A DNA stretch of 64,000 nt from Yuukianura sp. NJ FZ-2021 (lineage: Eukaryota), in the NCBI GenBank assembly GCA_046563655.1, contig CM102286.1:3720001-3784000 (forward strand). The letters are read 5' to 3'. The notes beneath the pieces are model-generated. The model did no database searches and was not told the origin of the DNA. It saw nothing but the letters and a program-made list of their open reading frames with translations. Below are positions 1 through 64,000 of this stretch, piece by piece. Made by a program: the position numbers and the translations under genes. Numbering within the stretch: position 1 is the first letter of the stretch; every line of letters starts with the position of its first letter.

Positions 1-386
1 AGTAATTATAATTTTTTCAAAGGTTCATCCAATTAAGAAAGTTAATTAAGAACCATTGTTAGCAACTTTAATAGCAAAAATGTGGACTGTAATTAAGATG
101 GGTGTTCTTAAGATTATCGGAACTGGTATTCAATTATATGTGATTTTGTTTTTAATTGGAATGCGAAACGTTTTGAAGCAGTTGTATTTAGTTTGGATGA
201 CCTTGCCCGACCTATTTTTTTAATTTTGCTCGTGGAAACAGCGAAACTAGTTTCTTTTACAATGGAACTAATCGAAACCAAGTTGGATAACCCTGCAGCA
301 TTATCTTATAAATATCACTTGCACGTATCGCTTGGCCAATTTGAAACTCGCTGAAAAGCAAAACCAAACAGTGAGAGTACTGCAAA

Positions 387-2280
387 ATGGCAGACCCTAC
401 TCCGGCAGAGCTCAAAGTCCTGGAGCAGGTAAACTTTTATAAAATTGCTTGAAGTTGTTATGAACATTTTTCTTTTGTTTTAATTTATTTTATACAAAAA
501 ATTTGCTTCCTTAGTTTCGGGAGAAAGTGAGTGATCTGGGACTTGAAAATGCATCTGATCTGTACATGCTGCGCTGGTTGCGAGGTGATTTTCTATAAAC
601 ACTTTTCAGTCACACATTTTTCAAAAAAATTTTTTTTCTATTTTGTTTTGTTCTCACTAACAGCACGAGACTTGAGTATACCCGAATCCGAAGATTTGCT
701 CAGAAAGGTGGAGTTTTCTTAATTTTTTAAATTTTAAACTAATACATAGTTTTGTTTAAGAGTTTCTAATGAATTTGTTTATGATTAGCACTTACAATGG
801 AGAAAGGCAGAAGATGTGGACAACATTTTAGAATGGGTTCCCCCTGAAAATTTTTACGAAGATTATAGGTTTCAAATCACAGGAAGTGACAATGAGGGAC
901 GCCCAAGTAATATTACATTTTTTTATTTTTTACGTCATTAAATTTTTTCAAAAGCTCAAAAACTTACCAAAATTTCAGTCCTTGTTATGGAATTTGGTAA
1001 ATGGGATGTGCGCAAAATCCTGACTTCTGGAAAACCAGGAATGAGGGAAGCATGGTTGAGATACATTGACCTAATGTTTGCAAAAGTTTTCGTAAAAATG
1101 GAAGAGATGTCGTCGAAATGTGGACATGAGGTGACCCAGTGTATTATCATTGTGGACTATGCAGAATTTTCCATGCGCCAACTGTCCTCATTTGCAAGTT
1201 TGTAGTCATAATACTTTATTTTAAAAAAAAATCTTAAATTTTATAATTTTCTTTGAAAATAGGATTTAATGAAGTTTAAAGCTGTGCATCTGCTTCCATA
1301 CTAATTTTTTTCTTCCAGATGTTAGCGCATTTATGGAATGTGCAAAGCGGTTTGAATCCAACTACCCTGAGATATTATATACATTCTACTTTATAAATTG
1401 TGTGTGTAAAATTTAAACCATGCCTGAAAGAAATCCAATGGTTGGAATATATTGTAGAAAATAATTTTTTTTGAAAATACTTTGTTTAGCATTCCGTGTG
1501 GTCCAAGTTTTTGTTTCATTGGTAAAACCGCTTCTGGCAGCAAGAACGGTTGGTAAAATTGAAGTGTACACAACACCAGACAAATGGCTTCCAGTGCTTA
1601 CATCGCGTCTTCCAAAAGATCAGCTTCCATTGGAACTTGGAGGCACGCAAACTGGACAGAACGTAAATTTAAAATTTTTCAACAAAATAAAAACTTTAAT
1701 CTCTATTCTGTTTCCATCCTTTCTTAAAAAATTGTATGCTTTGTATAGGTTTCTACTGAAAAATCAACGAAATTACACACTGCGCAAACGAATGAAGACA
1801 AAATGTCATCAGTCAAAATTTCGGCGGGAGAAATTCATAAATTAGAAATCCCTGTGCCAAAGCCTAAAAGCATACTGAGGTAACATAATTGTACTTGCTC
1901 GGTTCGGAAACTCATTTTTTTTAGTTTCATTGAAATTGAAGTTTGTATGTTTATATTATATTTTGTTTCGTCAGTTGGGCATTTCAACCGGAAGCTCACA
2001 ATATCGGGTTCTCAGTCCATTTAGAGACGATTGAAGTTATTAAGATGCAACGTTATGAAGTGAGCAGAGGTCAAGTAACAGGAGCGTTAACTTGTGATGT
2101 CCCAGGAAATTGTACGCAAAAGTTTGTCCTAGTGTTAGATTGATTCTGTTTTACCAAAACATTTTTTTGATCATTTTAGACAAATTGCACTTTGACAACA
2201 GCTACAGTCGAATGCGAAGCAAAACGGTTTTCTACAATGTCGAGGTCATTGAACCTCAAATCAACGAAGAGTCTAATTAA
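387..2280 (+). CDS. SEC14-like lipid-binding protein with CRAL-TRIO and C-terminal GOLD domains, copy 1 (multi-exon)
   Basis: ATG 387 (MADPTPAELKVLEQ|gt). Spliced exons give FREKV..DLYMLRWLRARD (CRAL-TRIO N), ECAKRFESNYPEILY and KDQLPLELGG. GOLD-type end LHFDNSYSRMRSKTVFYNVEVIEP, TAA at 2280. Confidence 0.9.
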
Positions 2281-3252
2281 GAATATTGCCATTTACTCAA
2301 ATTGGAAGCGAAATCAAGTTGAATTTTAGAATTAAAAATTTTGAAGTCGAATTGCTCTCGGGTTTTGAATTTTTTTTGTCACTGCGTTACTTGATGGTTG
2401 CTTTGCTTTGACACGTTTCTGTTAAAAATCTTCCGTAAGTTGTTAAGTAATACCGTAAGTTGAGCATGTGTCTGCGAAACTCAATCCACCCTGAAAACGT
2501 AAAAATTGTCAAATCTTTGGCAAAAATTCTTTGTTAAATTGGTTATAAATGCAATATGAGTTTGTTCAGAAATTCATTGAATTCTTTAGGAACCATTCTA
2601 CGTTATCCTTCATTAATAAACTCCTAAAAATCACCTGGTGACAATTAAATTTGGATTATGATTGATTTCGTTATCTTTCAAAATAATCACCAAAAATGAG
2701 ACCAAAGATATAATTTGGAAGCCTGTTTCGAAGAAGAAACGATCAGTCAGACACTATCGCTCACAGTCATACTTCGGTTCGTCACAAAATCGATGGGACA
2801 ATTGAGTACAATCTACCAAAGAGGATAAACAATTTATAATGTAAGAGTTTTACGTAACCAATTCAAAGACAAAGTAAAAAATTATTGGGATACTTTATAT
2901 GATTAAAACAAATATTGTGAATAATAGTAAAAAGAAACTGGCAAAAATCAAATTGTCACTATTTTCATAGCCTCAGTAAATTTCATAATGCGGTAATGCG
3001 GTTATAAGTTGCCAACTCTGTTCCACAAATTATACGCAATACTGGACGACCTCGTCAAGAGTAATTTTTGTATAATTTCTTCATTTCATGGAATCTTGAA
3101 TGATAAAAAACCCAGTTTTTTTTTCAGCAGAACTTTACGACGCCAAGTATTGTTGACCCTGCAAACAACATATTCCCGGTATAACTTCCAATAAATAAAT
3201 TCTAACAAAACCGCAAAGACTTCAGAAAACGGAGTAAAAGCAGTCCCGTAAA

Positions 3253-5208
3253 ATGGCAGCACCTACAGCTGAAGAGCTCGAAGTCGTGAAACAGGTAAAT
3301 TAAGATACAAAGTAACCTTGTTTGTATATTTAATTTTTGAAGATGGGGTAATTTTTTTTCGACAAACTTTTCTCTTCAGTTTCGAGAGAAAGTGAAGGAC
3401 CTAGGCCTTGAAAATGCAACTGATTTATACATGTTGCGTTGGCTGCGAGGTGAGTTTTGATACCTTATTTTTGTAATAAAGTTTTCCAAATTTGATTTTT
3501 TCTGCAAATTCTCTGTCGTTGTGTAATAGCACGAGACTTCAATATATCTGCATCAGAAGATATGCTCAGAAAGGTAGTTATTTGTATTTGTTTTGGATTT
3601 GGTTCAGAGTTTCCTTTTTGAATTTTTGATTACTAGCACATACAATTTAGAAAGGATCAAAATTTGGACAAAATTCTGGAATGGGTTCCACCAGAAAGTT
3701 TTAATGCAGACGCCAGCTATAAAATTATAGGCAACGACGACGAAGGACATCCAAGTAATATTTTTATTTTTAAACCAACAAAGGTGGTCAATTTTGAAAA
3801 AAAAAAATCATAAAAGCTCTGCTCCAAATTCAATATGTCATTGGGAAGTATTAAATGTCCAAATTTTGCCAAATTTTCAGTTCTTATCATTCCTTTTGGC
3901 ACATGGGACATACGCAAAATCTTGAATTCTGGAAAACCGGGAATGCGGGATGCTTGGTTAAGAAATGTTGACCAAATGTTTGCTAAAGTTTTCATCAAAA
4001 TGGAAGAGATGTCGCTGAAGTATGGACGTGAAGTCACCCAGTGCGTTATTATTGTGGATCTTACAGATTTTTCCATGCGTCAATTCACCTCATTTGCAAG
4101 TTTGTGAAAAACAAAGTTGTCATTATTTCGTCGCAGATTTTTGAGAGGCAAATCTCAGTATTAGAATTTTCTGTTCGAAAATTTACAAAATTTGAAGCTA
4201 TGTTAAGCACTTTTATTTTACTATTTTTTCTAGATATCAACGTTATTTTGGAATGTGCGAGGCGGTATGAGGCCAACTACCCGGAAATATTATTTGCAAT
4301 CTATTGCATAAATGGTTTGTATAAAACAGTATGCGAAAGGAAAATCTCAGTGTTGCAATATATTGCAAAAACGTTTTTAAAATTAATAGCTTTCCGTGTC
4401 TTCCAAATTTTTTTCGGGATGCTTAAACCACTTCTTTCTCCAAGGACGATCGGTAAAGTAGAAATATACACAACACAAGAAAAATGGCTTCCAGTGCTTA
4501 CATCGCGTCTTCCAAAAGATCAACTTCCTAAGGAACTTGGAGGGACACAGACTGGGCAACAAGTAAGTTTCAACTTGCTGAGCAAAATCAAAATTTCTGT
4601 TGCACTTGTTCCGTAAAAAAAAGTTTCAACTCTGTCTTCAATAGGTTTCTTATTCTTCTGGAACGGCACTCGAATCGGCAAATGCCGAATTTGATGAAGC
4701 AGATATGACGTCCATCAAAATTTCGGCGGGAGGAATTTGTAAATTGGAATTCCCTGTCGCAAGCGCAAATAGCATTTTGAGGTTTACTTTAAAATATTAC
4801 ATCTTGTATTAAAATATTTTTAATTTTCATTTATAAAAAACTATTCTTTTATGTATAGTACTAATTTCTATTTTTCTTGGTAAGTTGGGTTTTTAAACCC
4901 GAAGCTCACGACATAGGATTCTCAGTGTATTTTGGGATCAATGAACTCGTTGAATTGAAGCGGTACGAAGCCAACGGGGGGCTAATAACGGGAACCGTTA
5001 CTTGCGATACGACAGGAGAATGTAAGCAAAAATTTTATCACACGTTTAAAATTAACTACGACTGAATTTTTTTTTCGACTAAAAACTTTTTTTTTCATTT
5101 CTTAAAGATACGCTGCATTTTGACAACAGTTATAGTAGAATGCGATCAAAGACGGTGTTGTACAATATCGAGGTCATTGAACCTCAAATGAGCATAGAAC
5201 TGGGCTAA
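3253..5208 (+). CDS. SEC14-like CRAL-TRIO/GOLD protein, copy 2 (tandem paralog)
   Basis: ATG 3253 (MAAPTAEELEVVKQ|gt). Same intron positions as copy 1. Motifs RRYEANYPEILF, KDQLPKELGG and LHFDNSYSRMRSKTVLYNIEVIEP; TAA at 5208. Confidence 0.9.
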
Positions 5209-5705
5209 GAACAACGTTAATCATTGCTGGAATTGGAAATACTAAATAAAATTTTTTTGAATTCTAGATTCAAAACCTTTGACCTGGAACACATTATTTC
5301 TGTGTTGATTTTGAGCTAGTCTAATTTTTTGAATTTATTGTAAATGGATTTGTTTTTCAAAATTTCGCTGGTTTGTATGAGTGTCAAATTGATCGTATTT
5401 GAAAGTCGTTCTATTCTGAAAATCTAAAGGCCAAATGCAAGTTTTATATTTGCAGTCAATTTTCATGTCCAATGATCTTGACCAATAACACTCGTGTGGT
5501 AAATTTTGCCAAATACATACGTTTAGGTAATACTTCTATGCTACTCGAAAATGTTATCAAATTTTTAGTTTAAACACAAAACTAGAAAAAGGTTTTACCG
5601 CAGACAACTCACAATAAGCTGTTCCTTTTTTTAAGTTTAGTTTTTCGTTTGACTTTTCAAATGTAGTTTTCTATATTTTGAACGCCAAACTTTTAAACAT
5701 TAAAA

Positions 5706-7037
5706 ATGATTCCAAATCAGGCACTAGAAATTTTGATTCAGTTTGTCAACTTCGGTGACACTTTTTTAATCAGTCCCATTGGCTGGGATAGGCGAAAGGA
5801 AGAGTATGTAGTTTCTAAAGCACGACTTTTTAAAATTTCATCTAAAGTTACTTTAGCTCTAGGGTGGAAATCTGTCATTTTTGGTCTCCTAGTTGTCCAT
5901 ACTATTTTCTTGTCTATGCTGTGGCTGCCATTTGTAATTTGGGGTGAACATATTTCATTAATCGACGTTTCATTCGCTGCACTAATTACCGCAATTTTGG
6001 CGTTTACAATTGCAACTGAATTGTTCTACCTGTTTCAAGCGACAAGTTTTCACAATTTTCTGAACAGTGCACTGGATTTGAACCGAAAACTGGGTAATTA
6101 AATTGACAATTTTTTTTTACTACAATAAGCAAAAACAAAAAAAAACACACAAAAAAAAGGCTGACTTTGATGTTTTCGAGCATTGTGTTTTAGCAATTAG
6201 GCGAAGGCTACAATGCAATTCTGTGCATGTCACTTCAATTTTCTTTTTTAATTTGTGGTACTTTCATTGTTTGAAAAAATACTAGGATTTCCAACATTGA
6301 AGACGAACTTGTACCTACTAATCATGTGTTGCGCCGTAACGTCCAGTTTTTGTTCAATTGCTGGAATGTACATTCTGTTCCCTCTGGACCCTGTATTCAT
6401 GCGTCTCTGGAACATGCTGTACAATTGGACCGGACTACCCGGCTTGCGCGCTGTTCATTCCACAATTATTGGGATCTTGGCCGGAATATTTTGGTTTGAA
6501 CATCTCCTCTTTATTTTATCCCTAATATTTTTCCAATCCTGTTCAAAATTTTGGTTTGAAAATACTATCCATTCTGTTGGAAATGGCGGAAAACTGGAGC
6601 ATTTAAAACATCCACTTCACCACTACCAAGCACAAGCCATTTTGAATAAGATTGGAAACGAGGCTGTCCGTGTCATTGCTCCAATTTCAGCCACTTGCAT
6701 TTTGGCCATCCACATTTGGTCTCTATTTGTCAGTATCCGACACTGGAAGCAAGTTCCAGTTTTCATTGTTGGTTTGGTGTTGATACTGGCTATGCTTGCT
6801 TACTTGACTCATTGGATCACAAATGTGCTGGGAATCAATGGCAACTATTCGGAAAAGTACATTGAAGTTCAGAAGCGGAGTTTAGGTGTGTCAAGGCTAC
6901 AAAAAAGGCGTGTCCTTGGACTGGCTCCATTTTATTGGAAATTGGGTGGTGTTTGTAGGTTTAGGAAGGAATCGTACTTTAGAGTTGTTAAGGATGTTGT
7001 CATTGTCGTTGTTGTAAACATGTTAGTTGCATTTTAA
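5706..7037 (+). CDS. Divergent multi-pass membrane protein, gustatory-receptor-like chemoreceptor (~380 aa, 2 exons)
   Basis: Exons 5706-6093 and 6286-7037 join in frame across a GT..AG intron (KLG|FPTLK). About 7 hydrophobic segments, a basic loop before a hydrophobic C-terminus (VVIVVVVNMLVAF). Family call rests on architecture and size only. Confidence 0.55.
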
Positions 7038-7115
7038 ATTTCAAAATGTTGATAGAATAGGAAAAATTCAAGCTAGGTAGTGTAATGTACCAACTTAGAA
7101 AAATGAGAAAAATTG

Positions 7116-10100
7116 TTAGTTGTAAAACAAAATAAAGGACTTAATTTCCATTGGCTGCAACTCTATAGTTTCGTCCATTTCATTGAACGGAACAATTTTG
7201 ACGTTGGATTCTGCGCTGGTCAATTTTTCATTATCGTTTGGCTTCCAGGACATTCGCTGCGTCTCATTCTTCCATGTGTTGCCTCCCATTGTAGTTTCCC
7301 GCATACTCACACAACCGAAAATTTCTTTGATCGCCTAATACATCAATTACTTGTTTAAAATATAGAAACTGCAATAAAAATTTGTGAAATTCGTCCCAAA
7401 CCTTCTGCATAAAATTTACCTGGACAAAAATGACTGCTTTTTTGGAAAGTATTGGATCTTCACCAACTTCGTAAAAGTGTTCCAATCTCAACAAAGCCGT
7501 AAATTCCGACAACTTTTCGAACGTGAGAAGATGTACATTCGGGTGGCTGGATGAAAGTGACTTCATGTTCTAGGGAAAAAAACATGTTTGAAGGTATTGT
7601 TATTTAAATTTTTGGAAATATTTTTATCCACCAGCAATGACACAGTTTTGGAGGGCAAATTCTCCAACATTTCGTTTGTATCGGTCATCAGTTGGTCAGA
7701 AAGGGCACGGCTGCTTTTCTGCGAAACTGGTTCAAACGTAAGTAGAGGACTGCGGTATATTTCCTGTCCCATTTTTCGATGAATTGAACTTGGTAAGCCT
7801 GGTATGAAATCAAGATTGCACAAGTTTTGAAAAATTGTTCTAAATTTTTCTTAATATTGACTTACCCGTGCCTTCGCCAGCGAGAACAAGCCAATGCTTT
7901 CCTCGAATTACCAAACCTTCCCCATACGCAGTTTCGTTCAAGGCTTCTCCTACGCCGAATCCATCGTCAACTAGAAGTCGTCGATGAAGCTGATTATCAA
8001 ATTCAAAATCAAATTACGAAAAAAAAATTACTCGGAACAACATTTTCAAAAGTTTACCATCAGCTCCATTTCTCCGTCTTGAATGGAACTTCCGCCTTGC
8101 GTTCGATCGTTCATCAAAATCAGCGTTTTCCCGCCAGAATTCGGACTGTTTTTGTTCTCCGTAAGAATCATGCGTGAATTGACCGGGTAATAATTTCCGG
8201 CAACAGGTTCGTATACCTGTGAAATAGAAACCAATTCTAAATTATATATTATGCAATATAAATATATCAAATTATTTAGTTTTTTGCATATAAAAGTTAC
8301 CTGATATTCCCATGTGGGTCGAACATTTCTTTCTCGTTTTAAAATTTCACGTCCATTTGAATCTGTATAGAAGACGCCTTCCGTTTTCAAATCCGTGGTG
8401 TACTTTGTTATAACTTCTTTACCAACATTATCCCTGGAACCAAAAAAAGAAATTCCACCGTTCCAGTTTCAAATGGAAGTTAGAATGTGAAGGGCTCAAA
8501 CATTTCAGAATTCTGATCTCATAAAATAACAATTTAAACAAACTAAATTTAAAGTGTATGGAAGTTACGTGACTGGAATTGGGCCTATGAGGTACTCAAA
8601 TTCAATAGAATCCGAATTTTCGTAGAGTCGAATTACTTGGCTCACCCAACTGGAAAATTGTTGATGTATTTCTGTAACATGTAACCCTGCCAAGAACGAC
8701 AAAATTTTCAATCAATCTCAAGAAGATCCGCGTAGGTGTAACCAATTACTTCAAAAGTTGCACCAGGCACTTAGATAAATGACAAAGATGGTGGGAAAAT
8801 GTCATTTTCAAATGTACTTCTGAACGTACCTTGCTCGATTGAGTACGTGGCTTTCGGAGATACTGGAATCGGTATGGACCCGTTTGGTCGAAAGATGTAG
8901 GCTCCTGAACTCTGAGTCTCCGGATTTTGATCATGTCCGTTTGCTCCAGTGTAAAAGTAAAAATTCTGGGAAAGTTTAATTTCAACTGGAACTTCGTTGG
9001 CGCTTCTTTTTCTATCAATTCCACAAATCAACCCGGTCTCTGAATCCAGTGTCATTTCGAGTCCCTGTGGAACAAAAGGCGTTCCTGTATTAATCATTTT
9101 ACTAAATGCAGATTTGAAAAAAATTTCAACAAAAGGAACAAAAAATTTGAAATTCTTTTCATAGAAATTCTGAATTCCGTTTTCACTAACAAAGGTATTC
9201 GTCCAAGACTAATTAAAAGAGGTTTAAAAAGTCAAGTTCTTGCCTTATTATTGGAAAATTTGATTTTTGAACCACGCATGCGTTGCTGCCTGTTAGTTCC
9301 TGGTTGGAATCGTGGAGAATGCCTGGGGATGTCATTTCGCTGTAGGCGGGAAACCTCAACTGTTTGAATGCTCAAAGGTGGAAGTATATCAATCGGAATT
9401 ACAAGCTCAGCATGAGCTGAACTGTGTCTTCCAGGAATTGAGAAAACGGCGTCTGGAAGTGGCACTACTTGTGTTGGAAGAACATCACCTACAATTTCGA
9501 AAAGAAAATGAGAAATATATTTTTTAATGCTTGTGCTTTAGATTATAAAAGTTGGAAATAAAAAAAAATCATTTTCCACTGATGATTTTTTTTCTAAACA
9601 TTTGAGATCAAAAATTTCCGTTGCCCCACGTATTTTGTGATTAAAGAAATGCTTGTACGCTTTGAAAACTGAAAACGATTGAAGTTTAAGTTAATTATGT
9701 ACAACAGTGTTGGACTATTTTTTACCGTGTGGCCCATGGACTTCCCATGTTTCAGAAGACACTGGAACACGGATGAAAGTATTTTGAAGTTTCCATGCAA
9801 GGGGATTGACAATGTGGATTTTGAAGTTCGGCTGCCTTTCAGACACTTGACAAGCGCTGATGTTGAGCTGATGACAAAATTTAATGTCTTGGACCGAGTT
9901 GACCACGTTTGTAGCCCTCTCCCGCCTAATTTCATTTCCTTCTGATGCTCCAGAACGCCGTGGACCATAACTCCTTTGATCCTCATTTCCAATAAGCTCT
10001 CTTTTAGGTAACACAAAAGTAAAAGTAAAAAAAAAGTTTTCCAAAGGAAATATAACAAGTGCAAGCAAGTATGAAACTGTGTGCTGGAAGTTTTTTTTTC

Positions 10101-11825
10101 CCACATGGTGACTTACTTCATTCGACTTCCAATTACTTCTTCACATGCTTCAATGCCTTTGCTCAGGCGCAGAGCGTAGTCGAAAGTGACATGTTGTTTG
10201 GCAGTTCCTGAAACGGCATCATGATGCTGGGCTACAGCCATTGCTTCTGCCAGTATAAATACCTTCTCCTGCGTTTCTTCACTGTACGCACCATCTACTG
10301 CTGCAAAAACTTTACAAAGTTGAAGAAAATTGTTGGTTTGATGAATGAAAAATTTCAGGGCAGGACGAGACGTAAAGTAACCAGTCCAGAAGGAATGATT
10401 GCTGCTGGCATACGGGAAGAAATCATCACGTTTTACTTGTAGCGCAACTCCGGCTTTGTTGACTTCTTTCAAGTAACAGGATGGAGTGGAGTAAATCAAA
10501 TTCAATTTGAAATTTCCTTCGAAACTTCCGTGCGCATTGATATTTCTGAAGAAATTTAGCACAATAACTTAGGATTGGCATTAATTGGAATTAGTTCCAA
10601 CTAAAAGTGACTTACGCAATAAGTTTGTCCAAATTCTTGTACCAAGTTCTAGCAGCCATGTACTGGAAATCTGATCCCATCGTCATTAAAATGTTATTTG
10701 TTTTGTACACTGAAGCCCAATCTTTTGCAGCATTCGCAAAACTTTGTATCTCTTGGTCCACATTGTATCCAAGAAGCTTTGGATCGTCCATGATTGGATC
10801 TTCACAGTTTATGTCCCAGCAAAATCCGCTCGGTGGATTGTATCCATTGAACAAAACACCAGTAAAAAGCCATGAGCTTTGGCCTGGAGTTACAAAAGAA
10901 AATGTAATATGAACCCAGTACATTAGTTGCTTAGTGTTAATTTTAACGGAATTAATACCAAGATTTCTCGGACTGCCACTCCAAATCATTTCCATATTTT
11001 TTGACGTTTCTCTGAAATCCTTATCTTGGTAATCCAATCTGCCAAAAAATAATCCGTCAAATCCCATTTTGGCAAACAAAGACGCCTGTTCTCTGGAATG
11101 CCCAAAAGGATCAATTTGCCAAGCTACTCGCGGAACTCCACATGATCCAAACGTCGTGTTCAAAAATCTTAAAAAAAATACAAGTAAAATTGGTAATCTA
11201 ACTTAACTCAACAAGCAGCATAACAAATGATTACCGAAGTCCTAAGCTCATCTGGTCAATGATTTCATTGTAGTGAGCAGTGGCTTCGTCGTTCATGCAC
11301 CATCCGCCATTGATAAATTCAAGTTGCCCAGATTCCACCAACGATTTTACCAAATTTTGTTTTTGTGCGTTCTGATTGGTCCACCATCGCCAGAAAAATC
11401 CGGTTTCAACGTAGATGAATCTACGGTTAGGATCTTTCACCAGTTCATCTACTACCGAATCCAGAATGTACTGAACAGCGGCCTGTTGAATGGAATTGTT
11501 AGCGCCGTAGTAATATTGGTCAACAGTTTTTAGCCATCCCATGTCATCGTGGGAATGTGGAACAAGATGGACGTTCAAATGCCCATCTTTCACAGCGGGA
11601 CAACTCTAAAGAAGTAATCGTTAACATGAGATTCAACGAAGCGTCATCGTTAGTAAAATACAAAAATGAAAAAAAAAATATCACACTTTTCAAATCCTGT
11701 ATTGCAGAAGTGAAGTTAAAAATTAAAGAGCTGTGATTAGTTTTCACCTCATATCCGCATATTGATGCCGAAAACGGAACATATACCAACAGTAAAAATA
11801 TTCCTTTTGGAAACAACGTTTCCAT
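7116..11825 (-). CDS. Lysosomal alpha-mannosidase (GH38), multi-exon
   Basis: Signal peptide [24 protein letters not shown]. Zn-binding [17 protein letters not shown], nucleophile motif [34 protein letters not shown] and LLRLEHFYE; ends [11 protein letters not shown]. Confidence 0.95.
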
Positions 11826-12150
11826 ATTCGCAGTTTAAGATTTGTAGAAACCGTTTGTACGTTGTGAAAAAGATTTTAAGCTCAATGTGTTGTGTCGAAC
11901 TGTTCCACAATGCGACTGATTCAACGAAAATGAACTAAATTGGGCATGACCCTGTTATTTTTGGCTTTTTAAGTAAAAAAAACTGTGGGCCAACTCTGCG
12001 TTTTCAGAATAACATTAATCATGTGTAAGAAAAAAAGTGACCCCAAAATTCAAAATTATGGGTAGTAGGCTGTCAACAGAATACATTGGGTTTTTCAAAC
12101 TACTTTTACTTTAAGCCTTACCCCACATAATCGTTACATTATATGAGAAG

Positions 12151-12256
12151 AAAAATTGGTAAAATTTTCAGATTTTTATTCCAACGCTAGGGAGTGCCGC
12201 AACAAAAATTGGTAAAATTTTCAGATTTTTATTCCAACGCTAGGGAGTGCCGCAAC
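12151..12256. repeat. Exact 53-bp direct tandem duplication
   Basis: aaaaattggtaaaattttcagatttttattccaacgctagggagtgccgcaac at 12151-12203 and again at 12204-12256. Confidence 0.95.
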
Positions 12257-12291
12257 GGGATCAACGATTTATATAGGGATAACCTACTTAC

Positions 12292-12891
12292 GGATATGTT
12301 GTGGGTATGTTGCGGGTATGTTGTTGGTATGTTGCGGGTATGTTGTTGGTATGTTGTGGGTTTGTTGTTGGTATGTTGTGGGTATGTTGTTGGTATGTTG
12401 TGGGTATGTTGTTGGTATGTTAAGGGTATGTTGCGGGTATGTTGTTGGTATGTTGTGGGTATGTTGTTGGTATGTTAAGGGTATGTTGCGGGTATGTTGT
12501 TGGTATGTTGTCGGTATGTTGCAGGTATGTTGTTGGTATGTTGTTGGTATATTGTTGGTATGTTGCGGGTATGTTGTGGGTATGTTGCGGGTATGTTGTT
12601 GGTATGTTGCGGGTATGTTGTTGGTATGTTGTTGGTATATTGTGGGTATGTTGTTGGTATGTTGTTGGTATATTGTTGGTATGTTGCGGGTATGTTGTTG
12701 GTATGTTGTGGGTATGTTGCGGGTATGTTGTTGGTATGTTGCGGGTATGTTGTTGGTATATTGTTGGTATGTTGCGGGTATGTTGTGGGTATGTTGCGGG
12801 TATGTTGTTGGTATGTTGCGGGTATGTTCTTGGTATGTTGTTGGTATGTTGTTGGTATATTGTTGGTATGTTGTGGGTATGTTGTGGGTAT
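12292..12891. repeat. 11-bp minisatellite, main variants GTATGTTGTTG / GTATGTTGCGG / GTATGTTGTGG, about 54 units
   Basis: Period visible directly; it produces the 11-aa periodic pseudo-ORFs in several frames. Confidence 0.97.
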
Positions 12892-13908
12892 TTGAGTTTC
12901 AGTTAATTTCAATTTTCTTCATTTCTTTAAGGTGAAACGAAGTTTTGCTTTCCCAACCTAAATTTATGGACTGAAACAAAACAGCTGTAGTTTCTTTCAA
13001 TTTTCAGTTTATTTCATTTATTTCAGTTTCTTTCACTGAAACGAAAAAAGCTACTCTACAGCGAATAACAATAAATAAGAATAAACGGGCTTAGATGCGT
13101 ACATTCTAATAGGGCGTCCATTGCTAATCTGTAACATGTCTGCGGCACCCTTTAGAGTTGAAAAAAAATTCTGAAAATTTTACTGTAATTTTCTTTCATA
13201 TACTGGAACACTTTTATGGGTAAGACTTGGAAAGACTTTACTTTTTGTTCCTGCTGACAGCCTAATGGGTAGGTTCTGTCAACAACAAGATAATTTCAAA
13301 CGACGTATCACAAGAGCAGAGAGGTCAACAAACCAAACCATAGTAGATGCTAACTGAAATAAAAAAAAAACAGCTTCTGAGGACAACGCTTTTTGTGCTG
13401 GTCTTTTAAACAAAACAGAAAATAAATCAAAACTAACATATTAATCTGAAACAATTGCAGGGTGAAATAAAAGTTCATTTCACAAGTGAATTTTTTACAA
13501 AATATATTAAGTAACCCAGACTAATCCAAATGTTTATTCGTACACTACAAGGAATAGACATCCAAAATGTTGGCGTTAACATCTTAAGAACTTTTTGTCA
13601 CTCTCTACAATTAGCCTTTCACTGTATTGCATTATTACAATGTAGATGTAATTACAATGAGCGACAGAGTTTGATGTCGTAACAATCCATTTGCAATGAA
13701 TGGATACATTAAAACATTTTCAAAATAATACCCCAAAATAATATCCATTAAAAGATTGAGTTACAAGAGTAAAGAGTAAGAGGTTTCTGGAGAAATTCTT
13801 TTGTAGCAAAACAATTCGAAAGGAAATAAAAATTATCAGAATAGCACAAAAATGTCAGCGCTCGTCATTGGTGGCATAGAAATCACAGATTTTTTGTCAA
13901 CGAAAACC

Positions 13909-13916
13909 TATATAAA
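13909..13916 (+). promoter_or_regulatory. Candidate TATA box of the PTTH/Trunk-like gene
   Basis: TATATAAA about 90-100 bp upstream of the ATGs at 13998 and 14013. Confidence 0.4.
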
Positions 13917-13997
13917 CCCGGATCTGAGGTATGTGATTTCGCATTTTTCGTTTATTTAGTTTTTCAAATTCCGAGCCTTCTTGGCCTTTTCATTTTC

Positions 13998-15000
13998 ATG
14001 GAGAGAAAGAAAATGAAATTTTTGGTACATTACTATCTATTTCCAAACTTTTTTTGATTTTTGTCGAAAAATTAATTATTTTGAATCACCATTTTCAATT
14101 TACAGATTCTTGGTTGCTTGTTACTTGGAAGCGCCATACGTCCTGAAGCAGATGGGGCTACGACTAGTACTTTGCGACACAGCACATCGTGGGCATTTGC
14201 TGATCCCAGAGATATGGAAATCATCTCCCAAAATGTTGGCACCAACTATTTGACCTCAAATCCAGAAATTTATCCCAAACAAGATTTTGGTTTGTTCCTG
14301 CTGGAACCCAATGGAAATTATACATTGAACGAAGAAGAAAAGCTAAACAACATACCACAAGAATCGCCCATACGAAGTTATTCTTTTCAAAAATGGAATC
14401 CAGTTGACAGCAACATTCAGACGTCAAAACCAAATGCAGTTTTTCGAAAACTTCCGGCTGGTAAGTTGGTCAACTACTTTGTTGATTCATTTTACATTTT
14501 AGTAAAACTTTTATTTTTGTGCTCAATTTCATTAAAATTGTAAAACGTTTTCTTTACTAAAATTAATAGAGCTCGGTAACCTCCTGGGCGACATACGAAC
14601 GAACGAAATTGACGACAAACCGGCATTCCAAGAATGGCTAGGTGAAATGGAGAACCGAAAGCGCAACAATGCGGAAATCTATCAAGAGCAAAAGCGAAAC
14701 CAAGGTGGGCATGCGCACAGTCGAAATCACTGGAACTGCGAAACGGAGTACGGATGGCGGAATCTGGGTAGAAACCATTACCCGCAGTTCGTTCGAACAG
14801 CAAATTGCAATTCCTCTGGCTGTTTCAATGGTTTGTTCCAATGCGTTCCGCGGGAATACACCCTCAAGGTACTCAAAAAGTTGGAACCTGACGAAGTTGT
14901 CAGTCAGTCCACCGCGGCCCAACTTCCCGACACACTCCGCACCTCTGTCAAATTCATTAACGTAACAATCAACATTTGTTGCGAATGTGCACTAGTCTAA
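13998..15000 (+). CDS. PTTH/Trunk-family cystine-knot prohormone (3 exons)
   Basis: Signal (MERKK)MKFL|ILGCLLLGSA, pro-region, basic sites RKR and KR, then WNCETEYGWRNLGRNHYPQFVRTANCNSSGCFNGLFQCVPREYTLKVL..LPDTLR..VTINICCEC, a PTTH/Trunk-type cysteine pattern. Confidence 0.8.
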
Positions 15001-15083
15001 AACCATAAGTTTCAAAAACTTACACCTTTATGTTTTGGTTTAAAATTATCAACAAAACAAATTTTTCTGGGTATAGTCGTCGT

Positions 15084-15450
15084 GGGAGTACACCACTTCA
15101 TCGAATGAGTTACTGCGAAGCGATATTTGTCGAATTAATTTCTCCGAAACCAATTACAACGAAAGTCAATTTACAACGCAAGGTGATTTACCTCGAAAAG
15201 TTATTTTAGAGCAAAAATTGGCTATGTAAAGTGATATTAAGCTAAAAATCATGGCGTTAGCTATAACTAATTTAAGTTAGATTAAGTTAAAATTGATAAA
15301 GGCTAGAAGATGTTAGGTTAGGCTTGGCTGGTTAACAACTATTTTAGGTGCTTTTCGGTGTAATTTGCCTTTCGTTGTAATTGGTTTCTAAGAAACTCAT
15401 TCGGCGACATTCGTTTCGTAGTAATTTATTCGATGAAATGGCAGAAGACC
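15084..15450. mobile_element. MITE-like element with ~100-bp imperfect inverted arms
   Basis: Left ttcatcgaat...gaaaccaattacaacgaaag pairs with right ctttcgttgtaattggtttc...attcgatgaa. The AT-rich core contains ttaggttagg repeats. Ends approximate. Confidence 0.7.
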
Positions 15451-16584
15451 AGTTTAGTCAATGAAAAAGTTTGACTTTAAAAAAAAAGTATTTTGAAAAA
15501 TATATTTACTGTTGACGCTGTTTGTCACACTTACTTGAGCACCAAATTGCAAAATCTAAAAATACCTTTCACGACATTCACAAAAGTGAATGATCACAAA
15601 GGTGAAAAAAAGTTGTTGTTTGTCAATGAAGTTGCACTGTAGTAAATTGGTAGAGCATCGTTGTAAAAAAAAAGTTACATATTTGTTACAACTATGCTTG
15701 TAGCAAGAAAATTTGGAAGAACACCGGGACGGAACTTTTAGGAAATTTCATCATTAATTAAAAAAAAGTAATTTTAATTTAAGAGGCACAAAGAGACTGC
15801 CAACTTCTCTGAATTAAATTCAATCTGTGCAAGCGATGTTGTTCCACTACATTCAAAAGAGACGTTTATATTTTATTATCATTTCTTTTGCGTTTTGTAT
15901 GTCAAAAATTTCCGTTTTTTAACAAAATTAAAAATACTTCTGCTGCGACCTGGCTGCTTTTTTCGTAACATAATTTCAAACGTATTTTGCACAAATAAAA
16001 ATGCACTTATAAAAATTTAGTAGTTAAACATGCTCACTATCTTTACCTTTTTTAATTTTTTTTGTTCTTTCCCATTTTCACAAAACTCCAATTTTTTTTT
16101 ACAATGATTAAATATTTACCTTTAGCACTATAACTCTTACATTATTGTTACTATTGTTAGTCACACTAAACTCATAGCACCAGAATTTCCAATTGAGAAA
16201 TCATATAATTTTGCACAACTTTCTCCAAACATTGTTTCAGAATTTGCATGTTACAAAATCAGGTGGACCATGAAGTGAAAGCACCAGAATTTTCAGATCA
16301 GCTATTGTTGTCAAAAGAGAAAAGTCGCTTCTGTTCTCCAGGACATGAAGATCCCAGGCGAAAGGAGCACTCGCAACAGTCACGTTGATGCATCAGGAAG
16401 TACTTCAACTGAAAATATACCAAACGAGCACATCAGTTCGTTAAACTACTGAACAGGAACGGCAGCAAATCTTTTAAAATGCTGTCCATGTCACATCACA
16501 TTGTAAACCGACACAAATGCATACTAAACACCTACCACAGCACTCTAACATCCTACCAGCATCACCAAATTCATTGGTGGGGCC

Positions 16585-19500
16585 TTAACGCTTCATTGGT
16601 GGAGAGTCCAACGCAGATGGCTGCGGTTGACTCAAAAGCAAATCTCTTGCTGCTTGTAGTGAAGCATGAATCGGTGGGGCGCTAAAAGCATACTCAAGCG
16701 CCAGTGGGCTTTCACCACCGTGGTTGTCAAAATAAGTGAGATATAGTGTGATGTGGTTAGGCTTTAGTGAACGAAAACATAATGCTAAATTTACGTTGTC
16801 AAAAAAATTTGGAAAATTTTCTCGGAAAAGTTACTCTTGAAACTATTGTTTCAATAGCTTTTGATGCCAAATTTGCAAGACTGCCAATCATTTGTCTAGC
16901 TAATTAAAGCGAAACTATACTTTAAAACTCCAGCATACTTTAACAGTATGGTATTTCTTAGAACTTTGAAAATCTGAAGTTGAGAACAGCACTTGAAAGA
17001 TTTCAAAGTAGAAATCCAATTAGAAACTGCCATTTCAAGTGTGTTCTCAAGCTGGTTTCTGTTCGGACTTTTGGCACAATGTGCATGTCACTTGAATTTA
17101 GGCCGTTCCAAAGTCAAATCAAAACAAAAGTATTCAAAACAATGTAAAAATTGAATCAAAAAAGTACAATCCAAAACACTTAAGAAAATCAAGTTGATGT
17201 GTACCTGATGTCTGCTGACACTCGACTCAAAAGAAAACTTTTTACATTGTGATCCACTGTGTTGTGAAGATGTGTAGTGAGAGATTCCTGTCACTTCTAA
17301 AAAATCAATAGAATGTCAGAATAAGCATTTACAAAACACAACAAACCTCATGAATTTCCAATTACTCAAATTGAGTTCCAAAATCCTCAATCTCAAACTC
17401 TTTTTTTATCCTCCCCTGAGCAAAGACGCCTTCTACTTTTTGCCTAAAAGTCAAGGGAGAAAGTTTTCTCGTTTTTTAAAAAAGAACTTAAACTTTAATA
17501 AAATTCAAAAACGGCGTGGGCCATATTCATCTTTCCTGGAAGCTTATGCTCCACTCTTTTGCTTTCCACACAAAACGGTGAGAATCAATAACTTTCTCTA
17601 TTCATATTTTCCCCATGCTTACCGCTGTTGTACGATGACTTTCTCCGCATCCAATTTGGTCCTGTAAAAAGTTCCAAAATGCTTTTTCGTCCCATCCCAA
17701 CTACTGCTCCAGCAGAGCCTTTACTTCCAGAACTTGAACTTTTCCTTCCAGCAGAACTACGTCGAGTGGGCGAAGGTGTAGTATGTTGGTCCGTTTCCTC
17801 TTCACCAGAAGGAATTCCATCTTCAAATCGAAGCGGGAGAGCAAGAAGATTTGAATCCCTTTTAGACGAGTGATTAGCCTTATGGAGAATGGAAGTTGTA
17901 GACTTCTTTCGACTTTCGTGCTCATCGATCTTTGGTTCCGTGTGGCGGCGTGAATTGAATCCGCAGGAACCAGCAGCGTTTCCTGGACTCAGAAATTTGG
18001 AATGAGAAGGAACAGCGCTTATTGATGATCTTGCACTGGAACTACCATGGAATGTGATTGATGAGCGCTCTACAGGTGGATGGGGATAGTGACGAGGAGA
18101 GCCACGATGTCGCCGAAATCTTTGCTCTTTCTTGGAATGTTGTAGTAAGCTGTTAATTTCCGGATTTGCTAGTTTTGCTAATTCATGGTAGTCATCGGAC
18201 TGAAGAAGTTCGTAGAGGCAGGTTTCACTGCGAAAGAGAACTTTCCAAAGCCATCGACGTCTTAAAGCTCGATATTCAGATAGGCATATTAGATTTGGAT
18301 TTTTGACGATTTTTGAGTTGCGACGCAAGTCGGGCGCGGAATAATTAAATTTGGTTCGGTAAGAGCTCTTCAATTCTGTTCAACATCAAACAGGAGCTTG
18401 AATCATAATCATGTAACAACAAATTTTTTGTAGCAAACAGCCTTCGTTAGGACACCTTTGATGTTTTTAAAATTCAATTTCGCTAGCAAATGCTTTTACT
18501 TACTAGGCTGAGAATGACTACACGCAGCACCACCTTGAGTCTACGCATTTGCAAATTTACCTTGCATTTGAAGTTCTTGCAAAAAAATTCCCGCAATTTT
18601 TTTCAAAAAGGAGAGAAAAACCGTAAAATTGTGGGAATTTTATACTACAGCAAAAAAAAAAAAACTTTGCATAGCAAAAAAATAATTAAAAAGCGGTTTT
18701 TTTTAGGTTTTTAAACTTTTCTCCAAATACATTCGCAAATGTTTCGACGGTCCAATTTTTTCAAATCAAAAGTCAAATTTTTTGAAATTCTCTCGAGGGT
18801 TTGTTAATAACCAAAGTTGTTAACGTAAGAAATGCTCCCCCGACAACTTTTACTTTCAGTTGTGATTTTGATGGTTGCCGTTTGCGTGCACCCAAATTGC
18901 CAACTAGTTTGTGCCTGAGTCTTACGTCGGTTTAGGTTAGTGACTGAATAGGCTATTAGCCTTAGATCGATCCGAACCATAATGGGAATCATTAACATCG
19001 ATATTGATGGCTAGTAGGGCCAAATTCTAAAAGTCGAGGCGTGCTGGAGGTGAATGATTGTTGAATATTGGAAAAGTGACATTTAGAAGTATAGTTTTTC
19101 GAAGCATGAAAATTGAACTTCCGGAGAGAGACCTAATAAGCATAAAACGGGTGAAGGTGGGACGAATCTGGAATTGACTGGATTGAGAAAGCGGACATTG
19201 ATTTTGTATTAAGGGACGCGAGATTGAAACGTTGAAAAGGAAAAGTCGTTTGGGGGAGTGGAGAAAGCAGTGAAAGTGCAGATTTCTAGTCAGTTCCATC
19301 CGTTGGAGTAATTGGATTGGACGGAAAGAGGCACTTTCTAATTGGATTGTTAGCCATAGTAGTACTTCAAATGTGCCAAAACCTTTATTTTAAAAAAGCT
19401 CAACCGAACTTTCTGTAGTTGTCAAACACAAGAATCCACTTCAGTCAGAATTTCAATTTTCCCGTGTGAATTTCACTCACGTGGAAACGTTTAAGTGATT

Positions 19501-22500
19501 TTGACACTTTCTAAACTTTATGTCATCTTTCTGGAAATAAATTAAATTTGATTGTCATATACTAGCGATTCAAAAATAAAGTTTTCCATAGCCTAATTTC
19601 GACGCAAAAAGTTGACATAGTTTTGAATTTTACCGAGCTAGGTTTTCTACATTTATAAGTTTCGAGCTCTCTAACGCCTACTTGAAACCAATTCATCTCT
19701 CTCACTCTAGTCTTGGCTTGGCGGTTCAAAATATATTGGGGGCTGGGAATCTTTCAGAGTTGTTTTTGAAAGGAGTTGGACATAAAGGAAAGGCGCGGCA
19801 AGTTGAGTTTTGCAGTGGATTTCCGAGACAAAGTCAAAATTTTCTTAAATGACGTCAGGAAAGATCCGTTTCTTTCCCAAGAGAAAAAACGCTTCCGAGG
19901 TTTCTATTTTCGTCTTTCCGAACTTTCTTCAACCATGTTCAACGTATTTTTAAAGAAAGAGGAAAGTTATTTTGGGACATTGCTTTTACTTTTAACTTGA
20001 AATTCAGCGTCTCAGAGCTTTTCTTTTTTGGAAACGCCAGTCACTTGGTTGGTTAAATCTGTCATGCAATTCGATTCGAAAAAAACTAGTATTAGATTGA
20101 AAACGAAGCTTTTGACATTTTTCTTTCGAATGAACTACACGAAAATCTCCGGATTTCAAAACAAACGGAAAAAACTGAGTGTCTAACCGAAAGGTAAACA
20201 TCATCCCAACGTTCGGCTTATCTCATCAGATTTACTTTCTCTTTTAAGACCAAAGCTGTGTATTTTCTCTTTTGGGCGGTGATCTTCCATATACATTGCA
20301 ATCGATTCTCTTTTACTTTTCTGATTATTCTAAACTCTTTTTTTCTCGTGTAATTCAGTTCAAGTCTGTTTAAATTAAAAGCAGAAAAAATCTTTTCAAA
20401 TGAAAAACAATTAATTTGAAGCTGTCGGAGGAAAAGTCAGCTTCGGCAGATTAGTGCCTACGTGGAAAGAAAAGACGAGCTTTTACGTTCCTCAGCCGCA
20501 TTACAGCGTTTCATTAACTTTAGCTTGAAGGAAAAGCGCAGAAAAAAAATCCAGCACTTTTCAACATGGTCACGAACTGTGCCAACTCCGCGTTACCCGG
20601 TTTCGGTTATAATGAAAATCCATCTAGCTTTGTACGCGCAAAAAAAAAAACGGACCACTTGTGGAATTGAAGATAATAAGGATGGACGCCTGTCACGTAC
20701 AGGCTAACAATTTTCCGTTTCCTGTTCTAAATTATAAATCTTGTTAATGCGTTTCTTTCTTCTTTCAGGAGAAAGCTAACGTTAGGTGAACCTTTGGCAA
20801 AAAAAAAAAAAAAATTACGCGATGACAAAAATTTTACGTCACTCGCCTCTCTATACATTTTGTCACAAAACTTTTACGTTCCAAAGACTGAAACTTTTGG
20901 ACTCTAATAAGCTTCAGTGTTACTTAGTATGACATACCGGATTTAGACCGATGTCGTTGAATTTCAGTACAGCGTGGCTCATTATGATGACAGTAGTAAC
21001 TAATGTTCCCGGTACTTGCTAAGCTCTGACGACTCCTGCGCACTGGCGTCCCATTTTCAGGCGTTTCACAGTTGATTCTTGGGAACGACAGTCGAGCAGC
21101 AGTTTCTGATCTCAGTCTTGCCGTTTGTGTAGAAGTATTTCCATCGGATGGTCGTTTGGCTGTTGTCGTTCTCAGTTGACCTTTGCTTATGATTGAGTAA
21201 CTTCTTGAATTTTGAATAAGATGTAACTGTACATTAGAAGGAGTGGTTTGGTAGCAGAGGTGTTGACCCAGAGTGGGATTACTTTTGTTCCAAATGTTGA
21301 GCACAGCGGAACGAAAATGTGGATGCGACAGACCATAAATAATGGGATTGTATATGCACGATCCCTTTGCAAATATAGCTGGAAGTGTCGTGCCGAGTTG
21401 TGTCAAGGCTCCGGGAGGACCAAACTGACCAATCAGAGACACGACGGCGTAAGGTGTCCAAGAAATCAAAAAGCATAAGACTAAAGTCAGTACGACCTAG
21501 AAAAAATTAAAGGAAAACTGTATAAAATTATGCCATAAATGTATAGTTCATAAAAATTTATAATTTTTTACATATTTTTTAGTAGAATTTTATAAATAAA
21601 CAAAATTTTCTTTCATCAAAAAAGAAAGTTTGCTCTGTTCTGCCCGCGGCTATTAAATTTTGATTTTTTATTAAAGCAAAACATGTTGAAAAAATGAAAG
21701 TTAGGAAAAAGTTAGCTTTATAAATACACGAGGAATTTTGTTGAAAAAAAAATTTGATTTGGCTTAAAAATAGTTCACAACTTTTTCATATTTCGTACTA
21801 TGAAGCTATATTGATCTTTTTTGTTTGAATTGATCAAGTATGAGAATGCCTTAAAGGCAAAGAGTATTGGCAGAAAGTAAAAAAAAAAGATTTACTTTTA
21901 AAGACTTGTCTGGATCCAAAAGATTTTCCAAAGCGATAAACTTGTGTCGTGGGGAAAGTAATGCAGGTTCCTGATCCCAATCGGCAAGCAATTGGCGAAA
22001 TTAACTTTTTCATGAGCTTCATTTGCCGAAAACAAACTATACTTTTCCTTTTTGTAAGTTTGGATAGCACACGGAATCTTTGTACGAAAGATCAAAACTT
22101 TCACTCAACTAAACACGACTTCTGCAACGGATCAGAAAAATCAAACGCAGCGATAGAGAAAGAAAACTTTCTTACTTTACAAAGTACATGGTAAGTTTTT
22201 ATGAAGCAAATAACAGTTGCTCTTTCTGTAAACCGAAGAAAAGTTTTCTACTTTTTGGTTTTTCCTCTATTCAAGAAAAAACTGGCAGATCCGCCGCAGG
22301 TTTCGTTGCTAAGCACTACTTTCACTCTACTCAGAATATTTGACAAGCGATTTTTTAAATCACAAAATGTGTGTACTTTTTGACTTCAGCGTGTCACAAA
22401 AATGGCACGTCTCACTTCCTTTTTTTTTTTTTTGAAAATTTTTGAAATCGCAAACATCTTGCCCACAGTCGAAAGTGTGGAGTGTTTTGAGCATTTAGAA

Positions 22501-25500
22501 AGTGGTATACAATTTGTGACTTGGAATTTGGTAATATTACAGACACGAATATTATCGTTTACATAATGAAAAGCTACACACAAACCATATCTATACCCTC
22601 AAAATTGAAATAACTCACTCCATGGTTGCGTTTGCGTAATGAGACTTTTCAACAGCCTTTTCAAAACAAATCATAGTTTTTCTTTTCTTTTTTCTACAGA
22701 AATTTTTTGAATGAGAAATATAATATAATGGGAAATAGTACGCCCAACTTTTAAAAATAGGACAAGTTTGTACCAATTTCAATTCCAACTGTCACGAACA
22801 GGGATTTGTTCAAGTACTTGAGGTAAAGTTTTGAGAGCCTTTCAAAAGAGTTCTGCGGCTGCTGTTTCTTTTTCAACTTGTAAAAAATACTAAACCGAGA
22901 TTTCAAAAATGTGAAGAAGATCAACTTTGATTTAAACTTTTGTTAGTTCTCAAACTTGAATAGTCACTCCGCAATACAAGAATTTTAAGAGGATCTTGTT
23001 GTCTAGTAGTAGAAACTTGAAGATAAAAAATTTTTGGATTTGCAATTCTGTCTTCATACTTATGTTCTCGAATAGCTGAAAAAAGACGTAAAAACTACAA
23101 GGTAGGAAATTATTATTTACCTGTGTTGTCCGGATGTCCGTTTGAGTGACGTTCCTAGTTACGACGCCATTTCTAGAGAAGCCTCTCAGAGCTCTTGAAT
23201 GTTGGCAAACAACAATCAGAATTCCAATGTACGAAATGACAATAATAGCCACGGGAAAAACAAATCCAAATGTAAGTAGAAATATGTAGTACAAGCGATT
23301 TGATAAAGTTCTGGACGAGTAGTTCCATGAACAGGAAGTGCCCATACCCTCCAAGCAGAATTCACTCCAGCCGAAAAATGGCGGAAGCACTAGTCCTAAG
23401 CTCAGGCACCAAATGCAAAAACATGTCTGAAAAATAAGTTAAAAACGTAAAATAACCACCTTAAAAAATATTTCTATATCTACGAAAGGTTTATATTCAC
23501 ATAAAACTGGTATTTGATTCTAGATTTTTGCAGGTTTAAAGCATTTTCCAAGTTGAGTTTACCTTTACTTTCTCTTTTACTCATCAGATACGATTCACAT
23601 CGTTTTGCGGGAGGAGGAAATCCGGCAAATAACAAAATTTCGCAAACATATAGGAAATGAAAAAGTAATAAGTTTGAAGTAAAAAAGTATTGCAATTTGT
23701 TTTTGAAAGGAAATACGAATCCCGCTTGACAGCTTGGAAAAAATGGATGAGCGTAATAAACTCAATCCTGGAAATAAGATATGAGCATATGCAATTTGTT
23801 TACGAACTTATGCTGTCATCATGACATTATGTCTTGTTCAAGCAGTTGGTACCAGCTCAAAACTAAGAAAAAACACAAGAAAATTAATCTTTTTAAAAAA
23901 AAGAGCGTAATTTTGAAAACTTTACAGCTTGTAACCCAAAAACTCAAACTTCCATTTTTTTACTTTGAGCAAAATCAAAAAACAAAAAACAGTGACGGGA
24001 TATAAAAAAAGACAGTTTCCAGAATACCGGTTTCAAAATCAGAACAGTTACAGGTTTGCAAAACGTGAGAATTTTTAAAGGTCACTCAAAAGTTCAAGTA
24101 TGTCTTGAACTTTACAAAAGGAAAGATTAAAACTTAAGTTCAGGAAAAATGGGAAGTTAGACGTTCCATGGGAGATTTTATGTTTGAAAAAAATGTGTTA
24201 CGGTGAGAAAGTGTCAAATTGGAAAAGTGATCTGCTTGAAGGATGAGCTGTAACTCTTACCCCTTTACGAGCAAGGCAACCAATGGGTCTTCCAAAGATG
24301 ACATAAAATCGATCTGCTGCTATGGCGGATAGCGTAATTAGCGAAGCTAAGCCACCGAGTCCAGTAGCCCCAGCGTACAGTTCGCATCCTAATTCTCCCC
24401 CAAGGGAATCAAACAAAAACAAAAAGTTAGTAAAGAGCTCTCAAGATTTTCATACTGTTTTGGAAAACATGGCTAGCAGAGTCAACATCACTAACACCGC
24501 AACAAAACTAATGCGTATAACGTAAACTTTAGTTCCAGTGGATAAACCCCAATTCAACTAACGTTCTTGTTTCTAAATTAAGTCTAAAATTCTCATAAAG
24601 TTTGAGGGAGACAATTTGATTATTTTCAGCAAAAATAATTATGAAAGGAAAAGTTTTCAACGCTGAGAAGAAAAACGCAATAAAAATGGCGTCAAAATTT
24701 AATACGCATTAATTAGCACAACCACTATTAAGCAAGTTTTTTTTCTCGAAATTACGGGTTCATATATTGATCAATTTCAATGTCATGTGTTGTTCGTGTC
24801 GCGTTTTTTGTTCATTAGTCCACATTGAAACTTATAGTGAGTCATGTTCCCGCACGAGCTCGCCCAATTGGTAATTGCTTTCACCAGCCTACTCCTCTGT
24901 TTTCTTAAGTGAGAATGAAGCAACAGGAACAACAAAACCGGAGCTACAACAGCTTCATTGATTTTAAGGTTTCAAGTTTCGTGACACTCCCATGACGTCA
25001 AAGGTCACGTATCAAGTTTCCAAAACGTAAACAATAAATTTGGCGCCAGAATCTAACTTCAGCTTTCTACTACACATAACAATGGAAATATTTCTCAAGA
25101 TTGAAGAAGGCGGATTTGGCATTACTTCAAATTGGATTGCAAACTAATATCTTTTGAGTTACTGAAAGTCAATATATGACATCGAGCCATCCGATTTTAA
25201 TGAAATCTCTAAAAGTTTGTGACTCACCCAACTTTCCAAATGCCCAGGTTTCCATGTAGGAAGAATAGGCAGGAAGGATATGGAGAATGGAAACCATCAA
25301 GTCGCTAGCAGCTAAGCTTAGAATCAAAGGCCCACCGCCCGTCCGTAGTCTTTGATATCTATTTCAAAGAAAAAAAAGAAGATTACAAAACAGAAAGCCT
25401 TCAAGGGCCTTCTCAATGTGCTAAAATTTTCAAAGTCAAGGGGCCATTACCCACGCAGTCTTGTGAAACAGGCTTACACTTTATTCAATAAATTTATGAA

Positions 25501-26461
25501 ACGCTTAAAGCTGAGCCATAAACAATTTTCTTTGTTCTCAGGTATGAAATGGGGATGATTTAATTTAGGCCATAAAACGTTTGATACAGGAGCTTAAAGT
25601 TTAAAAACTTTTGGCTTATGATAATTTCATGACAAAAATCAGTGTAGTGGAAAACTTGGTTGCAATTTTGGCGTTTAATTAAACCATTTCAGTATGAGTT
25701 TTTTAAACTAAAGCAAACTTTATGGAAACGCGTAACTTTAAAAACATAAAAACTAAAACTGGAGACGTTGAATATTTTTGAATTAGTGACAAAAGCGGTA
25801 AGTTTAGAAAAGTTAAAAAGTTAACCAGCATTTTCTCGAAACCCTTCGTCCAAAAGTTTATTTCTTTCAAGTCGTTCATTAAGACTTTATAAAAGAACTG
25901 ACGCCGCAATTGTATACTCAAAACTTTCTCTACGTTTGATTATGTTGCAATTCATCAGAATCCTTTTGTGTGAAATCCTTCTTTTGTGTGTGTTTTATCA
26001 TGTAAAAGACCATTATACATTAAATAAGTTGACTATGAACCTTGACGAGTTGAATAACAAAAATGAATTTACACCACCATAAATAGAGTAATTTGGTCCT
26101 CGGAGGTATACAAAAGTTAAAGTTGCGCCAACAAGTTTCAAACTGTAATCTAACAACTTTTAAATTAAATTTGCAGTTTACAGTCAGAGAAAGTTTGAAT
26201 TGGAAAAAGGAATCTGAAAAGTGAAAGTTACCTCGTGAAGACATACAAAACAAGTCCATTTCCAATGACTCCGAGGATTCCCACTACAGTCAGGAGGATA
26301 GCCGTGCTGTAGTGAATTACACGACGAGTGTCTGCGTCATTTGGAAGTCCGAATCCCAGTTCCAATTGTTCTGACGTACTATTACTGACTCCAAAGTTTC
26401 CATTTCCAGTTAGGTTCGATGTAAAGATACTAAAGGTTTGTAGAAGTCCAATACTCTCCAT
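16585..26461 (-). CDS. Arthropsin (r-opsin subfamily). Long form ~790 aa; a short form stops at 20924 if the donor at 20937 is not used
   Basis: ATG 26461 with N-glycosylation sequons (NLT, NST). TM1 GVIGNGLVL, TM2 LAASD (exon ~25228-25358), GCELY..DRF, LEGMGTSCSWNY, SWTPYAVVSLIGQFG, retinal Lys in FAKGSC, and NPIIYGLSHPHFR typical of arthropsins. Tail exons 18375-17623, 17296-17205 and 16761-16585 join in compatible phases. Confidence 0.85.
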
Positions 26462-27747
26462 AAGATCATAGAGATGAAAGAAAATTAATGGAGTCTTGGT
26501 GTGCTTTCCTGTCAACAAAATACCGTAAAAGTTCCAAACAAGTTGTTCCGTGGAATTGACTAAACCAATAAGACACTTGTAACAGTTGTCAAAGAAAGAA
26601 AAAGTATCGCTGTTTTGTAAAGGTAAATTTTGATTGGATTTTATACTTGAACAATTTCCAATTCAACTGTCAACATGAATAACAGCGGGAAGCAAAACTA
26701 TTTCAAACAAGTTTCATAAATCATAATGAAAGTAATGCAGTTACAGTACAAGAGACTAAAAAAACAAAAAATATGAAAGCATGAAGTCATTTTAGGAAAC
26801 TCAGGAATGGTATGCATTCAGTTGAGGTTGTGTTAGGTTAGTTCAGATTACATTAATTTACGGCTGACCCAAATACACAGTGTAAAATTCAAGGTAAAGT
26901 TTTCGGTTGCATGCTGAAAGTTTGAATAAATTTTTCATTTATCAAGCAAAAATGAAAATGCGAGAAGTATTACACTACATGGTAAACCAAAATTATGTGG
27001 AAAAAAAAGTTAAAAAATTATGCCATAAAACTACATTTAAATAAATACATTTACAGAAAATAAATTTTACCTTAATGTTTTATTGATGAGAAGATGGAAA
27101 CAAAAGTAAAGCGTGGAGAAAGCGGAGAAAGTTGGCTTTCAACTTAACTGTTTCGCGTCTTCCAACCAACTGGAGAAGAGTCTGCTTCAGACCAGAAAGA
27201 AATAGAAGTTCAGGTACGCTGAACGCTGTTCGCAGAAACGCTGCAAAGCGAATAACAAAATAACATAGGAAGTTCAGCACTTTCACCAACTCGTTAAAAT
27301 TAATTTCTAAAAACAAAGGGCGAGGCTACACCAGATCCTGATAATTTTAATAACTGTAATAGGCTCATCACAATCCCGCTCAACTTTCAATTCTCTTTAA
27401 TTAAATTTTCAGTTCTAAGTTTTTTGAATTTGGCCTAAAAAAATTAGCACTGAAAACTTTTTGATGAACATAAATTATTAGTGCAGAATTTTTTTTAAAC
27501 CATAGATAAATTCTTTTTGAGAAATTGAAACTTTTCAAGTTACACTCTACAAATCTCGGGTTTGACCTCTTAAAGTTTAAAATTTGAAAAAGTTTTGACA
27601 GTAGTTTGAAAGATTGTGAAAAAGGTGAATCAAATTTAATGTATGTGCAAGTTTTGCAAAAATCGTTAAAAATTTTCATTGCCAAGTGCTGGCTTTAAGT
27701 ATCTTTCGTCACTTCAACACGTTTCTGCGAACAATTGATTCATTAGC

Positions 27748-27755
27748 TATAAATA
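27748..27755 (+). promoter_or_regulatory. Candidate TATA box of the serine protease homolog
   Basis: TATAAATA about 90 bp upstream of ATG 27840. Confidence 0.4.
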
Positions 27756-27839
27756 CGCTGCAGCGTTAGTCACTTCAAGGAGTTCCTATTTTCAACATAA
27801 GCTTTCCATTTTCCTAGTTTAATTGGTTTGTAAATTAAC

Positions 27840-28949
27840 ATGCTAAGACACGTTTTCCTTGTCATTGGTTGGACAATTGTCGTAGCAGGTGAGTTGAGCA
27901 CTTGTATAAAAAATATTAGTTTCTAAAACACTTTCGAAATTTCGAAATATACTAAGCAATTATACTTCTTTAGCTAAGACGCCTCATATTCATATGAACT
28001 CGACCTGTCGTAAGTAAATCATGAGGTTTAAAAATTTAGATTTTCAAAATTGATGCATGAAAAATGTCATGACGTAGGTTGTGGAATTGTGAATAATGGA
28101 TTACGTTCATACGAGTACGAAACTGCGTCTGCGCTATATTTTCCCTGGATGGTTTCTATCGCAGATCGAAGTGGAAAATCCTTCTGCGGTGGAGTTCTCA
28201 TCAACAAGCAAGAAGTGCTGACCTCTGCACGTTGCGTCCATAACACGTCTCAATCTGCAATTCGACTTATCATGGGAGTCCATGACCTTGGCCTGGCCAA
28301 AGTCAGTGACAGACACAAAGTGTCAAAGATCATTTCACATGCTGAGTTTGCAGAGAACAATGATGGTGGCTATGCATCCTATGTGAATGACATTGCTCTA
28401 CTTGTCCTTCACAAGGCAGTATCTCCAGCTCCAAATATCTCGCCAATTTGTTTGTTGAAACCAACAGCGGAAGATTTGGATGATGAAGCTACTGTTTTGG
28501 GGTGGGGTGAAACATCTACTGATGGAAAAGTTCACGAACAAGCTCTTCAGATGCTTACACTTCCGCTAGAAGAATTGGATGTTTGTGAAAAAGCATGGAA
28601 AAAGAAGTTTCAAAAATCGGAAACCTTGTGCATGGGAAACAAAGGTCACAACATTTGTGTAGGAGACTACGGTGGTACGGAAATTTTTTGAAACAAATTG
28701 ATCATTTCCTAGTAATTTTAAGCATAAATTCAAAAAAAAAACTGAAGAATTGAAATTTTTCTGAAATTCAAACATTAAAACGCAGGTCCTCTTCAAACCG
28801 ATCATATTTTGAAAGCAGTTAAGTTGATTGGAATTGCGTCGACTTCTGGTCCTGCATGTGGAGATGACCTGCAAGGACTCTACACCAATTTCGAACATTT
28901 CCGAAGTTGGGTCAAAACCAATAGCAAATTGTATTCAAAATGCTACTAA
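27840..28949 (+). CDS. Secreted trypsin-fold serine protease homolog, catalytically inactive
   Basis: Signal MLRHVFLVIGWTIVVA. FPWMVSI, FCGGVLI, LTSARC (His to Arg), NDIALL, CVGDYG|GPL (Ser to Tyr); TAA 28949. Confidence 0.88.
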
Positions 28950-29647
28950 AATTGTCTAGAAAAATATTACTATATACAGTCTATAAACAAATCATTTTGT
29001 TTTAATTTTGTTTTTGTTTTTTTTACTCCAAAAATCATACACTTTGCAAAATTACAAAGTTGTGTATGTAGTAAGTAGCGAAGTCATTTACGTCATTAGC
29101 TATCAATGTTGTACCTGTTGGGTATTTATTTTCAATTTACTTCCATATGTTTTTTATAAGTGCTTTTTATCAAAAATTATGCAGAAGATGACTTTCAATT
29201 TACACAGATCGAACAATAAAAAGCGTCAGTCCAAAAAAGCAGATAAATTAGGCCTTTCATTTGCAGGATCTGACGTCGTTGGACTTAGGACTTTGGACTT
29301 TGTACCCCAAGGTTCAGAGAGTTCCCGTAACAACAAAGCTTTTGTATGGCCTTCTACACAGCAATGGTAAAAATGCATTGGGTATAACGTGGAGCAAGTA
29401 CAAATTGAATGCACGGCAACAACCCCGCTTCTGAAGGTCTTTTGACGTAGTAATCTCACGTAAAGTTAATTTTAAGTGGATTTTTTTTAGTATTGTCATT
29501 AGTTTTAGTATAGACTTTGGTGAGGATGGAAGTCTATCATAACCTCTGACAGCAGCTATCAAGTTACACTAACCAGTTTCCACTGATTTCGAAACAACTT
29601 AAATATAAAACACGTAAAATTAGATCTCTCCAGAAACTCCAGACAAA

Positions 29648-30174
29648 ATGCCGCTCAATGTGCAGCATTGTGCAAAAATTTTTGGCACAATAACTGCTGG
29701 GGGAGCTGGAACCACGCTGGCAATTAGCAAGGCGGAGAAGTAAGTTGCAAATTTTATCCCATTTTTATTTTCTTTCTCAGTTCTACTTCTAAAATTTTAA
29801 GATTCTTGGTTAGAATTTTAAGTTCTCGGAGGAAATGAAAAATAAAATTTCGAATTTATTTTTAGAAACGGAAAGAGACCGGAATCCATTTCAAAATCTC
29901 ATCAAGAAGAGAGAGATACTTGGTAAAACATCTTGTTTGCTTTACATATTACACTAAAAACTGTTTCCTGATTTAAAAAACCAGTTTCCAGAAATCAGTT
30001 CAAAATTTAGAATTCAAAATTTAAAACTTAGAATTCAAAATTTAAAATTTGGAATTCAAATTTTTCAATAGGATGCAGATGAGCTGTGACGGATCTTTCT
30101 GGCCACGATCTCGAAGTACAAGTGAGTGTATTGGCGTCATTGGGCGAACAAGCAATTCCACGTTGCGAAAATAA
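29648..30174 (+). CDS. Possible small 3-exon gene of unknown function (~83 aa)
   Basis: MPLNVQHCAKIFGTITAGGAGTTLAISKAE|KNGKRPESISKSHQEERDT|WMQMSCDGSFWPRSRSTSECIGVIGRTSNSTLRK*, joined by two GT-AG introns with matching phases. No recognised domain. Confidence 0.35.
29999..30065. repeat. Short ~21-bp tandem repeat (aaaatttagaattcaaaattt-like, about 3 copies) in a predicted intron
   Basis: Repeated gaattcaaaattt blocks. Confidence 0.6.
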
Positions 30175-30653
30175 CTTTTGCAAAATTGCAAAATTAAGTC
30201 CAGCACTTAAGAAGATCCAGGAAGAAGTTAAAATGGGAATACTTTCCAGAAAAACCAGTTTGACCTAACCATGTCAATCTCCTCTGCAGGACGTACTGTG
30301 TAAACTATAATTTTGTTATTACAGAATGTAGTTCTAAACTACTTTTAAGGATCAACGTACTACGACGTCTGTATTTATTTAGAGCAAAACAACGCAGTAA
30401 ATGCGGATTAATGACCTCTTTTAGAACTGACTTTTTAGATGTCACCAGTTTTATGATACAAAGGAAACTATACAACAGTTCCTCATTTTTGTATTCTCGG
30501 AACAAATTAAACTTTTGATTACAAACTTTTACATTTGGTAAAATAATTTAGAATTTGTGACTTGATCTCTTACGCCGAACCAGCTAAATTAGGTTTTTAG
30601 TTCTCACCAACGTGTTTACAATTGTATCAGCTACTGGAATAGTTGGTTCCGGA

Positions 30654-31599
30654 CTAGCCCTCTACGCAAGCCTAAATTGGATAAGAAAAAATTAAATAAG
30701 TTAGGATAAGTAAAATTAATTATAAAAAAAATATATAGTTAAGTTACTATTCCAATATTTGCCGATTTTGAACAAATTAATAAAAATCTTACGTCAAGGA
30801 AAACATCGTGGACGCATAACCCAACAGTATTGAATTCAATGCAGTTCGGATCATTTGGTTGACGTACTTTGGTTCCTGGAACAAAATTTCAAATTCAAAA
30901 TTTTAAAAAATTGAAAGGAATGAGTTTAAAGCATTCCAGAAGCCAGAAACTGAAGTTGCTTGAAGAAAGGATGCTGAGTAAATGTGTTAATATATGTAAT
31001 AAAATTTTAAAAAATTCGTTAAAAATAAACACCATGGTCCTTGATGCATTTTTCAACTCCCTCGACAATAGGTTTCTTGACTTTGTCTGGTTTCATCACA
31101 TCCATGATGTACTTCAAGATGGAGTCGTGGTCGAGACCTTGTGGTTTAAAAAAATTTAAAGTAGAAAGAATTAAGGTCAAGATAGGATGAAATTTTGATC
31201 AAGGAAATGAGCAAAAACCTCCTTGGGAATTGAGCAGTTTCTTTTTCTCCAAGATACAGATACCAAAGCAGGAAATTTTCTCCATAGGGATTTTCCAAAT
31301 AGAAACGATCTTGGATTCAGCTAAGCAATCTGTAATGACCCTAAGCTGAGTTTCGGTCATGTTGAGGTCTTGCCCAAGACATTGGATTTCTTCCTGACCA
31401 TTGGTGACCTAAAAATATAAATTTTGCACAATGATTATAAATTATAAATAGCAAAAATTATTACGCAAGCATTTGTCTCTTATGTAGCACATACTGCCAA
31501 ACGTTTAATTTAGGAGACACTCTCTGAATGTAAACTTACATTGCAAATCAACGCAAGGAGGAAGAGGGTTAGAAAATGAAAACCGCTAACAGTAATCAT
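30654..31599 (-). CDS. Odorant-binding protein (PBP/GOBP family), 5 exons
   Basis: Signal MITVSGFHFLTLFLLALICN. Six-Cys OBP pattern: TDC, SCFGIC (C-x3-C), EKC, NCIEFNTVGLC (C-x8-C), plus an extra N-terminal (IQC) and C-terminal (ACVEG*) Cys. TATA-like motif at 31714-31705. Confidence 0.8.
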
Positions 31600-32865
31600 T
31601 TTGAGATTTTAGTACCAAATTTTTTGAATGTTTCAAATTTACTTTTCGAGATTTTGGACAGTTTTGAATTTTGAATTTATCTTGTCCGCTGATTCTAAGT
31701 TTTCTTTTTATATACTTTTGACCATACTTTGCGCTTCCTTTGGCTAATGAGATGACCGAATTTTGTGTTGCATATGGCTATTGTGTTGTTTTGTTTTAGT
31801 CCATGTGCGTGAGGAGATGATTAACATTTGGAAAAAGAAAGTTGAAAGTACTTCCGCTATGACTTCCATACTGGAACGGAAGTGGAGACCATTGACAGTA
31901 TCACGGGGTCACAGAGATGCTGAAATCGGCTGCATCATTGGAATAGGTCATAGAACCTTTTAAATGTTTGGAAAATTTTTAGGGTAAACAAAATTAGTCA
32001 TAACCAGGTTGGGAAGTTTTCTCTCATTAACTATTGTTTTAGTTCTAGTTAGAAAAATCTGCAAATACAATGGAATGTTTTGTTTTTTACCAAATGCCAC
32101 ATTATCATATTTCTACATTTTGAAGTATTTTTAGCATTTCTTCTGTAATTGTCCAAAAAAAGATTTTTTTTTGTTATGAAAGTCAGCTACAAAACTTTTC
32201 TACTTATTAGAAAAAGAAATTGTTTGATTGAGTGAAAACGCTTGAATACTTCGATGGCCTTTTCAAGTTTTCCTGTTATGTTTATGTATTTGACATCCAA
32301 AACTAAATACTTTTTAGACAAAAATTTATTTTTGCAAAAGTGTTCCATTTTCCTTTACCTGAAATTGTTTCATTTTTTTTTCGCAAAATGCGAAAACTGA
32401 ACTAACCGTAATATGTATTCGTGTTTCGAAAAACAGCGGTAAATATCATACATTATAGTAATTGCTAAAACAAGCTAGCACAAGAGGGTGCTGATGACGC
32501 TCATAGATGAATGAGTACGGAGAGAAAGCAAATTGCAGTAGCTATGTAATTTAGTGGCAGCACACGGCGCGGAAGATGAGCATTCAATTGACATCTCTAA
32601 CCTTGGAATATTCCGAAAAAAAAATAATCTCTACCTCTACGTCCACTCCCATTGTATCTCCTTACTTCAACCACTTCAACCCACATTTTTACAGCTCCGT
32701 TCCATTAACTTGGTTTTGAATCATTGTGCAACTGGTAAGAATAAAATGTAACACTTTTCAGTCACGATTTCGTTTAATGTATCGTTTAATTAACAAAGTA
32801 GCTGTTTTTCTGATGTTTTTTTTTTATACAGACTTGTATCGCACCTACCGGTGGAAGGATTAAAC

Positions 32866-35094
32866 ATGACATCCATTGCTAGAAGTGTAGTTCGATCTCC
32901 ATTTATTACACGATGGGCTACTGGAGGACTACTGGTATCTGCTGGTCGACACCGGGTTCCGAACCTCGTGAGGACATTTGCAGAGCAGGCAGCCCAATCA
33001 GCTGGTCCGAAGGCCAATCCGAATGCCGGCGGTGGAGGCGCTGGTAAACTACTGTCAGCACTAATCGGAGCCGCTGCTGGTGCCGGAGGATGCTTGCTTT
33101 ATCAGAACTGGCAGAAAGGTATTCAACAACACTTAATTCATGTATGATTGAGTAGAATTAGAGTCATTTTACTTCCGAGTATGATGGCTCCTCGCCATTG
33201 CCTCGTCCACAGCAATGTTTTTTTTAGTCTCATGTCGGCAGATTCCACGTCGATCAAGCATACTTTACTGATGTTTGCTTTTAATTCACACCTAACTAAA
33301 TAACGGCTATTCAACGTTCATGCATAAATAATAATAATAGGAAAGGAAACCCGTAACCAAGTAGAATTAGTCAATTGTTCTACGGGTTTGATTACAATTA
33401 AAGCTGCTTACGTCCTTGTTTGCGTAATTCCTGAGCGTTCAGCTTTCAAAGTCAAAATTAAGCGCTGTCAACTATTCCATTTCAGTTGACTAATTGCAAT
33501 TCCCTTTCAATAAGTCTATTTAACAGGGCTGTGCTTATACTTAGGTTAATCGCATTTCCCACTAGTAAGGTTGTCAAAAAATCTGCGCTTAAAAAACAAA
33601 AAAAAGTGTGCCAAGTTTTTGTTTTCTTACTGAAGTAAAAGAAAAACAAAAGCCCAACGGTTAAATAAATTATTAAAATAAAATTAGTAACTTATAATGA
33701 CTGGATCAGTCATCTAAGCCAATTCGCAGCAATTGAGCGGAACCGATTCGTTTGAGGTGAAAAGTGCCGACGGGAGATAATAATCAAAATTGCTGTGTAA
33801 GCGGAGATGGGAAAGGAGCAATCATACTTCCTTGTATACGTTTTGTTGATTTTAGACGCAGCATGTTCCTCTTCCTGTTCAGAAGCCAAGTATCAAAAGG
33901 TTGATACTGATTTTTTGCTTGACATCTCCTCTGCTGGAGTCACTTTACTTGCAAATTATGGTTTTTCAGGTTTATGATGACATTGCGCGGATTTTGGATG
34001 AGGATAGCGATTATGACTATGGAAGTTATGGACCCGTGTTTGTTCGACTTGCTTGGCATGCCGCTGGAACTTATGATAAGGCAAGCGGAACTGGGGGATC
34101 CAACAAAGCCACAATGCGATTCGAACCAGAATCCAAACATGGCGCCAATGCTGGGCTACATGTTGCTCGTGATAAATTGGAAAAGATAAAACAGAAGCAC
34201 CCTTGGATTTCGTACGGAGATCTTTGGACTCTTGCTGGATGCGTCGCCATTCAACAAATGGTATAACTTGAAAACAAGTTTTCTTGACTTATTCTCGTAT
34301 TATAAACAAGTCGTGTATTTTGTATCAGGGTGGACCAATCATTCCATGGAAGCCTGGCCGTGTCGGTGAGTTCTTTCATGATTTCAATTTTATTGTGTAT
34401 TGTTCATTGTGTAGGAATTTAAAGCTGAAATTTTAAACGTTAGATGGAACTGCTGCTGACTGTCCTCCTGACGGAAGACTTCCTGACGGAGCCAATCCAA
34501 ACCCGCAGCATCCAAGAGACATTTTCTATCGGATGGGATTCAATGATCAAGAAATCACGGCGCTTATTGGAGCTCACACTCTTGGAAAGTGTCACGCTGA
34601 TCGATCAGGTAAAAACTAACTTTTGTTATTTATTAAAAATACTTACATCAGGATGAGCTGTTAATGATTATCATGCTACTTTTTTCTTATTTCCGTCAGG
34701 ATTTGATGGACCATGGACGAATTCTCCTACTACATTCTCAAATTCCTTTTACACTGAACTTCTTCAGAGAAACTGGGTTGAGAGAAAGTGGAAAGGTCCT
34801 AAGCAATTTGCGGACAAAGAAAGCGGGGAGCTTATGGTAATTAGTCAATTCTTTCAAAGTTATACTTTAAATACATTGTCATTGTTGCAAAATTTAAATC
34901 TTGTATCTTAGATGCTTCCTGCTGACATGGTTTTTATCAAGGACAAAGAATTCAAGAAATGGGTTGACACATATGCCAAGGACGAAGCCAAGTTCTTCGC
35001 CGACTTCACGCAGGCTTTTAAGAAGTTGATTGAGCTCGGAGTTCCATTCAAGGAAGATGCGCCCGAATTCAAGTTCAAAACGCTCTCTTCATAA
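32866..35094 (+). CDS. Mitochondrial cytochrome c peroxidase (class I heme peroxidase, CcP/APX family), 7 coding exons
   Basis: Arg-rich presequence [12 protein letters not shown] and hydrophobic [27 protein letters not shown], distal [61 protein letters not shown], proximal [38 protein letters not shown]. Confidence 0.95.
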
Positions 35095-37891
35095 TTATAC
35101 CCTCAAGACTCCAAAACCACATCCAACTGCCTTCCTTTCGTTGTTGACACTTCAGTGAGATTCCCCCATGGACTAATTCTTAATTGGATCTCACTTCCGT
35201 TCCTTTTGTTCGTCCAATATTCATTACAACATGCTCCCAACTACTACCATATACACAGAACTGTACTCTCTGTCTTTCTTGTGTCAAATGACGATTTCAC
35301 AGAGCCAATAAATATCCAGTTCAACTCAAATTGGCCTCTTTCTTTTAAATTATTCCCACATCACCCATATTATATTCTAATCAACAACTTTCTATTCTTC
35401 CAGATTGATTGAGCAAGGCAACTTTAGTTGAACGTAGAAGAGCAAGTTCCAAGTGATGTGCTGTCACGGAGTCGACATAGATAGAAGGAAGACATAAGAA
35501 TTTCAATTTTACTGAAAGTAAGTAATGAATTTTAATTGGTTCTGAAATTTGAAATGCTCTTCACATTACCATTGCCAATTTTATTTTTGCAGGTTTACTT
35601 GCTACTCTAGGTTGCTATTGAAGCTTCGTGACGTGAAAATTGAATATAGTAAGGCTAGAAATTTTCACCTGTCGGGCCGTCATGTGCATTGAGTGTGGTT
35701 AAGGTAAAGTGGAAGCAATTTTTATTTGTTTGTGTACTGATGAAGTGACTTGTGAAGGTGAAAATTTCTGTTTTCAAATGTTTCACAGATCCTAGAATTT
35801 TAGTTTGGAAGTTAATGTAACTATACAATTGGAAATTGCATATGTACCACTAATGAGTTCTCCTGGTACCTGGTAATTGGATTGTTAGAACCTTGGAACA
35901 GAACATTACGAAGAGCTCAACACGCAGAAGCACAACTAGCGTTCAGTCGGGATCTTCTAGAAGAGGGAGGACGCGCTCTCACCAAAGCCAAACTTTTGGT
36001 AAAAAGCTAAAAAGCAATAGGAAACTTCCTCATTCCGTCAAAACGTCACTTGACTTCAATTTCCAGTCTCCGGAAATTCATGGACATACTAAAGTAGGCC
36101 AACTCAAATTTTTACTCATGTGTTTGTCTTTTCATTCCATTGCGACAGTATATTGTTACTAATTTTCACTCATTCCAGAATTAACAAAACTTGACAACAG
36201 AAGACATTCGTCTGGAAAGCTTCAGTTGTCATTTTTTCAAAGGTAAGAATACAGTGAAACTTCCAACTTAATTTTCAAGTGACACCTTTCTAAATTCGTG
36301 CTTTGTTTTTTAAATGGGTAAGTAACACGAGTAATTTGGGTTTTACTGATACTTTACGACGTAAATACTATTAAGGCTATCGCTTCAACCTGTAAGGTCA
36401 CTGACATTGTGTTAAGTTCAAAAGAACTTACAAAAGCCTCCATGTAAATTAGCATCGTCAGGTGAATACTTAAACAGAAACTGTAACATTGCTCCTCGAA
36501 ATTCTATTTTTGATGAACAGTTTCACAATTTCTGAGGTTAGTGTTACAACCCCGTTTGGTAAATTACTCAATAATTTATTGTGCCAGTGATTTAATTAAT
36601 AATTGATTGCCCAGATGCCTAAATTCTATAAAATGACACTTGAAACCAAGGTTCCGTGACAACGAAAAATTAATTTTCTTTAACAGGTTGGGTACTACCT
36701 CGCTTGTTGACAAAAAAAACGAAAAGAAAAAACAAAAATTGGTACCAATTTTAGTACCAATCCAAAAATTTGGTACCCATTCGTATGCAAAATTGCAAAA
36801 ATTCGGCTGTATTGTTATGACTACGATGCCATGCAATCAAATGGCATTCTTTTTTGCGGAAAAAAACATGAGGTTTTACCCAACCTGTTAAAGAAAATCG
36901 AAGTCAACAAACCTTGCTTGAAACGAACTTCTGGAATTTTGAAATTCTAAAATTCGAGAAGTGTTTTGATCATACGAAATCTCAATTCTCGTGTCATCGC
37001 TAACTAACAAATTGTGATAGCATCAACAAAAATTAACGTGTTTTTATTTGTATAAACGTTAGGAAAACGAGTTTAGGAAATGAAACTGCCTCCACCTTAC
37101 ACACGATAGTATAATACTGTAAAATGTAAATTGTTTAACCTTGTTAAACTTGAAATTAACGCAACACCAATGTCAAACTTTCACTTTCCTGTTCACGCTT
37201 CCCATTCCATTCTCAAAAATCAAAATCGCCTCAAAGATCAGTTTCCTGTTCTGCACATTTTGGTTTCTAAGCATTTTCGAATTTTTAGTTTCAGAAACAG
37301 CGAAAGCAAAAAACGACAATTTTTATTTTGTATTTTTTATAATCGCTTCTTATATCATCAATTCAATTTGTTTTTCAAAGTTACAATCTACAACCAACCG
37401 CAATCTTAGTCATTACTCTCAGATCAGATATTGCAAGAGCCACTATTAACTCGCTTAACGCACTTGATACTTGATTATCAAATGTCTTATTCTTTAGTAT
37501 CGAATGGGTTTATAAAACTATTTGTTTGTGTATCAAAAAGGTGCGGTTGGATGACTCTTGACCGCAATATTGCGGCCAAGAGTGCCGCAAGTTATAATGT
37601 ACTTTAGCTAAACTTAAGGAGAAACTCATTTCGATTTTAGTCCACATTTAGTAAATAGTCTTAAATTTTTACTTATATTTTTAGTTAGTTTTTTGAATGA
37701 ACCTAACTCTTAGATTTCCTCTTAGATTGTTATGCTTTGTGCTTACCCCAAATTACATTGTAAGATGTAGACATAGAAGGTCAAGTTATTAGGAACGTGT
37801 TTCACTACAAGTCCGATTTTAGCCTTACTACCGTGGGGTCAATTGCTAACAAGAAAAACTTTTTCCCAGTTTGGCATCAGCTACGCTCCGC

Positions 37892-38915
37892 AAGACATCT
37901 GGCACTTTTGGAACTCTGTTGACAATTTAGAGTTTTTCTAACCAAACCTAAAGTAAATTCACTTCAAACGAATGTAATAATTAACATAACCTAATTAATT
38001 AATGTTTTAATTAACATAAACAAGTTAACTGGCCTAATTATTTTCTTTAAAATAATTTAAGTATAAAATATTATGAATTGACCTAAAATTTGAACAAATT
38101 AACCTAACATAACGCTAACCTAATAAAATATTAACGTGTAGTTACCCAATCACCAAAACAACATTTTGGAAAAAAAAATTTTTTTTTCTTACAAACTTCA
38201 TAGAATTTCACATGCTATGGGGGGAAAAAGGGTTCCGATTTTTGGACAACTTACTAAATTTCATTTTGTGTAAATATGAGGTGCCTTCGACTCTAAAACT
38301 TTGTTCATTAAAAAATTTGGAGATTTGGAGTAAAAAATTAATACTTATGAAATTACCTATCCTTATACTAATTTTTAAAACATGACTTCGTAGGGTTTAG
38401 CCCAAGCTTCAGTTAGCAGCGTTAACGGCCTCAGAAATCTGCAAAAAAGTTAAATGTTACCCCTCGAAAGAGTTACGAGTTACTCCTCCAAAAGAGTTAC
38501 GAGTTACTCCTTTCCGTTTCTGGATTAAAACGCCAGGTGTAGTTCATTAGTGCGGACCTCTGGCGGAACAGAAATTTGCGTTTTACCCATAGCATGTGAA
38601 ATTCTATGAAGTTTGTAAGAAAAAAAAATTTTTTTTTCCAAAATGTTGTTTTGGTGATTGGGTAACTACACGTTAATATTTTATTAGGTTAGCGTTATGT
38701 TAGGTTAATTTGTTCAAATTTTAGGTCAATTCATAATATTTTATACTTAAATTATTTTAAAGAAAATAATTAGGCCAGTTAACTTGTTTATGTTAATTAA
38801 AACATTAATTAATTAGGTTATGTTAATTATTACATTCGTTTGAAGTGAATTTACTTTAGGTTTGGTTAGAAAAACTCTAAATTGTCAACAGAGTTCCAAA
38901 AGTGCCAGATGTCTT
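37892..38915. repeat. Long inverted repeat: 330-bp arms (37892-38221 and 38586-38915) around a 364-bp spacer
   Basis: aagacatctggcacttttgg...catgctatggg is the reverse complement of cccatagcatg...ccaaaagtgccagatgtctt, with no mismatch seen by eye. The spacer contains aagagttacgagttactcct twice. Confidence 0.95.
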
Positions 38916-39048
38916 ACTACAAAATATTTATAGCTGCTCCCCTGCAGCTTTGTGGTACCTACATTGTTGACGTCCTATTTTTATTTATCGTCCCTCCATG
39001 TACGACACAGGATCTTCGTCCAATCTTTTGCCGGCTAACGAGCTGAGA

Positions 39049-42000
39049 ATGGGTGGACTCCGGGCAGTATTCGGCAAATTTAGTCGCCGAAAAGTACTGG
39101 ATAACTCAGAGCAGTCAGAGTTGAAACGGGTTTTGTCAACATTGGACTTGACCTTGCTCGGAATTGGCAGCACCTTGGGAATTGGCATCTACGTTCTCGC
39201 TGGTTCCGTGGCAAAGAATGACGCTGGACCGGCCGTTGTCATTTCATTCCTCTTTGCAGCCGTTGCATCTGTACTTGCAGGTAAAGTAAACTAAAATCTA
39301 CTTGAAGTTCAAGTTAAGATAACAACTTAATTAACATCCTTGTTTAAATTACTTGTGGGCATTCCCTGAAATCATTTGCACCAAAATGAGCTTCTACGAA
39401 ACAATGCTGAGTACAGATTCTAAGCACCAGGAGCATGCAATGGTTCTATTTCGTTGGAGGCGTTCTAAAAATATTTCGTTAAGCGGTATTTTTTTCGATT
39501 AAATATTTTACTTATTTGAACAGGTCTCTGCTATGCTGAATTTGGATCTCGTGTGCCCAAGGCGGGTTCTGCTTATGTCTACAGTTACGTCTGTGTAGGC
39601 GAACTTATTGCATTTATCGTCGGCTGGAATCTCATTATGGAGTATGTCATAGGTCAGGTCACCTACTGGAATTTTGTCAAAATTTTACCAAATTTTCAAA
39701 AAAAAATGTGTTTTGAATAGGTGTAGCAAGTGTGGCCAAAGGCTATTCTGGATATGTGGATTCACTTTGTAACAATAGCATGCATGTTCTGTTCAAAGAG
39801 TATGCGCCCATCCATGTCGAATTTTTGTCATCATTTTTCGACTTTTTTGCATTTGCAATCACCCTCCTCGTGACATGTAAGTTTTACTTTTATTGCAGTA
39901 TAAACTTACTAAACTAAACTTTACGAAACTTTTTCGTTATTGTGTAGGTGTTTTGGCATTCGGAGTAAAAGAATCTTCGTTGTTCAACAACATTTTCACG
40001 GGTTTGAATTTGACCGTTGTAGCGTTTGTGGTCATTGCTGGAGGAATTTTTGGTAAAAATGTTATAAATTGTCGTGTAACCTTGATTTTCCAGTGAAATT
40101 TTTGAAATTTTAGCAAATCCTAAAAATTGGAGCATCGATCCTGCTTCAATCGATACAACCAATATGACGAATCCGCATATTGGAAATGGAGGGTTTGCAC
40201 CGTTTGGATTTACGGGAATTATGAAAGGAGCGGCGACTTGCTTCTACGGTTTTGTTGGTTTCGATGTCATTGCGACGACGGGGGAAGAAGCCAAGAATCC
40301 CCAAAAAGCCATTCCGCTCGCAATTATTTTTTCGCTTCTGTTCATTTTCTTGGCGTATTTTGGAATTTCGACAGTTTTGACCATGATGGTTCCATACTAC
40401 TTGCAGGTAAACCAAAATTCGACACTTTTTCAAGCATGCGCACTTGCATACTTGTCTAAATCATACACAAATTGAAATCGTATGTATTCCAGGATGCAGT
40501 GGCACCTTTACCTGAAGCATTTACGCTAGTCGAATTTCCCGCGGGAAAGTGGATCGTAACTGTTGGTGCTCTGTTTGGACTTTCGACGAGGTAAGCGGCC
40601 TGTTTTCCTTAATCATGAAAATGTTTTGGCTTAAACAGAACGCTGATGCGTGATTATATATTTTCAGTTTGCTGGGTGCAATGTTTCCAATGCCTCGGGT
40701 AAGCAGATTTTTGACATGTTGTTTTCATGTCAATTGAACCAGACGATTATTTATTGCAAACTTAATTGGACACTATACTTGTTAATGGATTTCGTAGGTC
40801 ATTTACGCCATGGCAAGCGATGGAGTTGTTTTCAGGTTTCTGGCTCATGTTCATCCTAAACTCAAAACGCCATTTACAGCAACTATCCTTGCTGGCACTT
40901 TTGGAGGTTCATTAAAACGATTACAATACAACCACGATTTTGAAACGTGTGTCTCGTAAACGATTTTGTCCAGGGTTCATGGCAGCCCTGTTTGATCTGG
41001 ATGCTTTGATTGACATGATGTCAATTGGAACGCTTACTGCTTACACTCTAGTAGCTGTTTGCGTCCTAGTACTAAGGTAGTTTCGAAAATTTTTACAACA
41101 CAACATCACTTTAGCAATTAACCATAACATAATTTTGAGTTTTCACTTTTTCGAAGTTTACTTTCTCTCCTTCGTATGTTTTTGGACTTTGGCATTTTTA
41201 ACTTGTGAAAGCCGATCCGGAACGCGCCGAAAGGAGGCGCCACTTGCCTAGTTAAACATAAGTGAGATGCATGTATGTAATGTGTTTTGTGTAGGTATCG
41301 GAGAGATGCCGACGGAGCTGATGATGCATTCGGAACAGATGAACGATATTTGACCAAATGGGGAATCGGACATTTCCTGTTACAAAGTTTTAATTACCCG
41401 AAAACACCAACTCCCTCGGAGTTATCCACAACTTTCTCGGGATATATCGTCTTCTTTTACTGTAAACTTCACAATTATTTCAAATATTATTTAAAATATT
41501 GAAAACTAGTCATCAAAAATAACCAACTTTTGAATTTTTAGGTATGGTAACAATTTGCTTCTGTGCCACTGCTGCGTTTGCTTCTGATAAAATCATGGGA
41601 GGAAATATTTGCTTCATCGCCCTCCTGGCAGTTTTAGCACTCCTGCTAATTCTTATTCTTTTGTCGCTAAATGCCCAGCCAGTGTCACTGGCTAAATTGC
41701 CATTCAAGGTCAGCAACACTCACCTTACTATTTATGCTCAACCTAGCACCGTTTCCCGACAATTTTGAGTCTAAATTGTTACAGGTTCCGCTTGTGCCCC
41801 TGATTCCTGGTCTAAGCATTCTTGCCAACATTTACCTAATTATGAATCTGACGGGTCCAACATGGATCAGATTCGGTGTTTGGATGCTGATTGGGTTTTT
41901 AATATACACGATTTGTCTTTTGAATGGAACCACCGACAAAGCATATGCTCTGCACCTACAAGATGCAAATGCCAACAGGGAAAGCAGCTTCAAACGAAAT

Positions 42001-42114
42001 ACATTCAAGAACATATTCAGTCAAGACCAAGGGACAGGAATACCCTTGGCAACATCGCCGCCGCGTTCTCAGAGTGATTATGGTACCACAGGTATGGGAA
42101 GTAGTATACAGTAA
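39049..42114 (+). CDS. Cationic amino acid transporter (SLC7A1-4/slimfast-like, APC family), multi-exon
   Basis: [121 protein letters not shown]. The start could lie in an upstream exon. Confidence 0.93.
41224..41252 (+). mobile_element. Helitron/Helentron-like 3' terminus inside an intron of the transporter gene
   Basis: GC-rich hairpin GCGCC-gaaagga-GGCGC followed 7 nt later by CTAG then T, in the gene's longer introns. 5' end not identified. Confidence 0.35.
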
Positions 42115-42425
42115 GTCCTCTACTTTATGAAGATTTTCTATCTCTGTCCACTCTATGTAGTAAATATTTAACTCTTATTTGTGTACCTGCTTGTTAGTAA
42201 TTTAATACGTAAATGTATCTTATACTTTTACTTGGATGTCATCTCTGAGGATTAAATTCAAATTCTCAAGAATACAACTTATGAACTGTTAACACTTAGA
42301 AAAATGTGTTGAAAAAAGTATCCTGAACTTACTGGACGAAAAGAAACTTTAAACTAATTTATAAGTAAAGTGTTTTAAAGGCGAAGATTTCACCAAAAAC
42401 TTCTTACCTTCCCAAAAATGAAAAA

Positions 42426-45400
42426 TCACTGAGCAAACATCATTCGTCTGTCCATCCTCGTCTCCAAAACGCGCGTTACAAAATCTTCACATTTTTCTCG
42501 TAGTGCCTGGAGAACAGGCTCGAGTTTCGGCTGTTCGACGAGATATTCGTTTATCTGATTGGCCAAATCTTCAATTGTGGTGTAGGGAATGATAGGCGTC
42601 TGGACGTATGGCGTTACAGTTTGGATTGTAGGATCATATCCCTTACCATCACGTCTTCCCAAACCGACATCCAAAACCTCAATGCTAAGTTCAGCAGCTT
42701 CTTCCCAATCTCCAAACAGCATGAAGCAAAGAATCAGTTGATTTACGTCTCGTTTCTAAAATATGATACAATTTGAGTTGGGTTAATTATCTTGCTTCTA
42801 ATGATTAATTAATTAAGTGAAGTTTAAGTAAGCAATTACCTTGTAAGAGTCCAGTAGCCACCTTGGGAGACTTATATAGTAGCGCAGTAGTACTGTCGTT
42901 GCTTCTTTGTGTAGCTTTGTCTCCTTGCCTTTTTCCAAGGTTGTTACATATTTTTTTAAGACAAGAAAGGCAATATCTGACGCAGAAAGATTTGCATTTG
43001 GTAAATCTAAAACAAAAAAAAAAGAACTCACAATGAGAAACAGACACACTAAGAAAAGAGTGTGAAAGAGGCTTTGAGATAAAAAGATAAAATCAAGTAT
43101 TTAACGATAATATTTTGCAAACTGAAATTACCAGAAGTATCGAGGTGTTTGACGCAATCAATGTCAGAGGGGTCCGGCGACGGATTACTCAGCAAGTTGG
43201 CACACGTTAGAGCAAGCGCACTGACAATAGGAAGGTATGAAATATTCCAAAGAGTCGCAAGCTTTACTGCTTGGTCGTAGTGATGCAGTTGAATCAATTG
43301 TTGAATGCAGACTTTGGCTTTCTCACGTTTAACTGTAATGCAATAAAACAAGAATTGAAACTGATTTGCTGAATGTTGACCAGAATTTTTCAGTGTTTTG
43401 GGATTTCGTACATTCGGATTGGATAGGCGCAACGTCCTTATCGTCGTTTAGCAGCAACAGGGAAATACAAAGCTCACATTCCTTGTACATTTTTTCATAT
43501 GATTTGGTGTTTTCTCGCAGCTCCTCTTCTTCTTCCGATAGAACCTTTAAAACAAAGTAACGTTTTGATCATGGAGTTAGCATTCAAGAATGATTTTGAA
43601 AATTATACTGTTACCGGTTCTTGAATTGACACTTTCATTAACGTCCTCAGCCAATCCTCGACCTCCACGCCATCACCAGACCCGCCTCCAAGTTTTTCTT
43701 TTGTATCTTCTTCTTCTGCTTTGATCAGCGTTATGCAGGTGAGTATATCCAGATAACAGTCTCTTTGGATTTCTAGCGCTGCTCGTCCTTTTCCTTTCAA
43801 TCCGACTTCAACAATGCGCTCCAACAGAACAGTGGCAGCTAAAAATCGAATCAGAATTTCATATATCCAAAATTCATAAAAGAAATTGAGCACTTAAGGT
43901 GATGTTGATTGGTCAAGAGAAGACATACCTCTTTGAAAACTATTTCGAGACAGATAGTAGAAGTAAACCATCTGATAAATACTGTTCTCTGCCAATGGAT
44001 CTGCCAGTTTGACTTGAGCCTGTAAAACTTTCTCAATTTCACTTCGTATATTACTGTCCATATAATCTTCAACTTTGAGTTCAACCAGGACGGCGACATC
44101 TTTCTTCTCCAAAACGCGAATCACAAAAGTCCGAAGTGAAGCCTCACGTTCTTTCCCGGGCAGCACTTGTCCATTTGCTCCAATAGACTCTTTTGGCATT
44201 CCGAGGATAAAATCAAAAGCACTTTCGTAGTCTCCCAGGGCCAATGCATTTTTGAAGCCAAGTACACTCATGATTCGAGTAGAACGGTCATCTCGACAAA
44301 TCAAGAGAGCTTTTTGTGTCAAACGCTGAACACCGTAAGGGAAACCAAACACTTGGAACAAACTAATCGTCTAAAAACAAAAAATAAAGCTTTACAGGTT
44401 TCAGTTTGCAGGCAATTCTAGTCACTTGAAATTAGAGTTAAATGTTGTTCAAGGTCATATTACCTTTTCATAGTAAGCATTAAAATGGTTTCCGTCATTC
44501 CCTTTCATTCCGAGCAGTTTGGACATGTACGGAACATTTTCCAATTGAACTGGAGAAATCGACGCGAAGCGATTCAGAGCTGTGAGAGGATCCCGAACAA
44601 ATAATTCTGTAACACCTTTGTAGAATGAACCTGTAATGAATTCGCATTAGACGGTCAGTCAATTAAGTTTATAAAATATTTTTCAAAACTCTGTTTCACA
44701 CAAATACTTACTCAAAACGGTGTTCTCGATGCTCGATTTACGAAGATACCTCAGATGCCCAGAATATGCAGCCAGTGCATTGTATTGTCCAGCCGAAATA
44801 AGAAATTCTTCGAAAGGGCGATCAATCGAATCCTCAGTAACCCATCTTTAAAAAAATAGCAGACTTTTAAAGAAAATTTATACAGATACTGATACGAAAC
44901 GAATTCACAACTTACAAACTCTTCCCAATTGCCGAAGCATAAGCCACAACGCCAACCGGATTCTTCAACAGATCTACTCGACTTCGAATTGCCAATCCAC
45001 CCGAGGAGGAATATGAGAAGAATTCCAGTAACTTGACAGGCCAAAAGTCAGGTATTTTTCCATGAATTAACTGATCCGTTGACCCACAGTTTAACAAAGC
45101 TGCAACTTTTCGACTGTTTTCACTGCATTTGAAATTAAAGCAAATGTTAAGAAGACGAAGTTACTTTACACAAAGGTGTGTACAGCTGAACAGCTAAGAG
45201 CTGATTATCTTACGTCCAGTTCTCCAAAACGAACTCGCCAGGTTTGTCACAAAGTGAAAGCAGACAGAATGCTCTGAATACAGTAGACTTGGCAATTTTC
45301 TGGTCATTGTATGAAACGGACATGTTCAGTACTTCCGGGTCCGGTTGAGAAACAAAACCATGTAAGATTGCTTGTAGTAGTAGGGTGTTCCTTGCGATGA

Positions 45401-48400
45401 TGTACCTTACAGCATTACAATAGAGTTGCACATTGTTGAAAAAGCTATCAATATTGGCATTACAACATTATCGGAACGTGGGAGACACACTTACCGCATA
45501 TTGAGTAATTGTTTGAGAATGTGATACGCAACGTTTGCTCCAAGTCGACTTGCCATGAAATATTGACTCACTCGCTTTGAGCCCCCTTGATCAGTGTCCA
45601 TTTCACTGTTTTGTGCCTCGTTATTTACAATATCCCACGATGACATCAGCCTAATCATGGACGTCATTGTCCTAGTGCCATCCGATCCCAAATGGTGTAG
45701 TTTAGCAGTCAGCATGGGCATGAAATGCTGCCGTTCCTGGAAACATGTAACAAAATATTGTTGAAATTGTTCAAAAGTTTTCAAATCAGGAAACGTACAA
45801 GAACTTCTGCTTGAGGGTCAGTGTCAATTAAAAGAGTCGCCAGTTCGCCCCAAATAGTCATTCCATTCTTCTTCTCCTGGAAGATACGATTCGCAATTCT
45901 GGAATTATGCTGCTGGTCCATGGTCGCTTCCAGCATCTCCAAAATTTCCAAATATTTTAAGAAATTTGCTGTGTGCTCAGTGTCCACAACTGTTAGAACG
46001 TTAGAAGTAAATAATAAAAGGGAGAAAAACAAACGAACTTAGAAGTGAATTGAACGCGAACTTACCCGGGTTCTTTGGAGAAATTAAATGCGGAAAGTAA
46101 AATGCTGTTTCCAGGAAATCGGTTGGACGCAGGAACGAGATACGTGACTTCTTGACGATACACAACAACTTTGTATTGTGCTCGTAGAAAATTCCAAATG
46201 GCTTCACCGTGTTCTGTTTCAAGAAACACAATCAGATGAAAGCATTGCGAATTTTACGAACGACTTTGCATGCATTTGTGTATAAGGAACATACAACATG
46301 ATACTCGACGCAACTGGTATAAAATTCTCCCCAATACTTCAGACTCAACTCCCGAAATTCGTCATCAGCTACAGGTTCATCAGATTCGGACGTGACTGCA
46401 CGGATTTCGCTGTCAATCACTCTCATGGCAAAGAGTTTGGTCAATTCCCAGTCATTCTCTGGTTTTGGAAAGCTCATCGAGTTTTTAAACATCTGTAGGA
46501 TTTCACAATTTCAGTATATAAACACATTTGAAGAAGTAAATAAAAGTGAAGTAGAAAAGTCTTACGCTAAGTGCGCTGTAAATTGTCGAAACGCTGAATG
46601 ACCACTTATTGAAGATGAGATTCATGTAAAATTCTTTGGGCTCTGCTTCCACTGCTTCCGAAAACACATCAGATTGTGGTGTAGGTTCCAGAAGAGCTAA
46701 ATTGAAGCGAGGCATCAGCTGCATACTTAAGTCATACGACTTAACCTCCCAGTCTGTCTCTTCGTCCGGATTGTTGACCAGTGAAAACAGGAATTTGGAT
46801 GTGACGCAATAATCAATCAATGATTTCTCCTGTAAAAACATATTATTGCACCGAAATGAAAACAATGAACTCATCAGAAATAACGTTGCTTACTCTGAAA
46901 CCGATGTGATGAAGTTGATTCAAAACGAGTTTCGGTGTACTTGGTCCTCTCGAATCTCTGAGACATTGGAAGACTTTGAACCCGTCACCGGGTAGAAACA
47001 CTGTGAAACTTGGGTAATCCTTTATGTGCTGTCGAAAACTTCTAAGTTGAATTGAAGAATCTAAAGCCAACACAATTAATTCAAGATTCAAGATGCTGAA
47101 AAATGTTTAGTTGCAATGTGGTTTACCCGTAAATCCAGCAACACCGAAACGATTATCCACCATAACATCTTGTACAATCGTCCAGGAATCAATCGTATGC
47201 AGATTTCCACACATGTACAATCGTAGATGACCATTCATGGACAACGTCGTAAGAAATAAATCCGTTCTCTCATGGACCACCTTTGCAGAGAAAAAGTAAA
47301 GCCCCAATACTGCTTCAACCGACGTTGCGTTGTTAGCAGGCCTGTACATAAAAATGCCTGGAATTACTTCCTTTCAATGTCGTAGTAAGTAACGAGTATA
47401 ATGCTGGTCACCTGAGTATAGATGGTGTGTAGGATAGAATTTTTGCGAAAATGTTTGATTGGCGCAGGTCATAGCAAATGATGCTGTCATCCTTGGTAAC
47501 TTTACAAATCGTAACCCCGCCGTTTTCGTAAGACATAGCAAACATACACCCACCATCATGTGGTAGTAAGCAAGACGTTGCTGTCGTGGGCACTGGAATA
47601 TCTGAGTATCAAAAATACTTGTTACGAAACTTCATCTGACTTAGTATCATCGTACTAACATCGAATAAGTTGATTAGACACTTCTGTTGAAAATTTGATT
47701 CTCAACAAATGTACTTACTAATAGTATGCTCAAATAATGAAAAACTGCCAAACTTCATGAGCGGTCGTTGCGTCGCTTGTGCAAATATTGATGGCAGCTG
47801 GTTTCCAGTTGCGGATTTCCCAGTCTGTTGAAGAAAATTATACAATTTCAGTGAACACGGACACGATAGATGGAGGCAATGAAATGGAATGGATGGAAAC
47901 GGTATGAAATTACTATAACATACCTCTATTTTCGTTGGGTGAACAAACACAAAGCGATTCACTGATGTTACAGTCGAAACAAGCATCACAAGTGTACTCT
48001 CGGTTTCCACAACCGTGACCGACCCAACAATTGGAGAATCAGGAAAACGAATTCGAAGCTAGAACAAAAGAAAGATTTGTTAATACATAATATAATCAAA
48101 CAAATATTAATCACCACTGTATAACTAACTTGGTTGTCTTCCAGATTATAATCCATGGACGTTTCAGTTAACTCCAGCACGTCATTCAGTACTCTCCAAA
48201 ACACGAATCGGTTCTCAACGACATGTCTCACATGTTTCTTCGAATTCTTATAAGAGAATCCACCAGCGGTGTCAGAATACTTCGTGCCCTGAAACGTCCC
48301 ATGTCCTCCACCTAATGTCAGAGAATACATAAATCGGCATGAGGATTTCGACATTCATTAATCGTATCGAACACAACTTCTTACCTAGATTCATTTCTAC

Positions 48401-48466
48401 TTCCGTCCATTTTCCAGCAAATGGTTGATCAACAATCACCTCTCGAAACCCATACTCATACGCCAT
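42426..48466 (-). CDS. Nup160: Nuclear pore complex protein Nup160, multi-exon
   Basis: MAYEYGFREV, DTAGGFSY, NRFVFWR..VLELTETSMDYNLEDN, LVSTVTSVNRFVFVHP, YWGEFYTSCVEYH, FKNALALGDYESAF, SLRTFVIRVLE and C-terminal IPYTTIEDL match the metazoan Nup160 layout. Confidence 0.85.
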
Positions 48467-48854
48467 TTTCTTTGACCCAAACCTATCGTTTCCAATTTTG
48501 CAACTCAAGGTAACCCCAACACCCAATCAATTAAGAAAGTCAATTACAAAAAATCAATTTTGAATTCGATTGAACAAATGAAATTTCGATTTTGAAAATC
48601 AACAAAACAACAAAACTCGAAAACAATCAACCGGTTTCATTTGGCGCCTTTTATTTAGACGTGTGTGACGAAAGGTATACCAGACATCGGCAGTTTTTCT
48701 GGCGATCAACCCAAAAGACAATAGTATTAATAACGCCATGCAACAATTACCTTAATTCGTTTAATTTTTATTGGTAAAGTTAATTAAATTAACATGGACA
48801 TAAACTAGTTGGTGATAAATAAATTGACTGAATGCGTTTGTGGGTGAATGCATT

Positions 48855-49365
48855 TCAAGTGGACTTTCTAGAACGACCGGAGGAACGCTTTTGGGAATAC
48901 GTATTTGGCGTTGTTGAAGCTTTATCGTAGTAGTAGTTAACATTGTTAGGGTCAAATCCGAGGTCAGCTACATTTGCAGCGATATCTTCTCTATTGCCGA
49001 ATGCTGTGGATCCAAAACCACCTCCACCGCCTCCAGGACCTTGATCCACCCAAACGTATATCCAAATGAAAATGCCCGCCCAAATCATCCCAGCAACTAC
49101 GCCACCAATTAACTGAAGAACGGGAATTCCAAAGGCGAAAGTCGTATTGGCACAATCAATACCACCGCATCCCTAAGTTTTTCAAATACATTTTAAAAAT
49201 ATAACTTTGCAAGATTTGATTTTTTTAAATATGAATTACCGGACACGCTTTTCCGGTTGCAACTTGGGTCGAATCGGAGGAATTATTTGAATCTTCACTT
49301 CTGACAAAATTGTTTGTCCAAATTATTAACAATTGAAGACAGAGTAGAAATAATCTGTTGTCCAT
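48855..49365 (-). CDS. Small signal-peptide plus single-TM protein with Gly-rich tail (cluster gene A)
   Basis: MDNRLFLLCLQLLIIWTNNFVRS..ATGKACP|GCGGIDCANTTFAFGIPVLQLIGGVVAGMIWAGIFIWIYVWVDQGPGGGGGGFG; phase-0 GT-AG intron. Confidence 0.65.
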
Positions 49366-49804
49366 GTTTTCTTTTAACAATTTTTAGAAAAAATTTGAAA
49401 CTTTTGTGATACAAATACTCAAGCGACTCATCGAAGCCGCTCCAAGTTGTATCAACACTTGTCTGAGACCTCGTAAACTAAAAATGGTGGAGAAAGTAGG
49501 TTTATGATTTTACGTACTCCACAAAATTATTGAAATTTAGTTAATTACAAAAGTGAGGTGTAATAAAATTAAAACACAATTGACCGCAATACAATTGCAA
49601 ATTTAGCCTGTTTTAGATACCACAGAAAACTTGCATTTCAAAGTTCTCAGAACGCAAAAACTTTCACATTGGGTTCTCAAAAATTTCCATTTTTGTTCAT
49701 TCATTTTTCTTCGGTGTTACTTTTTCCTTATTGATGTTTATTCCGTTAAATATTTTATTTGTTCAAAAAATTGGAACTAAAGTTATAGCTTAGATATTTT
49801 AGCA

Positions 49805-50134
49805 TTAAATATTTCTAGAAATTTTTCGGTTCAAGTTCTGGAAGCGTTCAATTCCTTGAAAAATTGGCTGATATCTCACCGGATGTTGTTTTTCAAACTC
49901 ATCATCGCTTCTTCGGAACGGTTCTTCTCCAAATATCGCTTTGTACATCAAAACAAACATTCCCGCCCAAAATATTCCGCCAATCAGTGCTGCTAGACAC
50001 ATCACGGCCTGAATCATATATATCTCCAATGAACCAAAACGAAACAGACTTGAAATGAAGGCCACTGGATCCCTAATGTCACCCACGAACAAATTCGAAA
50101 ATGCGTCCAGTGCAGCGCGTTGCTTAGATTTCAA
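49805..50134 (-). CDS. Small single-TM protein (cluster gene B), 5' end unresolved
   Basis: TM QAVMCLAALIGGIFWAGMFVLMY resembles gene A (GMIWAGIF); followed by RRSDD..IFQGIERF. No clean upstream exon found. Confidence 0.5.
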   Translation of the reverse strand: MKSKQRAALDAFSNLFVGDIRDPVAFISSLFRFGSLEIYMIQAVMCLAALIGGIFWAGMFVLMYKAIFGEEPFRRSDDEFEKQHPVRYQPIFQGIERFQNLNRKISRNI

Positions 50135-51176
50135 ATAAATTCCTCAAAATTAGTACAATTCAACTTCAATTTGATTGTGAGGTGTTAAACTGTAAGCTAC
50201 ACGTTAGAACATACCTGAATAGCTTCGGACATTATTCTATATATATTCGGTATTATTCTGTATTCGGATATACTTTGGACTACCTTATGATTACAATATT
50301 GTAATTCGAATTAATGGAATTCACTACACTGAAATTATAAAAGCTCAACACAAAAAACTCCAACAAATTTTACACGCAGAATGAAAATGTTCAGCTATAT
50401 TGCTTTCCCACAGCAGCGGTTACAACAAAATGAGATCCGGAGTAATAAATTAACATTCGTTGTAACATGTAAATGGAATTTTCATTTTATGAAAATGAGC
50501 AATTTTAAATTCTAAGTGAACCTTAAAAATGTGTGAAAACTTAGCATGTTCTAAGAAAAAGTTAATTTAGAAAAAAAAGTCAAGTTTGTTCATTTGTGAA
50601 AATGGAAACAGGATTTCATTTTGCAGAAATTAGAGCATGGTACATCGTAGACTAAAATTCACTAATTGACAAACTAAATAGTTAAACTTTAAAAATTAAA
50701 ATAAATAGAACTTCAAATTTTTTGGAACAGTTTATTGACACAAGGGGCTGCAAAAGGCTTTTTGTATTTTGATATTTCAGTATGCGTGTTAGTGGTGGCT
50801 ATTGATTTAGTCTTAGTCTCTAAGGGACCCACCCTTAGCAAGACAAGTGCTTTCTCTTCCGCCAAGTGACCCCAATGAGTCCGATTGCTTTTCCATTGAT
50901 TTTTTCTGCTGTCGGAGCCATCCGCCCCACTTTCGGTGAATAATGCTCCAATGACAGGTCTCTTTCACCATCTCCGTCTAAAACCTAACCTAACCAAAAG
51001 GAAGAGGCCGTAGTACAAATTAATTTAGTTCCAGTCAGAGAAAGCATGGCGTTAGACCTATGCAGTCATCATCGAAAATCTAATTCTTCAATTTAACACA
51101 ATTTTTTAACTTAACTTTTAGCAACTTTTAGAGTTTTAGGATGTGAAATCGGTAACATAAAATCTTGGAGAAGAAA

Positions 51177-53731
51177 ATGTTGTGGTGGTCAGCACTGCTA
51201 GTTGTAGTGATTTTGAGCAATAGTTTTGATGGTTCAGATGGAATGACCTCGAGGAGGTCACACAACGGAGGCGCAGACAAGAAGATTGTTTACATTGGTG
51301 GACTTTTGCCAAATGCGTCGGTCGTAATTAGTTCAATTCAAAATGCAATAAGAGACATTAACTACTCCCCTTCCGTGCTGAGTCATCATCAACTTCAATT
51401 CATTTTTGCTGAAAACGAGGTAAATTTTAAAATTTTAATAACAATTTCTGATTATGCAGCTTTCAAATATAATTTTGAAAAACCTTTTTGTGAAAATTTA
51501 CTAAAAATTGAGGCCATTCATTTCTCGTCGTGACTTTCTTCGAAGTTGAAGGAATTCAAGATTATTCAAGGAGAACGGCTAATAATTTGAGCAATTTTGA
51601 TATTGCGTCATATAATGTTGGACTAATTAGATATACTGTTGGCTATACGATATAAAAAATTACGTAGGAAAGAAAGTTATCATGCTGCGTCACACTAGCC
51701 TACATTTCATTTTCTCTTGTGCTTAAGCACCCGATGGCTTCTGTCACTTTGGCTGACATTGACATGACTTGTCCAAACAACTTATAATAGATTGGGCTGT
51801 TCCTCATTTACTCATATTTTAGCGTTTGACGTACAAAAGAAATTTTTTAATATAAAAATCCCAAAATTTTGGAAAATATGCCAACCAGCAATCCTTCTCC
51901 CAATAACCGCATTTTTTTCTTCTTTTGTGAAGGAATGTGACGTAACGCGTGGCTTTCAAACGTACCTGGATTTCGTTGATACTCTGCCCCGAAAACTGCT
52001 GTTACTCAATGGACTTTGTACTGAAATCATTCGGATGATTGATCGTGAATCGAGAACACCACGCGGAAATGCTCGTGCTTTGCAAGTATCCTATGCCACA
52101 ATGGCTCCATCATTTGACTCTAGTTTTCAGTCATCTCTATTTCGAATGCTACCAGCCGAAACGGACTTGATTATACCCAGAACTCAACTACTTCAAGAAA
52201 TTAGTAGCTCAACTCATGACAGAATTGGCCTTATTTATCAAAATCAACCAACGTATTCCGCTGCACACGAAGAACAGGTCAATCAACTAATTCGACTTAA
52301 ATTTGTACGGCTGGAGTCAGAAGGATTTGAACAATCCGCAACCGACTATGAATTGAGGTCACTTCTGCGCCGACTCAGAGACAAAAATGTCAACTTCATC
52401 TTGGGGAACTTCAACTCTGTCCGGGCGAGACAAATTCTCTGCCTTGTAAGTTGTCTATTGACGTTTTGTACAAACAATTTGTCACAAAACCTTCTTTCTA
52501 CAAAATTTAGGCGTACAAAGAAGGAATGTACGGAGAAAATTACACTTGGCTTTTGGCGGGAAATTTTGAACCGAATTGGTGGCGTTGGGTAGGAGATGAC
52601 GCAGACTGTTCAACGCGCAACATGGAAACCGTCATGGACGGAATGCTACGCATTGACATTTTACCATTTTATGGAAAAGCATTCGACAAGGTTAGTTTTC
52701 TACCGTTTCCCCCAAATTTTAATTAAAATTTGACATTTTTTTTTTCAAAATTCTATTTTTGGGATTCAGAAACATGAAGACCACTCTAGTTTCCACCATG
52801 GGAGAAGAACATCTAAGCTGGATGGCTACATTTACGATGCAATGTGGGCAATGGCCTACGCCCTTGATAATGTTTCCTACCACTACACCAAAATGACTCA
52901 CTCCCCACTACCAAATCCCACCGAAGATTTTATTAGCAACAACACCATTAGTTTTCAAAATCCTGTCTGGGACGAGGCACTCCATGTGTCCTTGGCCAAC
53001 GTAAAGTTCCAAGGCATTACCGTAAGTTCACTTTACAAATTTTTAGCACGCAAATTTTTTTGTTTCATATTCTTATTTACAATTTATAGGGTCCGGTGAG
53101 CTTCAACAGAAAAAATGGTCGAGCTGGTTTTGCACTGCTGGTAAAACAGTTCCAGTGTAAGTGGTTCACTTTCATTGATTATCATAGCTTTGACATATTA
53201 AAATATTCATTAATATACATTATACATTCCATTAATTTATTGGAAAATTAATATACATTGAATTAAAGTATTCATGAATCTATAAAAACTATGTTTTAGC
53301 AACTGCCGCTTCTGGCTATGACGAAGTAAACGTAGGAGAGTTCGACAGTGTGTCAAACACGCTAAACCTAGTGAAGTACCCACATAGAATGATCAAAAAG
53401 AGGTCGCAAATTGTGACTTCAAAGGCAACTACGCTTGCATCCGAATCTCATCCAAAACATAACGAAGTAAAAACATACACTTTCGCAAAAAAAGATATTT
53501 TTTGGGTTTTCTAAGTATAGCATTGGAACTTCCGGCACTAACTAACCAATTGAATTTGCTATTGACTAACAGGAAGCTGCCGACCAAGCTTTAAGACACA
53601 TCGCTGGAGTCGGTCCTGCGACAACCTCGGCTAGTACTGCTGTCTACATGGCCTCTACTGCAATAATATTAACCGCCTTTGCCTCTGCAATCTTTCAGAT
53701 CCGCCTTCAGACTTTGTTAGCTTATGCTTAG
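51177..53731 (+). CDS. GABA-B-receptor-like Venus-flytrap (ANF_receptor) ectodomain protein lacking the 7TM domain, with hydrophobic C-terminus
   Basis: Signal MLWWSALLVVVILS. IVYIGGLLP, AIRDIN..VL, ECD, QVSYA, LFRMLP, FILGNF..RARQILCL|AYKEGMYGENYTWLL, WW..CS, GYIYDAMWAMAYAL, FQGIT|GPVSF, VGEFD. Then KKRS, an S/T-rich spacer and AVYMASTAIILTAFASAIFQIRLQTLLAYA*. Confidence 0.8.
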
Positions 53732-54000
53732 AATCTTAAATTTACCATAAACTGTTGTTCTCTACAAGTAAAAAGTACAATGTAACAGAGTTGAATGTTA
53801 TACAACATTATAAAAGACGTTGGAATTATACTGCCATAGTATAGCCTTCTAGAGTTTTAGCAAGACAGAAATTTTCTAGAAAAGTTCCGGAAATGTTACC
53901 AATCATTCCTGCATTCCAATGTATTCGTCCAGTTGCAAATTATAGCGTCTCTGTTAGAGCACAAAATTTCACAAAATTGCTTTATAATTCAACAAATAAA

Positions 54001-54390
54001 CTAGTTTTTATTGTAGTGTTTTCTCAAATTTGGTGTTTTACGACGCTCAAATTTTCTTTCCATTTCGTTATCATCGAGCAGTTTTGAATACGGATTGTTG
54101 TAGCCTGAAGAGTGACCGTAACCGTATCCATGATGTTTTTTCTTTGTTCCAGTGCCATACCTGGAAATTTTCATTTGAGTTTTCAATTTTTTAAAACAAA
54201 AATATTTCTTTTGTTTTTAAATTTTTTGTCCTTACAGTCCACCATTCTCTCCATAATAGAACCACCAATATATTATCCAACCAATCAAGAATTTGATGAG
54301 TATAACGCCCCAGAACACCACGAGAGCACTAACTGTCCCCTTAAAATCAGTCCATTCTGGGCTTAGAAACCGAAATACTTCTAAACCCAT
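54001..54390 (-). CDS. Small single-TM protein with His/Gly/Tyr-rich tail (cluster gene D), 5' end unresolved
   Basis: VSALVVFWGVILIKFLIGWIIYWWFYYGENGG|LYGTGTKKKHHGYGYGHSSGY, joined by a GT-AG intron. Confidence 0.55.
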
Positions 54391-55020
54391 TGACTCAATG
54401 TTAGTTCCAGGATTATGATAAAGTTTTCAATTTTTCAATTGAAAGTTAAGTTTTGTGCGAGTCAATATGTATTATAATTAAGATAAACGTCTGTACTAGA
54501 GTTAGACTAAATGTACACCAGACTTAGATTTAGCTTTAGAAACGTGATGGCGTTCCGTTGCTCAAATTAAAACTAGATAGCGAGAACAAAGAACTAGTTA
54601 ATAACATTCAAATGAAGATACTTCAAAACAACTGACATACTTTTTACGCAGATTCAAAGTAAAAGTTTGTAGTTAGCAATTATGTTAAACTTGTTTTACC
54701 AACATTGAAATAATTTTCCAAACTTAGATGTCATGTTCAGACCTCTAAAAAAATACCAGGTAATGCTGACCTAATTTTAAAAAAAAGTTGAAATGATGAG
54801 AAATATCAAGACAACTTATAATATTAGAAACCGCATTTTTATTAAAATGTTTCAAAACATTGAAATTTCAAATTAAATATTAAAAAACTAGCAACGAATT
54901 AACAAAATTAAATCAAATAAAGTTTTTCCGTTGTAATTAGTTAGTTGTATCCAGAAATTGGCGAAAGTCGTGACTGCGAAAAGAAAAACGCGAGTTTCGC
55001 CAGGATTGTTACTGAATTCT

Positions 55021-55806
55021 TCAATTCTGTTCGTATTTTGCCATTATTGCCTCAATTCCCGCCCAAGCCATTTCGGATGCCGTGTTGATGAGGTTTTGTG
55101 TTGCAATGCTTCGTCCTAACCCATAACCATAACTTGGTTGTGGTTGATGATGTGAACTGGATGCCTCATATCCACCGCTATGGACAAGAAAATGGAAAGT
55201 TAACGAACATAACACTGCAAATGTCCATGTTATTGCTTTCTCTTTCTATTTTTTTGTTACCTATAACCTCCCTTCTTTTCTTCTTTGGCATAAATGGCGT
55301 AATAAATAATAAGGAAAATGATGATCCAGAAGATTGCCGTCTTGACCATAATAATAATAAAAATGACTGTTCCAGTGGCTCCGATGTTTCCGCCGGTCAA
55401 TGTGTTCAGAATGTTTTGAATATCGGCCAGTCCTACCTAAATTACAACTTTCTCAAGTTAGCCTACATCTTGCAATGGTGTATCGTACGCCCATGCGCTT
55501 TGCCTTTCCCGAAGTATCAATTTTAATTAGGACTGGAATTTCTTAGGTCAATCTAGGCATACTTTGATGTTAGGTTAAAACTTTTAAAACTTGATAGTAA
55601 AATCTTACATCTCCGATTTGGTTTAATCGCGGAAAAGCCACCAACGCCTGTTTTGCCCAAGGAATCGTGCTTAACCTCTTCAAAAATGTGGAGTTTTTGA
55701 TATCAATGGGACGCGTTGAATTAAGCGTTTGAGAGGTCACGAGTGTCACGGAGACGAGAACAATACACAGGAGTAATAGCCTCACAGATGCCTTAGGAGC
55801 GCCCAT
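55021..55806 (-). CDS. Signal-peptide plus single-TM protein with Gly/Tyr/His tail (cluster gene E)
   Basis: MGAPKASVRLLLLCIVLVSVTLVTS, TM GTVIFIIIMVKTAIFWIIIFLIIYYAIY, then KEEKKGGY|SGGYEASSSHHQPQPSYGYGLGRS..AIMAKYEQN*. Confidence 0.7.
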
Positions 55807-56449
55807 CCCAATGATTTTTTGGGAATGGTTCTGTCCGTTTCAAAGTGTTCGAATGATCAAGTAATGCCGCGCCGTGAATTTGTGCAAACAGTGATTTTCA
55901 AAATGAGCAGTCAGAAATGCGTTTAGAATAAATTTACAAGAAAATTTACTCAGAAATTCGAGTGATTAGAGTTAACCCACTTTCTATTCTAGGCAAAGTT
56001 ATGTGATAACTCACATGTGAGTGACTCACATGATTTAACCCAAATGTGATATACTTGAACACATTTTATTTTACACTTGAAACAGTTTTATATAGTCTTA
56101 CATAGCAAGTACTGCTAACGTTGCGGAATTTATGTCTTTCATTGACCGTCGGTAAGCACTACACACGAAAATGCCGACCCAAATCCAATTCAAATGCACT
56201 TCCTTCACCGGATTTTAAATTTTTCAAAAAAAGAGTTAAAGTATACCGAAAACTTCATTTGGAGAATCGATTTTTATTTTCTGTTACGTTTCCTTACAAA
56301 AAAAAGTTTTGGGTTTGGTACACGTAACAATAATTTATACTGTAATAATTGATACAGGTTGTACACGTAATATATATAACACTGGTATTGTAGCACCGTT
56401 AACAAATGACAATGTAAGAGGCGAGATAACAGTAACAGTAACATAAATC

Positions 56450-57527
56450 TTATGTCGTTGCTCCTTGAGCCTTAGTTTCACTTTCGTCCATAACGTACTT
56501 AACAGCCGACTTCAGCATCCATTTAGAAATGTCGTTTAAATTTATGCCAAAGCTTCGTGATATTTCGTCAAAGCTGGATGTCAAACTACGACTTGTGCCT
56601 GGAGTTTTGTAAGTGCTTGATGGCGCAGCGTACGCAGTCGCTGGAACTGCTGCGTAACTCGACGATGGCGTCCCATAGCTAGAGGATGGTGCACCATAGC
56701 TTGTAGATGGCGCTCCATAGCTCGTTGATGGTGCTCCATAGCTAGTAGATGGTGCCCCATAGCTAGTAGATGGCGCTCCATAGCTCGTTGATGGCGCACC
56801 GTAGGCTGCGGATGGCTTTCCATATGTCGTCACAGGTTGACCATAGCCTGCTACCGGAGTACCGTAACCGTAGCTTGGAGATGGCGCACCGTAGACGGGT
56901 GCAGGGCTACCATAAGCTTGTGATGGTGTACCATATGAAATTTGTGGTGACTGAGACCCATATCCATACCCGTAACCTGAACTCTCCTGGTACCCTCCAC
57001 CCCCGCTATGCCTTGAAACAAAGTTGATTTTGATCAAAAATTTACGATACATAAACAAACATTGGATGTAAAATTCAGAATTGACAAATTTCGAATAATT
57101 ACTTTTCGACCCCAAACCAAATCCAGAGAAGAATTCCAAGCACGACTAGCTTGATGCCCACCATTGCAGCGATAAAAACTCCAAGTGCAATGGCATCATT
57201 GACCGAAATATTTGCTAACGCATTTGTTATTAAATTGATGATTTGGTTTGCAAGATTTGTTTTTTCTCCAACAGTGAGACACTCTCGCCCCTTGACATCT
57301 TTAGTTTCGGCAATTTCAACAGGTTTTTTAACTTCTTTGGGTTTGACTGTAGTAGTTTCTGGAATCCGATCTTCTGTAGAGTCAATGTAAATCGTATCAA
57401 ATCGACTTGGACGAAGGAGATGTGCCGCATTGGCATTGAACCTTCCAGAAATATTTTTACTTTCACAAAATTTAAACAAAAGCAAAACGAACACAATAAT
57501 ATGATGCCATTTGGACTTCATTTTCAT
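56450..57527 (-). CDS. Signal-peptide plus single-TM protein with YGAPSTS repeats (cluster gene F)
   Basis: [51 protein letters not shown]. Exon 2 has HSGGGGY, about six YGAPS(T/S)S units, RSL..SAVKY. Confidence 0.75.
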
Positions 57528-59159
57528 CTGAAAACTAGAGTTAGACTAAAAGCGACTAAAGTTGGACATGAAAATTAAGAAATATCATTCATGAACTTGT
57601 ACTTTGTAGTAGTTTGTACGCATTACACGTCAGAAAATTTTTGAGCAGAAACTATGAATGAGATGGACCACTTAAATTCAAATTTTGCCACACTAACCAA
57701 GTTTACTAAACACCAAAGTGACTAAATCCTATGTTTGTCCCTTTGAGGAGCATGCGAACATTTGATTTTCATCGGCTTAAAAAATATGTGTTGCATTTAA
57801 AAAGAAAGTTAAAAATTATGCAGTGCACGCCAGCCAGGTTTTATTAACTTTATCTTATTATTTTTGCTTTGTAAAACATTTACTCCTGTGATGATTTAAA
57901 CGCCAATAATGATTTCAAATCTGAAATTTAATCCGTACTATCACTATAATCAGCTGTTTTCCAGTTTTACATTACACATTGTCAAATTCATAAAATAAAG
58001 CAATTATTTTTTGGATGTTACTTGTTAATAGATTATTGACCTCCTCGACTTATTAGAAAAAGTTGAATAAATTGAACATTTCTCCAAAAAAATTCTGTTT
58101 CGATAAGAAGAAAGGACGCTGAGAAACTTTCTCCGAGAAAAGAGCGCGAAATTCATAATTCATAAAGAAATTTTTGAAAAAAAGTCAAATTCAATTCAAT
58201 GAAAAACAAAACAAAAATACATTGTCAAATTGCTAAATAATGTTTTTCGTTGTGTCCTCATTGCACAATGGTTTTTGAGATAGGGCCTAGCACGCATAAA
58301 ACGATGTTGTCAAATCTGCGCGGTACTAACCGGGTAGCTTCATTTTGAAGTAATCTGTTAGGATTTAAGATATTTTAAGCTTTGGAGTACGGATGCTTGC
58401 ACAATACGGATGAGAAAATCAAGAAATACATTGTAGACATAGGACCCTGGAACGTATGCGATTCACCGAAAAGCACCGAATCGGATGCAAAAGTTTAAAG
58501 TGGCCCTTTGAACTATAACGTATGCTTAAGCTAAACTGCTGCGACGGGGTGCGTAAGTATAGAAACGACTGCGGGGGACGGGCCTGAACATACCCCTTTT
58601 AAGGCTTTTTGTCCAGCTGATTGCCACTTTTATCCGGATAGCATCCAGTTTTCATTCAAGAAAATGAGTTTTGTCCGGTCGAAATGAGTTTAAACCGGAC
58701 AAAACTAAACAATTATTTAACTTGAAGCGTATTGGGCCCCAAATGTCACGAATACAAAATATTTTATGTCAACGGTAACTTTACGACGTAAACCATTAGT
58801 TCTATAACGATTGGAATTTATGCGTTCTAGTAACATTACCAAAAACCACTGTGCATTGTATTGATTAATTGCAGTTATAAGTAGTTAACTACGTAAGCGG
58901 AAACCGGTTAATTTTTGTTATTCTCTCTACGGTTGTTCTCGGGTGAGATTTTTATCGTAAACTTCTTGTAATTCTGGAATTTATGTACTTTTGTTGTGGC
59001 TGTTTTTGGTTTAATTATATTCCAGATTGATTTCATTTATTGGTTGAAATTCAATATTAACGATGAATTTGTGAATTTGACGTTTCAACAGCTGACATTT
59101 GGGAAAGCTTCGGACGGACTGTGAACCTTCGACGTCTTACCCCTAAGTAACCTTTCAAG

Positions 59160-61525
59160 ATGAAATTGTCATCGATGCACGAATCTCGAGATATTTCTGA
59201 CGTATCGGAGCTTTACACTCCTGGGAATCTGTTTCTGAAACCAATGTCCAGAATCAATATCACAATTCACTTCCCAACACTGAAGAGCTCAATTCCAAGT
59301 GGCGGAACAATTGTCTCCAGTTGGGGGATCATGGAGAAATTGAAGACTCTTGTAGCACCGGATGAATTCATTTCTATCAAAACTGTGAAGAACACTTTGG
59401 AATTTATTAGATTTGAAGGTGACCTGGAAAACAGAACTGTTATGAAAAGTGTTCTGGGAAGACTTGACGGTAAAAGCTTGGCAGAAGTATATTTAAAATA
59501 TTTGACTAATTACATGATTTTCTTTTCTGCAGGAAAGAAAATGAAGGTGATTGGAATCAAGGCGCCATTGAAAATTCTTTCTGCAGAGACAAAAGTTCCG
59601 TTTCCTTCCAAGTACGACTGGGATTCGTTTTTTCGAGATGCTCGGAATATGAATGAAATGAAGCCGGGAGAGCGACCAGATACAATTCATTTTCAAAATC
59701 TTCCAATTGACTGGTTCCGTGAGCCAAGGTCAAAAGATTCCTCCAAAGGAGGAAAGGAGCCGTTGGAAATTGACCCAGCAGCACGTCCATCTGAACGAAT
59801 GTTTCGCAGAGTCTGGGAAGTATTTGGAGAAGTTCGATGTGTTGACATCCCGATGTTGGATCCATACAGGAACAAAATGAAGCCCAGTTTATCCGGGATA
59901 AAAACTTTCACCTTTAATCTCGATCGTGTGTTCGAAGGATACGTTCAATACAAACAGTACTTGGGCTTTGTGAAGGCCATGAATGCCCTTAGAGGCTCAT
60001 TTCTAGCTCACAGGGAAGACAACAAACTATTCGTTACTTCAATCAAGGTGCAAGATTAACTTCTAGTTGATCAATTTAAATTTGTCTAATGCGTTTTTTA
60101 AAATTACAACCAGGTGGATTTCGATAAAACTAAACATTTAAGCGCAGACTCTATCAATCAACGCGAGGCTGAGATGACAAAACTAAAATCCCTTCCGGGA
60201 CACGATGAGAAAAAAACTGGAGCAAAATCTACCGCTACAGCAAACCCGTTAGTGCCATCCTGTTTGTTAATCTGTCTATGTTAATGTGTCTATTGTAACT
60301 AAATGCACAATATTGTTAATCTAGGTCGAAATCCAACGAAACAGAAGATACTTCCGGAAAGGATAAAGATGCTCGTGACATGGAAATCAAAATTTTCAGG
60401 GAAGAGCGAAAGTATCTAGTCGCTCGACGAAAACTTGAAGCCATCAGACTCATTGACTTTCTCTTGGAGCGTCTCAAGGTACTACTTCGCTTAATGGAGT
60501 TCGCTGATCGTGGCCAATCAAAGTCTCCATCCAACAAAACCATTAAGCCTTAGTCAATCATCCTTCAGCAGCACTGCTGTTAAGGGGCAAAATCCCAAAA
60601 ACTTGTTATGAATCGGGAATATAGACGGGAATTTCAGGTTATGGTCGCCAAAACTAAATTAACGGGGCTTGTAGTAGATTTTTATATCATAGTATCAGTA
60701 TCGTTCTGCACAGAAGTAGTTCCCGAGTTTTAAAAAAAAAAACGCCAAGCCAAGGAAACCTCCTTTTGCTCGAGAAAGTTTCCTTGACGGTTTTTTTCAA
60801 AACTCGGGAACTCCTTCTGTGCAGAACGATAGTACAGTTGGACTTCCCTGTAATGTATTGCTAAAGTCTTCTGAGAGTATGGCTTTGCCGGTTTAGTGGA
60901 GTTCCGACTTTGATTGGCCAAGATTGTCCTGCGGAATGAAATCAACTCATCAACGGAATAATCCGTTTCGCATCTGAAGGCTAAGAAGATTCGGGTAAAT
61001 TCATTTGAATCGAAAATAGTTTTGAATTCTCAATTTCGAATTCTGTTTTAAAATTGTCCATTTCCTGGCCTCCAGGAAATCCAAGAAGAAAGGGCGTGGA
61101 GACGAAAGATGAAGAAGAAGCTACTAAAACGAGCTGCAGCAGCGAAGAAAGCCACCACTGCGTCTTCTGCGCAAGCATCCGCCGCTACGGCTCCAGTCCC
61201 GTCGTCGCCAGTTACCGAAGCTGCTGTGAAGAGGACTAAAACAGATGAAGAAATCAGTTTGGAACAAATGAGGGAACGACTGATCGCTGCAAGAAAGTTG
61301 GGTCCAGAAGAGGCAAGAAGAAAAGAAATGGCTGCCAAAAGTGTCAAACGAGCAATCCAAGGAACCAGGATAACGTCTCAAATTGCCACTTCCCGTCGAG
61401 TGACTCTGCGTCAATATCAAGAACAGAAGGGTTACGTTGAGTACTCCGGATATGCACCAATCTACGGTTCAGTCGCCGCTGATCGAGCGTATGAACGGTA
61501 CTTCCAAAGTCTCACTAGAAAGTGA
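59160..61525 (+). CDS. AKAP17A: A-kinase anchor protein 17A (SFRS17A/XE7) splicing regulator
   Basis: LFLKPMSRINITI, WGIMEKLK, FIRFEGDLEN, FPSKYDWDSFFRDARNMNEMKPGERPDTIH, VFGEVRCVDIPMLDPYR, FEGYVQY..GFVKAMNALRG, K|VDFDKTKHLS, ARRKLEAIRLIDFLLERLK. Last exon about 61076-61525. Confidence 0.9.
60511..60920. repeat. Nested inverted repeats (fold-back) inside the last AKAP17A intron
   Basis: Outer tggccaatcaaagtc (60511-60525) pairs with gactttgattggcca (60906-60920). Inner tatcgttctgcacagaagtagttcccgagtttt (from 60699) pairs with aaaactcgggaactccttctgtgcagaacgata (to 60831). Innermost caaggaaac pairs with gtttccttg. Confidence 0.85.
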
Positions 61526-62056
61526 TGCAGGAAGTTTTCGGAGGAATTTCTACTTTTGACATGACATTTGACATGCGTTGTAGTTTACTCTGTCAAGCAC
61601 ATTGCACATTGTCAGTGAGTTTAACAAAATAAATTATTCTGTTTAGCATAACAAAGGAATCCATGTACATATTTTCTTCAAATCGTCAACATTTTTTTTA
61701 TTTCCTTGAAAAAAAATTGTTTTCAAGGCAGACAATTACTTTACAACATAATGCACCTTTGAAAATTATAATTCAGGTCGCGTGTCATTATTTCTTCAGG
61801 TGACCTGGCTATTGACACGCGTTCAGTTTTATTTAAAGTTATACCCAAGGCGCTTTGAAATTATGACTTCAAGTTTTATTGTTCTAAGGCTATGTGTTTT
61901 GACTTTGGTAAATTAGCTAGAATAATCTAAATGAGTTCATCAATTTATTTTTAATGTACGAACGCTTATGATTTTGTACAAATACTTTATTAAACAGGAG
62001 AAAAACAATTTGAGCGCGTGATTTTAAAAATTTCCGATGTCACCTCACAGTTGAAT

Positions 62057-64000
62057 TTATTTGTGATGACCGTTGCCAATGGGAGAATCCAGGAATTCGG
62101 GATTTTTCGAATCTGGCGCTTTAGTTGATAGTGGATCGTAGTAACAAGTGGGAGAAGTGGGTGCGATTATGTCCAAAGGTAAGCTAGATCTAGAGCGCCT
62201 CTTTGATTTTTTGTTTTTCTTTGCCAGTGGATGTAGGTATTCATCATCAACTTTTTGCGTTTGCTTACAACCTGAAATTTGGTGAAATTTTAGTTTTCGT
62301 TCAACAAATGTTTCTGATTAAATTTAAATTTTACCTCCAGTGAGAAGACTGACAATACTTCCTACTATTAAGGTGATCATTCCTCCCGCGAATGGAAATA
62401 GAGTGTACGAAAGTGTGTACATTTTTGTCGGCCATTCTCTACAAAATTTTTGTTCAAAATTACAAATTTTGGAAATCGTTGCGGCAAAGAAGTTACTTTT
62501 TAAAATTTTCTTACAAGTCATCATTTGACGGAGGAAATTTCGGCATTGTCATGTTTTTACTCTTTACCGCTAAGACAAATTCCTCCTGGCAACCTTTGAC
62601 GCTAAATGGTAAAGGAATGTGGGATCTCTTAATAACAAAAGAACCTGCACTAATCCAAACCATTGTAATGAATCCAGCTGTCATTCCAGCGAGTGCTCCC
62701 TGGTTAAATTCAAAATTTTAAGAAGCCAATGATCACAAATTTTGAAAAATGTGAAATTTTGAAAGTAAAACGTACATATTTGTTGATAAATGGCATCAAA
62801 AGACCCATGAAAAACACCATTCCGAGTGGACCGCTTAATGCACCTAGTGCTGTAGAAGTAGCTGCCAAAAGATTTCCCATGTGTGATGCAATGAAAGCGA
62901 GTAGAATTGAAATTACACCAAATCCCAGAGCTATTGCGAAAATTAAATTTTGATAATTGAGTATATTTAAATTATGAAACAAAAAAAAAATTTCTTTTTT
63001 CTTTACCAATGCCGCGTACAAAATTTGCCTGTTTCTTTGGACCCATTTTTCGCAAGCATGGAATTGGAGACAAAAAGTCTTCCCAAACCACCGCAGCGAT
63101 TGAGTTCAATCCAGACGAAATTGTACTAAAAAAAGTAAAGGTTGAAAATTTTCTTTCAATATACGAAAGAAAAACAAGAAAATTTGCCAAAATTTACCTC
63201 AGAGACGCTGCAAATACACAAGCAGTGAAAAGACCCATCATCCCTGGCATAAACTCAAGTTGGTCTTGTACAAAAAATGGAACAATTTGGTCAATTTTTG
63301 AAATTTTTCCGAGACGTCTGGGATCGCAGTCAGCATAAGTAGCGAACACAACAATTCCAGATAACAGACAGAGCGACACTGTGAACAAGTTCAGCGGAAT
63401 TGCAAAAATGACTGCCCTGAAAATTTTAAAATTGGCGCCAAAATTACATGAGCTATTTTCATTCCCACCACTTTCAAAATAACTCACTTGACAGCATGCT
63501 TGAATGACGGTAAACTGCAGTATCGTTGAACTTGCGGTTGATGTGTTCCGTAGAGACATAAGATTGTGAATCCTTGACCCAGGATAATGTTGAGGGCATT
63601 ATGACGCATGAAGGGATCAATCGTTGAGCTGTTCAGTTTGCGGCATAATTAAGTGAATAAGTTTAGAAACTTAAAAAAAAAGTTCAAATTTCAAAATTTG
63701 GCGCCCTAAACTTACTCAAATAGAACAAGACGTCCGTGCTCTTCTGCTTTAGCTAAAGCTTCGCTTACTCCACCGGTGGTAATGAACCCGTGAATAATGA
63801 TTGACAAGAGTCCTGCCATGAGCATGATAAGTTGAAATACGTCTGTCCATACAACTGCCCTAAGACCTCCCTGTTCAAATGTAGAAAAATGTTTAAACAA
63901 GTTGACAAGTTTTAAAATTTAAGAAATTAAGGCTGTTCACTAACAATGGAAGTGTAGATGGTAGCGCATAATCCAAGACCAATCACAGATTGCCAAACCG
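62057..64000 (-). CDS. Sodium:solute symporter, SLC5A8/12 (SMCT)-like; 5' part lies beyond the window
   Basis: GGLRAVVWTDVFQ, YADCDP, DQIVPFFV, PGMMGLFTACVFAASL|STISSGLNSIAAV.WED, GALSGPLGMVFFMG, MYTLSY, VGSIVSLLTG; TAA at 62057. Confidence 0.92.

Follow-up and report, generated by a model that had tools for sequence, protein, structure and literature searches.

The window analysed here, a 64,000-nt stretch of DNA, carries a predicted gene for a class I heme peroxidase of 369 amino acids, divided into seven exons by six introns (Table 1). The spliced coding sequence of 1110 nt consists of 369 codons followed by a TAA stop and is open in frame throughout. All six introns begin with GT and end with AG, and they are AT-rich (GC 0.33). 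The six short GT-AG coding introns that had been proposed in an earlier, sequence-only reading of this DNA were all recovered in the seven-exon model.

Table 1. Features of the peroxidase locus and its flanks (positions in the window)
Feature	Position	Strand	Description
Trypsin-domain exon	28032..28691	+	PF00089, E 7.4e-34; shares an independent DNA contig with the peroxidase gene
Upstream neighbour	31022..31608	-	Small gene, about three exons, signal-peptide-like start
Peroxidase gene	32866..35094	+	Predicted; seven exons, six introns
Presequence	32866..32979	+	Putative matrix-targeting presequence, aa 1-38; ends R36-T-F↓A
Exon 1	32866..33118	+	aa 1-84, ends in phase 1; start codon and putative N-terminal targeting region
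Gly/Ala-rich hydrophobic segment	33043..33099	+	aa 60-78; may serve in inner-membrane sorting or stop-transfer
Intron 1	33119..33855	+	737 nt, GT-AG; missing in the related genomic contig L003
Exon 2	33856..33899	+	44-nt microexon, aa 85-99; ..YQK end aligned with P0001
Intron 2	33900..33969	+	70 nt, phase 0, ..YQK / VY..; 80-nt intron at the same site in L003
Exon 3	33970..34260	+	aa 100-196; distal pocket R125, W128, H129
Intron 3	34261..34328	+	68 nt, phase 0, follows ..QQM; L003 with a 78-nt intron here
Exon 4	34329..34365	+	37-nt microexon
Intron 4	34366..34443	+	78 nt, phase 1, before DGTAADC; L003 intronless here
Exon 5	34444..34608	+	Proximal His253 and R262
Intron 5	34609..34699	+	91 nt, phase 1; absent from L003; P0132 continuous across the site
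Exon 6	34700..34836	+	W269 (Trp191 equivalent) and M309
Intron 6	34837..34911	+	75 nt, phase 0, splits the Met pair; absent from L003; P0132 continuous
Exon 7	34912..35094	+	M310, D314 (Asp235 equivalent), C-terminus, TAA stop
Downstream neighbour	38971..42114	+	Cationic-amino-acid-transporter-like, several exons; PF00324 E 1e-13, PF13906 E 2.1e-18

Close relatives of the gene are known from full-length contigs that lack introns (P0001, L001, L002). Alignment of the spliced protein with P0001, which is encoded by a 1421-nt contig without introns, was gapless at junctions 2-6. A gap of three residues was found at junction 1, within a variable stretch.

When the exons were scanned with the PF00141 profile (cut-off 27 bits), matches were obtained with exon 3 (E 1.4e-16, 61.4 bits) and exon 5 (E 2.4e-10, 41.1 bits). 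Exons 1, 6 and 7, each scanned alone, did not match this profile, although exons 6 and 7 do match solved class I peroxidases. The closest solved relative of exons 3, 6 and 7 is yeast cytochrome c peroxidase (CcP). Exon 3 matches the yeast enzyme with E 1.2e-23, and R125, W128 and H129 are aligned to its residues 48, 51 and 52; H253 and D314 are aligned to residues 175 and 235, the proximal His and its Asp partner. Equivalents of yeast R48, W51, H52, H175, W191, M230, M231 and D235 are all present, in the motifs RLAWH (R125, W128, H129), GAHTLG (H253), GPWT (W269) and MM/LPAD (M309, M310, D314). Judged by sequence, the protein clearly belongs to the class I heme peroxidases (PF00141), and the earlier description of a complete enzyme of this class agrees with the model, in which each motif that it named could be located. 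Alignment A1, with 15 rows, shows no variation at the distal R, W and H, at the proximal H or at the equivalent of W191. A Trp at position 191, near the proximal His and flanked by the Met230/Met231 pair, is the functional mark of a fungal CCP1-type enzyme.

The N-terminal part of the protein may act as a mitochondrial targeting signal. Residues 1-38 include six K/R and no D/E, and the presequence Arg is invariant in 15 of the 15 A1 rows; the R36-T-F↓A pattern presumably corresponds to the R-3 motif of the processing peptidase. Residues 60-78 have the highest 19-residue Kyte-Doolittle mean (1.49) within the first 128 residues, and a similar hydrophobic segment is seen in the A1 consensus, in arthropod and early fungal rows. 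The charged, acid-free stretch, the R-x-F↓A site and the hydrophobic Gly/Ala segment are common to the early fungal rows. From the presequence features, and by analogy with yeast Ccp1, we infer mitochondrial import, a location in the intermembrane space and cytochrome c as the electron donor.

The sequence-only reading had placed the gene between an OBP and an amino acid transporter. The transporter was confirmed by two Pfam profiles (PF00324 and PF13906), the OBP was not: the upstream neighbour had no Pfam match at E 0.01, and its score against PBP_GOBP (E 0.088, 13.3 bits) lies below the cut-off of 22, which is a weak hint of an OBP-like product. A flanking mannosidase clusters with three Collembola sequences (SH-aLRT 99). 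The peroxidase and trypsin-domain genes are both contained in a DNA contig of 10,721 nt that spans positions 27500-36673, and a contig of 5,316 nt, obtained in another study, spans 31022-36310, peroxidase gene included. The claimed linkage to animal genes is borne out by these contigs, which cover the gene and its upstream flank. Among the matches listed, no single contig bridged the very high-depth repeat at 36673-36882; linkage between the peroxidase and the transporter follows from the window assembly and from the equal depth of the peroxidase contig (54.3) and the transporter-bearing contig that follows it (53.2). GC3 of the peroxidase gene is 0.405, within the range of ten flanking host exons (0.35-0.46). 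Since the introns are of the short GT-AG type, GC3 is in the host range and the gene is covered by contigs from two studies, its integration in the host genome is supported.

Two protein searches covered 5.8 billion proteins, with 120 rows listed for each. Among the matches listed, Orchesella and Bradysia were the only animals that appear by name in the clade of the window protein. The full-length search returned at least 11 single-domain clusters at 490-870 bits, and the matches listed also included three longer proteins (536-649 aa) at 505-521 bits, of which one bears the name Euglena ascorbate peroxidase. Among the fungi listed, the best (455 bits) were all Mortierellomycotina and came next after the animal clade. 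In the ESM Atlas, an O. cincta homologue returned fungal peroxidase clusters only.

The main maximum-likelihood tree comprised 73 rows, including 51 fungi, 12 of them Mortierellomycotina. The window protein fell into a clade of 16 rows (support 100/99), with no named members other than springtails of the genus Orchesella and sciarid flies of the genus Bradysia. This animal clade was sister to the 12 Mortierellomycotina (99/95), inside the zygomycete-grade fungi, and fungi plus the animal clade were supported by 100/97. Within the clade the window gene formed a subclade with P0001, P0004 and P0458 (100/96), apart from the Orchesella cincta orthologue. In earlier trees, built without Mortierellomycotina, the clade stood beside Mucorales and Dimargaris (94/85); this placement was superseded after the full-length search. 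The position next to Mortierellomycotina supports the suggestion, made from the sequence at the outset, of a horizontal transfer that was probably fungal in origin, with the AU result given below (p 0.195) as a caveat. We consider it quite probable that the locus is a fungal CCP1-type gene in a springtail-like nuclear genome, with a Mortierella-like fungus as the most likely donor and with a proposed mitochondrial role.

For the comparison of intron positions, 77 loci from fungi or protists, all outside the animal clade, were used; not one of the six window sites is occupied by an intron in these loci. Sites 2 and 3 are also occupied in L003, a genomic contig of the animal clade (Table 1). No genomic locus of Mortierella type was found in a scan of metagenomes. 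As the 77 loci came from outside the Mortierellomycotina, introns 2 and 3 could have arrived with the donor gene.

Contamination or a chimeric assembly, in which a fungal gene was misjoined to animal DNA, would be in keeping with the high identity of the protein to fungal sequences (66.5% over 272 residues to Scleroderma) and with the GC content of the coding sequence, which at 0.48 exceeds the window mean of 0.366. It is nevertheless extremely improbable in the face of six short AT-rich introns at sites absent from all 77 loci, the GC3 value, the spanning contigs of two studies, the matching depth of the peroxidase contig and its neighbour, and the close relatives found in Orchesella dallaii and Bradysia coprophila on contigs of Mb scale. 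Vertical inheritance would mean that an ancient opisthokont cytochrome c peroxidase survived in springtails and sciarid flies alone and disappeared from all other animals. Trees in which the fungi form a clade of their own, with the animal clade outside it, were not rejected by the AU test (p 0.318 in the set of 28 fungi, p 0.195 in that of 51), thus the donor may have stood just outside the fungi, and choanoflagellates have putative cytochrome c peroxidases, as stated in the accessible part of a review (PMC4420034). However, the best tree places the clade beside Mortierellomycotina, the sciarid copies lie inside the springtail-type clade, the named animals among the matches listed are confined to two genera, and very many independent losses would be needed. 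Vertical descent is, in our opinion, very unlikely.

A further explanation accepts the fungal origin and concerns the chemistry: the enzyme might mainly use ascorbate or another small reductant, or be a hybrid peroxidase similar to that of Leishmania. The best solved match of exon 5 is a chloroplast ascorbate peroxidase (E 1.9e-16 versus 3.6e-9 for CcP), and the exon 6 matches ranked second to sixth are entries named ascorbate peroxidase, some of which we assume to be the Leishmania enzyme. R262 occupies the position at which plant ascorbate peroxidase binds ascorbate through an Arg. Four of the five yeast acidic positions in the 31-37 stretch are still acidic here; Ser is found opposite yeast residues 34 and 290, and the third presumed contact is Asp in place of Glu. 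These three acidic residues of the yeast enzyme, two of which are thus not conserved, are presumably contacts of cytochrome c. On the other hand, plant ascorbate peroxidases have Phe at the 191-equivalent position, and the pattern of Arg plus Phe was not found in the window protein, which combines R262 with W269 and also has both Met residues. The Arg itself is kept in 15 of 15 A1 rows, including six fungal rows with the database name of just 'heme peroxidase'. The affinity of exons 3, 6 and 7 to CcP, the placement in the tree among fungal CCP1 sequences and a putative N-terminal signal similar to that of mitochondrial CCP1 also speak against a different reductant, which we regard as unlikely, although less so than vertical descent.

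The sciarid copies grouped with Orchesella (93/93) and not with the window gene; they were nested inside the springtail-type clade and did not stand opposite it. A tree constrained to unite the window gene with the two named Orchesella rows, to the exclusion of Bradysia, was worse by 12.97 log-likelihood units (p-AU 0.012); this grouping was chosen after inspection of the tree. The homology of P0017, a sciarid-like fragment with a Bradysia-like N-terminus, stops at the window intron 3 site, and that of P0132, a fragment of the Bradysia cluster, starts exactly at the intron 4 site. The two sites, identical to those of window introns 3 and 4 and absent from the 77 fungal or protist loci, enclose the same 37-nt microexon. 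The location of the sciarid copies beside Orchesella and the two intron sites in common with the window gene suggest a move from arthropod to arthropod. We tentatively propose two moves, one from a Mortierella-like fungus to an early springtail and one from a near-Orchesella lineage to the sciarid ancestor, the latter as animal DNA in which the introns gained after the first move, and with them the 37-nt microexon, were already in place; we give this scenario somewhat less than an even chance. A springtail-to-sciarid move of the peroxidase gene was not found in print by literature search.

According to the favoured reading, a fungal CCP1-type gene would have passed, most likely from a Mortierella-like (Mucoromycota) soil fungus, into the nucleus of a springtail-like arthropod, where it would have gained short introns of the host style and the codon composition of the host, and later diversified in the springtail-plus-sciarid clade. 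The precursor would be imported by means of a two-part N-terminal signal, a charged presequence with the R-x-F↓A site followed by the Gly/Ala-rich sorting segment, and would reach the intermembrane space of the mitochondria as a soluble enzyme with heme, as in yeast Ccp1. The heme would be oxidised by H2O2 with the aid of the distal Arg, Trp and His, and a Trp radical would be held by the proximal His-Asp-Trp triad. Two molecules of ferrocytochrome c would then re-reduce the enzyme, peroxide removal being paid for by electrons of the respiratory chain.

Peroxide in animal mitochondria is normally removed by thiol- and selenium-based enzymes. If this reading is true, an intermembrane-space cytochrome c peroxidase of the heme type would represent a different peroxide sink, coupled to the respiratory chain, which may matter for fungus-grazing soil animals facing metals, drought and oxidants. 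The gene would also be a clean case of a foreign gene that gained introns and host codon usage and kept its organelle-targeting signal, putative here. The link between springtails and sciarids would be a second candidate, after terpene synthases, for gene traffic among soil arthropods.

The transfer itself is not new. An orthologue in Orchesella was catalogued earlier as horizontally acquired: in the supplementary HGT material of the O. cincta genome paper, as far as accessible, Ocin01_11493 appears with Mortierella verticillata as best hit, and the protein (Ocin01_11493 / ODM95189.1) is annotated as 'Cytochrome c peroxidase, mitochondrial' (PMC4987106). The expectation that similar transfers had been catalogued in soil arthropods was therefore correct. 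No discussion of Ocin01_11493 was found in the accessible part of the same paper (PMC4987106), and a literature search found no paper discussing the peroxidase gene in springtails or sciarids. The terms 'peroxidase', 'cytochrome c peroxidase' and 'PF00141' occurred 0 times in the accessible content of two supplementary files of the Folsomia candida genome paper.

A similar taxon pattern, with an enzyme of non-animal type in soil microarthropods and Sciaridae, is seen with the canonical terpene synthases of Sciaridae, for which the available part of the report proposes a mite origin via transfer within arthropods (PMC11665903). That case differs in the enzyme and in the proposed donor, which is Acariformes and not Collembola; the word 'peroxidase' is absent from the main text of the report. 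Closer to the window gene are the members of its own clade. Bradysia coprophila XP_037040115.1 (Sciaridae), named 'cytochrome c peroxidase, mitochondrial-like', shares the clade and differs in its host, an insect (Diptera). Orchesella cincta Ocin01_11493 / ODM95189.1 belongs to the same 16-row clade (62.7% identity over 367 residues), resembles the window protein in having a Mortierellomycotina fungus as best non-animal hit, and represents another springtail lineage, the window gene being in a separate subclade. Compared with yeast Ccp1 (EC 1.11.1.5), the window gene resides in an animal genome and has six spliceosomal introns at sites absent from the 77 loci, and its product has Ser at the positions aligned to residues 34 and 290 and Arg at the ascorbate-binding place. 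With yeast Ccp1 and the fungal CCP1 clade it has in common the PF00141 domain, the distal and proximal residues and the Met pair, and, with the fungal CCP1 clade, a long N-terminal extension of charged and hydrophobic parts.

Spliced together, the seven exons of the peroxidase gene give 369 open codons followed by TAA. All six introns (737, 70, 68, 78, 91 and 75 nt, from 5' to 3') start with GT and end with AG, and their GC content is 0.33 against 0.48 in the coding sequence. The homologous protein P0001 (376 aa), the product of an intronless coding sequence on a 1421-nt contig, could be aligned with the window protein from end to end (76% identity overall, 81% in the columns used for tree building). 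Exon junctions 2-6 fell within conserved gapless sequence of this alignment, and the first lay in a variable stretch with a three-residue gap relative to P0001. The gene is real and intact, and the window copy is presumably expressed. It is listed in the following table with other features of the window.

Features of the window and of the surroundings of the peroxidase gene
Feature	Position	Strand	Remarks
Peroxidase gene	32866-35094	+	seven exons
AATAAA hexamer	35307-35312		~210 nt past the peroxidase stop codon; possible poly(A) signal of this gene
Probable high-copy dispersed repeat	36646-36916		between peroxidase gene and transporter; huge contig depth in 4/4 DNA runs (e.g. 68,894 vs ~200 in X1); many alternative joints and loose ends; breakpoint of contigs
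Long tandem array	12191-12935	both	open in several frames; units such as GYVVGMLLVCC / NIPTTYQQHT
Maximum of GC skew in the window	12001-14000		0.294
Short open stretches	29650-30300	+	possible GT-AG joins; between trypsin-domain gene and upstream small secreted gene
Two of these short open stretches, scanned with Pfam	29624-29740, 30083-30265		no match even at E 10
GH38 mannosidase exons
Trypsin-domain exon
Amino-acid permease exons
AKAP17A-like exon
Rhodopsin-type receptor exon			below the Pfam cut-off (26 bits vs 30.5)

The Pfam family PF00141 was matched by exon 3 (E 1.4e-16) and exon 5 (E 2.4e-10), and exons 1, 6 and 7 scanned singly gave no match. Among solved structures the best match of exons 3, 6 and 7 was yeast cytochrome c peroxidase (E 1.2e-23, 1.4e-5 and 5.7e-11, respectively), and that of exon 5 was chloroplast ascorbate peroxidase (E 1.9e-16; yeast enzyme 3.6e-9). 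In the structure alignments yeast positions 48, 51, 52 and 175 correspond to R125, W128, H129 and H253, and positions 191, 230, 231 and 235 to W269, M309, M310 and D314; all residues from which a class I heme peroxidase had been recognized in the sequence-only reading are thus at yeast-equivalent positions. The window protein is of the CCP1 type. R262 was aligned with an arginine of plant ascorbate peroxidase, which we take to be the ascorbate-binding one, and an equivalent arginine is common to all 15 rows of an alignment that includes six fungal sequences. Yeast positions 34 and 290 are matched by serine and position 35 by aspartate; these three positions presumably contribute to the surface on which cytochrome c docks. 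Cytochrome c would be the electron donor of the window enzyme.

Logan contigs from DNA runs of two studies were mapped to 27500-42500. A 10,721-nt contig (depth 54.3) spans 27500-36673, the long contig that follows (depth 53.2) contains the transporter, and a 5,316-nt contig from the second study spans 31022-36310. The divergence of these contigs from the window, ~3-4%, shows that they do not merely repeat the same assembly. The GC3 value of the peroxidase gene is 0.405, and ten neighbouring host exons have values of 0.35-0.46. Two mannosidase exons clustered with three Collembola sequences and one further sequence (SH-aLRT 99), the top named identities being 74% with both Orchesella dallaii and Allacma fusca; this one flanking gene suggests that the host is a springtail or a close relative. 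The peroxidase gene is integrated in the host genome, and the exon count and coordinates first read from the DNA were confirmed by the open spliced frame and the alignment to P0001, as was the presence of an intact gene there.

A search of 5.8 billion proteins with exon 3 matched 1809 of 1888 scored candidates at E <= 1e-10. Among the best 120 of the 1809, which were examined, the best match was 86% identical, and the named matches were mostly fungi (67-79%). Clusters were inspected for ten representatives without names: two contained fungal names, six no name at all, one Orchesella cincta ODM95189.1 with O. dallaii CAL8113172.1, and one Bradysia coprophila XP_037040115.1 (on a 23-Mb contig) with B. 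odoriphaga KAG4078611.1. With full-length P0001 as query, the matches listed comprised 11 single-domain clusters at 490-870 bits, three longer proteins of 536-649 aa at 505-521 bits (one named Euglena ascorbate peroxidase) and, from 455 bits down, Mortierellomycotina such as Actinomortierella, Entomortierella, Benniella, Podila and Mortierella. P0257 (2731 aa), P0259 (1095 aa) and P0459 (Euglena gracilis, 649 aa) contain two or three peroxidase domains each and rank high because domain scores add up; they were excluded from the trees.

In a 159-row FastTree and the first careful 59-row tree the animal sequences formed one clade adjoining Mucorales and Dimargaris. Mortierellomycotina, Glomeromycotina, Kickxellomycotina, Zoopagomycotina and more chytrids were added to a later tree (IQ-TREE, LG+C20+F+G4, 352 columns), whose 73 rows were hand-picked from the matches and are a sample. 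Here the animal clade (16 rows, 100/99) was sister to 12 Mortierellomycotina (99/95), this pair lay within zygomycete-grade fungi (94/88), and the animal clade and all fungi together formed a group apart from six algal or unnamed outgroups (100/97). The window protein is closest to Mortierella-like fungi. The proposed horizontal transfer from a fungus is supported by this sister relationship, though forcing the 51 fungal rows to be monophyletic without the 16 animal rows was 14.59 log-likelihood units worse with a p-AU of 0.195 (7.87 units and p 0.318 in an earlier set), so that an animal clade just outside the fungi is not rejected by the single gene. A fungal donor is preferred because of the best topology, the similarity ranking and the very narrow animal distribution. 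P0484 (393 aa, 4.29-Mb contig) is a second, much more divergent O. dallaii copy that was also among the matches of the P0001 search; it is 53% identical to P0001, has an end branch of 0.65 and was placed within the animal clade close to the Orchesella/Bradysia group, which suggests duplication after the transfer.

The named records of the animal clade, only Orchesella and Bradysia, suggest that the window protein belongs to a small springtail-sciarid clade. The nearest unnamed relative of the Bradysia proteins, P0059 (299 aa, 1389-nt contig), ends in 18 residues that resemble the conserved W-S-G-P-K-Q-F stretch read with a +1/-1 frameshift, and this tail was trimmed before tree building. In a 19-row tree rooted with six early fungi, Bradysia plus P0059 was sister to Orchesella (93/93), the other branch consisting of the window protein, P0001 and P0004. 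A constraint that united the window protein with both named Orchesella proteins, to the exclusion of the fungi and three rows of the Bradysia cluster, was 12.97 units worse (p-AU 0.012), a value weakened by the choice of the tested group after the tree was seen. Three explanations of the sciarid copies remain, namely transfer between arthropods, old paralogy and repeated uptake from closely related fungi.

Intron positions bear on this choice. A metagenome scan yielded 80 loci, two of which, the contigs that code for P0015 and P0409, lack introns. A third, the 2029-nt genomic contig L003 of the animal clade, shares two sites precisely with the window gene: it is interrupted by an 80-nt intron at site 2 (between ..Y-E-K and V-Y..) and by a stop-containing 78-nt intron at site 3 (after ..Q-E-M), and has none at sites 1, 4, 5 and 6. 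In the sciarid-type gene fragment P0017 homology stops directly after ..Q-E-M, that is at site 3, and in another, P0132, it starts at D-G-S-A.. (site 4) and continues through sites 5 and 6. The 77 other loci, of which 29 exceed 3 kb and none is Mortierella-like, had introns or in-frame stop-bearing insertions after about residues 122-137, 151, 173, 217 and 297, and had none of these at any window site. The shared sites favour arthropod transfer and old paralogy over repeated fungal uptake. On one chytrid-like contig of the scan, two class I peroxidase genes lie tail to tail (1873-2589, + strand; 2662-3372, - strand), one 65% and the other 31% identical to the window protein.

For the O. cincta genome 253 horizontally transferred genes have been reported, 30.4% of fungal origin (PMC4987106). 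A supplementary listing of that paper, probably its GO table of transferred genes, places Ocin01_11493-PA, with Mortierella verticillata cytochrome c peroxidase as best match, under GO:0055114, and the figure of 34 genes given there equals the paper's count of 34 transferred genes in oxidation-reduction. The earlier guess that similar transfers were already catalogued in soil arthropods thus proved right; the window gene adds a member to a kind known from a sister springtail. For terpene synthases of Sciaridae, transfer within arthropods with mites as donors was proposed in 2024, in a paper that does not refer to peroxidase in its main text (PMC11665903). Putative cytochrome c peroxidases of choanoflagellates are mentioned in a review, as are metazoan members of the peroxidase superfamily (PMC4420034). 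Literature searches on cytochrome c peroxidase in Collembola, Bradysia, fungus gnats and arthropod horizontal gene transfer, and on springtail horizontal gene transfer with peroxidase, found no paper discussing the gene. The sciarid-fly link with shared intron sites was not found in print.

The first 38 residues of the window protein include six Lys/Arg, are free of acidic residues and terminate in R-T-F|A. Residues 60-78, rich in Gly/Ala, are the most hydrophobic 19-residue stretch among the first 128 (mean Kyte-Doolittle 1.49). A consensus built from nine proteins of the animal clade and six of early fungi showed the same layout, with the arginine invariant. The Ccp1 precursor of yeast has a two-part signal that inserts it into the inner membrane; cleavage there sets the protein free in the intermembrane space. 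The N-terminus of the window protein resembles this signal, and its precursor might likewise enter the inner membrane, be cleaved and be freed into the intermembrane space, which would be the mitochondrial location of the enzyme, as for yeast Ccp1.

Follow-up and report, generated by a model that had tools for sequence, protein, structure and literature searches.

Flytrap domains that lack the 7TM region of class C GPCRs have been described from several sources, and the comparison that follows draws on the available portions of the reports cited. SmGBP of Schistosoma mansoni is, in the accessible text of its report (PMC3206071), the product of a dedicated 7TM-less class C flytrap gene that is conserved in related species; it is derived from an mGluR, has kept its pocket and binds glutamate, it is membrane-associated and dimeric, and its candidate anchor lies at the N-terminus. 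EhVFT of Entamoeba histolytica combines a signal peptide and a flytrap with a putative C-terminal GPI signal, likewise with no 7TM region, and belongs to a separate lineage nearest to bacterial binding proteins; in the part of its report available to us, binding of GABA or glutamate was undetected by ITC (PMC12965686). Ectodomains without a 7TM region are also made as splice variants of intact receptor genes, in both cases of a ligand-binding subunit: the secreted GABA-B1 forms (GABA-B1e and others), of which GABA-B1e is described as binding its partner subunit (PMC3920572, in part), and a truncated form of mGluR3 whose C-terminus has a short hydrophobic segment (cited in the same portion of PMC3206071). 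A GPI-flytrap biosensor is, in the excerpted text of PMC10921406, proposed only.

Here we describe a gene of Yuukianura sp. NJ FZ-2021 (98.7-Mb genome) that can be compared with each of these. Like SmGBP, it appears to be a dedicated gene for a 7TM-less class C flytrap, with an ortholog on a metagenome contig (L077), and we count the membrane-associated, dimeric state of SmGBP as a likeness as well, tethering of the protein reported here being predicted; its source, however, would be the non-binding subunit GABA-B R2 instead of an mGluR, and its candidate anchor is C-terminal. With EhVFT it would share the arrangement of signal peptide, flytrap and C-terminal GPI signal, the first and last of these being candidates here, but it reads as a duplicate of an animal GABA-B gene, and unlike the GABA-B1 and mGluR3 variants it is a separate gene, apparently derived from R2. 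Flytraps without a 7TM region were known already; the new part is a separate, R2-derived gene of this kind. We found no report of an R2-derived ectodomain-only gene from springtails or other arthropods in the open-access literature; subscription papers and the GPCR supplements of genome papers, which lie outside that scope, may list such a gene as "GABA-B R2-like."

The window, that is, the whole stretch of DNA that was analyzed, comprises 64,000 nt (contig C4, positions 3720001 to 3784000, plus strand). The gene model has seven exons between window positions 51177 and 53731 on the plus strand, with GT..AG at every border, and gives an intact protein of 526 amino acids with no internal stop. 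Its features, in window coordinates, are as follows.

51177..51419, plus strand: exon 1, signal-peptide-like N-terminus, then the start of flytrap lobe 1
51177..51242: signal-peptide-like segment (about residues 1 to 22), judged from hydropathy and the ortholog
51933..52445, plus strand: exon 2, flytrap core, containing both remodelled helices of lobe 1 and the greater part of lobe 2
52511..52690, plus strand: exon 3, flytrap lobe 2
52770..53021, plus strand: exon 4, flytrap
53090..53156, plus strand: exon 5, flytrap, followed by a phase-1 intron
53300..53466, plus strand: exon 6, flytrap end, basic site and S/T-rich spacer
53386..53412, plus strand: convertase-like site R-x-x-basic-basic-R-S-Q-I (residues 448 to 456), present in this gene and in L077 in place of the R2 stalk motif W..PP
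53538..53546 and 53566, plus strand: branch-point-like motifs of the last intron (at 53538, 53542 and 53566), preceding the exon-7 acceptor
53573..53731, plus strand: exon 7, linker, small-residue stretch (omega candidates S493 and S495), hydrophobic tail and stop
53639..53695, plus strand: hydrophobic core A497-F515, GPI signal or single TM helix
53746, 53809 and 53995: poly(A)-signal-like hexamers 3' of the stop
54001..54216, minus strand: last reading frame of the convergent neighbour gene, a boundary marker outside the gene

From its N-terminus, the predicted protein thus consists of a hydrophobic segment, the flytrap domain, the basic site (residues 448 to 456), the S/T-rich spacer and the hydrophobic core (residues 497 to 515), with the stop codon 11 residues past that core. 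An earlier note on this DNA had read the same elements here (a signal peptide and whole flytrap domain, a KKR-type site, an S/T spacer and a hydrophobic end), and the C-terminal sequence that it quoted matches our exon model; it had also placed the end of an opposite-strand gene 270 bp past the stop, where we found that frame to end (position 54001). Its description of a whole, GABA-B-like ligand-binding domain needs amending on two points. The domain is a GABA-B-type flytrap, but it is R2-like, which does not suit the generic label "ligand-binding," and exon 1 lacks a loop of about 10 residues that R1 and R2 have and that in R1 carries the GABA contact W65. In both orthologs the N-terminus is hydrophobic and is followed by a common G-M-T-S-R, as judged from hydropathy and comparison of the two. 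GC content is 0.42 to 0.49 in the exons versus 0.20 to 0.32 in the introns and 3' flank. The Pfam matches of the exons all fall below the curated cut-off, exon 4 matching ANF_receptor at an E value of 0.0026.

Small minus-strand genes encoding a hydrophobic stretch and Gly/Tyr/Pro-rich tails lie around the locus (window positions 48855 to 50143 and 54001 to 57545), and no Pfam family was found for five such frames in these intervals. Elsewhere in the window, positions 12001 to 13000 show a very strong skew (GC skew 0.57, AT skew -0.35) and are probably a simple repeat.

The genome has full-length R1 (C1), R2 (C6) and R3-like (C5) genes, labelled from sequence likeness, so that the window gene is a fourth one. 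Elsewhere in the genome its exon 2 matches only the full-length receptor on C6 (34%), which clusters with named arthropod R2 proteins; the likeness of the window protein to this R2 of the same genome (own R2) extends to residue 449 and ends there. Against the PDB, exon 2 matched fly R2 (E = 1e-18) ahead of human R2 (2e-4) and fly R1 (0.08), an alignment profile of the flytrap reached fly R2 at an E value of 2.9e-35, and a fold search with a partly low-confidence exon-2 model ranked fly R2 first. That AlphaFold model, of exon 2 alone, has a mean pLDDT of 59.7, with residues 1 to 76 below 50, and is useless for the pocket; the ESM Atlas returned generic flytrap clusters only, at most 0.90. The window gene and own R2 have phase-0 introns in lobe 2 and in the hinge in common and probably share a further one at about the stalk position of R2; the intron before the first cysteine lies a codon away from that of R2, and the phase-1 intron after exon 5 is absent from R2 and common to the window gene and L077. 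In a 29-row tree, whose R1 and R3 outgroup rows have approximate junctions, the window protein, L077 and a second metagenome protein (P0002) form a clade with support of 100/100 on a long branch, and this clade sits inside the springtail R2 group (Allacma, Orchesella and own R2) with support of 84/88, a node that is not starred. On the basis of the common introns, the nesting within springtail R2 and the ranking of R2 above R1 in the PDB, we regard the gene as a fast-evolving springtail-lineage duplicate of R2. Compared with arthropod R2 proteins (fly R2 structure 9jqx_B and the C6 receptor included), the window protein is alike in flytrap sequence (30 to 37% in exon 2), in most intron positions, in four cysteines and in R2-type residues at GABA-contact positions; it differs in having no stalk, 7TM region or cytoplasmic tail, in its remodelled lobe-1 helices, in its new basic site, S/T spacer and hydrophobic end, and in being encoded by a separate gene on another contig.

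Among 1.84 billion representatives searched, 27 matched, with the metagenome proteins P0001 (62%) and P0002 (41%) at the top. Among 176 proteins compared, P0001 is the only one whose score with the window protein exceeds that with own R2, and its contig is L077, retrieved in a metagenome scan in which 1 of 165 pattern matches was confirmed. Exons 1 to 6 are present on L077, all six visible exons being intact, with the same borders and no stop, and two upstream genes of the small minus-strand type are common to L077 and the window. Over 419 codons, the two genes are 61% identical, a figure that exon 2 taken alone also gives, with a dN of 0.27, a dS of about 2.7, which is near saturation, and a dN/dS of about 0.1, and the four cysteines are conserved. 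These values point to purifying selection on the flytrap. The earlier note had named decay in relatives as an observation that would speak against its reading; the relative was found instead to have an intact frame and the same introns, to have gained the basic site and to have lost the stalk. P0002 is encoded by a single exon, scores 127 bits against own R2 and 107 bits against the window protein, ends before the C-terminus and is placed in the clade by the tree. The range seen so far is therefore narrow, comprising two, perhaps three, springtail-like genomes. Word-index searches for a clade member that includes the C-terminus found none, either among 873 candidates or among the 14 matches and the 120 listed of 237 matches obtained from 8000 scored each (the query alignment of the last search had exons 1, 5 and 6 misplaced).

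Exon 7 is the weakest part of the gene model. It is known from one genome only, as the L077 contig ends 163 bp past the exon-6 donor, and neither of two possible acceptors in those 163 bp yields exon-7-like sequence (one implies a 38-bp intron; the other leaves only five codons). A codon model fitted to 1843 codons from the same genome gives exon 7 a score of 0.455 bits per codon in the frame quoted in the earlier note, versus -0.08 and 0.11 in the other frames, and 116 held-out, overlapping windows of non-coding sequence all scored lower; the read-through into intron 6 comes to -0.18 bits per codon. The exon-6 donor (position 53466) is kept in L077, in the same phase and after the same two residues, and the read-through tails past it are unrelated between the two genes. 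A candidate origin of the tail as a remnant of R2 TM1, with which the intron position would fit, was not supported, since exon 7 scored 0.8 bits against a profile of 39 R2 TM1 segments, a value matched or beaten by 419 of 1000 shuffles.

A GABA-B 7TM region was looked for in several ways. In the window and a further 50 kb, tblastn with the full-length R2 proteins P0003 and P0015 as queries matched nothing past the flytrap, and a profile of the R2 stalk and 7TM region, run against window positions 53300 to 64000 and the next 50 kb of the contig (4996 ORF pieces), scored at most 3.5 bits (E ≥ 3.6), versus best matches of 65 to 179 bits at three positive-control loci. The earlier claim that no 7TM exons follow downstream thus holds across 60 kb. 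Genome-wide, 25 candidates were scored and gave 22 7tm_3 matches, none of them near the window gene. We also considered a split receptor, in which a separate, orphan R2-type 7TM protein would complement the flytrap, but the R2 7TM exon as a query gave five matches at four loci in the genome, none of them orphan (R2, R1, R3 and one locus that is GPR158-like by its reading frames), and this arrangement is not supported. The stalk, the link from flytrap to TM1 (as defined in the accessible part of PMC8163086), is missing too: its W..PP motif is present in 18 of 18 R2 rows and absent from the window gene and L077. Nor is there an intracellular kinase or cyclase, the short tail after the hydrophobic core being followed by the convergent gene. 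With neither stalk nor 7TM region in its predicted sequence, the window protein is best classed as a derivative of the R2 lineage outside the class C GPCRs.

Other class C-related loci were seen in this genome along the way. At C3:4589001-4619000 (L061-L063), a block of about 17 kb is present twice, nearly identical, and contains a class C-like 7TM gene with no flytrap match (minus strand), an alpha-amylase-like frame and flytrap exons (plus strand). The first flytrap copy is followed by a tyrosine-kinase frame that we take to be PDGF/VEGF-receptor-like rather than insulin-receptor-like; should flytrap and kinase belong to a single gene, this would be an atypical Venus kinase receptor. Flytrap exons followed by a kinase frame also occur at C7:6087651-6091842 (L027/L034), where the kinase is presumably insulin-receptor-like and the whole looks like an ordinary Venus kinase receptor. 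Near 7.795 Mb on C8 (L064:1469-5435), a strong 7tm_3 match is preceded by a degenerate-looking ectodomain with no ANF_receptor match listed, and this locus is an orphan class C receptor. Two similarly laid-out flytrap-plus-7TM genes about 113 kb apart, at C4:2.706-2.739 Mb and C4:2.819-2.853 Mb (minus strand; L006, L007, L025 and L028), are probably a duplicated mGluR-type receptor.

GABA is contacted by W65, S130, S153, H170, Y250, W278 and E349 (PMC12499500, in part), and in the available text of PMC7411975 the R2 flytrap is not seen to bind ligand and touches R1 via lobe 1, the LB1-LB1 interface having stacking tyrosines. Of these seven contacts, own R1 keeps all (its first three contact spacings equal those of the fly), L077 three and the window protein one, W278, which is common to R2. 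Neither ortholog has the W65 loop, and at positions S153 and H170 the window protein carries M and L, versus S and H in L077; since the residues differ between the orthologs, these positions would not be under selection as a pocket. The predicted window protein, then, has no GABA pocket. Among R2-invariant flytrap columns, the window protein keeps 61 of 110. The share is lower in two lobe-1 helices, which we take to be the surface by which R2 meets R1: 4 of 14 R2-invariant residues are left there, versus 55 of 92 after them (Fisher p = 0.04, a lead only, as the helix segments were picked after the alignment had been viewed). The two orthologs agree in these helices (25 of 37 positions) at least as well as in the remainder (188 of 315). 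Past helix C, an insertion accompanies the loss of a conserved Trp, and the helix-B region retains its hydrophobic pattern.

At the position of the R2 stalk, the two orthologs have the R-x-x-basic-basic-R-S-Q-I sequence, which we take to be a proprotein convertase site; a basic triplet occurs there in none of the 18 R2 rows. The hydrophobic end is less easily read. GPI signals have small residues at omega and omega+2, a polar spacer and a terminal hydrophobic stretch, the propeptide being about 17 to 31 amino acids long. The earlier note had called the C-terminus GPI-signal-like, and such a reading is possible. Cleavage at S495 would leave a propeptide of 31 residues and at S493 one of 33, at or past the usual limit, the spacers are mildly hydrophobic (hydropathy 0.99), the tail is interrupted by an Arg and a Gln pair, and past the hydrophobic core comes an Arg, as would be expected of a single TM helix, so that the GPI reading is not clean. 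The best 19-residue hydropathy is 1.87 in the tail core, versus 2.34 in R2 TM1. We rate the chance that the tail is a GPI anchor signal as slightly better than even, and that it is a single TM helix followed by an 11-residue tail as a little short of even.

Taken together, these observations would fit the following course of events. In a springtail lineage, a duplicate of R2 appears to have dropped the stalk with all that follows it and to have acquired a new last exon. Its product would enter the secretory pathway and be held at the surface by the hydrophobic tail, and a proprotein convertase might cut at the conserved basic site and free a soluble flytrap. As there is no G-protein-coupling part, the protein would act by binding only. 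The lobe-1 helices by which R2 holds R1 seem to have been rewritten and then kept in their new form, which makes a new partner (a second copy of itself, in a homodimer, or some other surface receptor) or a ligand other than GABA most likely. A role as sheddable co-receptor or carrier would suit this, rather than one as a GABA sponge or plain R2 mimic. With about even confidence, then, we prefer to see the protein as one that does not signal, is tethered and can be shed, and acts by binding a new partner or non-GABA ligand. A more specific proposal, possible to our minds but doubtful, is that a non-binding R2 flytrap has become a signalling or co-receptor protein that is GPI-tethered, is released by a convertase and has a new dimer surface, serving as extracellular ligand or partner for another receptor, or as a natural regulator of the GABA-B heterodimer, the first to be gene-encoded.

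Other explanations would give the flytrap a role closer to its origin. It might be a natural GABA-B modulator, docking on the R1 flytrap as that of R2 does and either competing with R2, as a dominant negative, or tuning the agonist affinity of R1. The R2 origin seen in the tree and the PDB ranking, the full-length R1 with intact pocket in the same genome and the retained pattern of helix B are all consistent with this, and in the accessible portion of PMC3920572 the R2 ectodomain binds that of R1 and raises its agonist affinity and secreted GABA-B1e disturbs the R1/R2 association. The few invariant residues left in the lobe-1 helices, the lost Trp and the lack of a coiled coil for co-trafficking argue against it, however, and we consider a modulator unlikely. 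The earlier note had proposed a decoy, co-receptor or amino-acid sensor, and its stand-alone tethered or shed flytrap has held up. Improbable, in our judgment, is the version in which GABA or an amino acid is bound in the cleft: although the fold is that of a flytrap, SmGBP sets a precedent for a 7TM-less flytrap binding glutamate and two GABA-contact positions are S and H in L077, the gene descends from the non-binding subunit, six of seven contacts and the W65 loop are gone from the window protein, and the S153/H170 positions differ between the orthologs (M/S and L/H).

The remaining doubts concern the gene itself. The modelled exon 7 might not be the main last exon, the messenger instead reading through intron 6 into a short open tail, which would make a soluble form, or splicing to a distant exon, possibly for a signalling domain. 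That exon 7 is seen in one species, with nothing resembling it behind the two L077 acceptors, speaks for such an ending; it is nonetheless rather improbable in view of the donor conserved in both species, the unrelated read-through tails, the coding score of exon 7 versus that of the read-through, the nearby end of the convergent gene and the lack of a 7TM region in 60 kb. That the locus is a decaying partial R2 duplicate, as its long branch might suggest, is highly improbable and largely refuted by the comparison with L077, in which frames, splice sites and all four cysteines are kept at near-saturated dS.

The R2 flytrap has been an orphan cleft with an allosteric role only. That an R2 domain stands alone and is under purifying selection over a near-saturated dS shows it to be capable of a job without any 7TM region, and the protein offers a compact secreted construct with which to look for binders of an R2-type flytrap. 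It would also be an animal, gene-level case of a receptor ectodomain turned into a tethered, sheddable protein.
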